This document shows positions 1-64,000 of a stretch of 64,000 nt of DNA, piece after piece (the first letter of the stretch is position 1; the number at the start of each line of letters is the position of its first letter). A program made the translations under genes and the position numbers. Origin of the DNA: Candidatus Moraniibacteriota bacterium (GTDB taxonomy: Bacteria; Patescibacteriota; Minisyncoccia; Moranbacterales; UBA1568); NCBI GenBank assembly GCA_963743885.1, contig CAVURJ010000002.1, positions 36,721-100,720 on the forward strand. Direction: 5' to 3'. A model generated the notes under the pieces. The model was not told the origin of the DNA. It saw only the letters and a list, made by a program, of their open reading frames with translations, and did no database searches.

Positions 1-1
1 G

Positions 2-1426
2 CAAGCAAGCGGGCAGAAAGTTGAAGATCTCCATAAGCATGTCGTCGATCTGATCGAAGTGCCGTGTGATACGTGCGGTGCTGCAATGAAGCGTATCCCA
101 GATGTGCTCGATACGTGGTTTGATTCCGGCTCGATGCCGTATGCCCAGGAGCACTATCCGTTCGCGAACGAGGAGCATTTTAGCAAGAGCTTCCCGGCGG
201 ACTTCATCGCGGAGGGCGTCGATCAGACGCGCGCCTGGTTCTACTATCAGCATGTTCTTGGTACGGCGATCAAGGGGAGCGTTGCCTTCAAGAATGTCAT
301 CGTGAACGGCATCGTGCTCGCTGAAGATGGCAAGAAGATGTCAAAGAAGCTCAAGAATTATCCGGATCCGATGGAGGTGGTCAATAAGCATGGCGCCGAC
401 GCGCTCCGTCTCTATCTCCTCTCGTCGCCGGTCGTCGCAGCGGAGAATCTCAACTTCTCCGAGCGCGATCTCTCGGAGGTCACACGCAACGCGTTCCGCA
501 TGCTCTGGAACTCGTATTCATTCTTCATGACGTATGCCAGCGTCGACCAATGGCAGCCAACAGTTAACAGTCAACAGCCAACGAACTTGCTGGATCGGTG
601 GATCCTTTCCGAATTGCAGATGCTCATCAAGAATCTCGATCAGTCGATGGAAGCGTACGAGATTAACAAAGCGGCGCGCCTTTTCACGCCGTTTATCGAC
701 AATCTCTCGAACTGGTACATCCGTCGTTCGCGCGAGCGTTTCTGGAAGAGCGAAGATGATGGCGATAAGGAACAAGCATACCAGACGCTCTACGACGTGC
801 TCGTGACACTCTCGAAGCTCATGGCTCCTTTCACGCCGTTCTTGTCCGAAGAGATCTACCGCAACCTGACCGGCGAAGCATCTGTACATCTCGCCGATTG
901 GCCGGTAGCTGATGAGAAGTTGATTGATAATGATACGCACGAGAGAATGATGATAACGCGAAACCTGGTGACCCAGGGGCTTCAGAAGCGTACACAAGTA
1001 GGAATAAAGGTGAGACAGCCATTGGCATCTGCGAGCATCTTGGCTGATTTGCCGGCAGAATATAGGGATATCATCAAGGATGAACTGAATGTTAAAGATG
1101 TTATCTTTAGTGTTGCCGAGAGCCTGAAGATGGAGGAGGATATAACGCTTGATATCAATCTTACCGAAGATCTCAAGCTCGAAGGTGAGATGAACGAGAT
1201 CAATCGTGCTATCCAGGATGGGCGGAAGAAAGCGGGCTTCAATGTGGAAGATCGCATCACGCTCGGCTACATCGGCAAGGAGAAGGTCTTCGAGAAGTTT
1301 GGCGACGAGATCGCGAAGAAAGTCCTCGCAACCTCCGTCACGAAGGGTGACCTCGCCGATGCCGAGTATCGCGAAACCGTCACGATCGAAGGTGAAGAGT
1401 TCTCATTCAGTCTGAAAAGAATATGA
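2..1426 (+). CDS. ileS: Isoleucyl-tRNA synthetase, C-terminal ~475 aa (5' end lies outside the window)
   Basis: Open frame from base 2 with no stop. Class I KMSKS signature 'KMSKKLKNYPDP', preceded by 'DTWFDSGSMPYA' and 'DQTRAWFYYQ' blocks typical of IleRS. Stop overlaps the next ATG (ATGA at 1423-1426). Confidence 0.88.
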   Translation, partial: QASGQKVEDLHKHVVDLIEVPCDTCGAAMKRIPDVLDTWFDSGSMPYAQEHYPFANEEHFSKSFPADFIAEGVDQTRAWFYYQHVLGTAIKGSVAFKNVIVNGIVLAEDGKKMSKKLKNYPDPMEVVNKHGADALRLYLLSSPVVAAENLNFSERDLSEVTRNAFRMLWNSYSFFMTYASVDQWQPTVNSQQPTNLLDRWILSELQMLIKNLDQSMEAYEINKAARLFTPFIDNLSNWYIRRSRERFWKSEDDGDKEQAYQTLYDVLVTLSKLMAPFTPFLSEEIYRNLTGEASVHLADWPVADEKLIDNDTHERMMITRNLVTQGLQKRTQVGIKVRQPLASASILADLPAEYRDIIKDELNVKDVIFSVAESLKMEEDITLDINLTEDLKLEGEMNEINRAIQDGRKKAGFNVEDRITLGYIGKEKVFEKFGDEIAKKVLATSVTKGDLADAEYRETVTIEGEEFSFSLKRI

Positions 1427-1962
1427 GCAACGATATCGGCAATTGGCAGGAGCTTGAACGGGAAGAGATATTCAAGAAATACGGACGAGGAATAGAGCGT
1501 GTGCGCTTTCGTCTGCCCAAGGGGAATGAGTCTGATTTCTATCTCCGCTCCGGTCATGACAGCATCGCTTGTTTGGCGCTGACGAAAGACCAGCAGGTAA
1601 TCCTCGTGAAGCAGTTTCGGCCAGGTCCGAAGAAGGTGCTTCTGGAGCTTCCTGGCGGCGGGCTGAATCCTGGCGAATCTTTGGAACAGGCGATGGAACG
1701 AGAACTTCTGGAAGAGACCGGTTATAAGGGGAAAGCGCAATTTCTGACGAGTATCATTCCTGATGCCTATTCCCAGTCGTTCAAGAACGCCTTTGTCGTG
1801 CTTGATTGTGAGAAAGTGGCTGAACCGAAGCTCGAGGATAATGGCGAGGAAGTCGAGGTCGCGCTCATGTCACTCGATGAATTCCGGACGCATATCCATA
1901 CCGGTCAGATGACGGATGTGGAAATCAGCTATCTCTGCCTTGATCACCTCGGATTGTTGTAA
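1423..1962 (+). CDS. NUDIX hydrolase
   Basis: Canonical Nudix box GX5EX7REUXEEXGU in 'GGGLNPGESLEQAMERELLEETGY'. 179 aa. Start overlaps the ileS stop, so translational coupling is likely. Confidence 0.85.
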   Translation: MSNDIGNWQELEREEIFKKYGRGIERVRFRLPKGNESDFYLRSGHDSIACLALTKDQQVILVKQFRPGPKKVLLELPGGGLNPGESLEQAMERELLEETGYKGKAQFLTSIIPDAYSQSFKNAFVVLDCEKVAEPKLEDNGEEVEVALMSLDEFRTHIHTGQMTDVEISYLCLDHLGLL

Positions 1963-1981
1963 TTGTTTTTGAAAAAAGAAA

Positions 1982-2016
1982 AGCCCGCCGGACTGGTTGT
2001 AGTCGGCGGGTTTTTG
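1982..2016. terminator. Bidirectional intrinsic terminator between NUDIX (+) and a convergent minus-strand gene
   Basis: Stem cccgccg/cggcggg followed by TTTTT on plus and preceded by an A-run (T-run on minus). Confidence 0.7.
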
Positions 2017-2026
2017 ATTTTGTGGG

Positions 2027-2884
2027 CTATCTGATTTCCGCGAGCGTTCCGTCGCAGAGGCGGCGGAGCGGCACAGGGGAATCGTCGTGGTAGATGAAGC
2101 CTTCGGCAATCGGATGGTCTTTGCAGAGCTTGCCGCAATCGAGGCAGAGAGCTTTGTCGGCATAGGCGCTTTCGATCGTTCGGAGCTGCGTCCTTGGGAA
2201 TTCCATCTTGGAATAGAAGGCCGTGCATTTCTCCCAAGAGTCGACGACCTTTCCAGTGGTTGCATCGGTCCATTCCGTATATGGACAGACGGAGTATGCG
2301 TCGGTTTCGTGTGCGGATGTGCCGGACTGGATGTATTTCGTCGCGATGATTTCCGGCCGCTGCTTGTTTGCTGTCGATAGGCGGAGCGGTGGTGATCCAT
2401 GCTTGAAGTGATGGAAGAGTCCGAATGGGTCGATGCTTGCTGGCGCTTTCCCGTGTCCGGATTCGTTTCCACATCGGGTGCAGAGAGAGTGCCACCAGAT
2501 GAGGCCGATATCTTGGCCGTTGGAGTTGTTCCATCCGCCGTATTGTCCGACGATAATCGGAGTAGTTCCTTCCATACGAGGAGTGTCACAAATTGGGCAA
2601 CGCGAAGGGACTTCAGCGAAGGTATGCGACGTTGCGTCGATGCGCTTCGTAGAGCTTGATGCGATCGCAGAGCGTTTTTGGGAGGTCTGTGCGTGCAATC
2701 TGAAGCAATGCTGATCCTTCCACGAGGAAAAAACTGTTTGCTTGTATTCCTCGAGGGTGGACTGTCCCCAACGTCCTATCGAATAAATCTTTGCTTTTCG
2801 ATGTTCGACCCGCATCATGATGCCGACGATGATATGCCTGATGACATGGGAAATCGGACGTTTGGTGAGGAAAGCGATGTTCAT
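2027..2884 (-). CDS. Hypothetical Cys-rich protein (285 aa), possible metal-binding; family not recognised
   Basis: Start set at the internal Met 'MNIAFLTK' because AAAGGAG lies 7 nt upstream. A TTGACA-17-TAAAGT promoter sits upstream on the minus strand. Multiple Cys pairs (CPIC, CTRC, CLDC). Confidence 0.6.
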   Translation of the reverse strand: MNIAFLTKRPISHVIRHIIVGIMMRVEHRKAKIYSIGRWGQSTLEEYKQTVFSSWKDQHCFRLHAQTSQKRSAIASSSTKRIDATSHTFAEVPSRCPICDTPRMEGTTPIIVGQYGGWNNSNGQDIGLIWWHSLCTRCGNESGHGKAPASIDPFGLFHHFKHGSPPLRLSTANKQRPEIIATKYIQSGTSAHETDAYSVCPYTEWTDATTGKVVDSWEKCTAFYSKMEFPRTQLRTIESAYADKALCLDCGKLCKDHPIAEGFIYHDDSPVPLRRLCDGTLAEIR

Positions 2885-2932
2885 GACGACTCCTTTCTCA
2901 GTATTCGGTTGGGAAATAACGATTTTCACGGC

Positions 2933-2961
2933 ACTTTAGCAAGTTTGACTCAGGTTGTCAA
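2933..2961 (-). promoter_or_regulatory. Sigma70-like promoter (TTGACA-17-TAAAGT) for the 2027-2884 gene
   Basis: Read on the minus strand: -35 TTGACA, 17-nt spacer, -10 TAAAGT. About 45 nt upstream of the AAAGGAG RBS. Confidence 0.5.
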
Positions 2962-3045
2962 AAGCTAGAGAAAAGCGGAAAATAGATGATGCTAGGCAAT
3001 ATTTCCGTATCCGATACATGATACATACTACGGGATACTTGATAC

Positions 3046-3774
3046 ATGCACATGGAGCTCCGCTACAACGCCGTCATCCTGAAGAAGAAAGAAGTGGGGG
3101 AGACTGACCGTCTCTACACTTTGTATACTTCGAAGCATGGCAAGGTGCAGACGGTAGCGAAAGGCGTGCGCAAGCCGGAGGCCAAGCTCGCGGGTCAGCT
3201 CGAGACGCTCATGCATGGGCTGGTCATTGTGGTGAAGGGGAAGGGCGCGGGCAAGATCGCCGGAGCAGTAGCGGAAAATGTTTTCCCGCATCTTCGGACG
3301 GACGGCGATATTTTGCGGAGGGTCCTCGATACGGTGAACGTCTTCGAGCGTCTCGTCGGATGGGATGAGTCGGATCCGGATCTCTTCCGGCTCCTCTTGG
3401 AGTACCTGCTTCTTGCTGATGGATTGGCAGAAGGGAAGAGGCGCGAAAAGATCGAGCTTCTTTCGGAAGGATTCCTCATGCAGCTCTATGCGCATCTCGG
3501 TTATCGCATCGAGACGGGGACGTGCGCGGTCTCGGGGGAGAAGCTCCGTTCCGGCGAGCAGCACTTCTTCAGTCCGAGCCAGGGTGGGGTGCTCGCGGGC
3601 GGGCATCATCATGGCGATGGCCATACGTTTCCCATCTCCGAGACAGCGATCAAATATATCCGGCTGTTTCTCAATAACCGTCTGGAAAGTCTGGAAAAGG
3701 TCCAGGCGACGGAACGTGAGCTTCGGGAGCTTCGCACGATCTCTTCGCGGTTTTTCCTTTGGATAGAGCGTTAA
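3046..3774 (+). CDS. recO: DNA repair protein RecO
   Basis: N-terminal OB-fold signature 'RLYTLYTSKHGKVQTVAKGVRK' typical of RecO. 242 aa. Confidence 0.65.
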   Translation: MHMELRYNAVILKKKEVGETDRLYTLYTSKHGKVQTVAKGVRKPEAKLAGQLETLMHGLVIVVKGKGAGKIAGAVAENVFPHLRTDGDILRRVLDTVNVFERLVGWDESDPDLFRLLLEYLLLADGLAEGKRREKIELLSEGFLMQLYAHLGYRIETGTCAVSGEKLRSGEQHFFSPSQGGVLAGGHHHGDGHTFPISETAIKYIRLFLNNRLESLEKVQATERELRELRTISSRFFLWIER

Positions 3775-3790
3775 TGTCGCTCTTTGAGCC

Positions 3791-3819
3791 TTGACAAGAT
3801 CTCTGTAGAGGTGTATAAA
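3791..3819 (+). promoter_or_regulatory. Sigma70-like promoter TTGACA-17-TATAAA
   Basis: TTGACA at 3791-3796, 17-nt spacer, TATAAA at 3814-3819. AAAGGAG RBS follows at ~3863. Confidence 0.6.
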
Positions 3820-3878
3820 TAACTTCCTAGTATCTTTACAACCAGCCAGTGAACCGTCGATGAAAGGAGTCTGAAACA

Positions 3879-4904
3879 ATGGGAAATAGGCGTCTTGGAA
3901 TCAAGAACCAAGTCGCGCTTTGGTGGGTATTCGTGATTACTGCTGTCTTCCTGCTGATGAATCTCATGCATGTGCATGAAGATCAACTGCAACCAGCTGG
4001 CGATAAGCCTATCAATCAAAGCGTCCAACCACAACCAATCCAACAAACGCCCGCAAGCACGCAATATGTTGTGCGTCGCGGCGATACCTTGACGAGCCTC
4101 GTGAAGCGTTTCTACAACGGAGATCTTTCCAAGATCGCATCCGTAGCGCAAACGAACCATATCAAGAATCCTGACCTCATTTATGTTGGTCAGACCATCG
4201 TGTTCAGTCACAACTGGACTTCTCCGGAATATGCGAAAGCAAATGCTTCTCCGGAGAAGTTCGCCGTCGTTGGTGGAGCTTCTCGGGACAAGCATATTAC
4301 TACACCTTATTCCGTGAAGCAGCATCGCTCACTGTCGGAAACCCCGACCACTCTCAAGCCTGTTCCTCAGGCAATGGCTACGATTCCGGCGTCGGAAACA
4401 GTAAAACAACCCATCGTAAAAACCTTCTATTCATCTCGACATATCGAAAAGACGGTCCTCGATATACGTGTGCGGTATGGCCATCTCATCGATGCAGCCT
4501 CGAAAATCCACGGTATCGACCCACTCATCATCACTGCCATCATTTACGTCGAATCCAAAGGCAATCCGCGTGCGGAACATCCAGAATCCCATTGTAAGGG
4601 ACTCATGCAACTCGAGGATGGGACGGCAAAGAAGTATGGAGTGACCGACTCCTTCGATCCACGGAAAAACATTTTCGGCGGCACAAAAGTGCTCGCTGAT
4701 TACCTCAACCATCATGCTGGCGGCGACCTCGATCGTGCGTTAGTCTCTTATAATGCCGGGCCTCACTCGAAACTTTTCAAGAAGCCCAGCTTTGATCCTT
4801 CGCGATTTGTGTATGTCCGTCAGGTAAGGGAAGTCTTAAGGGCTATCGACCCTGGCGTAGACGAAGAACGTGTTTTGGTAGGGGGCGGAGAACGATCCTC
4901 TTAG
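3879..4904 (+). CDS. LysM domain + SLT-domain lytic transglycosylase, membrane-anchored
   Basis: N-terminal TM helix. LysM-like 'YVVRRGDTLTSLVKRFY...IKNPDLIYVGQTIVF'. SLT catalytic region 'IIYVESKGNPRAEHPESHCKGLMQL'. Confidence 0.8.
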   Translation: MGNRRLGIKNQVALWWVFVITAVFLLMNLMHVHEDQLQPAGDKPINQSVQPQPIQQTPASTQYVVRRGDTLTSLVKRFYNGDLSKIASVAQTNHIKNPDLIYVGQTIVFSHNWTSPEYAKANASPEKFAVVGGASRDKHITTPYSVKQHRSLSETPTTLKPVPQAMATIPASETVKQPIVKTFYSSRHIEKTVLDIRVRYGHLIDAASKIHGIDPLIITAIIYVESKGNPRAEHPESHCKGLMQLEDGTAKKYGVTDSFDPRKNIFGGTKVLADYLNHHAGGDLDRALVSYNAGPHSKLFKKPSFDPSRFVYVRQVREVLRAIDPGVDEERVLVGGGERSS

Positions 4905-4965
4905 TGTGCAGATATTCTGCATCCGGTCGCGTTCTATTGTAGAATCTTCTGGAAAAATTCCAGGC

Positions 4966-5002
4966 CAAATCCTGCTTGTGCAAACAGCAGGATTTTTTTT
5001 GT
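4966..5002. terminator. Intrinsic terminator
   Basis: Hairpin atcctgct...agcaggat followed by an 8-T run. Confidence 0.7.
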
Positions 5003-5034
5003 TATCAAACGTGATGAATGAGGAAAATGTATAT

Positions 5035-5063
5035 TTGACAAAACATGTAAGAAGGTGTATAAT
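5035..5063 (+). promoter_or_regulatory. Consensus sigma70 promoter TTGACA-17-TATAAT
   Basis: TTGACA 5035-5040, 17-nt spacer, TATAAT 5058-5063. RBS AAGGAAGG immediately before ATG 5101. Confidence 0.7.
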
Positions 5064-5100
5064 ATATTTTCCTAGTAGCTTAAAAAAGGAAGGTGTATAA

Positions 5101-5748
5101 ATGGCTTTATCAAGGGACTTTGTGGCCAGAATGCTTTTTTGGTCGGTTATCGCCGTAGCGGTTCTCATGGCTTTGGGATGCTTTACCCCACGTGAAAACC
5201 GTATCCAGAAGAGCGCTTCTCCGGAGTGGTCTGCTGTAGTAGGTGGGACTTCTCGGGACAAGCAAGCAACAAGTCCCAAGAAATCCCAAGAGCGCCCAGT
5301 CGCTTCTTCCCGTCGCCCGGTAGGTATTAATCGAGGGATCGATTGGCAGGTGGTGGGAATGATTCGCTCACGGTTCGGTTATATCATCCGTGAAGCATCG
5401 GCTACTTACGGAATTCCCGCAACCGTCATCATAGCGATGATTTACGAAGAATCGAAGGGAGACCCGTATGTAATCAGTCCGAAGAATTGCAAGGGGCTGA
5501 TGCAGATCTGCGATAGGACAGCTCAACACTTCAATGTAGGCAATGTCTTCAACCCGCGGGAGAATGTCCTCGGTGGCACGAAAATCCTTTGGGATTATCT
5601 CCACAAGAAGGACGGTGATATCGACAAGGCCTTTTACGCATTTAAGGAAGGCCCGAACGATAAGGCTTTCAAAGACCCATCCTTTGATCCGGCGCAGCAT
5701 CCATATGTGCGCAAGATGAAGGAGACCATCGCGTACCTTTCCGCCTAA
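5101..5748 (+). CDS. SLT-domain lytic transglycosylase (paralog of 3879-4904, lacks LysM)
   Basis: N-terminal TM. Shares the 'AVVGGTSRDK' linker and SLT block 'IIAMIYEESKGDPYVISPKNCKGLMQI' with the upstream gene. Confidence 0.8.
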   Translation: MALSRDFVARMLFWSVIAVAVLMALGCFTPRENRIQKSASPEWSAVVGGTSRDKQATSPKKSQERPVASSRRPVGINRGIDWQVVGMIRSRFGYIIREASATYGIPATVIIAMIYEESKGDPYVISPKNCKGLMQICDRTAQHFNVGNVFNPRENVLGGTKILWDYLHKKDGDIDKAFYAFKEGPNDKAFKDPSFDPAQHPYVRKMKETIAYLSA

Positions 5749-5778
5749 ATGTTTTTCGGGTAACACCCGATATTCAGA

Positions 5779-5817
5779 ATCGCCTATCACATCCGTGTGG
5801 GAGGCGATCTTTTTTTG
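5779..5817 (+). terminator. Intrinsic terminator
   Basis: atcgcct...aggcgat stem followed by CTTTTTTTG. Confidence 0.7.
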
Positions 5818-5833
5818 CTTGAGCTCTATTTCG

Positions 5834-5862
5834 TTGTGAACAGGGGGTTTTTCTGCTAGAAT
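5834..5862 (+). promoter_or_regulatory. Promoter TTGTGA-17-TAGAAT
   Basis: -35 at 5834-5839, 17-nt spacer, -10 at 5857-5862. ~30 nt upstream of ATG 5894. Confidence 0.5.
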
Positions 5863-5893
5863 CACAGTAAATGATACAAAAATATCCTATACT

Positions 5894-7804
5894 ATGTCTC
5901 TCCAAGAACTAAACGAGAAGCTGCACAGCCGTGATGCCGATGCTGGTCTTGGCCGGGAGCAGCGGTCTGGATATGATCCGGATGTTGCACATGCCAGTGT
6001 CGATGGGTTTTCTGGCACGGAAGAGTGGACTCCGGAAAGACCTCCTTCATCATCGGATATCGTATTGTCCGCAGAAGGAATGTTTCGCCGCCGCCGGATT
6101 ATCATCGGTATCGTTTCCATCATCGCTATAACTCTCGCTATTTTGGCTGCATTTGCAATCCGTGGCATGCTGTTCGCTGAGGATCGGGTAGCGTTTTCCG
6201 TTTCCGGTCCGCAGAATGTCGCGAGCGCCGAGCTGGTCACATATACGTTTACGTATACCAACGCTAATTTGGCGGCGCTCCACGACGCGACGCTTGTTGT
6301 GTCCTATCCTGATTCGTTCCATCCGGAGTCTTCCGTACAGGTTAAAACATCTGGTAATCGTGCCGAGATAGCTCTCGGTGATATCGGGCGGAGAGGAAGT
6401 GGTCGAGCATCTATCTCGGGAAAGTTCTATGGATCACGCGGCGAATTAGCTTATCTGCGTGTGACGCTCCGGTATACGCCGAGCAATACCTCTGCCACTT
6501 TCGAGAAAGATGTCCAGTTTGGGGTGAATCTTGCGTCTTCGCCGCTTTCGCTTGAGATTACTGCTCCGCTTGAGATGGCGACCGGACAGGATGTTGAATA
6601 CGTAGTGGATTATCGGAATGATAGCGCGGCGGAGTTTTCTGGCATCAGGCTGTCGATGGAGTATCCTGCCGGATTCAAGTTCTCTAGCGCGGAACCGCGT
6701 CCGTCCGAAGGGGAGTCGGTATGGTATGTCGGGAATCTTGCTGGAAACAGTAGCAGAAAGGTAATCATACGTGGCACACTGGCTGGGACGCGAGATGAAT
6801 ATAAGAAAGTGAGAGGGTTGATTGGCTATCTGCAGGGGGATGGCCAGTTCATCGCGTATAACGTCAATGAGCGCCAGACCAAGATGGTTTCTTCGCCGCT
6901 CTCTATCTATCAAACGATCAATGGACTGTCCGAAGCGAATGTCTCTCCAGGCGAGATGCTTTGGTATGATATAGCGTATCGGAACGATTCTTCTCTCGGT
7001 CTCCGCGATGCCATCATTACTCTCGAAATAGGGGGGCAGTATGTCGATATCTCGCGCCTGCGGCTTCCGAACGGAGGAGCGTATGACGCATCACGTAGCA
7101 TGATAGTCTGGAAGGCTTCCGATGTTCCGGCGCTTTCGCGGCTCGATCCGGGGGAGGAGGGGAAGGTCTCTTTTTCTGTTCCGGTGAAGGAAGCGGCAGC
7201 CATAGGGTCAGAAAAGAACATTTCTATCCGCTCCAGGGCGACGATCGACAGTCCGGATGTCCCGACACCGATCGGATCGAACAAGGGGATTGCGAGCAGC
7301 ATGCTTTACGCGAAACTCAATGCCGTGGTGGCGATGAATCTCCAAGGTTTCTATAGTGATCCGAATCTGCCGAACAGTGGTCCGATACCGCCGGTCGTTG
7401 GTCAGAAGACGACATATTCATTCCATTTGGTACTGGAGAATTTTTCGAGCGATCTGACGAAGTCGAAGGTTTCCGTATCGCTGCCGACAGGAGTTTTGTA
7501 CGAAAGGAAGCATTTGCCGGAAAGCGAAACTATTTCTTGGAATGAGCGGACGAATGAGCTTGTCTGGGAGGTCGGAACCTTGTCTTCCGGGAAGAAGCGC
7601 GAGCTTTCATTTCAGATAAGCATCATTCCTGCAGCGAATCAGGCGGGCAAGGAGGCGATTCTTGTCAATAACGTCTCGTTCTCCGGAATCGATTCGTTTA
7701 CGGAATCGGAGGCGAGTGCATCAATTGGCATGAAGACGACTTTTCTCAGGGAGGATCCATCAATCGGGTCTTCGGGTTTCATGGTGTTGTCTTCCGGAGT
7801 ATGA
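5894..7804 (+). CDS. Membrane-anchored DUF11/CARDB-like repeat protein (636 aa)
   Basis: Single TM helix ~aa 68-90. Several ~100-aa repeats with 'VEYVVDYRNDS', 'LWYDIAYRNDS' and 'GESVWYVGNLAGNSS' patterns typical of conserved-repeat-domain (DUF11) surface proteins. Stop overlaps the tgt start (ATGA). Confidence 0.6.
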   Translation: MSLQELNEKLHSRDADAGLGREQRSGYDPDVAHASVDGFSGTEEWTPERPPSSSDIVLSAEGMFRRRRIIIGIVSIIAITLAILAAFAIRGMLFAEDRVAFSVSGPQNVASAELVTYTFTYTNANLAALHDATLVVSYPDSFHPESSVQVKTSGNRAEIALGDIGRRGSGRASISGKFYGSRGELAYLRVTLRYTPSNTSATFEKDVQFGVNLASSPLSLEITAPLEMATGQDVEYVVDYRNDSAAEFSGIRLSMEYPAGFKFSSAEPRPSEGESVWYVGNLAGNSSRKVIIRGTLAGTRDEYKKVRGLIGYLQGDGQFIAYNVNERQTKMVSSPLSIYQTINGLSEANVSPGEMLWYDIAYRNDSSLGLRDAIITLEIGGQYVDISRLRLPNGGAYDASRSMIVWKASDVPALSRLDPGEEGKVSFSVPVKEAAAIGSEKNISIRSRATIDSPDVPTPIGSNKGIASSMLYAKLNAVVAMNLQGFYSDPNLPNSGPIPPVVGQKTTYSFHLVLENFSSDLTKSKVSVSLPTGVLYERKHLPESETISWNERTNELVWEVGTLSSGKKRELSFQISIIPAANQAGKEAILVNNVSFSGIDSFTESEASASIGMKTTFLREDPSIGSSGFMVLSSGV

Positions 7805-9066
7805 TGGCAGGCTGTATACCAAGATTTCGTCTCGAGCCGGTCGTGGGTGCGTATCGTCGAGGTGTGATTGTTACGGCATCGGGAACCATAAAAACGCCTT
7901 TTTTCATGCCGGACGCGACGAGGGCTGCAGTGCGTGGCGTGACGCCGGATGAAATCAGGGCGAGTGGCATTTCGGCGCTCGTCGTGAATACGTATCACCT
8001 CATGTTACAACCTGGCGAAGCGCTGATAAAAAAGGCAGCAGGACCTGCCCGCAATGCTACGCCCGCCAGCAACGCTTTGCGTAGCAATGCGGACTGGTAT
8101 AGCGTTGCAGGCGGGGGGATTCATCAGTTCATGGGCTGGGCTGGTCCGACACTTTCGGATTCTGGCGGATACCAGGTGTATTCGCTTATCCATAGGAATC
8201 CAGAGATGGGTCGGATCACTGAGGATGGCGCTGAGTTCAAGTCGGTCCTCGACGGCTCGAAGCACCTGCTCACGCCGGAGCGAGCGATCCAGATCCAGTT
8301 TGATCTTGGGGTTGATATGATGGTGTGTCTTGATGACCCGCGTCCGAATAGCGCCGGGGAAGCCGAGGTAGCAGAAGCAGTGGAGCGGACACTCCGCTGG
8401 GCGAAGCGTTGCAAAGATGAATATACGAAGCAAGTCACAGAGCGCGGGCTGACCGAAGAGACGAGGCCGCTCCTTTTCGGTGTGGTGCAGGGTGGGATGT
8501 TTGTGGACCTGCGCGAGCATTGCGCGTCAGAGCTTGCGGCGATCGGCTTCGATGGGTACGGTTTCGGTGGACGGCATATCGATGAGGAAGGCGTTTTTCT
8601 CGAGGAGATCGTTGCGAAGACCGCGGCTGCTATCCCGAAGGATGCGCTCCGGTTCGCGCTCGGCATCGGGACGCCGTCAGATATCGTGCGCTGCCACCTT
8701 CTCGGTTGGGACATGTTTGACTGTGTGATACCGACGAGAGAAGGACGGCATGGCCGTTTGTTTGTCATGAATGACAAGCAAACGGAATTTCCAATTTCCA
8801 ATTTCCAATTTCCAAATAATGATCAAAATCTCAATGACCAAAATGAAGAGGGATCTTTCTATCGAACATTGAATATCAATAATGAACAGTACGGCGAGGA
8901 TTTTTCGCCAGTCGATCCGACGTGCGATTGTGAGCTGTGTACGAAGCATACGAGGAGCTATCTCAAGCATCTCTTCAAGGTAGCGGATCCGCTGGCTGGC
9001 CGTCTCGCCTCACTTCATAATCTCCGCTTCTACGCTCGGCTCATGGAGCGGCTGCGCGGAGAATAA
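7801..9066 (+). CDS. tgt: Queuine tRNA-ribosyltransferase (tRNA-guanine transglycosylase), with two in-frame inserted segments
   Basis: 'TPFFMPDATRAAVRGVTPDEI', 'LTDSGGYQV'-like block, Zn site 'CDCELCTKHTRSYLKHL'. Extra segments at nt 8045-8105 and 8786-8850 relative to canonical Tgt. Confidence 0.85.
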   Translation: MMAGCIPRFRLEPVVGAYRRGVIVTASGTIKTPFFMPDATRAAVRGVTPDEIRASGISALVVNTYHLMLQPGEALIKKAAGPARNATPASNALRSNADWYSVAGGGIHQFMGWAGPTLSDSGGYQVYSLIHRNPEMGRITEDGAEFKSVLDGSKHLLTPERAIQIQFDLGVDMMVCLDDPRPNSAGEAEVAEAVERTLRWAKRCKDEYTKQVTERGLTEETRPLLFGVVQGGMFVDLREHCASELAAIGFDGYGFGGRHIDEEGVFLEEIVAKTAAAIPKDALRFALGIGTPSDIVRCHLLGWDMFDCVIPTREGRHGRLFVMNDKQTEFPISNFQFPNNDQNLNDQNEEGSFYRTLNINNEQYGEDFSPVDPTCDCELCTKHTRSYLKHLFKVADPLAGRLASLHNLRFYARLMERLRGE

Positions 9067-9100
9067 CGGGTATTCACCCCAGGGAAAGCCCTTGACCCAA

Positions 9101-9125
9101 AAACGAACTGATGTTCGTTTCTTTC
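9101..9125 (+). terminator. Probable terminator for tgt
   Basis: aacgaac/gttcgtt hairpin followed by tctttcc. The T-run is weak. Confidence 0.4.
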
Positions 9126-9216
9126 CGCGGCAAGCCGCGGGGTATTATACCCGATTTTACCGGCACTGCGCTCGGAAATGAGAGCTTGCTCTCATTTCTC
9201 TCACTTCGTTTGGTAA

Positions 9217-9253
9217 TAAAAAAAGGCCGCGACAGGAGTACTGTGCGCGGCTT
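9217..9253 (-). terminator. Intrinsic terminator for the minus-strand gene 9272-9583
   Basis: On minus: gccgcg...cgcggc stem followed by TTTTTTTT (A-run 9217-9224 on plus). Confidence 0.65.
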
Positions 9254-9271
9254 TGGTCTTGCTGGCCTTGG

Positions 9272-9583
9272 TTAGTTATTGGGGATGAATTCGACCGAGA
9301 CAGGGAAGCTGTTTTCTTTGTCGTGGGAATTCGGATCGTTGAGGCAGAACCATCCGTCGGGGTCTTTCCCGGTGGAATAGCAGAGAACGATCGCTCTTTC
9401 CACGCAGCGTAGGTGGACGTGGTATTCCGATACCACTTTGATGATGTTGATTTCCGACAGGAAGCCGACTTCGACGGGAGCTCCACCAATGGTTTTGACG
9501 ACGACGATGGTGCTGCTTCTCTCACCTATTGAGATGTTCGTCAATCCGAGTTTTGCAAAAACTTCCGAGAGCAATTGTGACAC
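9272..9583 (-). CDS. Hypothetical protein, 103 aa (GTG start)
   Basis: Perfect RBS AGGAGG 7 nt before a GTG start. Terminator downstream. No recognisable family. Confidence 0.55.
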   Translation of the reverse strand: MSQLLSEVFAKLGLTNISIGERSSTIVVVKTIGGAPVEVGFLSEINIIKVVSEYHVHLRCVERAIVLCYSTGKDPDGWFCLNDPNSHDKENSFPVSVEFIPNN

Positions 9584-9705
9584 GATGTTTCCTCCTTGGT
9601 TGATGTTGATGAAACAGTTGAAATCTTGGCGAGAGCTTCTGTTCGGCAGGGGTATGTTAAAGAGTGATATTCTTTCTATCAGATCGGTATAGTATATGTC
9701 AAGAA

Positions 9706-9740
9706 AAAAGCGCCAGCCGACATGGTCGAGGGGCGCTTTT
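9706..9740. terminator. Bidirectional hairpin terminator
   Basis: aaaaaagcgcc...ggcgctttt, i.e. A-run + stem + T-run. Lies 3' of the minus-strand gene 9760-10107. Confidence 0.6.
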
Positions 9741-9759
9741 CGTTTGGCGGGCGTGGCCG

Positions 9760-10107
9760 TCAGACGATGGGTGCTTCGGATTCGGCGTCGTGGCAGCGGA
9801 GCGCGAGGATGCCGAGCGCTTCGGCGAGGTAGGCCTTGGCGACGAGATCTTCAAGCGTGCCGTTCTTGGCGGCCTCGATGATGGCTTTCAGGCTGCATAC
9901 TTCATGCTGGAGGCCATGATGAGCCGTCTCGAGGTGGCCGGCCGTGAATTCGTGCGTGACAAGGGTCGCAATGAGCCCCGTATCTTCCGGGAGCATTTTC
10001 CGGATGAAGTCGTCGAATTCCGGCGAGAAGAGGACGACATTTTTCGCGAATTCCACGAGCGCTTCGCATGCCAGCGTCTTCTCTTCAGGGGGTATGGTTC
10101 CGTTCAT
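9760..10107 (-). CDS. Hypothetical protein, 115 aa
   Basis: Start set at 'MNGTIPPEEK' because AAAGGAG lies 6 nt upstream. The ORF-track N-terminal extension lacks an RBS. Confidence 0.5.
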   Translation of the reverse strand: MNGTIPPEEKTLACEALVEFAKNVVLFSPEFDDFIRKMLPEDTGLIATLVTHEFTAGHLETAHHGLQHEVCSLKAIIEAAKNGTLEDLVAKAYLAEALGILALRCHDAESEAPIV

Positions 10108-10199
10108 GACGGTCTCCTTTCGATTGCTTGCGGTGATGGTACCAGGCGAACGCGAATGGGATGGAGATGGTGCTGAGAACGAATATGAGTTCAAGCCAG

Positions 10200-10325
10200 T
10201 TATTCCCACTCATTGTTCGCTCCAGATTTCCAGTATGCGTACGCGTAGACGAGGCCGACGATGATGGTGGAAATGATGAGAAACTGGATGTAGCTGTTCG
10301 AGGGATCGATGTGGCTCGGGTCCAT
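10200..10325 (-). CDS. Small hydrophobic membrane protein, 41 aa
   Basis: AGGAGG 8 nt upstream of ATG 'MDPSHIDPSNSYIQFLIISTIIVGLVYAYAYWKSG'. One predicted TM helix. Likely co-transcribed with the 9760-10107 gene. Confidence 0.4.
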   Translation of the reverse strand: MDPSHIDPSNSYIQFLIISTIIVGLVYAYAYWKSGANNEWE

Positions 10326-10381
10326 GATGGTAGCCTCCTTTTGGCTGGAAAGGTTGAAAAAACAGGGAAACACCTGTAGTA

Positions 10382-10433
10382 TTGAGATGTTAAAGAATTG
10401 GCTTATAATACTGAAGATACAATATTTTGTCAA
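10382..10433. promoter_or_regulatory. Divergent overlapping promoter region (glyQS on plus; small membrane protein operon on minus)
   Basis: Plus: TTGAGA(10382-10387)-16-TATAAT(10404-10409). Minus: TTGACA (revcomp of 10428-10433)-17-TATTAT. The -10 hexamers overlap. Confidence 0.45.
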
Positions 10434-10441
10434 CCTTACCT

Positions 10442-11878
10442 ATGGCCGAGAAGAAAAACGAAACATTCGAGAAACTGGTATCGCTTGCGAAGCGCCGTGG
10501 CTTCGTGTTCCCGTCGTCTGAGATCTATGGTGGTTTCGGAGCGATCTACGACTACGGCCATTATGGGACGCTCCTCAAGAACAACATCCGCGACCTGTGG
10601 TGGAAGGCTATGGTGCAGCTCCGCGATGATGTCGTGGGCCTGGATAGCGCCATCTTCATGCATCCGATGGCCTGGAAGGCTTCGGGCCATGTGGATGGCT
10701 TCAACGACCCACAGGTGGACTGCCGGCAGTGCAAGGCGCGTTTCCGGGCAGACCATCTGCTCGAAGAGTTTGGCATCGATGCTGACAAAGCGACTATTGA
10801 GTTCATCAACGCTGAGCTCGGCAAGCTGCGTGAGGCGGACAAGCTGAAATGCGCGAACTGCGGCTCGAAGGATCTGACTGATGCCAAGGTTTTCTCGCTC
10901 ATGGTGAAGTCCAATCTTGGATCACCGACCGAAGCGCTCTCTGAGGAGAATGTCGTGTATCTTCGCCCAGAGACTTGTGGTGGCATTTATCTCGAATACA
11001 AGAATACGGTGAACTCTGCTCGCGTGAAGTTGCCGTTTGGCATCGCGCAGGTCGGCAAGGCGTTTCGCAATGAGATCGTAGCGCGGCAGTTCATCTTCCG
11101 TACCCGCGAGTTCGAGCAGATGGAGATGCAGTACTTCCATCATCCTTCTATGACGAAGGAGAAGTACGAGGAATGGAAGGTGGCACGATGGGCATGGTAT
11201 GCGCTTCTCGGTATCCCGGAGAACAAGATCCGTTTTCACAAGCATGACAAGCTCGCGCACTATGCGTCCGAGGCGTATGACATCGAGTATGATTACGCGA
11301 GCCTCGGCGGCTTTAAGGAGGTAGAGGGCATCCACGCGCGTGGTGACTGGGATCTTTCGCAGCACAGCAAGTTCTCCGGCGAGGACCTCTCGTATTTCGA
11401 TGAGAAGGCGAATGAGCGTTTCATTCCGCACATCATGGAGACGTCTGTCGGTTTGGCGCGCCTTTTCCTCATGGTGCTTGATAATGCCTATACAGAGGAA
11501 GAAGTAAAAGAAGGGGATATCCGCACGGTCATGAAATTTCCGAAGGCGCTCGCGCCGGTCAAGGTCGCGGTTTTCCCGCTCCTCAAGAACAAACCTGAGC
11601 TCGTTGCGAAGGCGCGCGAGGTCTACGACGCACTCAAGCTCGAGTGGCAGTGTGAGTTCGATGATAATGGCAACGTGGGCAAGCGCTACCGCCGTCAGGA
11701 TGAGATCGGTACGCCATACTGCGTGACCATCGACTTCGATACTCTTGGTGACTCTTCGACAAGCTCAGAGCAAGAGAATCTCAAGGACACCGTCACCGTC
11801 CGCGATCGCGACACGATGGAGCAGGTCCGCATCCCGATCGCCGAGTTGAAAGAGTATCTTGCTAAGAATCTGAAATAA
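10442..11878 (+). CDS. glyQS: Glycyl-tRNA synthetase, dimeric glyQS type
   Basis: 'KRRGFVFPSSEIYGGFGAIYDYGHYG' N-terminal signature of alpha2 GlyRS with class II motifs. ATG at 10442 preferred over the TTG at 10427 used by the ORF track. Confidence 0.85.
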   Translation: MAEKKNETFEKLVSLAKRRGFVFPSSEIYGGFGAIYDYGHYGTLLKNNIRDLWWKAMVQLRDDVVGLDSAIFMHPMAWKASGHVDGFNDPQVDCRQCKARFRADHLLEEFGIDADKATIEFINAELGKLREADKLKCANCGSKDLTDAKVFSLMVKSNLGSPTEALSEENVVYLRPETCGGIYLEYKNTVNSARVKLPFGIAQVGKAFRNEIVARQFIFRTREFEQMEMQYFHHPSMTKEKYEEWKVARWAWYALLGIPENKIRFHKHDKLAHYASEAYDIEYDYASLGGFKEVEGIHARGDWDLSQHSKFSGEDLSYFDEKANERFIPHIMETSVGLARLFLMVLDNAYTEEEVKEGDIRTVMKFPKALAPVKVAVFPLLKNKPELVAKAREVYDALKLEWQCEFDDNGNVGKRYRRQDEIGTPYCVTIDFDTLGDSSTSSEQENLKDTVTVRDRDTMEQVRIPIAELKEYLAKNLK

Positions 11879-11891
11879 ATCCGCACAGCGT

Positions 11892-12749
11892 ATGCCGTTT
11901 GAGTTTAAGTTTCTGCGTCCATCTCCGGAGGAAGAGCAGGAGATAAGAAAGCAGAATGAGGAAGTAAAGGAGAATCTAAGGGCACAGAATCCTGATCGGT
12001 TCACGTTGTTCGAGAAATTCCTTTCTTTTGACAAGAAAACCCTTCGTCTGTTGCCGCCTGGTCTGGAAGCGCGATATGTGGAACTTGGGGACGATTGGTT
12101 CAGTATATCTGATGCCTGTGATCGGATGGGTGGAGAAGAGAGATATCGAGAGCTTATTACCGATATCGAAGTTGCTATCGGCAAAAGAAGGGAAATAGTC
12201 GGTTCTTTGAAGAAGAGGATGGTAGAGGTCGGGCAGGATCGTTTGCGTGCATATTTCAATATGCATCAAGCAGAAGATGATGCGTATGAAAGAGGTCTAT
12301 TTGCAATGTTAGATGTATCCAAAGATCAGAGTGCCCTTGATAAGTATTCGTTCGAGCTGGTTGATAAGATACTGCAAGAAGTGGAAGCCGTCGATGTCGC
12401 AGTTGTAGACCAGTGGATTGAGGCTAAGAAGATTGCTGACAGGCAATCAGAGACAAAGCGGCTCAAAGCCGAGAAGACAAGAATACTGCAGTGGCTTCAG
12501 AAAATGTATGGCAAGGAATGGGATGTGATAGTGAAGTTGTGCCAGAAGCTTAATCTCGTGAAGGAAACTCCGAAGAACGGAGAGATGCTCAATCAGCTGC
12601 AGCCGCAAGAGCTTCTAGCCTTGGAGAAGCGGTTCCGCGATGTCGAGGATAAGTTTCGGGGATACGACATGCATTTGTATAGCAGCTCCGAAGAAGATTT
12701 GGAAACCGTCATAGAAGAGGTGCTACAATTGGCATCCGAGCAGCTGTAG
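11892..12749 (+). CDS. Hypothetical coiled-coil protein, 285 aa
   Basis: Long ORF with codon usage consistent with neighbours. Charged/helical composition. No recognisable motif. Confidence 0.5.
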   Translation: MPFEFKFLRPSPEEEQEIRKQNEEVKENLRAQNPDRFTLFEKFLSFDKKTLRLLPPGLEARYVELGDDWFSISDACDRMGGEERYRELITDIEVAIGKRREIVGSLKKRMVEVGQDRLRAYFNMHQAEDDAYERGLFAMLDVSKDQSALDKYSFELVDKILQEVEAVDVAVVDQWIEAKKIADRQSETKRLKAEKTRILQWLQKMYGKEWDVIVKLCQKLNLVKETPKNGEMLNQLQPQELLALEKRFRDVEDKFRGYDMHLYSSSEEDLETVIEEVLQLASEQL

Positions 12750-12766
12750 TGATAATTTAAAATTAC

Positions 12767-13087
12767 ATGTCTGAAAAAGTAAAATTGGTTGTTTTTGTTC
12801 CTCTCTCACATGCGGATGCTGTCAGGCAGGCGCTTGGGGAAGCGGGTGCTGGGAAGATCGGTAATTATGATTTCTGTTCGTTCTCATCCAGAGGTACTGG
12901 ACGCTATCGTGGGAATGAACAATCGAATCCAGTCATTGGTATGGCGGGAAAACACGAGTCAGTCGAGGAAGAAAGAATAGAAACTGTCGTGCCGCGAAGT
13001 ATTTTGAAGGAAGTAATCGAGAAAATGAAAGCAGCACATCCGTACGAAGAAGTTGCATTTGATATATATCCGCTCGAAGAAATCTGA
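12767..13087 (+). CDS. Small conserved alpha/beta protein, 106 aa; resembles the PII-like/NIF3-insert fold (COG3323-like), assignment uncertain
   Basis: 'KLVVFVP..HAD.V..AL.EAGAG.IGNY..CSF...G.G.Y.G....NP' and C-terminal 'HPYEEVAFDIYPL' pattern. Confidence 0.45.
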   Translation: MSEKVKLVVFVPLSHADAVRQALGEAGAGKIGNYDFCSFSSRGTGRYRGNEQSNPVIGMAGKHESVEEERIETVVPRSILKEVIEKMKAAHPYEEVAFDIYPLEEI

Positions 13088-13127
13088 TTCTCTAGATTCA
13101 AGATTCTAAATTCCATATTCTACTAAA

Positions 13128-14396
13128 ATGAAATACCAGAAATACACCCTAAAGAGCGGGCTGCGGGTCATCCTCGCGCCGATGCAGGAGACGGAGACGG
13201 CAACGGTCATTGTGATGACCGGCGTGGGATCGCGCTATGAGACGGAGCAGGAGAACGGCCTCGCTCACTTCCTCGAGCACATGATGTTCAAGGGGACGGA
13301 GCGTCGCCCCAATACCTTCGATATCTCGCGCGAGCTCGATGCAATCGGTGCTGAGTACAACGCCTATACCGCCAAGGACCACACCGCCTACTATGCCAAA
13401 GTCGAGGCGCACCACTGGGGGACCGCGCTCGATGTCGTGTCCGATATCTTCCTTCATTCAAAACTGCCACAAGACGAGATTGATCGCGAGAAGGGGACTA
13501 TCCTCCAAGAGATCAACATGTATGAGGATATGCCGGCGCGCCGCGTAGGCGAGCATTTTGAGAAGCTCCTCTATGGTGAGCAGCCGCTCGGCCGGGAGAT
13601 CCTGGGACCGAAGGAGAATATTAAGCGGTTCAAGCGCGCGGACTTTATCAAGTATCTGAATCGCGGTTATACCGCGGAGAATGTCGTCGTGGGTGTGGCG
13701 GGCAAGATCGACAAGAAGAAGGTGATGAAGGAGATCGAGCGGCACTTCGCGGGCATCCGGACGGGAAAGCGCCCGGCTTTCAAGAAGGTGAAGCAGGTCC
13801 AGGCGAAGCCGGGGGTCTCGGTGTATGCCAAGAAGACCGATCAGACGCATCTTCTCCTCGGCGTGCGGGCGTATGATATGGATCACAAGGATCGGTTTGC
13901 GCTTGCGGTGCTCTCGAATATCTTGGGTGGCAATATGTCATCCCGTCTCTTCATCGAAGTGCGCGAGCGGCGCGGACTGGCCTATCATGTCTCGACATCC
14001 GTCGATACGTACCATGATGCCGGTTATCTGGCGACGCAGTGCGGTGTGGAACATGAGAACTTTGAGAAGGCGCTTACAGTCATCCTTGACGAATACAAGA
14101 AGATTGCGACTGAGCAAGTGAGTGCTGAAGAGCTCTCTCGCGCGAAGGAGAATATCAAGGGGCATTTCGCGCTTGGCCTCGAAGGGTCGGATGATATTGT
14201 CGGCTATCTGGTGACGCAGGAGACCTTGCGTCATGAGATCATCTTGCCGAAGGAACGCATGAAGGCGATCGACAAGGTGACAGCGGACGATGTGCTCCGC
14301 GTGGCGAAGGATATCTTTGTGAACAAAAAGCTGAACTTAGCCGTCATTGGTCCGCGTGTTAATGAAAAGAGGCTGGAAAAATTGCTTTCGTTATGA
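13128..14396 (+). CDS. M16 family zinc peptidase (insulinase-like)
   Basis: Inverted zinc motif HxxEH in 'GLAHFLEHMMFKGT'. 422 aa, typical M16 length. Confidence 0.8.
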   Translation: MKYQKYTLKSGLRVILAPMQETETATVIVMTGVGSRYETEQENGLAHFLEHMMFKGTERRPNTFDISRELDAIGAEYNAYTAKDHTAYYAKVEAHHWGTALDVVSDIFLHSKLPQDEIDREKGTILQEINMYEDMPARRVGEHFEKLLYGEQPLGREILGPKENIKRFKRADFIKYLNRGYTAENVVVGVAGKIDKKKVMKEIERHFAGIRTGKRPAFKKVKQVQAKPGVSVYAKKTDQTHLLLGVRAYDMDHKDRFALAVLSNILGGNMSSRLFIEVRERRGLAYHVSTSVDTYHDAGYLATQCGVEHENFEKALTVILDEYKKIATEQVSAEELSRAKENIKGHFALGLEGSDDIVGYLVTQETLRHEIILPKERMKAIDKVTADDVLRVAKDIFVNKKLNLAVIGPRVNEKRLEKLLSL

Positions 14397-14401
14397 AGCA
14401 C

Positions 14402-14528
14402 CAAATTCAAAATTACAAGCTCCAAATAAATCTTAAACTCAAAATTCAAATTCTTGATCCCAGTTTTGTTTTTTGGATTTGATTATTTTGAAATTATTTG
14501 GAAATTGAGATTTTGAATTTTGGATTTG
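14402..14528. repeat. Interspersed inverted-repeat element, copy A (~125 bp)
   Basis: Left arm CAAATTCAAAATTACAAGCTCCAAATAAATC. Right arm ATTATTTGGAAATTGAGATTTTGAATTTTGGATTTG is its imperfect reverse complement. Conserved internal words TTTGGATTTGA. Exactly fills the gap between the M16 stop and the AI-2E start. Confidence 0.8.
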
Positions 14529-14536
14529 AAAAAGAT

Positions 14537-15562
14537 ATGTCTATGAACGAGCAAGTGAATATCGGGACGAAGATAGCCTTGCGGCTGGCTCTTTTGGCTG
14601 TGGCGGCCTATGTGCTCTATCTCGTCCGTGATGTCGTGCTCGTCGTACTGTTTGCTATTCTGACGGCGGCGGCGCTCTCGCCAATGATTGCCAAGCTGCG
14701 GAAGTGGGGACTGTCCCGCACTGGCGCCGTGATCATCACGTATGCCGTCGTGCTTTTGGGTGGCATCGCGCTCATCTCTGTATTCCTTCCGCTCTTCTTT
14801 TCGGAAGTGAAGAATTTCCTCGCGAACTGGCCAGAGTATACCAAGCGTCTTGATGTATTCTTCTCGGGCATCCAATCATATCTCTCGGCTATTGGTATCG
14901 ATTTTCAGAAGGACCAGCTGTTCCTGGATATCGAGAAAAATATCGCGACCGGGTTTTCGGGCATTTTCACAACGACATTCAATCTGTTCCAGAGCTTCAT
15001 CCATCTGATCGGATTCTTCTTCCTCGCACTCTACCTTTCGCTCGAGGAGAAAGGTATTGAGAAGACATTCCTCATGCTGACGCCGGAAGAATATCATGCG
15101 CATGCCCTCTCCATCGCTTCGCGCATGCAGGGCAAGGTGAGCCAGTGGCTTTTTGGTCAGGCGATCCTTATGCTTATCGCTTTCGCTATGTACTATATCG
15201 GACTCCTCATCCTCGGCGTGCCGTATGCGCTCGCCATCGCCTTTTTCGGTGGTGTGATGGAGATCCTGCCGTATATTGGACCGGTGCTCGCCGCCATCCC
15301 GGCGGTGCTCGTCGGGCTGCTTGTGTCACCATCGCTCGCGATGCTTTCGCTCCTCTTCTATCTCATCGCCCACCAGGTGGAGGCACATATCGTGGCGCCG
15401 CAGGTGATGAAACATTCGGCGGGCCTGAGCCCGGTGGTGCTTATCGTCGCTATCCTGATTGGTGCGGAGCTCGCTGGCGCGCTCGGCATCATACTGGCCG
15501 TCCCGACCGCAATGATCCTCTCGGTATTTGTGGAAGACATGCTCGTCAAACGGGAGGTTTGA
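14537..15562 (+). CDS. AI-2E family transporter (PerM/YdiK-like permease)
   Basis: Eight predicted TM helices. C-terminal 'HQVEAHIVAPQVMKHSAGLSPVVLIVAILIGAELAGALGIILAVPTAMIL' is typical of the UPF0118/AI-2E family. Start taken at ATG 14537; the ORF-track TTG at 14498 lies inside the repeat. Confidence 0.75.
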   Translation: MSMNEQVNIGTKIALRLALLAVAAYVLYLVRDVVLVVLFAILTAAALSPMIAKLRKWGLSRTGAVIITYAVVLLGGIALISVFLPLFFSEVKNFLANWPEYTKRLDVFFSGIQSYLSAIGIDFQKDQLFLDIEKNIATGFSGIFTTTFNLFQSFIHLIGFFFLALYLSLEEKGIEKTFLMLTPEEYHAHALSIASRMQGKVSQWLFGQAILMLIAFAMYYIGLLILGVPYALAIAFFGGVMEILPYIGPVLAAIPAVLVGLLVSPSLAMLSLLFYLIAHQVEAHIVAPQVMKHSAGLSPVVLIVAILIGAELAGALGIILAVPTAMILSVFVEDMLVKREV

Positions 15563-15573
15563 CTACACTAAAT

Positions 15574-15697
15574 CAAAAATTCAAAATTACAAGCTCCAAA
15601 TAAATCTCAAATCATAATTTCAAAACAGAAAACCGGCGATTTTTGGATTTTGAACATTAGAATTTATTTGGAAATTGAGATTTTGAGTTTTGAATTT
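15574..15697. repeat. Interspersed inverted-repeat element, copy B
   Basis: Same arms as copy A (CAAAAATTCAAAATTACAAGCTCCAAATAAATC ... AATTTATTTGGAAATTGAGATTTTGAGTTTTGAATTT). Ends 9 nt before the rsmI ATG. Confidence 0.8.
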
Positions 15698-15706
15698 AAA
15701 ATAGTT

Positions 15707-16381
15707 ATGAAAGAATCTGGTACTCTCTATATCGTTGCTACTCCGATAGGGAATCTCGGTGACGTTACATTACGGGCGCTTGAGACGCTCAAGATCGTCG
15801 ATGCAGTGCTTTCCGAGGATACACGCGTGGCTGGAAAGCTTCTCATGCATTTCGAGATCAAGAAGACGCTTATCTCGTGCCATGAGCATACAGATGAGGG
15901 CAAGCTCGCCGATCTCGTCGCACGCATGGTCGCTGGCGGGTGCTTTGCCTTTGTGTCTGACGCTGGGACGCCGGGACTCTCCGATCCGGGCAATCGGCTG
16001 GTCGCGATGGCGACGGAAGCTGGTATCCGCGTCGTGCCGATCCCGGGTGTGTCCGCGCTCGCTGCCATGGTATCGGTCGCTGGCATCGATATGCGCGAGT
16101 TCATGTTTCTCGGATTCCCGCCGCACAAGAAGGGCCGCGAGACATTTTTTAAGAAAGTGGCCGCCGCTGATATGCCAGTCATTTATTACGAGTCTGTGCA
16201 TCGCGTCGTGAAAAATCTGGAACTTCTAGAATCAATCGCACCCGAGAAGCGCGTCATCCTCGGTCGCGAGCTGACCAAGATGTTTGAGGAGGTCCGCCGT
16301 GGTACGGTCGGTGATATCCGCGCACACTATTGCGAGCACGAGAGCACGGTGAAGGGGGAGTTTGTTATTATAATCCATTAA
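15707..16381 (+). CDS. rsmI: 16S rRNA (cytidine1402-2'-O)-methyltransferase RsmI
   Basis: 'LYIVATPIGNLGDVTLRALETL' and 'VSDAGTPGLSDPG' motifs of the tetrapyrrole-methylase-fold RsmI family. Start at 15707 (MKESGTLYIV). Confidence 0.8.
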   Translation: MKESGTLYIVATPIGNLGDVTLRALETLKIVDAVLSEDTRVAGKLLMHFEIKKTLISCHEHTDEGKLADLVARMVAGGCFAFVSDAGTPGLSDPGNRLVAMATEAGIRVVPIPGVSALAAMVSVAGIDMREFMFLGFPPHKKGRETFFKKVAAADMPVIYYESVHRVVKNLELLESIAPEKRVILGRELTKMFEEVRRGTVGDIRAHYCEHESTVKGEFVIIIH

Positions 16382-16382
16382 T

Positions 16383-16416
16383 CTGTTAACGGGTTCACGA
16401 GTTAACGGGTTATCGG
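16383..16416. repeat. GTTAACG-module repeat (member of the HpaI-site palindromic family)
   Basis: ctGTTAACGggttcacgaGTTAACGggtt, i.e. tandem units built on the 8-bp palindrome CGTTAACG. Confidence 0.6.
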
Positions 16417-16483
16417 AAAGAAAACCTGGATCCCGGCTCGAAGGCCGGGATGACAGAAAGAGAAGATGTTTTTTGGAAAAATG

Positions 16484-16517
16484 AAAAGCCCAGAGGTCGT
16501 TTGACGTGGGCTTTTGG
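16484..16517. terminator. Bidirectional intrinsic terminator
   Basis: aaaagccca...tgggctttt: symmetric stem with an A-run upstream and a T-run downstream. Serves rsmI (+) and the small minus-strand ORF. Confidence 0.65.
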
Positions 16518-16535
16518 TTCCGGTTGACGCGTTGG

Positions 16536-16703
16536 TCAGAACGGAAAGGTTGGGAGGATGGCTTCGGCAAGGTATCCGCCGGCGACCATCAGAAGGATGA
16601 CGAGGGCGAGACCGCCGAATGCTGCGAGCGGAGCCGGAATGTCCTCAAGCGAAAGGGCACGAGGACGATTGAGCGAACCCCAACTGCTGCCATGATTGTT
16701 CAT
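16536..16703 (-). CDS. Small membrane protein, 55 aa (below the ORF-track size cut-off)
   Basis: ATG at 16703 with GGGAG 6 nt upstream. Sequence 'MNNHGSSWGSLNRPRALSLEDIPAPLAAFGGLALVILLMVAGGYLAEAILPTFPF'. Terminator immediately downstream. Confidence 0.35.
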   Translation of the reverse strand: MNNHGSSWGSLNRPRALSLEDIPAPLAAFGGLALVILLMVAGGYLAEAILPTFPF

Positions 16704-16774
16704 GCTATACTCCCAGTAGGTTGAAATGTACTAATGTGTATTATACACCTAAAAATAGATAAAGTCAAGGGCGT

Positions 16775-18235
16775 ATGACTGAAAATACCGAAAACAAGCC
16801 TTTTTATATCACGACGACGCTGCCGTATGTGAACGGCAAGCCGCATGTCGGCTATGCCATGGAAATCATCCAGGCGGACGTCATTGCCCGGTTCCATCGG
16901 CTAGCCGGGGATGAGGTGGTCTTCAATATCGGGACGGATGAGCATGGGCAGAAGATCTATCAGAAGGCGGCCGAGCTCGGCCAGACGCCGCAGGAGTACT
17001 GTGACGCGATGTCGGAGCATTTCCGGGCGCTTCGTGATCTGCTCGGGGTGAGCTTCACACACTTCGTCCGGACGACGGATGAGCATCATATCGCGGCGGC
17101 CCAGGTGTTCTGGCAGCGCTGCGCGGACAATGGAGACATCTATAAGAAGCAGTACCAGGTGAAGTACTGTGTGGGTTGCGAGCTTGAGAAGACGGATTCT
17201 GATCTTGATCATGGCAAGTGTCCGGATCATCCGAACATGGAGCTTGAGTTGATCGATGAAGAGAATTATTTCTTCCGGTTCTCGAAGTACCAGCAGCCGC
17301 TCCTCGATCTCTATGCAGCGCGGCCGGATTTCGTCGTGCCGAGCAATCGGCTGGTAGAGATCAGGAACTTCGTTGAAAAAGGATTGCAGGACTTCAGTAT
17401 CTCGCGTGTGAGAGAGAAGATGCCGTGGGGGATCGCGGTGCCAGGTGATGACAGTCAGGTGATGTATGTCTGGTTCGATGCGCTTGCGAACTACATCACG
17501 ACGCTCGGCTGGCCGGAGAACGAGGCGGACTTCGCGAAATTTTGGCCGGGGACCCAGATCGCCGGCAAGGACAACCTGCGCCAGCAGTCGGCCATGTGGC
17601 AGGCGATGTTGCTTTCCGCTGGTCTTGAGCCGTCGCGGCAGATCCTGATCCATGGGCATATCCTTTCTGCTGGACAGAAGATGTCGAAGAGTCTCGGCAA
17701 CGTAATCGCGCCGGAGGAGCTGACGGAAAAATTCGGTACCGATGGGACGCGCTACCTTCTGCTCGCTTCGGGCAACCTTGAGAGCGATGCTGACATCACG
17801 ATGGAACGTCTGGCGGAGCAGTACAATGCGCATCTCGCCAACGGACTCGGCAATCTCGTGTCGCGGGTGATGAAGCTTTCGGAGAAAATCAGTGAACAGT
17901 CAGCAGCTAACAGTCAGCAAGATGCTGAGAGTACCGAAGGCGAGAAAGTGTTGCTTGATAGCGTGGCAGGATTCATCAGCGAGTATCGTTTCGCTGATGC
18001 ACTCGGCAGGATATGGGAGGTGGTGCGCGAGGCCAACCGCTTCATCGATGAAGAGAAGCCGTGGGAGCTTGTGAAGACCGATCAGGTGAGATTTGATGCG
18101 GTCATGCGGCAGCTTCTGGCCAATATTGCGCTTATCGAAGTGGCACTCCAGCCGCTCCTGCCCGGGACAGCCGAGAAGATCAACCAGGCGCTCGCAACCG
18201 GTGTGACGGAGCCGTTGTTTAAACGTATCGCATAG
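16775..18235 (+). CDS. metG: Methionyl-tRNA synthetase
   Basis: HIGH-region 'PYVNGKPHVGYAMEI', Zn knuckle 'CVGCE...CPDH', KMSKS 'KMSKSLGNVI'. Confidence 0.9.
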   Translation: MTENTENKPFYITTTLPYVNGKPHVGYAMEIIQADVIARFHRLAGDEVVFNIGTDEHGQKIYQKAAELGQTPQEYCDAMSEHFRALRDLLGVSFTHFVRTTDEHHIAAAQVFWQRCADNGDIYKKQYQVKYCVGCELEKTDSDLDHGKCPDHPNMELELIDEENYFFRFSKYQQPLLDLYAARPDFVVPSNRLVEIRNFVEKGLQDFSISRVREKMPWGIAVPGDDSQVMYVWFDALANYITTLGWPENEADFAKFWPGTQIAGKDNLRQQSAMWQAMLLSAGLEPSRQILIHGHILSAGQKMSKSLGNVIAPEELTEKFGTDGTRYLLLASGNLESDADITMERLAEQYNAHLANGLGNLVSRVMKLSEKISEQSAANSQQDAESTEGEKVLLDSVAGFISEYRFADALGRIWEVVREANRFIDEEKPWELVKTDQVRFDAVMRQLLANIALIEVALQPLLPGTAEKINQALATGVTEPLFKRIA

Positions 18236-18254
18236 CTTTTTTTGCTGTATCAAT

Positions 18255-18443
18255 ATGGGAAACGTCTCACTCGATGAAAATGCTGCTCTTGAACGGGAGA
18301 TATCCGATGCGACTGAGGAATTTGTTCGCGATATGGAGCAGATACGGAAGCGGCGTGAAGAACTTCTGGCATCCTGGATGAAGGCAGCAGATGAGAGGCG
18401 GCAGCATGAGATAACAGAGAAGATATATGGCAAAGAATCCTGA
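18255..18443 (+). CDS. Small charged helical hypothetical protein, 62 aa
   Basis: ORF overlaps the start of the next gene by 17 nt. No clear RBS. Call is tentative. Confidence 0.3.
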   Translation: MGNVSLDENAALEREISDATEEFVRDMEQIRKRREELLASWMKAADERRQHEITEKIYGKES

Positions 18444-19857
18444 ACAGGTCCCCGCGTCGCCAAGGATGGAAAAGGAGGCTCTGAGCATCAGCGTAGCCGA
18501 ACTAGGCGATGTCGCCGCCGCTCGGCGCGTGCATGAGGCGTTTCAGAAGGCATTGGTTGCGGCTGATGTAGAGAAAGATTTCTCTATAAGTAGAGGAGGT
18601 TTAGAAGAGATGAAGGCGTATGGTGAACGCGTGGGCGTTTCCCAGGAGAATATCGAGAATCTTGGTCGGGAGATGGGCATCGAAGAGGATCTGGTAGAGG
18701 TCGATCGTGAGGAAATGGTCGTCAGGAACCGTTTTAAGAATCGGCTGCGCCGGTTGGCAGCGCAAGCAGCAGCCGTCATATCGCTCATGTCTCCGAATAT
18801 GTCCCGTGCGGACGAATATATCCAAGAGCCGACTACCTATAGCCAGCCGGCTGAGCCGATTGGACAATCTCAGACTGAAAAGGCATCTGGTGCGGACAGC
18901 GCGGTCCAGGCAGAAGCGGAAAAGCCGGATACTCGGGTCGTGCAGACCGCTGAGATGTCGGATGAGGAATGGGCTCAGTATGTCGCTCGTGAGGAGCAGT
19001 ACCAAGCCAGAGTCGCGTTTGAGAAGGAATTTCGCGAGCGTCAGTTTTCGAGCGAAGATGAAGTGCTGCAAGCTTTGCATGAAGCTGCATCGGGGCATGA
19101 GAATGAATTCCTGGCTGTTTATACGGTCGGGACAGGCGGACGTATCGAGGTTGCTTTCGGAGGGTTCGGCGAAACGGACAGTGTGGCTGGTCCAGATATC
19201 GTGAAACAGGCGCATGATTTGAGATCCGAAGGGAAGAAAATCGTATTTGCGCATACGCACCCTCTTGCGGTATCGAGACGGGCTGCTGCTGCGATGTCGA
19301 CCGAAGGTGCGTTCGAGCGCATGCCGCCGAGTCTTACTGATCTCAGATCCGCTTCTTTGTTTGATTGGCTGGACAGATATGATAATGCCGATAATCGGAA
19401 TGAAATCGACAAGCTGCTCAATGCGACTGAAGTGGTGGCCGTGGATTCTGAAGGCGTTTGGAGGTTTCGTGTTGATTTTTTTCATCCCTATTTTCAGGAG
19501 CAGCGCGAGGCGGCTATAGCGAGTGCTACGATGAAGCACGCACTGACTGGAACGGCAGATGTTTCTAACCTGAAGAAGGTTGAGACGTTTTATTCGCAGG
19601 TGGTCATACCGGACAGCATAGTCATGGAAAAGATGATGCGGACCGCGACGCAAGATCTCCGTGAAGACGGTGCTGCGTTGGCGATTGCGAGTATGACCGG
19701 CTCTATCGTATCCGGTGGCGGGTATGAGTTTACGAACGAACAGATGAAGGTTGGTACTGCTGTCACGCCAGAGAAGAAGACTTCTGCGACAGAGACTTTT
19801 ATAGGGTTTTGCAAAGAAAGAGGCATTGATATCTCCTTTACGCCTTTCAGCCATTAG
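18427..19857 (+). CDS. Hypothetical protein, 476 aa, with a possible degenerate JAB/MPN-like metal motif
   Basis: 'IVFAHTHPLAVS...PPSLTDL' resembles H[ST]HP...PSxxD of JAB/RadC-like domains but with atypical spacing. The antisense 417-aa ORF is Arg/Cys-rich and was rejected. Confidence 0.55.
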   Translation: MAKNPEQVPASPRMEKEALSISVAELGDVAAARRVHEAFQKALVAADVEKDFSISRGGLEEMKAYGERVGVSQENIENLGREMGIEEDLVEVDREEMVVRNRFKNRLRRLAAQAAAVISLMSPNMSRADEYIQEPTTYSQPAEPIGQSQTEKASGADSAVQAEAEKPDTRVVQTAEMSDEEWAQYVAREEQYQARVAFEKEFRERQFSSEDEVLQALHEAASGHENEFLAVYTVGTGGRIEVAFGGFGETDSVAGPDIVKQAHDLRSEGKKIVFAHTHPLAVSRRAAAAMSTEGAFERMPPSLTDLRSASLFDWLDRYDNADNRNEIDKLLNATEVVAVDSEGVWRFRVDFFHPYFQEQREAAIASATMKHALTGTADVSNLKKVETFYSQVVIPDSIVMEKMMRTATQDLREDGAALAIASMTGSIVSGGGYEFTNEQMKVGTAVTPEKKTSATETFIGFCKERGIDISFTPFSH

Positions 19858-19925
19858 GTATCTAGTATCTTGTATTATGTATGGGGGATTTCATACATGA
19901 TACATAATACAGTATACGTAATACG

Positions 19926-21053
19926 ATGCTAGACATTCACGCCCATCTGTACTGGGAGAGCTATGACGCTGATCGCGATGAGATGATCCGGCGCGCTTTC
20001 GACGCGGGTATTGAAAAAATGATCTGCGTGGGGACGGAGCCCGAGGATAATCCGCGCGCCATAGAGGTTGCCGAGAGGTATGAGGGTGTGTATGCTTCCG
20101 TAGGGATACACCCCAGCTTTTTGGATGAGATTGAAAAAGAAGTAGATAGTATATCGAATATCGTATATCGGGACGGATCCGGCATACGACATACGGCATA
20201 CGACATACGGCCGGAGATAATGGAGCGGATCCTGGTGCAGGTAGACAACCTTAAGAGAGTAGCGCAATCTTCGGACAAAGTCATAGCGATCGGAGAGTGC
20301 GGACTGGATTATTATGTGCGCAACGAACAGTCAACAGTTAACAGTGAACAGGGAACAGAAAACAGCGAACAGGGAGTAAAAGAAACAGCGGACGCACCGC
20401 TCAAAAGCGGAACGACCGTTGTTTCTGAAAAACAGAAAGCGATACAGAAAGAGGGGTTTCTGGCGCAGATGGAGGTTGCTCGTGAGCTTGGTGTACCGCT
20501 CATCATCCATACCAGGCCCTCCGCCGGCACTATGGATGCCTACGAGGATCTGTTTCAGATCCTGACTCACAACTTACAACAGACAACGAACAACTCTCCC
20601 ACCCCTCAGTCTCGCGGACTCGACAGCTCCCCTCGGGCAGAGGAGCAGGAACCACAAGCTAACGAATCCGCTAAAAATCACTTATCACTTATCTCTCATC
20701 CCTTATCTTTTGCTATCCTGCACTGCTATCAGGGCGATACCGAAATCACGAAGAAATTTCTCGAATTGCCGAATGTCTATTTCTCATTCGCGGGGAGCAT
20801 CACCTATTCAGTGAAGAAGGCTTTGGTTGGGACGAAAGACGATCCGTCGGAAGTCGTGAAGCTTGTGCCGCTTTCGCGGTTGTTCGTTGAGACTGATGCG
20901 CCGTTTCTGGCCCCGGTGCCGCATCGCGGGGAGCGTAATGAGCCGGCCTATGCCATCGCGACTGCTGAGAAGGTCTGTGAGTTGAAGGGGTGCAGCCGAG
21001 AAGAGCTTGATCAAGCGCTCCGGACGAGCTTTGAGCATGTATTTGACAAATGA
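19926..21053 (+). CDS. tatD: TatD-family metal-dependent nuclease/hydrolase, with low-complexity insertions
   Basis: N-terminal 'MLDIHAHLYWESYD...GIEKMICVGT...YASVGIHP' and C-terminal 'FVETDAPFLAPVPHRGERNEPAYA' TatD signatures. 375 aa against ~255 typical. Insertions at nt ~20170-20215, 20320-20380 and 20570-20700. Confidence 0.8.
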   Translation: MLDIHAHLYWESYDADRDEMIRRAFDAGIEKMICVGTEPEDNPRAIEVAERYEGVYASVGIHPSFLDEIEKEVDSISNIVYRDGSGIRHTAYDIRPEIMERILVQVDNLKRVAQSSDKVIAIGECGLDYYVRNEQSTVNSEQGTENSEQGVKETADAPLKSGTTVVSEKQKAIQKEGFLAQMEVARELGVPLIIHTRPSAGTMDAYEDLFQILTHNLQQTTNNSPTPQSRGLDSSPRAEEQEPQANESAKNHLSLISHPLSFAILHCYQGDTEITKKFLELPNVYFSFAGSITYSVKKALVGTKDDPSEVVKLVPLSRLFVETDAPFLAPVPHRGERNEPAYAIATAEKVCELKGCSREELDQALRTSFEHVFDK

Positions 21054-21071
21054 CTAAAAAAGTGATATACT
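21043..21071 (+). promoter_or_regulatory. Promoter TTGACA-17-TATACT
   Basis: TTGACA 21043-21048, 17-nt spacer, TATACT 21066-21071. Overlaps the tatD stop, upstream of the 21104 gene. Confidence 0.55.
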
Positions 21072-21103
21072 AGTATTTGAATAACTCTTAGCAGCGTATT
21101 CTT

Positions 21104-21541
21104 ATGGACATGCTTGAGAAGGCGTTTGGATCTGTTGGAGTCGGACGGAGCAAGGGAAAAGCGAGTGAAGGAGCGTTTCGTGGCGTAGAGCCGGCTCAGC
21201 CGATTGCGGATGAAAAAGAGCTGAAATTAGGCGATGTTCCAGGGCGCGCGCTTGATGCTACCCGAGCGGAACAGGTCTATACCGATGCTGCTTCCAATAT
21301 GGAATCAGCCATCGAGCGTACTGCCAAGCAGGCGAAGCTTCGTGATGAGATCGCGTTTCTTGAGTCTGAATTGAAGCGGTACGCTGCCAGTTTGGAGCGT
21401 CTTGAGGCGCAACGCAAGCAAGAAAAGGATCTCATGAAAAAGCTTTCTTTGGCGAAACAGATGGATGATCTGCCGAAAGCCATAGAATTTGCAACAGCAG
21501 AAAAGGCAGCGCTTGAAAAGGAATTACAAACTCTCGAGTAG
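21104..21541 (+). CDS. Hypothetical coiled-coil protein, 145 aa
   Basis: ORF preceded by the promoter above. Heptad-rich 'LESELKRYAASLERLEAQRKQEKDLMKK'. Confidence 0.5.
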   Translation: MDMLEKAFGSVGVGRSKGKASEGAFRGVEPAQPIADEKELKLGDVPGRALDATRAEQVYTDAASNMESAIERTAKQAKLRDEIAFLESELKRYAASLERLEAQRKQEKDLMKKLSLAKQMDDLPKAIEFATAEKAALEKELQTLE

Positions 21542-21640
21542 AGGGTTCTTGACAATTCGTGTGCGTGTTGTATGCTGAGCAGTCGGAAAATCCGGCTGCT
21601 TTTGTTCTTTGAGTCCGCTGTCTTTGAAAGGGGGTGGGAT

Positions 21641-22093
21641 ATGATACCGCCGTTGTGGAGGTGTGCATTGATTCCGAATTTGCGCACATTGGGGGTTCTT
21701 CCGGAGAGGTCGGATCCTCTGATAGTGCCGCCTTGTCCGGATGGCGTTGTCGAACGGTTGTCTGACAGGAGGTGCGATACCCAGGCTCGCTGGTTGCGGG
21801 AATCCCTTGAAGATCCAGACGTGGCGTTCATGCTTTTGGCGTATCGGTACAGCCGATGTGACGGGCATGACTCGAAATACGTTGCATACGAATGCAAAGG
21901 GGTTCAGTACGGGATTGATGATCTCGGGGCATTCAAAATGATCGATGGCACCCGCCATGCTATCAGTCCCGAAGAGCTTTTCTCGGATGCGTCTGAAGCA
22001 TTCGGACTGTGGGAGAGGTTCGAGTCGCATATCGAAGGCGTTACCTACAGGTTTATCGATGAGCGTGACGGAACCGCCTTTTTCGAATCATGA
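21641..22093 (+). CDS. Hypothetical protein, ~150 aa
   Basis: Start moved to ATG 21641 ('MIPPLWRC') behind a GGGGGTGG purine tract. The plus frame is more protein-like than the two overlapping minus-strand ORFs. Confidence 0.4.
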   Translation: MIPPLWRCALIPNLRTLGVLPERSDPLIVPPCPDGVVERLSDRRCDTQARWLRESLEDPDVAFMLLAYRYSRCDGHDSKYVAYECKGVQYGIDDLGAFKMIDGTRHAISPEELFSDASEAFGLWERFESHIEGVTYRFIDERDGTAFFES

Positions 22094-22163
22094 GGCGTTC
22101 ATCGGTACGAAGGACGAACCAGATGGGACATGATCCCGTCTGGTATTTTTTTGGACCGATAAA

Positions 22164-22192
22164 TTGACGTCTTTTGGTTTCACTGATAGAAT
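22164..22192 (+). promoter_or_regulatory. atp operon promoter TTGACG-17-TAGAAT
   Basis: -35 22164-22169, 17-nt spacer, -10 22187-22192. About 135 nt upstream of atpB. Confidence 0.55.
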
Positions 22193-22327
22193 AGAAGCGC
22201 TTTTTTGTTCTGAGAAAGGCGTTTTTCTTTTAGTCCAAACTTACTAAACCCCTCCTCTGTCCTCCCCTTGGACCCGCTTCGACGGAGCGAAAGCGAGGTG
22301 AGAAGGGGAGGAGGAAAGAATGCGGAA

Positions 22328-23083
22328 ATGGAAATATCAATCGCAGCGGAAAAATTGTTCGGCATAGGGAGTTTTCCAGTGACCAACGCGTTCATGATCG
22401 GTGTGATTGTGAGCTTGGGATTGGTGTTTGTCACGCAGGTCGTTGTCCGGAAGAAGACGCTTGTGCCGCGTGGGATGCAGAATGTCTTTGAGCTTCTCTT
22501 CGAGGGCGTCCTCTCATTCATCGAGAGCGTGACCCAGGATAAGAAGCAGGCGAGAAGCTTCTTTCCGCTCATCATGACGATCTTCCTCTTCGTACTGTTT
22601 TCCAACTGGATCGGGCTTCTGCCAGGGATGGGCACGATCGGTCTCGTGCATCATACCGCAGAGGGCCATGCGACTATCATTCCGTTCCTTCGCAGCACAT
22701 CGGCCGATCTCAACTTCACCATGGCGCTCTCGCTCATGGTCGTGCTTACGACACAGTTTACCGGCATCGCCGCGCTCGGTATCGTGAAGTACGCCAAGAA
22801 GTTCCTCGTGAGCCCGTTCCATAAGCCGTACGTGCTCGGCACGTTCGTGGGACTGCTCGAGCTCGTGTCGGAGTTCGCCAAGTTTCTTTCGTTCTCTTTC
22901 CGGTTGTTCGGCAATGTGTTCGCGGGTGAGATCCTACTTACCGTCATGCTCCATCTCGTGCCGTATTTCGTACCGTTGCCGTTCCTTTTCCTTGAGATCT
23001 TCGTGGGGTTCATCCAGGCAGCGGTGTTCGCTATGCTGACTCTGGTGTTCATGAAGATGGCGACGATGCCCGCCGAACATTGA
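22328..23083 (+). CDS. atpB: F0F1 ATP synthase subunit a
   Basis: 'LFSNWIGLLPG' and 'FRLFGNVFAGEILL' with the essential Arg. Multi-TM. Start chosen at in-frame ATG 22328 after AGGAGG. Confidence 0.85.
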   Translation: MEISIAAEKLFGIGSFPVTNAFMIGVIVSLGLVFVTQVVVRKKTLVPRGMQNVFELLFEGVLSFIESVTQDKKQARSFFPLIMTIFLFVLFSNWIGLLPGMGTIGLVHHTAEGHATIIPFLRSTSADLNFTMALSLMVVLTTQFTGIAALGIVKYAKKFLVSPFHKPYVLGTFVGLLELVSEFAKFLSFSFRLFGNVFAGEILLTVMLHLVPYFVPLPFLFLEIFVGFIQAAVFAMLTLVFMKMATMPAEH

Positions 23084-23095
23084 TTCAGTTTTTCT

Positions 23096-23166
23096 GTTTA
23101 CGGGTTAACGGGCTAACGAGTTAGAAGGTCTATGAACGCGTTAACTCGCAAACTCGTTAACTGGAT
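23096..23166. repeat. GTTAACG-module palindromic repeat (atpB|atpE junction)
   Basis: cgGGTTAACGggctaacgagtt ... aacgCGTTAACtcgcaaactcGTTAACtgg. Left and right halves are reverse complements (aacgagtt/aactcgtt). Confidence 0.6.
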
Positions 23167-23242
23167 AACTGGATTTGGTGGACAGATACGGAAAATCGCT
23201 CTATAATGGTCAAATGTTAGTAAATTAATCAGTTTTAATTAA

Positions 23243-23476
<234 letters not shown>

Positions 23477-23477
23477 T

Positions 23478-23966
23478 ATGGAAGCGCTTGCGAACCTCGG
23501 TATCGATGGCAAGCTGTTCTTGGCTCAGGCAGTCAATTTCCTGATCCTCCTGTTCATTCTGCGCCGTTATGCGTACAAGCCGATGCTCGAGTTTCTCGAG
23601 AAGCGGACGGAGCGTATCGACAAGGGACTTCGGGACGCCGAGGCGGCCCAGGTGAAACTCTCCGAGATGGAAGAGAAGGAGAAGGAAGTATTGAAAGCGG
23701 CTCGCAATGAGGCCAAGACGATGGTGGCTGCCGCTGAAGAATCCGCCAAGAAGCGCGATGCAGAACGATTGGCTGAGACTGAGGCACGTGTGAAGAAGCT
23801 TCTCTTCGATGCTGAGGCGAAGATCGCTGAGGATCGGACGAAGATGCTCGATCAGGCTAAGAGTGAACTTGCAGAGACGGTCGTGCTCGCTGTCGAGAAA
23901 GTCCTTCGTGAGAAAGTAGACATGGCGAAGGAGAGGGAGATGATAGAGAAGACACTGAAGGGGTAA
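23478..23966 (+). CDS. atpF: F0F1 ATP synthase subunit b
   Basis: N-terminal TM followed by a long charged helix. Position between atpE and atpH. Confidence 0.8.
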   Translation: MEALANLGIDGKLFLAQAVNFLILLFILRRYAYKPMLEFLEKRTERIDKGLRDAEAAQVKLSEMEEKEKEVLKAARNEAKTMVAAAEESAKKRDAERLAETEARVKKLLFDAEAKIAEDRTKMLDQAKSELAETVVLAVEKVLREKVDMAKEREMIEKTLKG

Positions 23967-24107
23967 ATTCAAAATTCAAAATTCAAAATTACAAGCTCCA
24001 AATAAATCACAAATTCTAATTTCAAAACCCAGAACAATATAAGTTACATTTGGATTTTGAGTATTGGAATTTATTTGGAAATTGAGATTTTGGATTTGAG
24101 ATTTCAG
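23966..24107. repeat. Interspersed inverted-repeat element, copy C
   Basis: AAATTCAAAATTCAAAATTCAAAATTACAAGCTCCAAATAAATC ... GAATTTATTTGGAAATTGAGATTTTGGATTTGAGATTTCAG, between atpF and atpH. Confidence 0.8.
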
Positions 24108-24125
24108 TCAACTTTCTGAAGAATT

Positions 24126-24527
24126 ATGAGGCTTTCCATAAGACAATATGCGTTGGCGCTCCTCGATATCGAGCAGGGGATGAGTGCTGATGAGGCGAAG
24201 GGAGCCGGAGAGCGATTTGCTCTCTGGCTTTCGCGCCGTGGAGAAGGACGGAAGCTTGCGAAGATCGTAGCGGAAGCGGAAACGATCGCTCGGGATCGGA
24301 GCAATAAGACGGAGGTCGCGATCACGACGGCATTCGAAGCTGATCAGGAGACGAGGGGGATCCTCACGGGATATGCGGAGAAGTTGTTTCCTGGTAAGCA
24401 TATCGAAGCTGAGTTCCGATCCGATCGGGATATCATTGGTGGTATGACGATACGGAGCAGCGAGACGCTGTATGACGGATCGCTCGCCGCCTCGGTGAAA
24501 AAGCTGCGCACAAGTCTCATGAGGTGA
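24126..24527 (+). CDS. atpH: F0F1 ATP synthase subunit delta (short form)
   Basis: OSCP-like C-terminal 'IGGMTIRSSETLYDGSLAASVKKL'. 133 aa. Operon position. Confidence 0.7.
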   Translation: MRLSIRQYALALLDIEQGMSADEAKGAGERFALWLSRRGEGRKLAKIVAEAETIARDRSNKTEVAITTAFEADQETRGILTGYAEKLFPGKHIEAEFRSDRDIIGGMTIRSSETLYDGSLAASVKKLRTSLMR

Positions 24528-24650
24528 TTTAAGATTTTGGATTTAGGATTTAGGAATAGGATCGTCCAAGCCTCCATTCTTGAATCATAAATCTTAAATC
24601 GTGAATCAGATTCTAAATTCTAAATTCTAGATTCTAAATTCAATCGTATG
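24527..24650. repeat. AT-rich heptad tandem-repeat tract (ATTCTAA/ATTCTAG units)
   Basis: gattctaaattctaaattctagattctaaattc plus ggatttaggatttagga. 7-bp period. Lies in the atpH|atpA gap. Confidence 0.6.
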
Positions 24651-26147
24651 TCAAACCCGCTCATCGAAGAACTGAAGAAGCATATATCGGATTTCCATCA
24701 TGCGCCGAAGGCAGAGGCGGTCGGTACCGTGCTCGAAGTCGGTGATGGCGTCGCACGCGTCGCGGGACTTTCCGAGGTTATGGCTTCGGAAATGGTTGAG
24801 TTTGAGAATGGTGTCATGGGTGTAGCCCTCAACCTTGAAGAGGGTGAGGCAGGCGTGATGCTTCTCGGCGAGACAGGCGACCTGCATGAGGGATCGACTG
24901 CCAAGAGCACCGGGAAGATTCTTTCGGTGCCGGTCGGCGATGATATCATCGGCCGTGTGCTCAATGCTCTCGGTCAGCCGATTGACGGTAAGGGCGATAT
25001 CAAGGAAAAGGCTTTCTACCCGGTAGAGAAGATCGCCCCGGGCGTCATCACTCGTCAGGGTGTCAACCAGCCGCTCCAGACCGGTATCAAAGCGATTGAT
25101 GCGCTTATCCCGGTTGGCCGCGGCCAGCGTGAGCTCATCATCGGTGATCGCCAGACTGGCAAGACCGCTGTGGCTATCGATACGATCCTCAACCAGAAGG
25201 GCCAGGATGTCATCTGTATCTATGTCGCTATCGGCCAGAAGGAATCCAAGGTCGCTCGCATCGTCGCTGAACTGACCAAGGGCGGCGCGATGGAGTATAC
25301 GACGGTTGTGGTCGCTGGCGCTTCGGATCCGTCCGCGCTTTCGTTCATCGCTCCGTATGCCGGCTGCGCGCTCGGCGAGTATTTCATGGACCAGGGCAAG
25401 GATGTGCTCGTCATTTACGATGATCTGTCCAAGCATGCGGTCGCGTATCGTCAGATCTCGCTCATTCTCCGTCGTCCGCCGGGACGCGAAGCCTACCCGG
25501 GCGACGTGTTCTATGTACACTCCCGTCTCCTGGAGCGGAGCGCCAAGCTGAACAAGGATTTCGGCGGTGGATCGATCACGGCGCTTCCGATCATCGAGAC
25601 GCAGGCAGGTGATGTGTCGGCCTATATCCCGACCAACGTCATCTCCATCACTGACGGTCAGATCTATCTTGAATCAGACCTGTTCTACAAGGGTATCCGC
25701 CCGGCACTCAACGTCGGTCTTTCGGTTTCCCGCGTGGGTTCGGCTGCACAGATCAAGGCAATGAAGCAGGTGGCGGGTACACTCCGTCTCGATCTCGCTC
25801 AGTTCCGTGAGCTCGAAGCGTTCGCTCAGTTCGGATCGGACCTTGATGAGAAGACCCGTACGCAGATCGAGCGCGGACGACGCGCGACTGAAGTGCTCAA
25901 GCAGCCTCAGTACCAGCCGCTGTCGGTCGAGAAGGAAGTCTGTGTGCTCTACGCGCTTACTCGCGGGCATCTTGATGATGTGAAGGTTGAGGAGATCGGC
26001 CGATTCGAGCGCGAGTTCCTCTCGTATCTTGAGCATGATGGCAAGGAAGTCCTCGATGCGATCGTGAAAGAGAAAGCGTTGACTCCGGAAGTCGAGGAAA
26101 TGATGAAGAAGCATATTGAGGCGTTCAAGAAGAGCTTCGCAGTTTGA
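24648..26147 (+). CDS. atpA: F0F1 ATP synthase subunit alpha
   Basis: Walker A '[15 protein letters not shown]' with alpha-specific flanks. 499 aa. Confidence 0.9.
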
Positions 26148-26149
26148 TT

Positions 26150-26214
26150 ATTAACGGGTTAACGCGTTAACGAGTTGTATTTCTAACACGTTAACTCGCA
26201 AAACTCGTTAACTG
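26150..26214. repeat. GTTAACG-module palindromic repeat (atpA|atpG junction)
   Basis: attaacgGGTTAACGCGTTAACGAGTTg ... cacGTTAACtcgcaaaactcGTTAACtgg. Confidence 0.6.
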
Positions 26215-26229
26215 GAGAATAAGAAACTC

Positions 26230-27150
26230 ATGGCATCTGCACGAGACATCCGAAGGCGCATCAAAGGCGTGAAATCCACGGGTAAGATCACCCGAGCCAT
26301 GGAGATGATTTCGGCTGTCAAAATGCGCAAGGCAGTGCAGGCAGTACTGGCTATCCGTCCGTATGCGGAGAGTGCTATCGAGCTTTTGAAGCGGCTCAAG
26401 GTCGCTGTCGGAAGCGAGAAGCACCCGCTTCTTACGGTGCGGCCGATCAAGAAAGAGCTCTATGTGATCATCACTTCGAATCGTGGATTGTGCGGAGCGT
26501 TCAATGCACAGATTGCGAAGAAAGTGCGCCAGGCGCTCAAAGAAGATGCGGATCGCGAGAAATGTTTCATCACGATCGGTAAGAAGGGGGATGCGTCGGT
26601 CCGCCGATCAGGTGGCGATATCATCGCGTCGTTTCCGGATGTACTCGGAGCACCGAATGCTGAGACGATGCGTCCTATCGCGCGTGTCATCATGGATGAA
26701 TTCGCTTCAGGCCGCGTAGACCGTGTCGTCATGATCTATACCGACTATGTATCCGTGATGCTCCAGCAGGTGAAGGTGCGCGCGCTGCTTCCGGTCAGGC
26801 TCGAAGATACGCAGAAGGCGATGCATGAAATGCAACCAACGACTGACGACGGACGACTGATGACAGAAGAGGGGAAGGGGAAGATTCCGGCGGAGTATGC
26901 GATTGAACCGTCGCCCGCGACCGTGCTCGACCGGATGGTGCCGCGACTCATCGAGATGGAGCTCTATCATGCGATACTCGAGAGCAATGCATCCCAGGAA
27001 GCAGCCCGTATGATGGCGATGCGTAATGCGACCGATGCTGCCAAGGAGATGTCTGCTGATTTGACGCTCGCCTACAACCAGCTCCGCCAGCAGAAGATCA
27101 CGCAAGAGATCGCCGAGCTGTCGGCAGGTATGGCAGCTGTCTCGCGTTAG
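26230..27150 (+). CDS. atpG: F0F1 ATP synthase subunit gamma
   Basis: 'IRRRIKGVKSTGKITRAMEMISAVKMRKA' N-terminus and conserved C-terminal helix 'ITQEIAELSAG'. Confidence 0.85.
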   Translation: MASARDIRRRIKGVKSTGKITRAMEMISAVKMRKAVQAVLAIRPYAESAIELLKRLKVAVGSEKHPLLTVRPIKKELYVIITSNRGLCGAFNAQIAKKVRQALKEDADREKCFITIGKKGDASVRRSGGDIIASFPDVLGAPNAETMRPIARVIMDEFASGRVDRVVMIYTDYVSVMLQQVKVRALLPVRLEDTQKAMHEMQPTTDDGRLMTEEGKGKIPAEYAIEPSPATVLDRMVPRLIEMELYHAILESNASQEAARMMAMRNATDAAKEMSADLTLAYNQLRQQKITQEIAELSAGMAAVSR

Positions 27151-27220
27151 CGAGACCCTGAGCGAAGTCTGCGGAGTCGAAGGGTGATGGTGTTACAATA
27201 GGATTTCAGACTACAGTATC

Positions 27221-27745
27221 ATGAAGAAGACAGCAAAAAATCTGGTAGTGATTCCGAGTGAGCGCATCATCAAGCGTATTTTCTGGCTGCGTGATGAGAA
27301 GGTAATGCTGGATTCTGATTTGGCAGAAATGTATGAGGTAGAAACGAAAGTTTTCAATCAGGCCGTGAAACGCAATATCGATCGATTCCCGAAAGACTTT
27401 ATGTTTCAGCTTACCGTGCAAGAGTATTCAATCTTGAAGTCACAAATTGTGACCTCAAGTTGGGGAGGAAAAAGAAAACTCCCATATGCTTTTACTGAGC
27501 CGGGTGTGGCGATGCTTTCGAGCGTACTCAAGAGCAAGCGGGCAGTTGCAGTGAATATCCAGATTATCCGGACATTTGTCGAGCTGAGAAAGATGCTCGT
27601 AACACATGAGGCGCTTAGGAAGAAGATCGAAGCAATGGAGCAGAAATATGACAAGCGGTTCAGAGCGGTATTTGATGTATTGCGTCAGCTCCTGAAGGAA
27701 GAGACGGAGCCGAAGAAGAAGATAGGGTTTGCTGCGAAGAAGTGA
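27221..27745 (+). CDS. ORF6N-domain protein (KilA-N-related DNA-binding family), inserted in the atp operon
   Basis: 'EKVMLDSDLAEMYEVETKVFNQAVKRNIDRFPKDFMFQLT...SQIVTSSWGGKRKLPYAFTEPGVAMLSSVLKS' matches the ORF6N domain pattern. No good SD. Confidence 0.65.
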   Translation: MKKTAKNLVVIPSERIIKRIFWLRDEKVMLDSDLAEMYEVETKVFNQAVKRNIDRFPKDFMFQLTVQEYSILKSQIVTSSWGGKRKLPYAFTEPGVAMLSSVLKSKRAVAVNIQIIRTFVELRKMLVTHEALRKKIEAMEQKYDKRFRAVFDVLRQLLKEETEPKKKIGFAAKK

Positions 27746-27830
27746 AGCTGGAATTTTGAATCTGGAATCTTGGAGTTCAAAACCAAAATTCTAGATTCTA
27801 AATTCGAGATTCGGATTTAGGAAGTTGTTT
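27745..27830. repeat. AT-rich heptad tandem-repeat tract
   Basis: ggaattttgaatctggaatcttgg...aattctagattctaaattcgagattcggatttagg. 7-bp period, same unit family as 24527-24650. Confidence 0.55.
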
Positions 27831-27835
27831 GGAAA

Positions 27836-27878
27836 AAAGAAAAGCCCCGGCGCGGTTGCGACAGGGCAGGTGTTCGGA
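27836..27878 (-). terminator. Terminator module AAAAAAGAAAAGCCCCGGCGCGGTTG... (minus-strand orientation)
   Basis: On minus: GC-rich hairpin followed by TTTTCTTTTTT. A near-identical ~30-bp module recurs at 34205-34240. Confidence 0.5.
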
Positions 27879-27889
27879 TGATGAAGGCC

Positions 27890-28120
27890 TCAGTCGATGA
27901 CAATCACGAGATCGTTCGGCTTGATAATGCAGAAACCTCCTGTGCCACGAAGATACCCTGCATTGTAGCCGTCGTCATCGGTGGTGAGTTTCTGAAGGAG
28001 CGGGACGACCCCACCTCGCTCGAGATCTGCGATGCAGATGAACTTGGTATGGGAAGGAACCTCAGAAAAACGATGAGCCCTTCTGAAGGTAACTACGAGG
28101 TTGAAGTTAGTGAGTGGCAT
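27890..28120 (-). CDS. Hypothetical small protein, 76 aa (orphan, divergent from the operon)
   Basis: AGGAG 9 nt upstream of the ATG on minus. Shared terminator module downstream. No recognisable family. Confidence 0.45.
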   Translation of the reverse strand: MPLTNFNLVVTFRRAHRFSEVPSHTKFICIADLERGGVVPLLQKLTTDDDGYNAGYLRGTGGFCIIKPNDLVIVID

Positions 28121-28264
28121 GCTCGGCTCCTATATGCGTCTTGGGTTGGTAAGAGTGCGACTGCTCATACTGGTATAAAAACGAAAAAAAGTCAATCCCA
28201 GTTACATGCGGATATGTAACGGGACAAGTATCTCATAACGTAATTAATCAAGATTTTTCCTTAA

Positions 28265-29665
<1,401 letters not shown>

Positions 29666-29687
29666 TTACTGTTGTTTGGTTAACGAG

Positions 29688-29740
29688 TTTGGCGAGTTAA
29701 CGAGTTGAAAAACCCGTGAACCCGTTAACGCGTTAACGGA
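29688..29740. repeat. GTTAACG-module palindromic repeat (atpD|atpC junction)
   Basis: gGTTAACGAGTTtggcgaGTTAACGAGTTgaaaaacccgtgaacccGTTAACGCGTTAACGg. Confidence 0.6.
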
Positions 29741-29746
29741 TCAACA

Positions 29747-30196
29747 ATGAAATCCATGAATATAAAGTTCAAAATCGTCACTCCAGAACGTACCGTGGTA
29801 GAACAGGAAGTCTACCAAGCGACTCTTCCGGTCGAGGATGGCGAAGTGACCATCTTGCCTGAGCATGTGCCATATGTCGGCGCGCTCAAGGCTGGTGAGA
29901 TTATGCTTCGCCGTGAGATGAATGGCGAGCCGGAGAGCCTGGCGACGTCAGGTGGCTTCGTCGAATTCCATGACAATACGATGGTGATTCTCGCTGATAC
30001 AGCTGAGCGGGCCGAGGAGATTGACCTCGAGCGGGCTGAAGCAGCACGTAAGCGGGCCGAGGAACTGAAGGAAGAGCGTATCCATATGGACGATGAGGAA
30101 TATGCTCGTACAGCGGCGCTTATTGAGAAAGAGATGGCGCGCGTGAGAGTAGCCAAGAAGCATCATAGCCGGCACGGAGTCTCTCTCGGAGAATAG
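29747..30196 (+). CDS. atpC: F0F1 ATP synthase subunit epsilon
   Basis: 'FKIVTPERTVVEQEVYQATLPVEDGEVTILPEHVPYVGALKAGEI' beta-sandwich N-domain followed by a helical C-terminus. Confidence 0.85.
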   Translation: MKSMNIKFKIVTPERTVVEQEVYQATLPVEDGEVTILPEHVPYVGALKAGEIMLRREMNGEPESLATSGGFVEFHDNTMVILADTAERAEEIDLERAEAARKRAEELKEERIHMDDEEYARTAALIEKEMARVRVAKKHHSRHGVSLGE

Positions 30197-30214
30197 ATCT
30201 TGTAGCTTCAGAAA

Positions 30215-30255
30215 AGAAAAAAGCGCGTCCATGAGGCTTCAATGGGCGCGCTTTG
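30215..30255. terminator. Bidirectional intrinsic terminator (end of atp operon / convergent minus gene)
   Basis: aaaaaagcgcgtccat...atgggcgcgcttt: A-run + 7-bp GC stem + T-run. Confidence 0.7.
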
Positions 30256-30263
30256 GGTGTCCG

Positions 30264-30968
30264 CTATCTTCGTACGTGTGATTGTGTGGAGATGGCTCCT
30301 TCCGCATATATCGGGGCGCTATCTGGGTCGTCGGCGGCCTGTCTGATGCGTTCGAGGATGTTTCGGATGCGAGTCGAAGACTGTTTCCATATCCGGAAAA
30401 GCTCCTTCGTCTCGCTAGTGGAACGGAATTCCTCGAATTCTTTGATGAGGGCGGCCGCTTGTTCTGGTGAGGGGATGGTAGCGTCATTGCTGATGCTGAG
30501 ATAGCGTGCGAGATCAGTTGAGCCACTGAAGGCCTCGAGAGCTTTTTCTTGTATGGCTCCATGGAGGATACCGTAGAGAAAGAAATCCTGCGGATGGCGG
30601 TGGCCGTTCTTTTCAGCCATCTTGGCGAGGACGCATGCTAGCGCGTAGGTTTCGGTGGCATTTTTGTAAGCGGCGGCACGATGATCGTGTGGAGCTTCTT
30701 CGATGTGGGTGATTGCTTTGAGAACGCCATCGAATCCGAGGATATTGATGATGCTTTGGACTGAGTGTGGCCGCTTGAGAAGGCGGCTTCCAGAATCTTG
30801 GCAGATCTTGACAGCCTTCTCGAAGAGCAGAGCGACCGCTAACGGTTGGAGAACGAGAAGTTCTGCCAGGTCTTTGAATGACACATCCCTGGTGATGTCA
30901 TCGATCATCTTATGAAGGTTGTTGGCGAATCCTTTGGTGACATACGCTTTTTTCCCGTCTTGCAGCAT
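30264..30968 (-). CDS. Hypothetical protein, 234 aa; possibly an HDOD/HD-related signalling domain (weak)
   Basis: Strong RBS AAGGAG 6 nt before the ATG and a consensus promoter upstream. Helical protein with 'THIEEAPHDH' and 'YKNATETYALACVLAKMAE'. Family assignment is uncertain. Confidence 0.55.
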   Translation of the reverse strand: MLQDGKKAYVTKGFANNLHKMIDDITRDVSFKDLAELLVLQPLAVALLFEKAVKICQDSGSRLLKRPHSVQSIINILGFDGVLKAITHIEEAPHDHRAAAYKNATETYALACVLAKMAEKNGHRHPQDFFLYGILHGAIQEKALEAFSGSTDLARYLSISNDATIPSPEQAAALIKEFEEFRSTSETKELFRIWKQSSTRIRNILERIRQAADDPDSAPIYAEGAISTQSHVRR

Positions 30969-31018
30969 GATGATCTCCTTGTAGATGTTGCGGAAAAAAT
31001 ATTGTCAAACAACAGCGT

Positions 31019-31047
31019 ATTATACATCCATTGTATTTAAAAGTCAA
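31019..31047 (-). promoter_or_regulatory. Consensus promoter TTGACT-17-TATAAT (minus strand) for the 30264-30968 gene
   Basis: Minus-strand -10 TATAAT = plus 31019-31024. -35 TTGACT = plus 31042-31047. 17-nt spacer. Confidence 0.65.
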
Positions 31048-31238
31048 GCATAGTTTCTTGAAAAAAAGCCTCATTTCCGGTAGAGTGGGTAGGTGATACA
31101 TGATTCTACCCCTATGCCCGGTAGTAGAACTTCGACCGGGTATTGGAATCCTTATTATAAAGCATGATTTCGGAGAGTAAACATTAATGGAGGCTTTCTC
31201 AGTTTTTAAAAAGAATTGTCGAAGTTTCACTACCGGGT

Positions 31239-34145
31239 ATGGCTCAAAAAAACTACAATCCGAAGGCAATCGAGGCGAAGTGGCAGAAGTATTGGGAGAA
31301 GCATGGTACGTATCGTCAGTATAGCCGCAAGCAGGGCTTCTATGTGCTCGATATGTTCCCGTATCCGTCGGGAGCAGGACTCCATGTCGGTCATCCGCGC
31401 GGATATATTGCGACGGATGTTGTGGCGCGCTTCAAGCAGCTTGAGGGTTGCGGTGTGCTCCATCCGATGGGATGGGACGCGTTCGGGTTGCCAGCTGAAC
31501 AGTATGCTCTCAAGAACAAGGTGCATCCGTCGATCGCGACCAAGAAGAATGTCGCGACGTTCAAGAAGCAATTGGAGAAGATCGGTCTCACCTATGATTG
31601 GGAGCGCGAGATCAATACGACCGATCCGGAATATTATAAGTGGACACAGTGGATCTTCCTAGAGATGTGGAAGCGGGGCTTGGCATACGAATCGAACGAA
31701 CCGATCAATTGGTGCCCGTCATGCAAGACCGGTCTTGCCAATGAGGATTTGGAGCAGGGGAAGTGCGAGCGTTGCGGGACAGTCGTCGAGAAGCGGCCAC
31801 TCCGCCAGTGGGTGCTTGCCATGACCAAGTATGCTGACCGGTTGCTCAAGGATCTCGATAGTAAGGACCTTGATTGGAGCGAGTCGATCAAGGAACAGCA
31901 GCGTAATTGGATCGGACGGAGCGAAGGTGCTGAGGTTGCCTTTCCGATTGTCGGGACCGAAGAAGAGCTCCGCGTGTATACAACGCGCGTCGATACGATT
32001 TTCGGGTGTACGTACGTCGTGGTCGCGCCTGAGCATTCTTTGCTGAAGAATCAAGAATCAAGAATCAAGAATCAAGAGGAAGTCAGAAAGTATATAAAGA
32101 AGGCGGCGAACAAGTCTGATCTTGAGAGGACGGAACTGGCGAAAGAGAAGACCGGCGTGAAGCTCGAGGGTGTCGAGGCGATCAACCCATTCGATGGGGC
32201 GAAGGTCCCGGTGTATGTCGCGGACTATGTGCTCGGTTCCTACGGTACAGGCGCGGTGATGGCGGTCCCGGCGCATGATGAGCGCGATTTTGAGTTTGCG
32301 AAGAAATATAGTTTGCCGATCAAGCTTTCAGTGGCGCCGTTTTTTTCTGACACAGAAGGTAAAGATGCTGTACGAAAAGACAAGCCGACGGTGCGACGGC
32401 GGACCGCTTATGCGCTCGTCAAGCATTGGAGCGAGGACAAATATATTTGCCTGGATTGGGAGAAATTCGGATGGCATTCGGGGATCATCGGTGGCATCGA
32501 AGAAGGCGAGGACCCGATTGTGGCGGCTTCTCGTGAAATTATAGAAGAGACTGGCTATCAGAATCCGGTATTTGTAAAGTATATCGGGGAAGCGATGCAC
32601 AATTATTTTTATGCCGCTCACAAGGAAGTGAACCGTTATGCGGATGGTGTTGGGATGCTGTTTCAATTGAAGAACGGTAAATGGAACGAGCCAGACAAAG
32701 AAGAAACAAAAAACCATAAGGCAGTCTGGATTTCTGGCGACGAGATGACATCATTCCTTACACTGAGAAACTTCCAATATATGTGGGAAGTCTTGAAAAA
32801 GGGAGAGGAGTGCTATACAGAAGACGGGGTACTCATCGATTCTGGAGAGTTCACTGGGCTTGCGTCGGCAGAGGCAAGGAAGAAGATGACAGCATGGCTC
32901 TCGAAGGAGAAACTTGGCAAGAAGAAGGTGAACTACAAGATGCGTGATTGGACGTTTAGTCGGCAGCGCTATTGGGGCGAGCCGATCCCGCTCGTACATT
33001 GTGAGTTCTGTGGCATCGTGCCGGTGCCGGAGAAAGACCTTCCGCTTCTTCTTCCAAAGGTGAAGTCGTATGAGCCGACCGATACGGGCGAATCGCCGCT
33101 TGCGGCTATCTCGAAGTGGGTGAATACCAAGTGCCCGCAGTGCAAGGGGCCGGCCAAGCGCGAGACCAATACCATGCCGCAGTGGGCGGGTTCGAGCTGG
33201 TACTATCTTCGCTATATCGATCCGAAGAACAAGAAGGCTCTTGTCGACAAGAAGAAGGAGCAGAAGATGATGCCGGTTGATCTCTATGTCGGCGGGACGG
33301 AGCATGCGACAAGACACCTTCTCTATGCACGTTTTTGGCACAAGTTCCTCTATGATATCAAGATCGTCTCTGGCAAGGAGCCGTTCAAGAAGCTCGTGAA
33401 CCAGGGGCTTATCGTGGCATCTGATGGCCGTAAGATGAGCAAGCGCTGGGGCAACGTGGTCAATCCAGACGATATGATCGCAGAGTTCGGGGCGGACGCA
33501 TTCCGTACCTATGAGATGTTCATGGGGCCTTTTACACAGTCGATTGCCTGGAATACCGAAGGTCTTGTCGGGACGCGGCGGTTCCTTGAGAAAGTCTGGA
33601 GACTTTCTCAGAAAACAGTTAACAGTCAACAATCAACGGGGAATAAGAATATTGAGACGTTGCTTCATAAGACAATCAAGAGCGTGACAGAAGATATTGA
33701 AGGATTCAAGTTCAATACAGCGATTAGTTCGCTCATGATTCTTGTGAACGCCCTCGAAAAAGAGCCAGAAATATCACTCATCACTTATCGGACATCTCTT
33801 ATCCTCTTAAGTCCGTTCGCCCCGCATATCGCGGAAGAGCTGTGGTCGCAATTGAAGAATCACCCTTCGACAGGCTCAGGGTCATCCAAAACGGAAGAGA
33901 AATCAATATTCCTTGCTGAGTGGCCGAAGTGGGACAAGAAGAAAATCGTTGAGGAGACGGTGAATGTCGCCGTACAGGTGAATGGTAAGGTGCGCGCTGT
34001 GATCGCGGTCGCCGCTGGAAGCGATGAGGCTGCTGTGAAGGCGCAGGCGCTCGCCGATGCGAACGTACAGACACATATCGCCGGTAAGAACGTCCGTAAG
34101 GTAATCTACGTTCCTGGACGAATCTTCAATATCGTTGTGGGATAA
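31239..34145 (+). CDS. leuS: Leucyl-tRNA synthetase carrying an in-frame inserted NUDIX hydrolase domain
   Basis: 'PYPSGAGLHVGHPRGY' HIGH region, 'TTRVDTIFGCTYVVVAPEH' editing-domain T-rich region, 'KMSKRWGNVV' KMSKS. About 163 aa inserted between 'YSLPIKLSV' and 'DGVLIDSGEFTGL' contains a perfect Nudix box 'GGIEEGEDPIVAASREIIEETGY'. Confidence 0.9.
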   Translation: MAQKNYNPKAIEAKWQKYWEKHGTYRQYSRKQGFYVLDMFPYPSGAGLHVGHPRGYIATDVVARFKQLEGCGVLHPMGWDAFGLPAEQYALKNKVHPSIATKKNVATFKKQLEKIGLTYDWEREINTTDPEYYKWTQWIFLEMWKRGLAYESNEPINWCPSCKTGLANEDLEQGKCERCGTVVEKRPLRQWVLAMTKYADRLLKDLDSKDLDWSESIKEQQRNWIGRSEGAEVAFPIVGTEEELRVYTTRVDTIFGCTYVVVAPEHSLLKNQESRIKNQEEVRKYIKKAANKSDLERTELAKEKTGVKLEGVEAINPFDGAKVPVYVADYVLGSYGTGAVMAVPAHDERDFEFAKKYSLPIKLSVAPFFSDTEGKDAVRKDKPTVRRRTAYALVKHWSEDKYICLDWEKFGWHSGIIGGIEEGEDPIVAASREIIEETGYQNPVFVKYIGEAMHNYFYAAHKEVNRYADGVGMLFQLKNGKWNEPDKEETKNHKAVWISGDEMTSFLTLRNFQYMWEVLKKGEECYTEDGVLIDSGEFTGLASAEARKKMTAWLSKEKLGKKKVNYKMRDWTFSRQRYWGEPIPLVHCEFCGIVPVPEKDLPLLLPKVKSYEPTDTGESPLAAISKWVNTKCPQCKGPAKRETNTMPQWAGSSWYYLRYIDPKNKKALVDKKKEQKMMPVDLYVGGTEHATRHLLYARFWHKFLYDIKIVSGKEPFKKLVNQGLIVASDGRKMSKRWGNVVNPDDMIAEFGADAFRTYEMFMGPFTQSIAWNTEGLVGTRRFLEKVWRLSQKTVNSQQSTGNKNIETLLHKTIKSVTEDIEGFKFNTAISSLMILVNALEKEPEISLITYRTSLILLSPFAPHIAEELWSQLKNHPSTGSGSSKTEEKSIFLAEWPKWDKKKIVEETVNVAVQVNGKVRAVIAVAAGSDEAAVKAQALADANVQTHIAGKNVRKVIYVPGRIFNIVVG

Positions 34146-34204
34146 AGCAATCATCTATCAGTATAGAAAATACCAGGTATGTACTTGGTATTTTTTATGT
34201 TCTA

Positions 34205-34240
34205 AAAAAGAAATGCCCCGGCGCGGTTGTGCGTCGGGGC
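34205..34240 (-). terminator. Terminator module AAAAAAGAAATGCCCCGGCGCGGTTG...CGGGGC (minus-strand orientation)
   Basis: gccccg...cggggc hairpin with a T-run on minus. Near-identical to the module at 27836-27878. Confidence 0.55.
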
Positions 34241-34262
34241 TGGTCGTGGCTTCGAAGGCCGG

Positions 34263-34622
34263 TCACTCTTGTTTCGGGCACTCGGTCACGATGGTGTCCT
34301 CGATGAGGGAGACGGCTACTGCCGAGAATCTGGCTGTCTTGTAGCTCGGTTCTGCCATGACCTTTTGTTCTACATCACGCAGCATGTCGGCTTTGAACGG
34401 CTGGTTGCAAAGCGTAATGGTCGCATTGCCGAAACCGAAGTTGCTGTTGTTATCCTTCAGCATGTAGCTGACAAGATAGGTGTGCTTGTGCAGCTCGATT
34501 GGCTTGCTGGTCGCTGCTGGTTTTGAACTAAGGAAGAACATGAATGCCATGCCGGCTATGAGGTAGGTAATCGCGATTGCCCAAAGCGCGACATGAGTTG
34601 TTTCAACCTTTTTTGATTCCAC
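34263..34622 (-). CDS. Small membrane-anchored hypothetical protein, 119 aa (GTG start)
   Basis: AAGGAG 7 nt upstream of GTG. N-terminal TM 'VALWAIAITYLIAGMAFMFFL'. Shared terminator module downstream. The longer ORF-track version lacks an RBS. Confidence 0.5.
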   Translation of the reverse strand: MESKKVETTHVALWAIAITYLIAGMAFMFFLSSKPAATSKPIELHKHTYLVSYMLKDNNSNFGFGNATITLCNQPFKADMLRDVEQKVMAEPSYKTARFSAVAVSLIEDTIVTECPKQE

Positions 34623-34799
34623 GATGAATCTCCTTGTGAAGTGTGGGGCCGAACAGAATTGGTAAATCAACAACATTCTATGGTAGCACAAAAACATGAA
34701 AAAGTCAATGGCGGTGGATTGGAAATATTCTAAAAATGGCTTGAAATAGCGGAAATGGTATACTAGAAGTATAAAAGATTCTTTTAGGATTTCCTTGTT

Positions 34800-35444
34800 A
34801 TGAAGATTTTCCTTGATTTTGATCGGACGCTCTTTGATCTCGATGCGTTCCATAAGGAAGCGCGCGAGACCTTAGAGGGGCAAGGGCTTCCAGAAGGGGC
34901 GTACCTCGCTTCGAAGCAGCCGTTCTCGACGGCGAGCGGTATGCCTGGCGGGTCATATACGCCGGAGCGGCACGAAGCCGAGCTCAAGAGGTTGTTTCCT
35001 GGAAACGGATCGTCCCTCGCTTCTTTCGTGCGCGGGCTCAATAGGGATGGGCGGCGGTTTGTGTTCCCTGGCGCGGAGGATTTTCTCCGTGAGATAGCGG
35101 AGCACGAGTTGATCATTCTTACCTTCGGCAACGATGAGTATCAGCGGTACAAGATTGCTGGCAGCGGATTGGAAGGCTTGGTCGATCGGATCATCGTGAC
35201 GGACGAGGATAAGTGGGCGGCTATGCGTGCAGAGCTCTCTTTCGGCGAGGAGGCAATCTTCGTGGATGACCACGGTGGATATTTCTTAGAAAAGCCGGAG
35301 GATATCCCGGTTTGCGGCATACACCTGGTGCGCGCCGGCCAGGAAGATTGTGGGAACTGCCTCGCGCATACGCATGTCAGTGATCTCGCTGAGACCTTGC
35401 AGACCATACGAAAGTATCCTCTCAAACAAGCGGATATCCGATAG
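34800..35444 (+). CDS. HAD-superfamily hydrolase
   Basis: Motif I 'FLDFDRTLFD' (DxDxT), motif III/IV region 'FVDDHGG'. 214 aa. Confidence 0.65.
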   Translation: MKIFLDFDRTLFDLDAFHKEARETLEGQGLPEGAYLASKQPFSTASGMPGGSYTPERHEAELKRLFPGNGSSLASFVRGLNRDGRRFVFPGAEDFLREIAEHELIILTFGNDEYQRYKIAGSGLEGLVDRIIVTDEDKWAAMRAELSFGEEAIFVDDHGGYFLEKPEDIPVCGIHLVRAGQEDCGNCLAHTHVSDLAETLQTIRKYPLKQADIR

Positions 35445-35525
35445 GAATTTTCAGGCTGGAGCCAGGGTAGAATGAAATCCGTTTTCGCGGTAGAATGGGT
35501 TGGTAATGGCTATACGGAAAACAGC

Positions 35526-36197
35526 ATGAAAACGACTATTCCCCAGTATCTCCCGCTTGATAAGCCGCTCATTATCTTTGACCTCGAGACGACCGGACTG
35601 GCTGCTGGCGAGGATAAAATCATTGAGCTTGCGTATGAGAAGATTCTGCCGGATGGCGAGATCATTGCATACTGCCAGCGCATCAACCCAGGGCGGCCGA
35701 TTCCTCCGGAGTCGAGCCAGGTGAACGGCATCTACGACAAGGATGTTGCTCTCGCTCCGAGCTTTGCGACGCTCTGCTATGAGCTCTGGAATATGTTCGA
35801 TGGTTCCGATGTTGGCGGCTTCAATGTAACCGGATTTGATCTTCCGTTCTTGCGCGGCGAGTTCGCGACGGTCGGGAAGAACTTCGATTTTTCGCAGAAG
35901 AAGGTGCTTGATGCGAAGATCCTCTATCACAAGATGTCGGCGCGTGACATGTTCGCGCCGAGGAACCTCAGTGCGGCGTACAAGCTCTATTGTGGCAAGG
36001 AACATGTGACAGCGCATACGGGTGCTGGTGACGTGCGGGTGACGGTCGAGATCCTGGAGAAGCAGCTTGAGAAGTATCCGGAGTTCCGCAGCTGGGATTA
36101 CATCGCCGAGCTCCATGGCAACAAGAAGCTCCTCGAGTCGGCTAAGACGGAGCATGCGCCTTTGGTGGAGAAGGGAATGCTAGGCACGTTGTTTTGA
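35526..36197 (+). CDS. DnaQ-like 3'-5' exonuclease (DEDDh family)
   Basis: Exo I 'LIIFDLETTGL', Exo II 'GFNVTGFDLPFL', Exo III 'HTGAGDVRVTVEIL'. Start chosen at ATG 35526, 16 aa before Exo I. The ORF track's 35472 is an alternative. Confidence 0.75.
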   Translation: MKTTIPQYLPLDKPLIIFDLETTGLAAGEDKIIELAYEKILPDGEIIAYCQRINPGRPIPPESSQVNGIYDKDVALAPSFATLCYELWNMFDGSDVGGFNVTGFDLPFLRGEFATVGKNFDFSQKKVLDAKILYHKMSARDMFAPRNLSAAYKLYCGKEHVTAHTGAGDVRVTVEILEKQLEKYPEFRSWDYIAELHGNKKLLESAKTEHAPLVEKGMLGTLF

Positions 36198-36198
36198 A

Positions 36199-36321
36199 GT
36201 TCAAAATTCAAAATAACAAGCTCCAAATAAATTCAAAAACATAATTTTCAAAACGTGAGATCTTATTTTGATTTTGATATTATGATTTATTTGGAAATTG
36301 AGATTTTGAATTTGTAATTTG
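36199..36321. repeat. Interspersed inverted-repeat element, copy D
   Basis: GTTCAAAATTCAAAATAACAAGCTCCAAATAAATTC ... GATTTATTTGGAAATTGAGATTTTGAATTTGTAATTTG. Ends 9 nt before the uppP ATG. Confidence 0.8.
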
Positions 36322-36329
36322 TCTCTCTT

Positions 36330-37097
36330 ATGGATTTTTTCCAAGCGATCATTCTGGGCGTAGTGGAGGGTCTGACAGAATTCCTGCCAGTGTCTTCGAC
36401 AGGGCATCTGATTCTCGCATCGGAACTCTTCCGCATTCCGGAGACAGAATTCCTCAAATCGTTTGAGGTGATCATTCAGCTCGGAGCGATCCTGGCTGTT
36501 GTCGTGCTGTATTGGAGGAAGCTCTTGCTTGACCGCGCAGTCATGGAGTGTATCGCGGTAGCGATCGTACCGGCGCTCGGCGTTGGCTATCTCTTTTATG
36601 CGTCGATCCGGCGGATGCTCGGGTCTGAGACCGTCGTGCTCTGGTCGCTCTTTTTGGGTGGCATCGCCATTATTCTCATCGAGCATTTTCGGAAAGGGAG
36701 AGAGGGGAAGGTTGGAGAAGTGGCTGAGATGAGCTATAAAACGGCGTTTTTCGTCGGGTTGTTTCAGGCGCTTTCGGTGATTCCCGGCGTCTCGCGCGCC
36801 GGAGCGACGATCATGGGCGGGCTTTTGCTTGGAGTGAAGCGGACGGCGATTGTTGAATTCTCGTTCTTGCTTGCGGTGCCGACGATGGTCGCGGCGACTG
36901 GGTATGATCTCTTGAAGCATGGGGCGAGTTTTTCTCGCGATGATTTCGGTTTGCTTGCTGTTGGATTCCTCGTATCATTCATTGTTGCTATTGCAGCGAT
37001 ACGGTTTTTCTTGCGTTTCGTCGGCACGCATACGTTTGTCGCTTTCGGCATCTATCGGATTGTTGCGGCAGTTTTGTTTTTCCTATTTATTCTTTGA
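36330..37097 (+). CDS. uppP: Undecaprenyl-diphosphatase
   Basis: 'GVVEGLTEFLPVSSTGHLIL' N-terminal BacA/UppP motif and 'PGVSRAGATI' second motif. Multi-TM. Confidence 0.85.
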   Translation: MDFFQAIILGVVEGLTEFLPVSSTGHLILASELFRIPETEFLKSFEVIIQLGAILAVVVLYWRKLLLDRAVMECIAVAIVPALGVGYLFYASIRRMLGSETVVLWSLFLGGIAIILIEHFRKGREGKVGEVAEMSYKTAFFVGLFQALSVIPGVSRAGATIMGGLLLGVKRTAIVEFSFLLAVPTMVAATGYDLLKHGASFSRDDFGLLAVGFLVSFIVAIAAIRFFLRFVGTHTFVAFGIYRIVAAVLFFLFIL

Positions 37098-37102
37098 GGC
37101 TT

Positions 37103-37180
37103 GTCATCCTGAGCGAAGCGAAGGATCTCGTTTTGAGATGTTGCTTCGGGATTCCTCGTTACGCTCGGAATGACATGAAA
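37103..37180. repeat. Imperfect long inverted repeat / hairpin between uppP and folD
   Basis: TTGTCATCCTGAGCGAAGCGAAGGATC ... GATTCCTCGTTACGCTCGGAATGACATG. The arms are partially complementary. Function unknown. Confidence 0.4.
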
Positions 37181-37185
37181 CACTT

Positions 37186-38025
37186 ATGACACTACTGTAC
37201 GGAAAACCGGTGGCGGAGAAGATTATGGCGGATACGAAGACGCGTATCGGTGAATCAGGTGTTGTGCCAGGGCTCGCGGTGATCCTGGTGGGGGATGATG
37301 CACCGTCGCACCTGTATGTCGGACTCAAGGAAAAGGCAGCTGCCGAGGTCGGCGTGCGTTTTGAGAAATTCCTCTTTCCGGAGGCGACTGATGTGCGGGA
37401 AATTTTTCATTGCATAGAGGAACAGAATGCCCGGCCGGATGTGCATGGTATCATCGTGCAGCTGCCGCTGCCTGGCGGGTTTCCGACGGACGAGATCATC
37501 GCACATATCGATCCGAAGAAGGATACAGATGGTTTCCATCAGGAAACGCTCCGGAGATTCCTTTCGGGGAATTTTGATGCTTGCCCAGTGTTTCCACGGG
37601 CGATTATCAGCCTTCTGCGCGCATCCGGACAGGTATTCCATGGAGATAAAGGGTTGGTCATAGCGAATTCGAATATTTTAGGAGAGGTGATGCGACAAGC
37701 ACTTGCGATGGAAGGCCTGTCGGCCGAGTATACGCTTTCTTCGGAACCAAGAGAATCAATTGCGTCGGAAGTCGGAGAGGCGCGTGTCGTCGTGACAGCG
37801 TGTGGTATACCCGGACTCGTGATGGGCGAGATGCTTGGAGAAGATGCGATCGTTATCGATGGAGGCATCTCGAGCGAGGGTGGCAAGGTGGTCGGGGATG
37901 CTGATCAGGAAAGTGTCGGGAAAACAGCTGCGTTTGTCTCGCCGGTGCCGGGTGGCGTGGGGCCGGTGACAGTCGCGACGCTCCTGGCTCGCGTGGCAGA
38001 GGCGGCGACTATGTCGAGTTTGTAA
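37186..38025 (+). CDS. folD: Bifunctional methylenetetrahydrofolate dehydrogenase/cyclohydrolase
   Basis: 'LAVILVGDDAPSHLYVGLKEKAAAEVG' and 'PGGVGPVTVATLL' FolD signatures. Confidence 0.85.
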   Translation: MTLLYGKPVAEKIMADTKTRIGESGVVPGLAVILVGDDAPSHLYVGLKEKAAAEVGVRFEKFLFPEATDVREIFHCIEEQNARPDVHGIIVQLPLPGGFPTDEIIAHIDPKKDTDGFHQETLRRFLSGNFDACPVFPRAIISLLRASGQVFHGDKGLVIANSNILGEVMRQALAMEGLSAEYTLSSEPRESIASEVGEARVVVTACGIPGLVMGEMLGEDAIVIDGGISSEGGKVVGDADQESVGKTAAFVSPVPGGVGPVTVATLLARVAEAATMSSL

Positions 38026-38049
38026 AGTTAAAAGTTCATCAAGTTTATA

Positions 38050-38083
38050 AAGAAAAAAAACAGCGTTAGAGCGCTGTTTTTTC
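38050..38083. terminator. Bidirectional intrinsic terminator
   Basis: aaaaaaaacagcgttagagcgctgttttttc. Can serve folD (+) and tRNA-Leu (-). Confidence 0.75.
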
Positions 38084-38100
38084 TATGGTGCCGGGAGAGA

Positions 38101-38120
38101 CCTGCCTGCCGGCAGGCAGG
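38101..38120. repeat. Perfect 20-bp palindrome CCTGCCTGCCGGCAGGCAGG (3' side of tRNA-Leu)
   Basis: Self-complementary. A near-identical copy CCTGCCTACCGGCAGGCAGG sits at 38245-38264 on the other side of the tRNA. Confidence 0.7.
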
Positions 38121-38140
38121 GACTCGAATTGTTTCTTTTG

Positions 38141-38223
38141 TGGGCGAGGAGAGACTTGAACTCTCACGCTGTTGCCAGCATTGGATTTTGAGTCCAACGT
38201 GTCTACCATTCCACCACTCGCCC
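38141..38223 (-). tRNA. tRNA-Leu (anticodon CAA), class II with long variable arm; CCA not encoded
   Basis: Minus-strand read GGGCGAG..GTGG..TTGGA-CTCAAAA-TCCAA-[16-nt variable arm]-GAGAG-TTCAAGT-CTCTC-CTCGCCC-A. 7/7 acceptor stem, T-loop TTCAAGT, anticodon loop with U33 and A37. 83 nt. Confidence 0.8.
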
Positions 38224-38359
38224 TATTTTTTCCGCGTGTCTACCCCTGCCTACCGGCAGGCAGGATTCCACCCGCCTCGCATCGATAAAAGCGAAGCGAG
38301 TCGAGGCGGGCCATCCCGGCCTTTTTCTTGGCTTGAAGGCACAGGGGAAGCATAGGAAA

Positions 38360-38388
38360 TTGATAAGAGCCTGTCAATGGGCTATACT
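38360..38388 (+). promoter_or_regulatory. Promoter TTGATA-17-TATACT upstream of parA
   Basis: -35 38360-38365, 17-nt spacer, -10 38383-38388. Confidence 0.5.
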
Positions 38389-38497
38389 AGGGGAAGAATT
38401 ATGAATCAGGAATAGTGAATCAAGATAAAAACCATAGGTTTTTGTTTTTGGTGTATTTGTTCTTGATTCTTGATTCTAAATTCTTGATTCTTGGGAA
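38380..38497. repeat. AT-rich heptad repeat tract (AATCAAG / TTCTTGA units) upstream of parA
   Basis: gaatcaggaatagtgaatcaag ... ttcttgattcttgattctaaattcttgattcttggg. Confidence 0.55.
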
Positions 38498-39289
38498 ATG
38501 GCTAAGATAATCGGTTTCGTCAATCAGAAGGGGGGCGTCGGAAAGACGACTTCTACGATCAATGTCGCTACCTATCTCGCCGAGGCTGGCAAGAAGGTGC
38601 TTTTGGTTGACCTTGATCCACAGGGTAATGCTTCGTCTGGTCTTGGCATCGATGCTCGGGCACTCGAGAAGAATCTGTATCATGCGATGATTTTGGGGCT
38701 TCCACCGCAGGAGATTATCCTACGTACGGAGACTGAGAATCTGCATATCATTCCGGCAGCGCAGGATTTGGCTGGAGCGGAGATCGAGATGGTGCATATT
38801 GATAGCCGCGAGTTTCGATTGCATAGCGTGCTTCGACAGGTGCGCGCGTATTATGATTACATTCTTATCGATAGTCCGCCGTCGCTCGGCCTCCTTACTA
38901 TCAATGGCCTGGTCGCATCTGATGAAGTGATCATCCCGGTGCAGACGGAGTACTATGCGCTTGAAGGTCTGTCGCAGCTTTTGGGGACGATTGAGCTCGT
39001 GCGTGAGCACTTGCAGCCGAATCTCAAGATCGGTGGTGCACTGCTTACTCTGTATGACCGCCGCAATCGTTTGGCGCGCCAGGTAGTGAATGAAGTGCGG
39101 ACGCATTTTCCTGGGCCAGTGTTTGAGAACGTCGTTCCGCGTTCGGTCCGGCTCGCGGAAGCGCCGAGCTATGGCAAGTCGATTCTCGATTTTGATGCTT
39201 TTTCCAAAGGTGCCCGTGCGTACAAGGGTGTGGTGCGTGAGTTGATTGCTCGGGAAGAAGAGGATAAGAAGAAACTCAAAGTCCTTTGA
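38498..39289 (+). CDS. parA: ParA/Soj chromosome-partitioning ATPase
   Basis: Deviant Walker A 'NQKGGVGKTTSTINVA', 'LLVDLDPQGNAS'. Confidence 0.9.
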   Translation: MAKIIGFVNQKGGVGKTTSTINVATYLAEAGKKVLLVDLDPQGNASSGLGIDARALEKNLYHAMILGLPPQEIILRTETENLHIIPAAQDLAGAEIEMVHIDSREFRLHSVLRQVRAYYDYILIDSPPSLGLLTINGLVASDEVIIPVQTEYYALEGLSQLLGTIELVREHLQPNLKIGGALLTLYDRRNRLARQVVNEVRTHFPGPVFENVVPRSVRLAEAPSYGKSILDFDAFSKGARAYKGVVRELIAREEEDKKKLKVL

Positions 39290-39298
39290 GTTTCTTCG

Positions 39299-39721
39299 GA
39301 ATCAAGAATTGAGAATCATGAATCAAGATAAGAAGACAATCAAATCATTTACGGACCTTGAAGCATGGAAAGAAGGGCACAAGCTTGTTATTCTTGTATA
39401 TAAGGAAACAGAATCATTTCCGCAGAAAGAGATTTTTGCACTGACGAATCAGATGAGGAGATGTGTCGTTTCTATAACATCGAACATCGCAGAGGGTTTT
39501 AGTAGACAATCATACAAAGAAAAAGTGCAGTTTTATTCTATGGCCCTTGGGTCGTTGACTGAATTGCAGAATCAGTTGCTTATTGCGAGAGACGTCGGAT
39601 TTTTGAATAAGGAGAAGTTTAAGCAATTGGCTGATCAGAGCGTTGTTGCACATAAGATTTTGGGTGGATTAGTAAAAAAGTCGAAGGCATATCGCGATTC
39701 TTGATTTTCAATTCTTGATTC
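39299..39721 (+). mobile_element. Putative mini-cassette: four-helix-bundle gene bounded by 19-bp terminal inverted repeats, inserted between parA and parB
   Basis: Left GAATCAAGAATTGAGAATC (39299-39317). Right GATTTTCAATTCTTGATTC (39703-39721), whose revcomp matches the left at 18/19. The repeats abut the start and stop codons of the enclosed gene. Confidence 0.45.
39318..39704 (+). CDS. Four-helix-bundle protein (23S rRNA intervening-sequence protein family)
   Basis: 'FTDLEAWKEGHKLVILVYKET.SFPQKEIFALTNQMRRCVVSITSNIAEGFSRQSYKEKVQFYSMALGSLTELQNQLLIA' matches the PF05635-type pattern. Confidence 0.75.
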   Translation: MNQDKKTIKSFTDLEAWKEGHKLVILVYKETESFPQKEIFALTNQMRRCVVSITSNIAEGFSRQSYKEKVQFYSMALGSLTELQNQLLIARDVGFLNKEKFKQLADQSVVAHKILGGLVKKSKAYRDS

Positions 39722-39730
39722 TTGTATCTT

Positions 39731-40732
39731 ATGGCATCACAGCAATATGGGCTTGGCAGGGGATTGGCATCGCTCATTCCTCCGAAGAAAAATAACGAGG
39801 TGGTCAAGGCAGCACCGTTCCGGATAGAGCCGGTTTCGAGGCCGGCTGCAGCAGCTTTTCCTGATGAGAGTGCTGCTGCACCGGCTGCCGCTCCAACCGT
39901 TGCGGCATCTGTTGCTCCGGTTGCCTCTATGTCCGCTTCCGTTCCGGCTGCAGCGCAGTCTTCGTCGCGCGAGGTGCCGATTGGCGATATCGTGCCCAAC
40001 CCACACCAGCCGCGGCTCCATTTCGATGAGGCTAAGCTTGAGGAGCTTGCACAGTCCATCCGCGAGCACGGCATCCTCCAGCCGCTCGTCGTGAGCCCGC
40101 TTGAGGGCGGGAAATATGAGTTGATTGCTGGAGAGCGCCGTCTCCAAGCATCGAAGCGCGTCGGCCTTGTGATGGTCCCTGTCGTCGTGAAGGACGCCTC
40201 GGAACAGGAGAAGCTCGAGTTGGCGATTATTGAGAATATCCAGCGTCATAACCTCAACCCAATCGAAGAGGCAAAGGCATATCTCCGGCTGGTCGATGAG
40301 TTCGGTTTGCCGCAGGACGCGGTGGCCAAGAAGATGAGCAAGAGTCGGAGTGCGGTATCGAATACGATGCGGTTGCTCCATCTGCCGATCGAGATCCAGC
40401 GTGCTGTCGCGGAAGGGAAGATCAGTGAAGGCCATGCTAAGGCGCTTTTGGCTATCGAGAATCCTGAGAAGCAGCGGGCGATTTTTGATCTCATCATCAA
40501 GGAAGAGCTGACGGTCCGTGAGACAGAGACCAGAGTGCGGAGCATCTCAGTGAAGCCGCACGTGAGGAGCGCGGCGCCGATCAATCCGGATATCTTGTCG
40601 CGCGCGGAGCATCTGACGCAGGCGCTCGGTACCAAGGTGAAAATCGCTCCGTCCGGAAAGGGTGGTAGGGTTGTCATTGAGTATTATTCCCAGGAAGACC
40701 TGGATAATCTTTTCAAGCGTTTGGAAGAGTAG
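39731..40732 (+). CDS. parB: ParB/Spo0J partitioning protein
   Basis: 'GLGRGLASLIP' N-terminal box, ParB box 'LIAGERRLQASKRVGL', HTH region. ATG 39731 preferred over the TTG at 39722. Confidence 0.88.
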   Translation: MASQQYGLGRGLASLIPPKKNNEVVKAAPFRIEPVSRPAAAAFPDESAAAPAAAPTVAASVAPVASMSASVPAAAQSSSREVPIGDIVPNPHQPRLHFDEAKLEELAQSIREHGILQPLVVSPLEGGKYELIAGERRLQASKRVGLVMVPVVVKDASEQEKLELAIIENIQRHNLNPIEEAKAYLRLVDEFGLPQDAVAKKMSKSRSAVSNTMRLLHLPIEIQRAVAEGKISEGHAKALLAIENPEKQRAIFDLIIKEELTVRETETRVRSISVKPHVRSAAPINPDILSRAEHLTQALGTKVKIAPSGKGGRVVIEYYSQEDLDNLFKRLEE

Positions 40733-40862
40733 GTCATCTTGAAAGACATCAAAATATTATATGTGAATAACCCGGGATATTCCACCGGGTTTTTGCTTTG
40801 GGAAAGGGATTCTTTGTGGTATACTAAATAAGATTACAAGAAGAGTAACATCTTCTTTTTTT

Positions 40863-40878
40863 AGGCTTATATAAGCCT
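40863..40878. promoter_or_regulatory. Perfect 16-bp palindrome AGGCTTATATAAGCCT, 8 nt upstream of the first gene of the surface cluster
   Basis: Self-complementary. Replaces the expected SD position. Candidate operator or RBS-occluding hairpin. Confidence 0.4.
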
Positions 40879-40885
40879 CAAAAAT

Positions 40886-41593
40886 ATGGCAGAAGAAGGA
40901 ACATCACCCATGCTTTCTGGGAGTATTGCGGAAGCCTATAGTGGACCGCGTCGGTCGAATAGGTTGTTCGTCTTTTTGACGATCTTTACGGTCATACTGC
41001 TTGCTGTAGCAGGGTATTTTCTTTATGGGCGATATTTTGTTCCTGAGACGGAGGATACACCACAAACTGAGGCTAATCTTCCTGCTCCGACAACGGAGAC
41101 TGCGTCACCGAGGACGGTTTCGGAGCCCGTACCACTTCTTTCGGATGCAAATTATCAGAGCGAGAATTTCCGTGTCGGAGAGATCGCTATCGGCGGTGAA
41201 GCAGAGTTCATTTTGGCGGAGGATACGCCGGATCCTATCGCGGTAAGTGGCATCCGTGGCGAGGCCTTTACTGAGAAGAACCGGCCAGAGGTCAAGTTGG
41301 TGCTTTCTTGGAAGACGAACAAGTTGGCCCGGTCAGAAGTCGCTTATTCCAAGGGGGTTGGACAACCCGAAAAGACAGTGGTCGAGGATGATTACAGCTT
41401 CAACCATAGCGTCGTCATACCCGGTCTTGACCAGGCGTCGACGTATGTGTATTTCATCACCGCGTATGACCGTTTCGGGGGCGAAACGAAGAGTGAATCG
41501 CACGCGGTTTATACCGGTTCGAAGTCCGTCTCACTGTTCGATTTGATCGCGGGTGCGGTAGGTGATGTTTTTGGCTGGGCTGTCAAAAAATAG
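40886..41593 (+). CDS. Membrane-anchored hypothetical protein with FN3-like beta-sandwich region, 235 aa
   Basis: N-terminal TM 'LFVFLTIFTVILLAVAGYFLY'. C-terminal 'EVKLVLSWKTNK...TYVYFITAYDRFG' resembles a fibronectin-III-type fold. Confidence 0.55.
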   Translation: MAEEGTSPMLSGSIAEAYSGPRRSNRLFVFLTIFTVILLAVAGYFLYGRYFVPETEDTPQTEANLPAPTTETASPRTVSEPVPLLSDANYQSENFRVGEIAIGGEAEFILAEDTPDPIAVSGIRGEAFTEKNRPEVKLVLSWKTNKLARSEVAYSKGVGQPEKTVVEDDYSFNHSVVIPGLDQASTYVYFITAYDRFGGETKSESHAVYTGSKSVSLFDLIAGAVGDVFGWAVKK

Positions 41594-41599
41594 GGGTAT

Positions 41600-41625
41600 T
41601 TGACAAGCGAAAAATGTGCTATAAT
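41600..41625 (+). promoter_or_regulatory. Extended -10 promoter TTGACA-14-TGcTATAAT upstream of the giant gene
   Basis: TTGACA 41600-41605, short 14-nt spacer compensated by a TGn extended -10 (TATAAT 41620-41625). Confidence 0.45.
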
Positions 41626-41653
41626 TCGTAGGTGAATCTGGTGCCGAGTTTGG

Positions 41654-44600
41654 GTGAAAGACATGCTGTCATATGTAAGAAATAAAAACCGAAAATCATT
41701 TGCTAAACTCCTGTTCTCCGCGATAGCGGTGGGGGTCATCTGTCTAGGGTGGTACAACATACGACCTGTTTTTGCGCAGTTTGTCGACGCACAGTCAATC
41801 CAGAGAATTGGCTTGTCTGCGTCACTTTTCAACTCTGAGAACCGTATTATCACGAACGGGACCTATGAGGTTCGCTTCGCGATTTACTCCAAGGACCGTG
41901 CGGAAAGTGATGTGTATCCGTCCAATGCCGACGCTGGCAGCCGGCTCTGGGAGGAGACACAGACGGTTTCGGTGAAGAACGGCGTCTTCCGTGTTTTCCT
42001 CGGCTCGGCCAATCCGCTGCCGGAATCGCTCACGTTCAACGAGGGGGATTACTATGTCGGCATGCGGATCGGGACTGATTCTGAGATGGTGCCGCGCAAG
42101 CGTCTCGGATCAGTGCCGCGTGCTATCAACTCGCAGTACCTCGGAGGGAAGCAGGTTGGCACGGGTGCCGGCGATATCCTCACGCTCGGCAACAAGGGTA
42201 AGATCGATATCAAGCAGCTTCCGACCGGGACGGGTTCGAAGCAGCTTGTGCTCGGCAATGATTCCCGCCTCCAGGATTCACACCAACAGAATTCGGATAT
42301 CGGAACTGACTCGACCGTCTTCACGATTGGTGACGGCGCATCGCTCGCAGACAATTTCTTGCTTAACGTTTCTTCAGCCAGCAATACGCCGGCTATCCGT
42401 TTCAATGGATCGACGGGAGCATGGCAGTTTTCGAATGATGGGACGACGTTTGCGGATATTTCCTCCGGCTCAAGCGGAACCTACCTGCCACTTGCTGGCG
42501 GAACGATGACGGGTGCAATCGTTTTCGCTCCGGCACAATCGTTTGCGGACCTGATTAGTCTTGGCGCGGATACAGTCGGGAATTATCTAGCATCTGTTTC
42601 CGGCGGGAATGGCATCGTGGTTTCTGGTTCTGGTTCTGAAGGAGCAACGCCGACGGTATCGCTCAGTCTGCTTGGTTCGGCCGATGGTACCGGGGCTGCT
42701 TCTTCCAACTCCGGTCTTGAATTCCAGGGAGTGGGGTTGAGTGAGCTTACGCTGCTCCAAGGTTGTTCAAATGGGCAGGGGCTCTCATGGAATGATACGA
42801 CGAATGTTTGGGAATGCACGAGCTTTTCTGCTGGGTTGGCAGGAAGCGGGACGGCTGGGTATGCGACGTATTGGAGCGGAGCGAGTTCGCTCGGTTCGGA
42901 GCAGTATCTTTCCTCAGTCCGTGGTGGCACTGGTCTTGATGCATCGGCTGCCAGCAACGGGTCGTTGCTCATTGGCAATGGCTCCGGGTTTACCTTGAAT
43001 ACATTGGCAGGATCGGGGGGTGTGACAGTGACTAATGCTGTCGGGATAATTACTCTTGGTCTTGATGCATTGACATCTGGCACTACGGCGACGACCTATT
43101 CCAATTCCGGTCTTGAGACGACTGCGGACGGTATCAGATTGCTCGGTGGCTGTAACGATGAACAGGTGCTCGCGTGGAACGCTACTCTTGAACGATGGGT
43201 ATGTTCCAACAAGACTGGTGGCACCAGCGATTGGACGAGCACTGGTTCGTACACATATCTGACCGATGCTACGGACGACCTGGTCATCGGCGGCGCGACG
43301 ACGGATGCAGGATTTTTCTTTGATGTTTCTGCTGGGACACTTGCCTTCGAAGGGACGACAGCTGACACATATGAGACGGCCATCGGCGTAATCGATCCGA
43401 CGGCTGATAATACTATCAATTTCCCCAATGTCTCTGGTACCGTTATCACCACCGGCAACCTTTCGAGCATCACTGCTACCGGCACCATCGCTTCCGGCAC
43501 GTGGAATGGCACGACGATCGATGTAGCGCACGGCGGTACGGGCGCTGCCACTTTGAGTGATCTCATCACTCTCGGCACTCATACCGTCGGCAGCTACGTT
43601 TCGACCATCGCTGCCGGCAACGGCATCTCGACCACCGGCGCTTCCTCTGGCGAGACTATCGCTCACACGCTGTCTCTCAAGCTCCTCATCTTAGCCGACA
43701 GCACTGGCGGCACCTCATCCAATTCTGGTCTTGAATTCCAAGGAGTTGGATCGGATTCCTTAGCATTGCTCCAGGGTTGCTCGAACGGGCAGGTCCTTTC
43801 CTGGAATGAAACGACGAGCGTCTGGGAGTGCAATTCTGTTTCTGGCATGGGTGGTGTCACGGGCTCAGCTACTTCTGGTCAGGTTGCCTACTGGGACAGC
43901 TCCTCTTCCATTGCTGGCGAGAACCAGCTTGCTGTTTCGAGAGGTGGTACGGGTATAGGCTCGTACACGATTGGCGATCTCCTCTACGCTTCCGGTGCCA
44001 CGACACTTTCCAGACTTGCTGATGTTGCGACGGGCAATGTACTCATCTCTGGCGGCCTCGGTATCGCGCCATCGTGGGGCAAAGTCGATTTGACGAGCCA
44101 TGTCACTGGCACGCTTCCAGTCGCGAATGGCGGCACTGGAGCTACTTCGCTGAATGATCTCATCACGCTTTCGACGCACACTACCGGCAACTACGTTGCG
44201 AGTGTCTCGAACGGCTCCGGTATCACAGGTGGCAGTGCTGGATCAGAAGGTGCAGCACTTACCCTCGCGATTGATCTCCTTGATTCAGCCGATGGCACTG
44301 GTTCCACATCGTCCAACTCCGGCCTCGAATTCCAGGGTGCAGGATCGAACGAGCTCACCCTCATCCAGGGCTGCTCAAACAACCAGATGCTTCTTTGGAA
44401 CGACACGACCTCCACCTGGTATTGTGGATCGGTTTCAGGTGCCGGCGGTATCGATGGTACTGGCACTGCCGGTTACAGCGCCTATTGGACTGATGTTGAT
44501 ACGCTGGCGAACGAGCAGTATGTCTCGGTTGCGAGGGGAGGGACAGGTCTTTCTGGATCGACCGCCGCGAACGGTACGCTCCTTATCGGCACCGGTACCG

Positions 44601-47600
44601 GGTATGCGCTGGCGACGCTCACGCAGGGTGCGGGCATGACTATTACCAATGGATCTGGCACTATTTCGCTTGCGACGACGCTCGGCGCTTCCGTTGATCT
44701 AGCGACTGAAATCACTGGTACTTTGCCGATTGGCAATGGTGGTACTGGGGTGGCGCTGACTGATCCGAATGCTGATCGTATCATGTTCTGGGATGATTCG
44801 GCGGGCGTGGTTGCTTTTCTGACGCCGGCGGCGAATCTCTCGATCTCCGGGACAACGATCGATCTCGCAGCGTCTGTTCAGCTCGGTGCTGATGGCACGG
44901 ACGGCGTGTTTGCGCTCTACTCTGAGCAGGGCGTGACGGACTACATGACAACCTTCCAGCCCGGCACCCAGACGCAGAATGTCACATACACGCTGCCGAA
45001 CGATGACGGCGCTTCCGGCCAGGTGCTTGTCACCAATGGTACTGGTACGCTTTCGTGGTCGAGTGTTTCCGGTGCGGGTGGTGTGACCGGTACGGGGACA
45101 ACAAACTATGTCGCGTATTGGGATAGCCCGAGCTCAATCGCGGCGGAGCAGTATCTGTCGCTCTCGCGGGGTGGTACGGGGACATCGCTCACCGATCCGA
45201 ATGCTGATCAGATCATGTTCTGGGATGATTCAGCAGGCAATGTCGCATTCCTTGCGCCATCTTCGAACCTTTCGATTTCAGGAACGGGTGTTGATCTCGC
45301 ATCCGCGGTCACGATTGGAAGTTCTTTGCAACTCGGCCAGAATGGCACCGATGGCACATTGACACTCTTCTCCGAGCAGGGCGCGACTGATTATACGACG
45401 GTGTTTCAGCCCGGCACCCAGACGCAGAATGTCACATACACGCTGCCGAACGATGACGGCGCTTCCGGCCAGGTGCTTGTCACCAATGGTACTGGTACGC
45501 TTTCGTGGTCGAGTGTTTCCGGTGCGGGTGGTGTGACCGGTACGGGGACAACAAACTATGTCGCGTACTGGGATAGCCCGAGCTCAATCGCGGCGGAGCA
45601 GTATCTGTCGCCTACGCGTGGTGGTACCGGCGTGGGCACATTCACGCCGAATGGCGTTCTCTACGGCAACGGCACCGGAGCTGTCCAGGTGACGGCAGCA
45701 GGTACTTCGGCGCAGCTTCTTCTTGCGAACGGTTCCGGTGTCCCGACGTTTGTCTCGATGTCGAGCGATGCCACCATTACGAATGCTGGCGTTCTTACGA
45801 TTGCGGCTGATGCGGTTGCTCTCGGCGGAGATACCACTGGCAACTACGTCGCCTCTGTCTCTACTTCCGCGACGACCGGGCTGACGGGCGGATCGGCTGG
45901 CAGCGAAAGTGCCGCGCTTTCGCTCGCATTCGATTATACGAGCACACTCGTCGGCAATCCGAGTCTCGCTGCAGGTAGTGCCGTCTTTGGTACGACCGGT
46001 CTCATCTTCGAGGGTACGACAGCAGATGCTTTTGAGGGCCTCCTGACATTGATCGATCCGACTACTGACAATACTTGGACGCTACCGAATGTTTCGGGAA
46101 CAGTCATTACGACTGGTAATCTCTCCTCTATTACCGCTACTGGCACGATCGCTTCTGGTACGTGGAACGGTACAGTCATCGGTGCCCAGTACGGCGGCAC
46201 CGGCGCAGCGACGCTCACGCCGAATGGCGTTCTCTACGGCAACGGCACCGGAGCTGTCCAGGTGACGGCAGCAGGTACTTCGGCGCAGCTTCTTCTTGCG
46301 AACGGTTCCGGTGTCCCGACGTTTGTCTCGATGTCGAGCGATGCCACCATTACGAATGCTGGCGTTCTTACGATTGCGGCTGATGCGGTTGCTCTCGGCG
46401 GAGATACCACTGGCAACTACGTCGCCTCTGTCTCGAATGGCTCCGGCATCACGGGCGGCAGCGTCGGATCGGAAGGCGCAGCGCTGACTCTCGCAATCGA
46501 CCTCCTCGACTCGGCCGATGGCGCCGGTTCTACTAGCTCTAACTCCGGACTCGAGTTCCAGGGGGCTGGTTCCAACGAGCTCGGGCTTCTCCAAGGTTGT
46601 GCGAACAATGAGGTTCTTTCTTGGAACGACACGACTTCCGTCTGGCAGTGTGCTTCCGTTTCTGGTGTCGGTGGCGTCACAGGATCTGGTGTCTCCGGCC
46701 AGGTGGCCTACTGGGATGGCACCTCGTCCATCGCCGGAGAGAACCAGCTCAGCGTTTCACGAGGCGGCACAGGTCTCGGCACCTACGTCATCGGCGATAT
46801 CCTCTACGCTTCCGGCGCAGCCGCTCTTTCGCGATTGGCGGATGTCGCGACGGGCAATGTGCTCATCTCTGGCGGTGTCGGCATTGCTCCATCCTGGGGC
46901 AAAGTCGACCTGATGAGTCATGTCACAGGCACTCTCTCAGTTGCAAATGGCGGCACGGGCGCCACGACGCTTGCTGACCTCATCACCCTCAGCACCCACA
47001 CCACCGGCAACTACGTCGCCTCTGTCTCAAACGGCTCCGGTATCACGGGCGGCAGCGCCGGATCGGAAGGGGCGGCGCTCACGCTCGCGCTCGGTGCCCT
47101 GACGGCGGACTGGAACCAGACCGGAGCCTTCGACATCGCGCTCGGCAACGCCTCGTCTGAGCTCAAGATCATGGAATCGACCGGAGCCACCTACTACGGC
47201 ATCTTCGACGTGGGGGATCTGAGCGCTGATCGGACGCTGACGGTGCCGAATGTTTCTGGTGTTATCGCGACCGTCGATGGTGCTCAGACCTTTACCTCTG
47301 CGACGTGGAACGGTACAGTCATCGGTGCCCAGTACGGCGGCACCGGCGCAGCGACGCTCACGCCGAATGGCGTTCTCTACGGCAACGGCACCGGAGCTGT
47401 CCAGGTGACGGCAGCAGGTACTTCGGCGCAGCTTCTTCTTGCGAACGGTTCCGGTGTCCCGACGTTTGTCTCGATGTCGAGCGATGCCACCATTACGAAT
47501 GCTGGCGTTCTTACGATTGCGGCTGATGCGGTTGCTCTCGGCGGAGATACCACTGGCAACTACGTCGCCTCTGTCTCGAATGGCTCCGGCATCACGGGCG

Positions 47601-50600
47601 GCAGCGTCGGATCGGAAGGCGCAGCGCTGACTCTCGCAATCGACCTCCTCGACTCGGCCGATGGCGCCGGTTCTACTAGCTCTAACTCCGGACTCGAGTT
47701 CCAGGGGGCATCGAGTAATGAACTGACACTTCTTCAAGGTTGTTCTGATAACAATGTGTTGGCGTGGCAAGATGCATCCAATTCTTGGATCTGCACGAGC
47801 GTCGGTGGCGTGGGTGCTGGTGATATCACTGCCGTAGGCGACGCGACTACCGGTGATGCATTCACAGCTGCTGGCACCTCTGGTACATCGCTCTATTTCT
47901 ATGATGCTGATGGCCGCGGCCAGTTGACGATTGCCAATCTGACAGCTGCGCGGACGTACACGCTCCCGAATGTCTCGGGTACTATCATCACGACCGGCGA
48001 TACCGGATCTGTCACGAGTACGATGCTTGCTGACTCAACCATCGCCGAAGCCGACCTCAGCGTCACCAACGCTGCGACTGCTGGCTACATCCTCTCCTAC
48101 GATGCAGGAGGTGGCTTCACCTGGATCGCCAACACTGGCGGCACCGGATCAAGCAAGTGGACCGACTCCGGCACCATCACGTACCTGACCAGTACGACCG
48201 ATGACGTCGCCTTGGGTGGTTCAACCAGCACGGCTTCCCGCTTCTTCTTCGATGTCACTACGGGGAACCAGATCATCTTCGAAGGTACCGGTGCTGATGA
48301 TGCCAACGAATCGACATTGGTCATCGCCAATCCAACAGCAGACAACACACTCACCATCCCGAACATCACTGGTACCTTCGTCACCACTGGCGATACTGCT
48401 TCCGTCACAGGTACGATGATCACCAACGATACGGTTGTCCTTACGACTGATACCGCTGGTAACTACGTCGCCTCTGTTTCAAACGGCTCCGGTATCACCG
48501 GTGGCAACGGGGGATCGGAAGGGGCGGCGCTCACGCTCGCGCTCGGTGCCCTGACGGCGGACTGGAACCAGACCGGAGCCTTCGACATCGCGCTCAACAA
48601 CGCCTCATCTGAGCTTAAGATCATGGAATCGACCGGCGCTACCTACTACGGCATCTTCGATGTTGGCGATCTCTCATCCGACCAGACCTACTCTTTCACG
48701 ACGGGCGGCACCGTCTGGACTTCAGGCAATGACGGTACCGGTTCGACCCTCGATGCCGATACCCTCGATGGGCATAGCGCTACCTACTTCCAGACCGTTC
48801 TCGCCAACCCGGTGACCGGTACGGGCACTAATGGTTACAATGCCTACTGGAACGGCACCGGCATGCTTGGAAGCGAGCAGTATGTCGCCACCTCGAGGGG
48901 AGGCACCGGTGTTAATGGCTCCGCTGCCGCGAACGGCGCCCTCCTGATCGGCAACAGCACCGGTTACAGTCTCGCGACCCTGACTCAAGGGTCTGGCGTA
49001 ACCATCACCAACGGATCGGGCACCATCACCATCGCGAGCACGCTCGGTACGTCTGTCGACCTCGCGAGCGAAGTGACGGGCACCCTCCCGGTTGCGAACG
49101 GCGGCACCGGCGCCACGACGCTCGCTGACCTCATCACGCTTTCGACGCACACCACCGGCAACTACGTCGCAAGTATCACCAACGGTTCCGGCATCACAGG
49201 TGGCAACGGGGGATCGGAAGGAGCCGCGCTCACTCTCGCTCTCTCGGCGCTTACGGCTGACTGGAACCAGACCGGTGCCTTCGATATCGCGCTCAACAAC
49301 GCCTCATCTGAGCTTAAGATCATGGAATCGACCGGCGCTACCTACTACGGCATCTTCGATGTCGGGGATCTCGCTTCTGACCAGACCTACTCTTTCACGA
49401 CGGGCGGCACCGTCTGGACTTCAGGCAATGACGGCTCAGGCTCGACCTTGGATGCGGATACCTTGGATGGTATCTCATCTGCTTCCTTCGTCCAGACGAG
49501 CGGACTGCTCTTCACTGCGGCCGGCACTTCGGGCAGTAGCCAATCCATCAACCAGGGCGATACACTCACCATCGCGGCTGGCACCGGCATCACAACGACG
49601 GGTGGAGTGACGGATACCATCACCATCGCGAGCACGCTCGGTACGGATATCTCTTCTTCTGAGATTGTTGATGGCACGATCGCGGAAGCTGATCTCAATG
49701 CGACAAATAGTCCGACAGCGGGATATGCACTTATCTATGACGTCGGTGGCGGTTTCACATGGGCGGATACGGGAGGTATGGGCAATTCCAAATGGACCGA
49801 TGCCGGGACGTTCACGTATCTCTCTGGGACTGCAGACAATATCGTAGTCGGTGCATCTACGGAGTCTGGAGCCGCTTTTGAGGTCGATACGGTGAACACT
49901 ACAATCAAGTTGAAAGAGGGCGGTACAACCCCGACGTATTTCGGCATCTTCGATGTTGGCGATCTCTCATCCGACCAGACCTACTCTTTCACGACGGGCG
50001 GCACCGTCTGGACTTCAGGCAATGACGGCTCAGGCTCGACCTTGGATGCGGATACCTTGGATGGTATCTCATCTGCTTCCTTCGTCCAGACGAGCGGACT
50101 GCTCTTCACTGCGGCCGGCACTTCGGGCAGTAGCCAATCCATCAACCAGGGCGATACACTCACCATCGCGGCCGGTACTGGCATTACGACGACGGGTGGA
50201 GCGACGGATACCATTACCATCGCCTCGACTTTGGGTACGTCTGTCGATCTCGCGAGCGAAGTGACAGGTACGCTTCCGGTTGCAAATGGCGGCACGGGCG
50301 CCACGACGCTTGCTGACCTCATCACCCTCAGCACCCACACCACCGGCAACTACGTCGCAAGTGTTTCGAATGGCTCCGGTATCACGGGTGGTAGCGCTGG
50401 ATCGGAAGGGGCGGCGCTCACGCTCGCGCTCGGTGCCCTGACGGCGGACTGGAACCAGACCGGAGCCTTCGACATCGCGCTCAACAACGCCTCATCTGAA
50501 CTCAAGATTCTTGGCTCAGCCGGCACCTACTACGGCATCTTTGATGTGGGAGCGCTTGGATCTGACCAGACCTACTCTTTCACGACGGGCGGCACCGTCT

Positions 50601-53600
50601 GGACTTCAGGCAATGACGGCTCAGGCTCGACCTTGGATGCGGATACACTTGATGGCCACGATACTGCCTACTTCCAGACCGCACTTACCAACCCGGTGAC
50701 CGGTACCGGTACCTCTGGCCAGGTGGCCTACTGGGACGGCACTTCGTCCATCGCCGGGGAGAACCAGCTTTCAGCGAGTAGGGGTGGTACCGGTATCAAC
50801 GGAGCCACCGCTGCCAATGGCACCCTCCTCATCGGCAACGGGACAGGCTACACGCTTGCCACTCTTACTGACGGCGCCGGTATCACGGTGACGGAAGGGG
50901 CGGGCACCATTACCATCGCCTCGACTTTGGGTACGTCTGTCGATCTCGCGAGCGAAGTGACAGGTACGCTTCCGGTTGCAAATGGCGGCACGGGCGCCAC
51001 GACGCTTGCTGACCTCATCACCCTCAGCACCCACACCACCGGCAACTACGTCGCAAGTGTTTCGAATGGCTCCGGTATCACGGGTGGTAGCGCTGGATCG
51101 GAAGGGGCGGCGCTCACGCTCGCGCTCGGTGCCCTGACGGCGGACTGGAACCAGACCGGAGCCTTCGACATCGCGCTCAACAACGCCTCATCTGAACTCA
51201 AGATTCTTGGCTCAGCCGGCACCTACTACGGCATCTTTGATGTGGGAGCGCTTGGATCTGACCAGACCTACTCTTTCACGACGGGCGGCACCGTCTGGAC
51301 TTCAGGCAATGACGGCTCAGGCTCGACCTTGGATGCGGATACCTTGGATGGTATCTCATCTGCTTCCTTCGTCCAGACGAGCGGACTGCTCTTCACTGCG
51401 GCCGGCACTTCGGGCAGTAGCCAATCCATCAACCAGGGCGATACACTCACCATCGCGGCCGGTACTGGCATTACGACGACGGGTGGAGCGACGGATACGG
51501 TGACCATCGCAGCCACCCTCGGTACCGACATCGCTTCCTCCGAGATCGTCGACTCAACCATCGCCGAAGCCGACCTCAGCGTCACCAACGCTGCGACTGC
51601 TGGCTACATCCTCTCCTACGATGCAGGAGGTGGCTTCACCTGGATCGCCAACACTGGCGGCACCGGATCAAGCAAGTGGACCGACTCCGGCACCATCACG
51701 TACCTGACCAGTACGACCGATGACGTCGCCTTGGGTGGTTCAACCAGCACGGCTTCCCGCTTCTTCTTCGATGTCACTACGGGGAACCAGATCATCTTCG
51801 AAGGTACCGGTGCTGATGATGCCAACGAATCGACATTGGTCATCGCCAATCCAACAGCAGACAACACACTCACCATCCCGAACATCACTGGTACCTTCGT
51901 CACCACTGGCGATACTGCTTCCGTCACAGGTACGATGATCACCAACGATACGGTTGTCCTTACGACTGATACCGCTGGTAACTACGTCGCCTCTGTTTCA
52001 AACGGCTCCGGTATCACCGGTGGCAACGGGGGATCGGAAGGGGCGGCGCTCACGCTCGCGCTCGGTGCCCTGACGGCGGACTGGAACCAGACCGGAGCCT
52101 TCGACATCGCGCTCAACAATACCTCGTCTGAACTCAAGATTCTTGGCTCAGCCGGCACCTACTACGGCATCTTTGATGTGGGAGCGCTTGGATCTGACCA
52201 GACCTACTCTTTCACGACGGGCGGCACCGTCTGGACTTCAGGTAATGATGGCTCCGGATCGACCCTTGATGCCGACCTCTTGGACGGTCTCTCATCCGCC
52301 TCCTTCGTCCAGACGAGCGGACTGCTCTTCACCGCGGCCGGTACTTCGGGTAGTAGCCAATCCATCAACCAGGGCGATACGCTCACCATCGCGGCCGGTA
52401 CTGGCGTTACGACGACGGGCGGAGCGACGGATACCATTACCATCGCCTCGACTTTGGGCACGTCTGTCGATCTCGCGAGCGAAGTGACGGGTACGCTCCC
52501 GGTTGCAAATGGCGGCACGGGCGCCACGACGCTTGCTGACCTCATCACCCTCAGCACCCACACCACCGGCAACTACGTCGCCTCTGTCTCAAACGGCTCC
52601 GGTATCACGGGTGGTAGCGCTGGATCGGAAGGGGCGGCGCTCACTCTCGCTCTCTCGGCGCTTACGGCTGACTGGAACCAGACCGGTGCCTTCGATATCG
52701 CGCTCAACAACGCCTCATCCGAACTGAAGATTCTCGAGAGTCTCGGCGATACCTACTACGGCATCTTCGATGTTGGCGATCTCTCGGCTGATCGGACACT
52801 GACGGTACCGAATGTTTCTGGTGTTATCGCGACTCTCGATGGAAGCCAGACCTTCACGTCCGCGACGTGGAACGGCACCGCCATCGGTGCCCAGTACGGC
52901 GGCACCGGCCTCAATACGAGCGCTTCGACCGGCGTCCCGACCATTTCCTCTGGCACCTGGAGCGTCGATACCAATTATCTCTCTCTCGCTCACGGCGGTA
53001 CCAATGCTTCTCTCACCGCCAGTAACGGAGGCATCGTTTATTCTACGGCTTCAGCCCTTTCCGTCCTGGCGGCTAATGCCAACTCCGGCCTTGCTCTCGT
53101 CTCAGGCGGTGCCGGTGCTCCGACCTGGTTCGCTCCGACTGTAGGGTCTGTCATCTTCGCTGGTGCGAACGGGGCATTGTCCTCGAGCAATACGCAGTTC
53201 TTCTGGGACAATACGAACAATTACCTCGGTATCGGTGATGCTACCCCGACGAACCAGTTCGATCTCCTCTCATCGTCAGCTGCGCATAATGGCATCATCA
53301 TTACCAATACCAATGCGGGTAACTACAATCCGATCATGCAGTTCGAGTTGACGGAAAATACACCGCTCTTCACGCTCGGCATCGATGATTCCGATTCTGA
53401 CAAGTTCAAGATTACGACCGGATCGGATATTTCCGGGACCAGCCAGTTCACTATAGATTCGTCCGGGACGACCTCGATCGCCAATCTCAATCTTGGCGCG
53501 ACCACGTTCGACGCGGATGCCGGCATCGTATCGTGGATTGACATGCCAGTGACGTCGTCGGCGACGGCTGGAACGGTGGAAAGTTACACTGCCCAACTTG

Positions 53601-56600
53601 ACGGTAACGCCCTCCTCACTGTTTATGGCGAATCCGATGGCGCCGGTTCTATTCAGAACTCCGGTGTCTCTATCGGTAACTCGACTCTCCAGTCCGGAGC
53701 CAAGTTTGCTGTGACCCAGGCTTTGACCACGACGACCGCCGGTACGATGTACGGTGTCTACAATTCCACGACGGATACCGGCATCGTCACCACGGGTACC
53801 GATACGACCTATGGCGTCTACAATACCGTCACGCGGACCGGTGCGACGGGCGGTACGATCAGCAATTATGGAGAGTACATCAGCCTGACCGGCGACACGG
53901 GTGGCACCAGTATCAACACTGGCCTCTATGTCACCGTCACCGGAGCGGATACCAATTATGCAGCCAACTTCATGGGTGGCAATGTTGGTATCGGCGACAG
54001 TACACCTGCTGCGCTTCTTACCGTCGGCAGTGGGGATCTCTTCCAGGTGAACAGCTCCGGTCAGGTCGCAGCCGGCACCTGGCAGGGTACAGTCATCGGT
54101 GCCCAGTACGGCGGCACCGGCGCAGCGACGCTCACGCCGAATGGCGTTCTCTACGGCAACGGCACCGGAGCTGTCCAGGTGACGGCAGCAGGTACTTCGG
54201 CGCAGCTTCTTCTTGCGAACGGTTCCGGTGTCCCGACGTTTGTCTCGATGTCGAGCGATGCCACCATTACGAATGCTGGCGTCCTTACGATTGCGGCTGA
54301 TGCGGTTGCTCTCGGCGGAGATACCACTGGCAACTACGTCGCCTCTGTCTCGAATGGCTCCGGTATCACCGGTGGTAGCGCTGGATCAGAAGGAGCAGCC
54401 CTCACCCTCGCCCTCGGTGCTCTCACGGCTGACTGGAACCAGACCGGAGCCTTCGACATCGCGCTCGGCAACGCCTCGTCTGAGCTCAAGATCATGGAAT
54501 CGACCGGAGCCACCTACTACGGCATCTTCGACGTGGGGGATCTGAGCGCTGATCGGACACTGACGGTGCCGAATGTTTCTGGTGTTATCGCGACCGTCGA
54601 TGGTGCTCAGACCTTTACCTCTGCGACGTGGAACGGTACAGTCATCGGTGCCCAGTACGGCGGCACCGGCCTCAATACGAGCGCTTCGACCGGCGTCCCG
54701 ACCATCTCCTCTGGCACCTGGAGCGTCTCCTCATCTCTTGGTGTCACTTTGGGAGGCACCGGCACGACGACCCAGTTCACTCCTGGCTCCATTGTTTTTG
54801 CTGGAGCAAGCGGCGTTTACAGTCAAGATAACGCCAACTTCTTCTGGGATGATACGAACAACCGGCTGGGTATTGGGACGGTGAGTCCTAGTGCGTCGCT
54901 TGATATCTATGGTACGTCCAATGCGCTCCGGCTCTCGTATGACAGCAGTAATTACGCGACATTGTCGACAGCTAGTACTGGAGATTTGTCAATCACGAGT
55001 TCGAATACGAGTGAGGCGGCAGTCGTGATCGGGACGGGCAGCGCCCAAGATGTTTCTGTTCAATTCGATGGAGCTTCTTACGATTATTTTTCTGGTCTTG
55101 ATCATACCACTGGCATGTACATGGTCGGTCCCGGATTTACAGTGCAGGGTGGGAACGCGGCGCTTACGATCGCTTCAACTGGGAATGTCGGCATTGGTAC
55201 AGGTGCTACAGCGCCAACTGCCCGCTTGGATGTATCGCTTGGTTCTACTTCAACAACAGGCGCTACGGAATATAGTGTTCGCAATACTCTCTCTGATACC
55301 GGCATCGTCACCACGGGTACCGATACGACCTATGGCGTCTACAATACCGTCACGCGGACCGGTGCGACGGGCGGTACGATCAGCAATTATGGAGAGTACA
55401 TCAGCCTGACCGGCGACACGGGTGGCACCAGTATCAACACTGGCCTCTATGTCACCGTCACCGGAGCGGATACCAATTATGCAGCCAACTTCATGGGTGG
55501 CAATGTTGGTATCGGCGACAGTACGCCTGCTGCGCTTCTTACCGTCGGCAGTGGGGATCTCTTCCAGGTGAACAGCTCCGGTCAGGTCGCAGCCGGCACC
55601 TGGCAGGGTACAGTCATCGGTGCCCAGTACGGCGGTACTGGTCTTAATACTTCCGCTTCGACTGGCGTTCCGACCATCTCTTCCGGCACGTGGTCTGTCA
55701 ATTCTGCGCTTGGCGTGACGACTGGCGGTACGGGCACGACGACCCAGTTTACTTTAGGTTCCATCGTTTTTGCTGGAGGATCCGGAGTCTATAATCAGGA
55801 TAATGCCAATTTCTTCTGGGATGATACGAACAATCGTCTCGGTATTGGCACGACTACTCCGAATGCTGGCCTCGATATCCTGAAGACAACCGCTCAGCTC
55901 CGTCTCTCATATGATGCATCGAACTACACGGCCTTTACGGTGGCGAGTGATGGGTCCATCATGATCGATCCGAGTGGCAGTGGCAACAACGTCCTCACAA
56001 TTGGTGATGGGGGAGCGACGGATCAGAATGTTCTTTTCGATGGCAATACGAATGACTACTATGTCGGTCAGGATGATACGGATGATAGTCTGAAGGTTGG
56101 TCTCGGGTCGGCAGTTGGCACCAATACCTATCTGACGGTTGCATCCGGTGGTAATGTGACAGTCAATACGGGGCAGCTTAACGCGTCGGCAGACGGTGTC
56201 GTGACCAAGGTAAATGCTGGAAATTGCAGCGATTCGACGTTTGCGACTGATACGGACGGCACGTTGTGCGTCGATTCGACAAGCGGTTCTGAGCGCCTCT
56301 ATTTCCGCGAGGGTGGTGCTTGGAACTATATCGCCAAGACAGGCGGTTTCCAGATTCCGAATTATGAGACAGCGCCACAGGATGATCTGACAGCCCAAGC
56401 CGAGGGCTCTCTGGAACAGAATACTGAGGATGTATCGCATTACCCTGAGTATTTGACTGATCGCATGCAGCCAGGCGAACTGCTTATCCCGTATGTCGAT
56501 GAATACCTTTCGGATGGCGCGGTCCATGGTTTGTATGCTCGTTTTACGGATGTGAAGGACGCGATGTTCGCTGATGAGAGGGCGGAGATTGCTGAGCTCA

Positions 56601-57292
56601 AGAGTTCGGCAGATTCATTCCTTGAATTGTACGGCCGCGTCGATGACATAGAGCGGGGATTGAGTGCGCTTATCGATCCGGAAGATGGGGAAATCGCGCT
56701 TGTGAAGAATAGTGTTGCTGATGCGCAGCGGAGCATCGTGGGATTGGATGGCCGGATGACGGTTCTGGAAAGCCAGGTCGCGGCGCTGTATGAGTTTTAC
56801 ACGAGCACCGAGCTCGGCAGTATTGTTACGAAGGATGTGACCGGTAGCGTCGATCTTTTGGATGGTAGCCTGACAGCGCAGCTTGTGCAGGCTGGTCTTG
56901 TCAAGGCGGATCTGATTGAGGGTGTCATTTCTGGCGGCATAGCTATTGAGAATGCTGATGAGACATCGCAGACCATTGGCACGGCGGTTATTTGCCCGAT
57001 TGTCACGGACACGGATAGCGATGGCAAGGATGACTGTTCAGGTATTGATATAGCTGATGCTGATGCGGTAGCGGATCAGGATGGTACGTATGTGGAGGTC
57101 AAGACCAAGGCGATGATTCCGATGGTCAACGGCTCTCGTGTCTTCACAACCTTCAAGGACAACCCGAATGCGTTCAGTTGGATCGAGAAGATCAAGGATG
57201 AAGACGGAGAATATGTCGGTTTCAAGATCCGTCTCGATAAGGCAGTGACCGCCAAGGTGAAGGTTGATTGGCTCTTGGTTGAACAGAAATAA
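41654..57292 (+). CDS. Giant secreted/cell-surface Thr/Gly/Ser-rich repeat protein (5212 aa), probable fibrous adhesin
   Basis: Single uninterrupted frame. N-terminal signal/anchor 'FAKLLFSAIAVGVICLGWYNIRPVFA'. Recurring modules 'LPVANGGTGATTLADLITLSTHTTGNYVASVSNGSGITGGSAGSEGAALTLAL' and 'TGATYYGIFDVGDLSSDQTYSFTTGGTVWTSGNDG'. Distinct C-terminal ~330-aa non-repetitive domain. Start may be GTG 41654 or ATG 41663. Confidence 0.85.
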   Translation: MKDMLSYVRNKNRKSFAKLLFSAIAVGVICLGWYNIRPVFAQFVDAQSIQRIGLSASLFNSENRIITNGTYEVRFAIYSKDRAESDVYPSNADAGSRLWEETQTVSVKNGVFRVFLGSANPLPESLTFNEGDYYVGMRIGTDSEMVPRKRLGSVPRAINSQYLGGKQVGTGAGDILTLGNKGKIDIKQLPTGTGSKQLVLGNDSRLQDSHQQNSDIGTDSTVFTIGDGASLADNFLLNVSSASNTPAIRFNGSTGAWQFSNDGTTFADISSGSSGTYLPLAGGTMTGAIVFAPAQSFADLISLGADTVGNYLASVSGGNGIVVSGSGSEGATPTVSLSLLGSADGTGAASSNSGLEFQGVGLSELTLLQGCSNGQGLSWNDTTNVWECTSFSAGLAGSGTAGYATYWSGASSLGSEQYLSSVRGGTGLDASAASNGSLLIGNGSGFTLNTLAGSGGVTVTNAVGIITLGLDALTSGTTATTYSNSGLETTADGIRLLGGCNDEQVLAWNATLERWVCSNKTGGTSDWTSTGSYTYLTDATDDLVIGGATTDAGFFFDVSAGTLAFEGTTADTYETAIGVIDPTADNTINFPNVSGTVITTGNLSSITATGTIASGTWNGTTIDVAHGGTGAATLSDLITLGTHTVGSYVSTIAAGNGISTTGASSGETIAHTLSLKLLILADSTGGTSSNSGLEFQGVGSDSLALLQGCSNGQVLSWNETTSVWECNSVSGMGGVTGSATSGQVAYWDSSSSIAGENQLAVSRGGTGIGSYTIGDLLYASGATTLSRLADVATGNVLISGGLGIAPSWGKVDLTSHVTGTLPVANGGTGATSLNDLITLSTHTTGNYVASVSNGSGITGGSAGSEGAALTLAIDLLDSADGTGSTSSNSGLEFQGAGSNELTLIQGCSNNQMLLWNDTTSTWYCGSVSGAGGIDGTGTAGYSAYWTDVDTLANEQYVSVARGGTGLSGSTAANGTLLIGTGTGYALATLTQGAGMTITNGSGTISLATTLGASVDLATEITGTLPIGNGGTGVALTDPNADRIMFWDDSAGVVAFLTPAANLSISGTTIDLAASVQLGADGTDGVFALYSEQGVTDYMTTFQPGTQTQNVTYTLPNDDGASGQVLVTNGTGTLSWSSVSGAGGVTGTGTTNYVAYWDSPSSIAAEQYLSLSRGGTGTSLTDPNADQIMFWDDSAGNVAFLAPSSNLSISGTGVDLASAVTIGSSLQLGQNGTDGTLTLFSEQGATDYTTVFQPGTQTQNVTYTLPNDDGASGQVLVTNGTGTLSWSSVSGAGGVTGTGTTNYVAYWDSPSSIAAEQYLSPTRGGTGVGTFTPNGVLYGNGTGAVQVTAAGTSAQLLLANGSGVPTFVSMSSDATITNAGVLTIAADAVALGGDTTGNYVASVSTSATTGLTGGSAGSESAALSLAFDYTSTLVGNPSLAAGSAVFGTTGLIFEGTTADAFEGLLTLIDPTTDNTWTLPNVSGTVITTGNLSSITATGTIASGTWNGTVIGAQYGGTGAATLTPNGVLYGNGTGAVQVTAAGTSAQLLLANGSGVPTFVSMSSDATITNAGVLTIAADAVALGGDTTGNYVASVSNGSGITGGSVGSEGAALTLAIDLLDSADGAGSTSSNSGLEFQGAGSNELGLLQGCANNEVLSWNDTTSVWQCASVSGVGGVTGSGVSGQVAYWDGTSSIAGENQLSVSRGGTGLGTYVIGDILYASGAAALSRLADVATGNVLISGGVGIAPSWGKVDLMSHVTGTLSVANGGTGATTLADLITLSTHTTGNYVASVSNGSGITGGSAGSEGAALTLALGALTADWNQTGAFDIALGNASSELKIMESTGATYYGIFDVGDLSADRTLTVPNVSGVIATVDGAQTFTSATWNGTVIGAQYGGTGAATLTPNGVLYGNGTGAVQVTAAGTSAQLLLANGSGVPTFVSMSSDATITNAGVLTIAADAVALGGDTTGNYVASVSNGSGITGGSVGSEGAALTLAIDLLDSADGAGSTSSNSGLEFQGASSNELTLLQGCSDNNVLAWQDASNSWICTSVGGVGAGDITAVGDATTGDAFTAAGTSGTSLYFYDADGRGQLTIANLTAARTYTLPNVSGTIITTGDTGSVTSTMLADSTIAEADLSVTNAATAGYILSYDAGGGFTWIANTGGTGSSKWTDSGTITYLTSTTDDVALGGSTSTASRFFFDVTTGNQIIFEGTGADDANESTLVIANPTADNTLTIPNITGTFVTTGDTASVTGTMITNDTVVLTTDTAGNYVASVSNGSGITGGNGGSEGAALTLALGALTADWNQTGAFDIALNNASSELKIMESTGATYYGIFDVGDLSSDQTYSFTTGGTVWTSGNDGTGSTLDADTLDGHSATYFQTVLANPVTGTGTNGYNAYWNGTGMLGSEQYVATSRGGTGVNGSAAANGALLIGNSTGYSLATLTQGSGVTITNGSGTITIASTLGTSVDLASEVTGTLPVANGGTGATTLADLITLSTHTTGNYVASITNGSGITGGNGGSEGAALTLALSALTADWNQTGAFDIALNNASSELKIMESTGATYYGIFDVGDLASDQTYSFTTGGTVWTSGNDGSGSTLDADTLDGISSASFVQTSGLLFTAAGTSGSSQSINQGDTLTIAAGTGITTTGGVTDTITIASTLGTDISSSEIVDGTIAEADLNATNSPTAGYALIYDVGGGFTWADTGGMGNSKWTDAGTFTYLSGTADNIVVGASTESGAAFEVDTVNTTIKLKEGGTTPTYFGIFDVGDLSSDQTYSFTTGGTVWTSGNDGSGSTLDADTLDGISSASFVQTSGLLFTAAGTSGSSQSINQGDTLTIAAGTGITTTGGATDTITIASTLGTSVDLASEVTGTLPVANGGTGATTLADLITLSTHTTGNYVASVSNGSGITGGSAGSEGAALTLALGALTADWNQTGAFDIALNNASSELKILGSAGTYYGIFDVGALGSDQTYSFTTGGTVWTSGNDGSGSTLDADTLDGHDTAYFQTALTNPVTGTGTSGQVAYWDGTSSIAGENQLSASRGGTGINGATAANGTLLIGNGTGYTLATLTDGAGITVTEGAGTITIASTLGTSVDLASEVTGTLPVANGGTGATTLADLITLSTHTTGNYVASVSNGSGITGGSAGSEGAALTLALGALTADWNQTGAFDIALNNASSELKILGSAGTYYGIFDVGALGSDQTYSFTTGGTVWTSGNDGSGSTLDADTLDGISSASFVQTSGLLFTAAGTSGSSQSINQGDTLTIAAGTGITTTGGATDTVTIAATLGTDIASSEIVDSTIAEADLSVTNAATAGYILSYDAGGGFTWIANTGGTGSSKWTDSGTITYLTSTTDDVALGGSTSTASRFFFDVTTGNQIIFEGTGADDANESTLVIANPTADNTLTIPNITGTFVTTGDTASVTGTMITNDTVVLTTDTAGNYVASVSNGSGITGGNGGSEGAALTLALGALTADWNQTGAFDIALNNTSSELKILGSAGTYYGIFDVGALGSDQTYSFTTGGTVWTSGNDGSGSTLDADLLDGLSSASFVQTSGLLFTAAGTSGSSQSINQGDTLTIAAGTGVTTTGGATDTITIASTLGTSVDLASEVTGTLPVANGGTGATTLADLITLSTHTTGNYVASVSNGSGITGGSAGSEGAALTLALSALTADWNQTGAFDIALNNASSELKILESLGDTYYGIFDVGDLSADRTLTVPNVSGVIATLDGSQTFTSATWNGTAIGAQYGGTGLNTSASTGVPTISSGTWSVDTNYLSLAHGGTNASLTASNGGIVYSTASALSVLAANANSGLALVSGGAGAPTWFAPTVGSVIFAGANGALSSSNTQFFWDNTNNYLGIGDATPTNQFDLLSSSAAHNGIIITNTNAGNYNPIMQFELTENTPLFTLGIDDSDSDKFKITTGSDISGTSQFTIDSSGTTSIANLNLGATTFDADAGIVSWIDMPVTSSATAGTVESYTAQLDGNALLTVYGESDGAGSIQNSGVSIGNSTLQSGAKFAVTQALTTTTAGTMYGVYNSTTDTGIVTTGTDTTYGVYNTVTRTGATGGTISNYGEYISLTGDTGGTSINTGLYVTVTGADTNYAANFMGGNVGIGDSTPAALLTVGSGDLFQVNSSGQVAAGTWQGTVIGAQYGGTGAATLTPNGVLYGNGTGAVQVTAAGTSAQLLLANGSGVPTFVSMSSDATITNAGVLTIAADAVALGGDTTGNYVASVSNGSGITGGSAGSEGAALTLALGALTADWNQTGAFDIALGNASSELKIMESTGATYYGIFDVGDLSADRTLTVPNVSGVIATVDGAQTFTSATWNGTVIGAQYGGTGLNTSASTGVPTISSGTWSVSSSLGVTLGGTGTTTQFTPGSIVFAGASGVYSQDNANFFWDDTNNRLGIGTVSPSASLDIYGTSNALRLSYDSSNYATLSTASTGDLSITSSNTSEAAVVIGTGSAQDVSVQFDGASYDYFSGLDHTTGMYMVGPGFTVQGGNAALTIASTGNVGIGTGATAPTARLDVSLGSTSTTGATEYSVRNTLSDTGIVTTGTDTTYGVYNTVTRTGATGGTISNYGEYISLTGDTGGTSINTGLYVTVTGADTNYAANFMGGNVGIGDSTPAALLTVGSGDLFQVNSSGQVAAGTWQGTVIGAQYGGTGLNTSASTGVPTISSGTWSVNSALGVTTGGTGTTTQFTLGSIVFAGGSGVYNQDNANFFWDDTNNRLGIGTTTPNAGLDILKTTAQLRLSYDASNYTAFTVASDGSIMIDPSGSGNNVLTIGDGGATDQNVLFDGNTNDYYVGQDDTDDSLKVGLGSAVGTNTYLTVASGGNVTVNTGQLNASADGVVTKVNAGNCSDSTFATDTDGTLCVDSTSGSERLYFREGGAWNYIAKTGGFQIPNYETAPQDDLTAQAEGSLEQNTEDVSHYPEYLTDRMQPGELLIPYVDEYLSDGAVHGLYARFTDVKDAMFADERAEIAELKSSADSFLELYGRVDDIERGLSALIDPEDGEIALVKNSVADAQRSIVGLDGRMTVLESQVAALYEFYTSTELGSIVTKDVTGSVDLLDGSLTAQLVQAGLVKADLIEGVISGGIAIENADETSQTIGTAVICPIVTDTDSDGKDDCSGIDIADADAVADQDGTYVEVKTKAMIPMVNGSRVFTTFKDNPNAFSWIEKIKDEDGEYVGFKIRLDKAVTAKVKVDWLLVEQK
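45647..54351 (+). repeat. Nested near-identical segmental duplications inside the giant gene
   Basis: ~215-bp block identical at 45647-45862, 46220-46434, 47363-47577 and 54137-54351 (copies 2 and 3 are 1143 bp apart). ~600-bp block identical at ~48020-48600 and ~51536-52120. Further copies at 49930-50250, 50540-50660 and 51210-51500. Confidence 0.85.
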
Positions 57293-57323
57293 GGTAAAGA
57301 GTTAAGAAGGAAAAGAAGACAGG

Positions 57324-60300
57324 ATGACAAAGGGATATATGAAACCTGAAAGGCGATTAGGAACAATTCTGTGGAGGGCGGCACCTGTTCTGGTTGTTTT
57401 TGCGATTATCGGAGCGGCCGGTTTCGGTTTGGTAAGGCTATGGCAGCATGAGATGGCAGTGATTATTCCTGATGAACTGGCATCTGGGACGGCTCGCACG
57501 GTCACGCTGGTAGCTGGAAAGGATTATCACGTATCGGGTCAATCAGTTGTCGAGAACGTACCGGACAACGAGATGCTTGCTGCTTTTCCGATGCTTCAGG
57601 ACGGATTTTCCGATCTTTCATTTTCGATGGATGCTGATGCGAATATCGCAAAATCAGCTATTGAAAAGACGGTTTCCCTGTCTGAGAGTGCTGGTCGGGT
57701 GGCGAGTGAATATTCACTTGATGGAATGCGTATTACGACAGAGTATCGTGAGAATGATTCTATTTCAAAACAGTCTGAAAATCAGAAGATGCTTGGCGGA
57801 GGAGAGGGGAGTATATCTATCAAGCAGACGATAACGTTGAAGAACGATCAGGACCAGGAAAAGAAGGTGGCTTTTTCCGTACGGACTAAGATAGCGGCAG
57901 ATAAGGTCGTATGGGATGGCCGCGAATACCGGCTTACCGGTCAGCATGAGACATTTCGTGCTTACGAGAAGACGGCTTCCGTGCCGGAATTCGCCAAGGA
58001 TATGGGACAGAAGGATCTCAAGGGTATCGATGCGTTCAAGGACTATACGCACACCTATACGGTCGGTTCCTCGCTCTCGTTCGCCGACAAGGATGGGAAT
58101 ATGGCCGATTATGATTGGAGTGATGCGCTCGCCTTTCATCCGGAGGTGGTCGCTTATCGCGAGGGTGATGCGTCGTATATCGAGCTCCGGCTTTCGGGGG
58201 TCACGGTTCCGGCGTATGGCGAGACGGTCATCGATCCGGACTATGACCTGGCATCGGGAGCCGGCTACACGGCACGCTACGATGGGGCGTACATAAACAA
58301 TAGCATCAGTTCGATTGCCGTCAGCGATGTGAATGGCGACGGTTTCTCTGATCTCGTCATCAGTTCGCCGTATGCGAGTAATAATAGTCGCACTGGCTCT
58401 GGCTCTGTCTATATCGTATTCCGCAAAGCCGATTCTCCCAGTGGAGTACAGAGTCTTGATGTCGCTGCACACTACAACATCCGCTATGATGGGGCAGCGG
58501 CAGGCGATACTTTCGGGTCAGCAGTGGTCGTCGGCGATGTGAATGGCGATAGCCATTCTGATCTTATCGTCGGTGCATCGACCGCGAGTAATAATAGCCG
58601 CTCCTATTCCGGTTCCGTCTACGTCTTCTTCTCTACCCTGATTGACGATGTCGGCGCCACGACGGGTAACAATCTCGACCTCGCTACCGGGACCAACTAC
58701 AACATCCGCTATGATGGGGCAGCGGCAGGCGATACTTTCGGGTCAGCAGTGGTCGTCGGCGATGTGAATGGCGATAGCCATCCTGATCTTATCGCTGGTG
58801 TGCCGTATGCGAGCAATAATAGTCGCTCCGCTTCCGGTTCCGCCTACGTCTTCTTCTCTACTCTGATCGATGATGTCGGCGCCACGACGGGTAACAATCT
58901 CGACCTCGCTACCGGGACCAACTACAACATCCGCTATGACGGCGCGGAGGCAGGTGACTTTATGGGGCAGTCTGTCACAACAGGCGACGTGAATGGCGAT
59001 AGTTATCCCGACCTCGTGTTGGGCACACCGGACGCTGGCAACAATGCCCGTTCTGGGTCTGGCTCCGTCTACGTCTTCTTCTCTACTCTGATCGATGATG
59101 TCGGCGCCACGACGGGTAACAATCTCGACCTCGCTACCGGGACCAACTACAACATCCGCTATGACGGCGCGGAGGCAGGTGACTTTATGGGGCAGTCTGT
59201 CACAACAGGCGACGTGAATGGCGATAGCCATTCTGATCTTATCGTCGGTGCATCGACCGCGAGTAATAATAGTCGCTCCGCTTCCGGTTCCGCCTACGTC
59301 TTCTTCTCTACTCTGATCGATGATGTCGGCGCCACGACGGGTAACAATCTCGACCTCGCTACCGGGACCAATTACAACATCCGCTATGATGGTGCGGTCG
59401 CAGGTGACTATATAGGACAGACTGCCACAACAGGCGACGTGAATGGCGATAGCCATCCTGATCTTATCGTCGGTGCATCGACCGCGAGCAATAATAGTCG
59501 CTCCGCTTCCGGTTCCGCCTACGTCTTCTTCTCTACTCTGATCGATGATGTCGGCGCCACGACGGGTAACAATCTCGACCTCGCTACCGGGACCAATTAC
59601 AACATCCGCTATGATGGTGCGGTCGCAGGTGACTATATAGGACAGACTGCCACAACAGGCGACGTGAATGGCGATAGCCATCCTGATCTTATCGTCGGTG
59701 CATCGACCGCGAGTAATAATAGTCGCTCCGCTTCCGGTTCCGCCTACGTCTTCTTCTCTACTCTGATCGATGATGTCGGCGCCACGACGGGTAACAATCT
59801 CGACCTCGCTACCGGGACCAATTACAACATCCGCTATGATGGTGCGGTCGCAGGTGACTATATGGGGCAGTCTGTCACAACAGGCGACGTGAACAGCGAC
59901 GGTTATTCGGATATGATCGCTCAGACACAAGCGTCTTCGGGGGATGATCTTGTGTACATCTTATTCTCTACTTTGATTGACGACGTGGGCGCCACCACCG
60001 GCAACAATTTTGATTTGGCTACGAGCACTAATTACAGTGCGCGCTTTGATGGTGCGCCGTCGCTGGGCACATATGTCGATGGCCGATTAGCTATCGGCGA
60101 CGTGAACGGTGACGGTATAGATGATCTCGTGATTGGAGGAGTGAGTATCTATGTTATTTTCGGCGGACAGCATCCTACGGGAAACCGTTTGCTTACGGTG
60201 GCCGGGAATTATAATATCCGTTATAACAGCGTTAGCACTCATATTGCCATCGGCGACGTGAACGGCGACGGTTTCTCTGATCTTGTTATCGGTTCATCAT

Positions 60301-61802
60301 CCGCGAGCAATAATAGTCGCTCCTATTCCGGTTCTGTCTACGTCTTCTTCTCTACTCTGATCGATGATGTCGGCGCCACAACCGGTAACAACAAAGACCT
60401 CGCTACTGGTACCAACTACAACATCCGCTATGATGGTGCGGTCGCAGAGGATACTCTCGGGTCAGCAGTAGTCATCGGCGACGTGAATGGCGATAGTCAT
60501 CCTGATCTTATCGTCGGTGCGCCGTATGCGAGCAATAATAGTCGCTTTCATTCCGGCTCCGTCTACGTCTTCTTCTCTACTCTGATCGATGATGTCGGCG
60601 CTACGACCGGTAATGACAAGGATCTGGCTACCGGGACCAACTACAACATCCGCTATGACGGGGTAGTTACGAGCGGATATTATGGCGAAGCGCTGTTCAC
60701 TGGCGACGTGAACGGCGACGGTTATGCTGATCTTGTACTCGGTAATGGGAACACGAGTTACAATAGCCGCGCCTATTCCGGTTCCGCCTACGTCTTCTTC
60801 TCTACCCTGATTGACGATGTGGGCGCCACCACTGGTAACAATCTCGACCTCGCTACTGGTACCAACTACAACATCCGCTATGATGGTGCGACTGCCAGTG
60901 CTCGGTTAGTTGGCGCCGAGGGAGCTATTGTTATTGGTGATGTAAATGGCGACAGCCACCCCGACCTTATCGTCGGTGCGCCGTATACGAGTTATAATAG
61001 TCGCTCCGCTTCCGGTTCCGCCTACGTCTTCTTCTCTACCCTGATTGACGATGTGGGCGCCACGACCGGTAACAATCTCGACCTCGCGATAGGGACCAAC
61101 TACAACATCCGCTATGATGGCGCGGCCGCCGAGGACAGGCTGACATACGGGGAAAATAGCAAAGTATTGACGGCTGGCGATGTGAATGGCGACGGTTATC
61201 CTGATCTTGTGTTCGGATCGTCATATATTGATAACAATAGCCGTTCTTACTCTGGCTCTGTCTATGTCCTCTTCTCTACCCTGATTGACGATGTGGGCGC
61301 CACGACCGGTAACAACAAAGACCTGGCTACCGGGACCAACTACAACATCCGCTATGATGGCGCGGCCGCCGGTGATTGGCTGGCTGGCTATTCGGGAGTG
61401 ATTATCGGGGATGCTGATGGCGACGGCCACCCCGACCTCGTCTTCGGTACGTCGCTGGCCGACAATAATTCTCGGACGAATTCTGGCGCGCTCTATATGC
61501 TTTCTTCTACTCTGATTGATGATGTCGGCGCTACGACCGGTAATGACAAGGATCTGGCCACCGGTACCAACTACAGCATCCGCTACGATGGGGCTCTTGC
61601 TAATGACGGACTTGCCTCTGTTCCGGAAACCATTGCCATCGGCAATCTGGGCGGCAAAGCGAATCTCGCGTTTTGTGTAGGGACAGGACCATATAATAGC
61701 GGCTCCGTCTATATTATCGAAAAAGGTGGCCCATCAGCTCATCAGCCGTTCGGTATCCAGGGCCAGGCCAAGTTTAATGGCGCCATCAAGCTTGGGCACT
61801 AG
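57324..61802 (+). CDS. Membrane-anchored FG-GAP (integrin-alpha-like beta-propeller) repeat protein, 1492 aa
   Basis: N-terminal TM 'VLVVFAIIGAAGFGLV'. At least 14 tandem ~73-aa repeats of 'GDVNGDG(F/Y/H)xDL(V/I)xG...NNSRS.SGS.YVFFSTLIDDVGATTGNNLDLATGTNYNIRYDG', matching the FG-GAP consensus (Ca-binding DxNxDGxxD loop). Confidence 0.8.
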   Translation: MTKGYMKPERRLGTILWRAAPVLVVFAIIGAAGFGLVRLWQHEMAVIIPDELASGTARTVTLVAGKDYHVSGQSVVENVPDNEMLAAFPMLQDGFSDLSFSMDADANIAKSAIEKTVSLSESAGRVASEYSLDGMRITTEYRENDSISKQSENQKMLGGGEGSISIKQTITLKNDQDQEKKVAFSVRTKIAADKVVWDGREYRLTGQHETFRAYEKTASVPEFAKDMGQKDLKGIDAFKDYTHTYTVGSSLSFADKDGNMADYDWSDALAFHPEVVAYREGDASYIELRLSGVTVPAYGETVIDPDYDLASGAGYTARYDGAYINNSISSIAVSDVNGDGFSDLVISSPYASNNSRTGSGSVYIVFRKADSPSGVQSLDVAAHYNIRYDGAAAGDTFGSAVVVGDVNGDSHSDLIVGASTASNNSRSYSGSVYVFFSTLIDDVGATTGNNLDLATGTNYNIRYDGAAAGDTFGSAVVVGDVNGDSHPDLIAGVPYASNNSRSASGSAYVFFSTLIDDVGATTGNNLDLATGTNYNIRYDGAEAGDFMGQSVTTGDVNGDSYPDLVLGTPDAGNNARSGSGSVYVFFSTLIDDVGATTGNNLDLATGTNYNIRYDGAEAGDFMGQSVTTGDVNGDSHSDLIVGASTASNNSRSASGSAYVFFSTLIDDVGATTGNNLDLATGTNYNIRYDGAVAGDYIGQTATTGDVNGDSHPDLIVGASTASNNSRSASGSAYVFFSTLIDDVGATTGNNLDLATGTNYNIRYDGAVAGDYIGQTATTGDVNGDSHPDLIVGASTASNNSRSASGSAYVFFSTLIDDVGATTGNNLDLATGTNYNIRYDGAVAGDYMGQSVTTGDVNSDGYSDMIAQTQASSGDDLVYILFSTLIDDVGATTGNNFDLATSTNYSARFDGAPSLGTYVDGRLAIGDVNGDGIDDLVIGGVSIYVIFGGQHPTGNRLLTVAGNYNIRYNSVSTHIAIGDVNGDGFSDLVIGSSSASNNSRSYSGSVYVFFSTLIDDVGATTGNNKDLATGTNYNIRYDGAVAEDTLGSAVVIGDVNGDSHPDLIVGAPYASNNSRFHSGSVYVFFSTLIDDVGATTGNDKDLATGTNYNIRYDGVVTSGYYGEALFTGDVNGDGYADLVLGNGNTSYNSRAYSGSAYVFFSTLIDDVGATTGNNLDLATGTNYNIRYDGATASARLVGAEGAIVIGDVNGDSHPDLIVGAPYTSYNSRSASGSAYVFFSTLIDDVGATTGNNLDLAIGTNYNIRYDGAAAEDRLTYGENSKVLTAGDVNGDGYPDLVFGSSYIDNNSRSYSGSVYVLFSTLIDDVGATTGNNKDLATGTNYNIRYDGAAAGDWLAGYSGVIIGDADGDGHPDLVFGTSLADNNSRTNSGALYMLSSTLIDDVGATTGNDKDLATGTNYSIRYDGALANDGLASVPETIAIGNLGGKANLAFCVGTGPYNSGSVYIIEKGGPSAHQPFGIQGQAKFNGAIKLGH

Positions 61803-61890
61803 TAAACCCACAAACAGCGGTCCGACTGCTGTAAAGAAGTGATAAAGCCCAAATTTCAGAGCCCAAAAAGCCAAATAGACCACAGAACCT

Positions 61891-62250
61891 ATGACTCAAA
61901 GCCCAAATAAATACCGACTACTAGAAACCCGAACGACGGAATTCGCAAAGCGTATAATCCGTCTGTGCAAGGCTCTTCCGAAAAATATGATAAATTATCG
62001 GTTGATAGATCAGATTGTCCGATCGGCTGGTTCGGTTGGAGCAAATTATCGGGAAGCCAATGAAACGGTGGGGAGAAAAGATTTCGTGTATCGTATCCGT
62101 ATAGCAAGGAAAGAATGCAAAGAGACAGAACATTGGTTGGATCTTATCCGAGAGGCGAATGCGGAGTTTGATGCGAGAATGGATGAATTATTTCGAGAAT
62201 GCCTCGAGATAAGGAAAATCCTTTCCGCCATCATTAAAAAATCGAAGTAG
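61891..62250 (+). CDS. Four-helix-bundle protein (IVS-protein family), second copy
   Basis: 'IIRLCKALPKN...RLIDQIVRSAGSVGANYREANETVGRKDFVYRIRIARKECKETEHWLDLI' matches the same family pattern as 39318-39704. Confidence 0.7.
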   Translation: MTQSPNKYRLLETRTTEFAKRIIRLCKALPKNMINYRLIDQIVRSAGSVGANYREANETVGRKDFVYRIRIARKECKETEHWLDLIREANAEFDARMDELFRECLEIRKILSAIIKKSK

Positions 62251-62402
62251 AAAGAGGTTGTTTCCCGTTTGAATTTTCGTGTTTTGTGCCCTATTTGGTT
62301 TTCTGTGTTCTGATTCTTGTGCTCTGTCTGGCTTTTTGTGCATTGGTTCCTGTGTTCTCTTAAGTCATTAGAAAATTAGATATTCGGTATTCATATACAT
62401 AT

Positions 62403-64000
62403 ATGTCTGACTACGGTTTCACCAAACACAGAGCCTTCCAATGGATGTTCATCATCATAATTCTCATGGGGGGCGTTTTCGCGTACTATCATTTCCGTTC
62501 TTATGCAGCGGTGACGCTCAATAAAATATCTGGCGGGACGGTCAAGCTGGATACGTCGCAGAACAGCCAATTGACGAACGGCCTAGTGGGCGAGTGGTCG
62601 TTCAATGGCGCGGACATGTCCGGTACCACGGCCTATGACCGGAGCGGCCAGGGGAACAACGGCACGCTCACCAACGGCCCGACGCCGGCTATTGGTCAGG
62701 TTGGCCAGGCGCTCTCGTTTGATGGAACAGATGATTATGTGAATGTTGGGAAAAGTGTTGGCGCGAGTACGATGACTGTGACTGCCTGGGTGAAGCCGGA
62801 TTTCTCATCGCAGTATAATTCCGGGCGTCACTGCATCATTGCCGCAGCTGCAGCCACGAATTATTTTAGTGTGTGCTACGCCGGGGACTATAGTAGCATA
62901 CAAGGATGGATCACGCGCTTTCGCGGTGGCGGCGTGACTGACAATGAATCGTATGGGATCCGAAAAACGACGAATAATGGTTTTCAAGGAAATTGGATAT
63001 TTGTCGCTGTTACGCTCGATAAGGATGTCGGTGCGAAGATATATGAGGATGGCGTGCTTCAAGGTTTCAGTCCGGGCACGACGGGTATCATGGGGAGCAA
63101 TACCGCTGTCGTTATCGGCAATAACGGCAGCGGAGCGGGTTTTTGGAAAGGCGCTATGGATGAGGTGCGCGTGTATAATCGTGTACTGCCAGCAAGCGAG
63201 GTCTGGGATCTTTATCAATTGGGAGTGGCGGATAAGGCTAGCTCGGCATCGAGTCAGGGCGATCCGCTCGAAAAAGGCCTTGCGGGTTATTGGAATCTTG
63301 ATGATGGGAGCGGGACGACTGCTACGGATGCTTCGGTGAATGCGAACAATGGCACGCTTACCAATGGCCCGACATGGAGTACGGGACAGATCGGCGGCGG
63401 TGCTGTCTTTGATGGGACGGATGATTATGTATCGATAAGCAATCCTCCGGTGGTAGGATGGCCGCTGACAATGAGCGTATGGTTCAAGACGACGGACGCG
63501 ACCGCGAGTTACCGATCTATGGCGGCTTTGCTTGGTGTTAATTCGTTTGCGATTTTACAGTTCGATCTCTCCAGTTGTGGCGGCCCCGGGAAGGTAAAGT
63601 ATATTATCCGGGATAATGGCGGTAGCGTTTTAGCGCAGAAATGCTCGTCAACCGATTTGAACGATGGTATGTGGCATCATGCAGTAGGCGTGAGCTCATC
63701 AGCGAGCGATCATAGGCTGTATATAGATGGGGCATTGCAAGGAAGCGACGCTACTGCTTTAGGGGCAACGACGTTTACTTCTATGAGGATAGGAACCAAG
63801 GTATCGGGTGATCAGCACTTCCCCGGGTCTCTTGATGATGTCCGCGTCTATAGTCGCGCCCTCTCCGATGGCGATGTCGCCAAGCTCTACAGGACGACAG
63901 CGCCGGATGATCCAGATACGGGACTTAAGGGCTATTGGAGTTTCAATGGTACTGATGTCTCCGGTACGACGGCCTACGACAGAAGTGGGAGCGGGAGTAA
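62403..64000 (+). CDS. Membrane-anchored LamG/concanavalin-A-like (Laminin_G_3-type) repeat protein, 5' part (runs off the window)
   Basis: Hand translation from ATG 62403 shows no stop through base 64000, so it is absent from the closed-ORF track. N-terminal TM 'WMFIIIILMGGVFAYY'. Repeated 'L.G.W.F.G......D.SG.GNNGTLTNGPT...G.GQ.G.AL.FDGTDDYV' and 'MDEVRVYNRVLPASEVWDLY' / 'LDDVRVYSRALSDGDVAKLY' LamG_3 signatures. At least 3 domains. Confidence 0.7.
   Translation, partial: MSDYGFTKHRAFQWMFIIIILMGGVFAYYHFRSYAAVTLNKISGGTVKLDTSQNSQLTNGLVGEWSFNGADMSGTTAYDRSGQGNNGTLTNGPTPAIGQVGQALSFDGTDDYVNVGKSVGASTMTVTAWVKPDFSSQYNSGRHCIIAAAAATNYFSVCYAGDYSSIQGWITRFRGGGVTDNESYGIRKTTNNGFQGNWIFVAVTLDKDVGAKIYEDGVLQGFSPGTTGIMGSNTAVVIGNNGSGAGFWKGAMDEVRVYNRVLPASEVWDLYQLGVADKASSASSQGDPLEKGLAGYWNLDDGSGTTATDASVNANNGTLTNGPTWSTGQIGGGAVFDGTDDYVSISNPPVVGWPLTMSVWFKTTDATASYRSMAALLGVNSFAILQFDLSSCGGPGKVKYIIRDNGGSVLAQKCSSTDLNDGMWHHAVGVSSSASDHRLYIDGALQGSDATALGATTFTSMRIGTKVSGDQHFPGSLDDVRVYSRALSDGDVAKLYRTTAPDDPDTGLKGYWSFNGTDVSGTTAYDRSGSGS

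Follow-up and report, generated by a model that had tools for sequence, protein, structure and literature searches.

An FG-GAP Protein of Patescibacteria With Two Tandem 8-Blade Modules, a Candidate Calcium-Dependent Surface Adhesin Bearing Signs of Gene Conversion

Introduction

How can the blades of a protein look like recent copies in their DNA while their number is fixed at eight per module across relatives that are only 43-55% identical? This question is raised by an FG-GAP protein gene located in a 64,000-nucleotide stretch of DNA from Candidatus Moraniibacteriota bacterium (the window, whose numbering is used throughout). The locus sets gene conversion under structural constraint apart from ongoing amplification, two processes that are often mistaken for one another. 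An initial annotation had described at least 14 near-identical units of 219 bp, forming two 7-bladed propellers and arising from recent expansion or concerted evolution.

Attachment to other cells is the way of life of CPR/Patescibacteria and, to our knowledge, its mechanism is largely unknown. A giant fiber gene and a gene for a putative double calcium propeller, a conserved pair that takes up some 20 kb of a very small genome, make a concrete candidate for an attachment machinery. Giant membrane proteins that contain integrin domains are on record from CPR bacteria, and a role in host attachment was proposed for them on inferential grounds (PMC8080830).

The FG-GAP Gene and Its N-Terminal Domain

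The long tandem array announced by the initial annotation is well founded. It lies entirely inside one intact, in-frame + strand open reading frame (Table 1), and TRF delimits two period-225 arrays, one of 6.3 copies with 89% matches at 58471-59893, the other of 4.9 copies with 73% matches at 60248-61369. The assignment to the FG-GAP family is equally clear, with a Pfam FG-GAP (PF01839) match of 363.5 bits to the 1492-aa protein (E=1.5e-111, 15 stretches) for a gathering score of 22.1 bits. The public gene call, P0001, begins at the second ATG (57339) and gives 1487 aa.

Table 1. Features of the FG-GAP locus (window positions).
Feature	Position	Strand	Remarks
Giant gene, 5212 aa	41654..57292	+	Ends 31 bp upstream of the FG-GAP gene; conserved neighbor
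FG-GAP protein gene, complete ORF	57324..61802	+	1492 aa; Pfam FG-GAP; sense-frame pN/pS between units 0.33
Hydrophobic helix, probable membrane anchor/signal anchor	57357..57452	+	aa 12-43; AF2 helix 12-43
All-beta N-domain, supersandwich-like, unannotated	57486..58253	+	aa ~55-310; AF2 core pLDDT mostly >85
8-blade module 1	58251..60023	+	aa 310-900; starter blade 1 and blades 2-8
Starter blade 1	58323..58532	+	70 aa; without STLIDDVGATTGNN insert
Blades 2-7, most homogenized stretch	58533..59882	+	76-99% DNA identity; mosaic donor pattern
Blades 5-7, truly near-identical	59208..59882	+	98-99% DNA identity; 224-bp exact repeat; highest mis-assembly risk
8-blade module 2	60024..61799	+	aa 901-1492; blades 9 (starter) to 15, then the degenerate blade 16 and a C-terminal tail
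Starter blade 9	60096..60251	+	52 aa; without insert; BC and DA' loops shortened
Degenerate blade 16 and C-terminal tail ...GQAKFNGAIKLGH	61638..61799	+	IGNLGGKANL in place of the Ca loop
395-aa antisense ORF, artefact	58743..59930	-	Antisense frame lacking stops, copied along with the repeats
23S_rRNA_IVP four-helix-bundle gene	61891..62250	+	Recurrent small neighbor
Next gene, off the window end	62364..64000	+	Hydrophobic N-terminus and two Laminin_G_3 (ConA-like lectin) domains

The N-terminal helix would insert in the membrane, and hydrophobic N-termini are found in relatives too. The N-domain that follows has no Pfam or NCBIfam match. It is conserved in relatives at 29-45% identity, with invariant KQ, HTY, YDW, and VIDP positions, and it is rare. 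Indeed, an exhaustive HMMER search of 1.84 billion proteins found only 51 cluster representatives, and its profile had a single match among genome contigs, on a 5.7-kb contig binned as Bdellovibrionales (L003). A word-index homolog search with the N-domain as sole query gave no match though P0001 contains this domain, apparently an index limitation. The best fold matches obtained with Foldseek (probability ~1, E 1e-5 to 1e-3) are beta-supersandwiches of the galactose-mutarotase type, in YidC P1, aldose 1-epimerase-like proteins, and the N-domains of GH65/GH94 enzymes, phosphorylases included; however, identity is 6-13%, TM-scores are only 0.27-0.35, and no sequence family matches.

Sixteen Blades in Two Modules

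The array unit measures 225 bp (75 aa) rather than 219 bp, some units being 52-80 aa long, and the repeat region extends from about 58251 to 61799, beyond the span of 58480-61500 first given. The protein carries 16 blades, 15 with a D-x-[DN]-x-D-x-x-x-D loop and one, C-terminal, that is degenerate; the motif that had been credited with at least 14 copies is counted 13 times. The linker STLIDDVGATTGN is present in 13/16 blades, those without it being blades 1, 9, and 16. The layout reads starter plus seven blades, then starter plus six blades plus terminal blade. Aligned over their whole length, the two halves are 65% identical and, as judged from the sequence, the array is two tandem 8-blade modules. 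A family-specific CD-loop insert of 22 residues is nearly invariant, as are the calcium loop and strand D. Blades vary chiefly in two loops, BC and DA', that in integrins and PVL/tachylectin form the face contacting the ligand or sugar.

A calcium blade is defined by D-x-[DN]-x-D-G in loop AB, which connects strands A and B (Rigden et al., 2011). The form D-x-[DN]-x-D-[GS]-x-x-D is found in 15 blades, with Gly at position 6 in 7/15 and Ser in 8/15, and blade 16 lacks the motif. Because 15/16 blades carry this integrin-type loop, the fold is probably stabilized by Ca2+. According to published work (PMC8023676), the calcium motif sits in loop AB and sugars are bound via loop DA'.

In PDB searches, the closest solved sequences, all weak matches, are calcium blades of integrins alpha-V, alpha-IIb, alpha-5, and alpha-6. 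The integrin alpha propeller and the window protein have in common the FG...GAP blade signature and the calcium loop between strands A and B. However, the integrin propeller has seven blades, only 3-4 of which bind Ca2+, whereas here two 8-blade modules carry the motif in 15/16 blades. Past its propeller, integrin alpha also has thigh and calf domains as well as a TM helix at the C-terminus, and it pairs with a beta subunit; the window protein has instead a predicted N-terminal anchor and the 22-residue CD-loop insert. An integrin alpha subunit was rejected on these grounds: no thigh/calf Pfam domain, an N-terminal hydrophobic helix, and an end about 50 aa past blade 16. A Tc toxin TcB-type propeller was rejected as well (TcdB_toxin_midN at 17.6 bits, below the 24.8 cutoff; no RHS/YD domains).

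Blade Number in Relatives

Five relatives (P0002-P0006, 43-55% identity) have exactly 16 blades each in the same layout as the window protein. Three other double-module relatives (P0007, P0008, and P0011) also have 16, their starters being blades 1 and 9, and nine single-module relatives have exactly 8. At the sequence level, the window protein and 17 relatives therefore share 8 blades per module, and not the seven of the integrin alpha propeller. Given 16 blades in five relatives and 8 in the single-module ones, the unit is an 8-blade module used twice, and the comparison of orthologs that the initial annotation had recommended does not bear out multiples of seven. The long relatives P0004 and P0005 have beta-helix-like C-terminal extensions.

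Most likely, the eight blades of each module form a closed beta-propeller. This closure is inferred, since the structure prediction that the initial annotation had suggested as a test gave, when run with AF2 on the repeat region (aa 300-1492, 1193 aa, 12-row alignment; mean pLDDT 34.5, pTM 0.33), an unusable model that was kept out of the fold search. PDB sequence and profile searches, which returned weak integrin calcium-blade matches only, have no power to separate 7 from 8 blades. A solved precedent for an 8-bladed propeller in the FG-GAP/VCBS supercluster is PL11 YesW/YesX, as cited in PMC9218822 and PMC3123361; YesW is a secreted single-propeller enzyme with no detectable sequence match to the window protein.

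Concerted Evolution of the Blades

The near-identity in DNA noticed at first sight holds for units 5-7 (98-99%) but not for the array as a whole, identity being 76-99% among units 2-7 and 44-85% in all other pairs, with a synonymous divergence (pS) of 0.15-0.58 in most unit pairs. Among the 12 linker-type blades, mean amino-acid identity is 74%, and modal units are 83% identical in DNA. Exact DNA repeats are spaced at multiples of 225 bp, the longest measuring 224 bp (59265/59490), 181 bp, 159 bp (58844/59069), and 149 bp. They sit in or near the intervals cited in the initial annotation.

Blades are 74-93% identical within a protein vs. 47-65% between proteins, and position in the array adds no similarity, same-position identity being equal to different-position identity. 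At L002, third codon positions are 94.5% identical. In the window, the donor map along each unit is a mosaic. Since the blade count is conserved, within-protein similarity is higher and donors are mosaic, the pattern indicates concerted evolution by gene conversion, as one of the two options of the initial annotation had it. The other option, recent expansion, is left without support because blade number is fixed across diverged orthologs.

The pN/pS between units is about 0.3 overall and 0.11 in the linker. In the variable loops, where positive selection was tested, it rises to 0.44-0.47 but stays below 1, and no diversifying selection was detected.

A beta-propeller is called highly repetitive when the median identity of its blades is above 60% (PMC9218822); with the mean identities given above, 74% in amino acids and 83% in DNA, the array belongs to this class. 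Highly repetitive VCBS/FG-GAP propellers, which are bacterial and presumed to act in carbohydrate or protein recognition, similarly have a near-identical stretch within a globally repetitive array (PMC8023676, PMC9218822), with local amplification inside global amplification (PMC9218822). However, for those propellers variable blade numbers from ongoing amplification are emphasized (Pereira and Lupas, 2021, 2022), whereas here the number is fixed at 8 per module across diverged relatives and conversion keeps the blades alike.

Alternative Interpretations

Two 7-bladed propellers made of about 14 near-identical blades from recent tandem expansion would agree with the 7-bladed FG-GAP propellers of integrins (PMC8023676), the 98-99% identity of units 5-7, and the long motif common to 13 units. 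This model is very improbable in view of the 16 blades, of which the first and the ninth are starters, the same number in five relatives at 43-55% identity, and the 8 blades of single-module relatives; moreover, the pS values do not fit recent copying, and constant blade number and mosaic pattern point to conversion. It is somewhat less doubtful, but still unlikely, that the 16 blades are arranged otherwise than in two 8-bladed rings, as unequal rings, as an open or intertwined double propeller, or in an inter-subunit assembly. The 8-blade module stands alone in many relatives and the two modules are full-length duplicates, which argues against such arrangements, even if the blades have no confident 3D model. 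Segments that resemble strand D (Y-x-[IA]-R-[YF]-D-G) number 17, against 16 A-B-C sets, which would permit the modules to swap strands or to close on each other by velcro. Slightly less probable is an artefact of assembly, by which units in the 98-99% stretch were collapsed, expanded, or made chimeric, so that the true gene differs in blade number or composition. In its favor are the length of the exact repeats (up to 224 bp) and the 675 bp over which units 5-7 are near-identical. In addition, P0005 and P0012 represent one gene in one context, recovered from two samples, yet their blade counts are exactly five apart (8+8 vs. 6+5), meaning that blade counts of such genes can be mis-assembled; therefore, counts from short-read MAGs need to be checked against the canonical layout of the family, and the assembly caveat of the initial annotation is a fair one for this family. 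In the window, however, both the blade number (16) and the layout are the canonical ones, as in five independent assemblies, the ORF is intact and in frame, and collapse would leave fewer than 16.

A catalytic rather than adhesive role of the propellers, for instance as a PL11-type rhamnogalacturonan lyase or another carbohydrate-active enzyme, is about as improbable as an assembly artefact. It is suggested by YesW, described as an FG-GAP-related calcium-blade propeller with eight blades (PMC3123361, PMC9218822), by the likeness of the N-domain to supersandwich domains of glycoside hydrolases and phosphorylases, and by the beta-helix-like extensions of P0004 and P0005. On the other hand, the window protein matches neither RGL11 nor any other enzyme family in Pfam, YesW/YesX appeared in PDB searches neither by sequence nor by profile, and idealized near-identical blades are atypical for an asymmetric active site; PL11 was rejected.

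Putative Role and Neighboring Genes

We favor, as reasonably probable, a membrane-anchored surface protein in which a beta-sandwich domain precedes two 8-blade modules and which serves as a Ca2+-dependent adhesin, its blades being subject to conversion under a fixed count. The N-terminal anchor would tether the protein at the cell surface, ahead of the rare beta-sandwich domain, and each module would close as an 8-bladed, Ca2+-stabilized propeller. The role suggested by these features is most likely that of a Ca2+-dependent surface adhesin, which may bind cells or a glycan or protein ligand. Intragenic conversion would be ongoing, with selection holding blade number at 16. The sequence data show the domain identity, the 8+8 architecture, the concerted evolution, and the synteny, whereas propeller closure, Ca2+ binding, surface exposure, the adhesin role, and the partnership with the giant protein are predictions. 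Several points weigh against this explanation: propellers of the integrin FG-GAP type have seven blades, the calcium loop has Ser and not Gly at position 6 in 8/15 blades, the blade model is unusable (pLDDT 34.5), TM-scores of the N-domain fold match are low, the pairing with the giant gene is missing at L004 and L006, and the probable placement in Patescibacteria derives from a single ParA cluster (90% identity), labeled Candidatus Moranbacteria/Patescibacteria.

Homologous giant genes lie immediately upstream of the FG-GAP gene at L001, L002, and L003, and more weakly at L005. A scan of the 31-bp gap in the window found no promoter-like or terminator-like site above shuffled expectation. The two genes form a probable operon and are probably functional partners; the FG-GAP protein would act with the giant fibrous protein, for example in host-cell attachment. 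Tentatively, and with a rather low probability, the giant fiber-like and 16-blade proteins could form a two-component surface apparatus of CPR/Patescibacteria, with the membrane-anchored double propeller, its invariant CD-loop insert, and its rare N-domain as fiber base or co-receptor and conversion reshuffling the BC/DA' ligand loops. If true, this apparatus would be dedicated to host-cell attachment in these episymbionts. By their description, the giant proteins of Vampirococcus lugosii (PMC8080830) are comparable, being very large predicted membrane or surface proteins from a reduced genome of the same group, with a proposed part in recognizing the host and attaching to it; specific to the present locus is the conserved pair of a giant fiber-like protein and a 16-blade FG-GAP protein.

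At L002, a gene of the 23S_rRNA_IVP family separates the giant gene from the FG-GAP gene. Rfam searches found no RNA family in 57000-64000 at the gathering score, nor in 62200-64000 at E<=1. The downstream stretch, seemingly poor in ORFs, corresponds to an ORF that continues past the window end and encodes the Laminin_G_3 surface protein listed in Table 1.

Antisense Reading Frames

The antisense ORF of 395 aa had been dismissed as an artefact of the repeats, rightly so: in its frame, pN/pS between units is 1.71, vs. 0.33 in the sense frame. Stop-free antisense ORFs are likewise found in the orthologous arrays of L001 and L002.

Architecture of the FG-GAP Protein

The repeat region is contained in a single ORF encoding the 1492-aa FG-GAP protein of the window; its public gene call P0001 (1487 aa), located on a 500-kb contig, begins at the second ATG. 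Pfam FG-GAP matches the protein with 363.5 bits (cutoff 22.1) and in 15 stretches, and Tandem Repeats Finder detects two period-225 arrays. When the protein is cut at its "GDVNGD" loop, 15 clear units of 52-80 aa are obtained, plus a degenerate C-terminal unit (IGNLGGKANL...). The modal unit is 75 aa, and hence 225 bp rather than the 219 bp proposed in the initial annotation. At least 14 near-identical units carrying a long motif had also been counted there. The motif is found 13 times, the blades (FG-GAP repeats of about 75 aa) total 16, and near-identity was overstated, since synonymous divergence is 0.15-0.58 in most unit pairs and 0.02-0.04 only in units 5, 6, and 7, which share 98-99% DNA identity among themselves. 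DNA identity is 76-99% among units 2-7 and 44-85% in the remaining pairs. The longest exact repeats (224, 181, 159, and 149 bp) are spaced by multiples of 225 bp.

Blades 1 and 9 are starters, ending with "...VIFGG/IVFRK...". They are devoid of a 22-residue insert, STLIDDVGATTGNN-x-L-x-TGTN, which sits after strand C in blades 2-8 and 10-15 and is otherwise absent only from blade 16. The layout, a starter and seven blades, then a starter, six blades, and a terminal one, is shared by the window protein and its relatives P0002-P0006, which are only 43-55% identical and have exactly 16 Ca-loop anchors each. Other insert-bearing relatives have either one module of exactly 8 blades (P0010, P0013, P0014, P0015, P0016, P0017, P0019, P0020, and P0026) or, in P0007, P0008, and P0011, two modules totalling 16 blades, of which the first and the ninth are starters. 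The halves align end to end in the window protein, where modules 1 and 2 are 65% identical, and in the orthologues of loci L001 and L002. By these comparisons the evolutionary unit is an 8-blade module, present twice, which is presumably also the structural unit. The 16-blade relatives, the single-module relatives, and the aligning halves thus replace the two 7-bladed propellers of the initial annotation by 2 x 8 blades.

From the module architecture, we infer two closed rings of eight blades. The structure prediction suggested in the initial annotation, run with AlphaFold2 on aa 300-1492 (12-row alignment), has a confidence too low for use (mean pLDDT 34.5, pTM 0.33). The surplus of strand-D-like segments in the window protein (17 vs. 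16 A-B-C sets) would suit a velcro-type ring closure. A non-canonical blade arrangement is less well supported. PMC3123361 and PMC9218822 cite a solved 8-bladed calcium-blade propeller within the FG-GAP/VCBS supercluster, that of PL11 YesW. By sequence, no solved protein comes nearer than the Ca2+-binding blades of four integrins, alpha-V, alpha-IIb, alpha-5, and alpha-6, with E about 1e-4 to 1e-6. A PL11-like enzyme is also less well supported than a double propeller for adhesion or ligand recognition.

Concerted Evolution of the Blades

Identities within and between proteins were computed on the 12 linker-type blades. Within a protein, blades are 74% identical (aa) in the window protein, 86% in P0002, 93% in P0003, and 84.5% in P0005. 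Identity between proteins is 47-65%, except in the close pair P0002/P0003 (81%); same-position blades of two proteins are no more alike than different-position ones (e.g., 63.2% vs. 64.1%). At the DNA level, the blades of L002 are 94.7% identical (94.5% at third codon positions) and those of the window 83% (73%). A sliding nearest-relative map reveals mosaic units in the window gene. The 5' end of unit 2 is identical to unit 5, its central part to units 3/4, and its 3' end to unit 1. Over its 3' half, unit 3 shows no difference from unit 4.

Together, the conserved blade number, the lineage-specific homogenization, and the patchwork tracts bear the mark of concerted evolution through intragenic gene conversion, not that of recent expansion. 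Recent expansion had been offered as the other possibility; an origin of 2 x 7 blades in this way is less well supported, since the blade number is conserved. VCBS/FG-GAP propellers of this kind, "locally repetitive within globally repetitive", have been described before (PMC9218822). That work stresses variable blade numbers, whereas the number is fixed in the present family. An assembly artefact affecting blade count or composition is less well supported as well, even if the caveat holds for the family. Indeed, two metagenomes have yielded the same gene, in the same neighborhood, as P0005 (2305 aa) and P0012 (1925 aa). Their first 379 aa and last 1066 aa are identical, and exactly five 76-aa blades set them apart (8+8 vs. 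6+5), probably through collapse of near-identical repeats in assembly or an in-frame indel. In the window, a miscount is unlikely, since the canonical 16 blades occur in the canonical layout; a chimeric composition of blades 5-7 through assembly is possible.

The antisense 395-aa ORF, already regarded as an artefact of the repeats, is confirmed as such. Between-unit pN/pS is 1.71 in its frame vs. 0.33 in the sense frame, and equivalent stop-free antisense ORFs (410 and 491 aa) are present in orthologous arrays.

Blade Anatomy and Selection

Strands and loops were assigned from the topology of integrins and PVL (PMC8023676). By this analogy, strand A with the FG motif ("..FGSAVVVGD") is followed by loop AB, a predicted Ca2+ loop (D-V-N-G-D-[SG]-x-x-D, 15/16 blades), strand B with the GAP motif ("DLIVGAS/GAP"), loop BC ("TASNNSRSASG"), strand C ("SAYVFF"), loop CD, which corresponds to the family-specific insert, strand D ("YNIRYDG"), and loop DA' ("AxAGDxxG"). 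At position 6 of the Ca loop, 7 blades have Gly and 8 have Ser. According to a column map, blades differ from one another mostly in loop BC and over the stretch formed by DA' and strand A. In integrin alpha propellers, the D-A' and B-C loops of the upper face touch the ligand. In PVL and tachylectin, the DA' loop contributes to the sugar pocket (PMC8023676). Little or no change is seen in the Ca loop, strand D, or the CD insert, even when proteins of 43-55% identity are compared; the insert is the most conserved blade element. With pN/pS values of 0.11 in the insert, 0.20 in the Ca loop, and 0.44-0.47 in the variable loops, purifying selection acts throughout the blades, and no sign of diversifying selection is seen in any of these regions.

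N-Terminal Domain and C-Terminal Motif

For aa 1-337, AlphaFold2 (mean pLDDT 75) predicts a long hydrophobic N-terminal helix (aa 12-43) followed by an all-beta domain, the N-domain, with a core (aa 55-310) mostly above 85. The N-domain has no match in Pfam or NCBIfam and is rare: at E <= 1e-3, 51 cluster representatives match among 1.84 billion proteins, of which 26 still do so at <= 1e-10; in those relatives it directly precedes the 8-blade module. It is 29-45% identical among relatives, with invariant positions including KQ, HTY, Y-D-W-x-D, and VIDP. The nearest Foldseek neighbors are galactose-mutarotase-like beta-supersandwiches, an assignment that is tentative because TM-scores are only 0.27-0.35. 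The matches comprise NDH subunit 9grx_2 (E=1e-5), the YidC P1 domain 3bs6 (E=5e-5), aldose epimerases, GH65/GH94 N-domains, and a viral GH65 protein.

The extreme C-terminal motif G-x-h-x-h-x-G-x-x-x-h-x is conserved in the window protein, P0002, P0003, P0004, and P0005 (GQAKFNGAIKLGH, GRFNFQGAASFR, GTLNLQGPASLH, GDFNLEGSVNFE, and GTYRFQGSVRFE, respectively). It persists where about 800 aa of beta-helix-like sequence come after blade 16. It may represent the last strand D rejoining the propeller or serve as a signal for sorting or docking.

Genomic Neighborhood

The window is chromosomal, with leuS, folD, uppP/bacA, parA, parB, and one tRNA-Leu. Its ParA protein falls into a 90%-identity cluster in which the named members come from MAGs of Candidatus Moranbacteria/Moraniibacteriota/Patescibacteria, which makes a CPR bacterium the probable source. 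The FG-GAP gene starts 31 bp past the stop of a giant gene (5212 aa), and this gap contains no predicted promoter or terminator. The giant protein has an N-terminal hydrophobic segment and no match in Pfam or NCBIfam. Directly upstream in the orthologous loci are genes of 5583 aa (L001) and 5035 aa (L002), whose products, as well as that of the upstream ORF of L003, are homologous to it. All four have a common C-terminal tail of about 60 aa, ...VDW[WL]L[IV]EQK (...VDWLLVEQK in the window). Homology is weaker at L005, and the pairing is absent in L004 and L006. A 23S_rRNA_IVP four-helix-bundle gene recurs near the pair, at a shifting position. Downstream, an ORF of at least 545 aa running off the window end has a hydrophobic N-terminus and two Laminin_G_3 (ConA-like lectin) domains. 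Genes for surface proteins are thus clustered at this locus.

The only reference-genome match of the N-domain, L003, lies on a contig binned as Bdellovibrionales. L006 has a Gram-negative-type context with RND efflux genes and an outer-membrane factor (OEP). As P0007, with 16 blades and the same N-domain, adjoins these RND/OEP genes, the FG-GAP/N-domain family extends beyond CPR bacteria.

Coordinates of features in the window and in related loci
Feature	Sequence	Position	Strand	Remark
Leucyl-tRNA synthetase ORF	window	31239-34145	+	968 aa
235-aa ORF	window	40886-41593	+	between parB and giant gene
Giant gene	window	41654-57292	+	
FG-GAP gene	window	57324-61802	+	
Period-225 array	window	58471-59893		6.3 copies, 89% matches
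Period-225 array	window	60248-61369		4.9 copies, 73%
Antisense ORF	window	58743-59930	-	
C-terminal motif	window	61761-61799		
23S_rRNA_IVP gene	window	61891-62250	+	downstream of FG-GAP gene
Open-ended ORF	window	62364-64000	+	
23S_rRNA_IVP gene	L002	9412-9792		between the two large genes
Further FG-GAP genes	L002	14565-24503		downstream of orthologue
Small ORF, probably 23S_rRNA_IVP	L003	4020-4403		between large genes
P0005 gene	L004	10001-16918		
P0012 gene	L007	1490-7267		

Proposed Function

Judging from these features, the window protein is most likely a membrane-anchored, extracellular, Ca2+-stabilized double propeller for adhesion or ligand (glycan/protein) recognition. It would probably be co-expressed with the giant fibre-like protein, both working together. 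CPR bacteria have been proposed, on inferential grounds, to attach to hosts via giant membrane proteins with integrin, PKD, and fibronectin domains (PMC8080830), a view that an adhesin role would fit. Public databases already list the protein as hypothetical, and both FG-GAP repeat proteins and highly repetitive propellers are well known. New are the corrected architecture (2 x 8 blades, the first and the ninth being starters), the demonstration that conversion takes place while the number of blades stays fixed, the invariant CD-loop insert, the rare N-domain, and the conserved pairing with a giant gene.

Other Features of the Loci

Listings of closed ORFs omit the open-ended ORF, so that the downstream stretch looks ORF-poor. 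The 235-aa ORF has no Pfam or NCBIfam match. In the leucyl-tRNA synthetase, aa 412-505 match a NUDIX domain (E=5.6e-8); this segment lies between the editing domain and the second half of the catalytic domain. Finally, the further FG-GAP genes of L002 (of 2050 and 546 aa, plus one truncated by the end of the locus) are interleaved with two Y1_Tnp (IS200/IS605-type) transposase genes.
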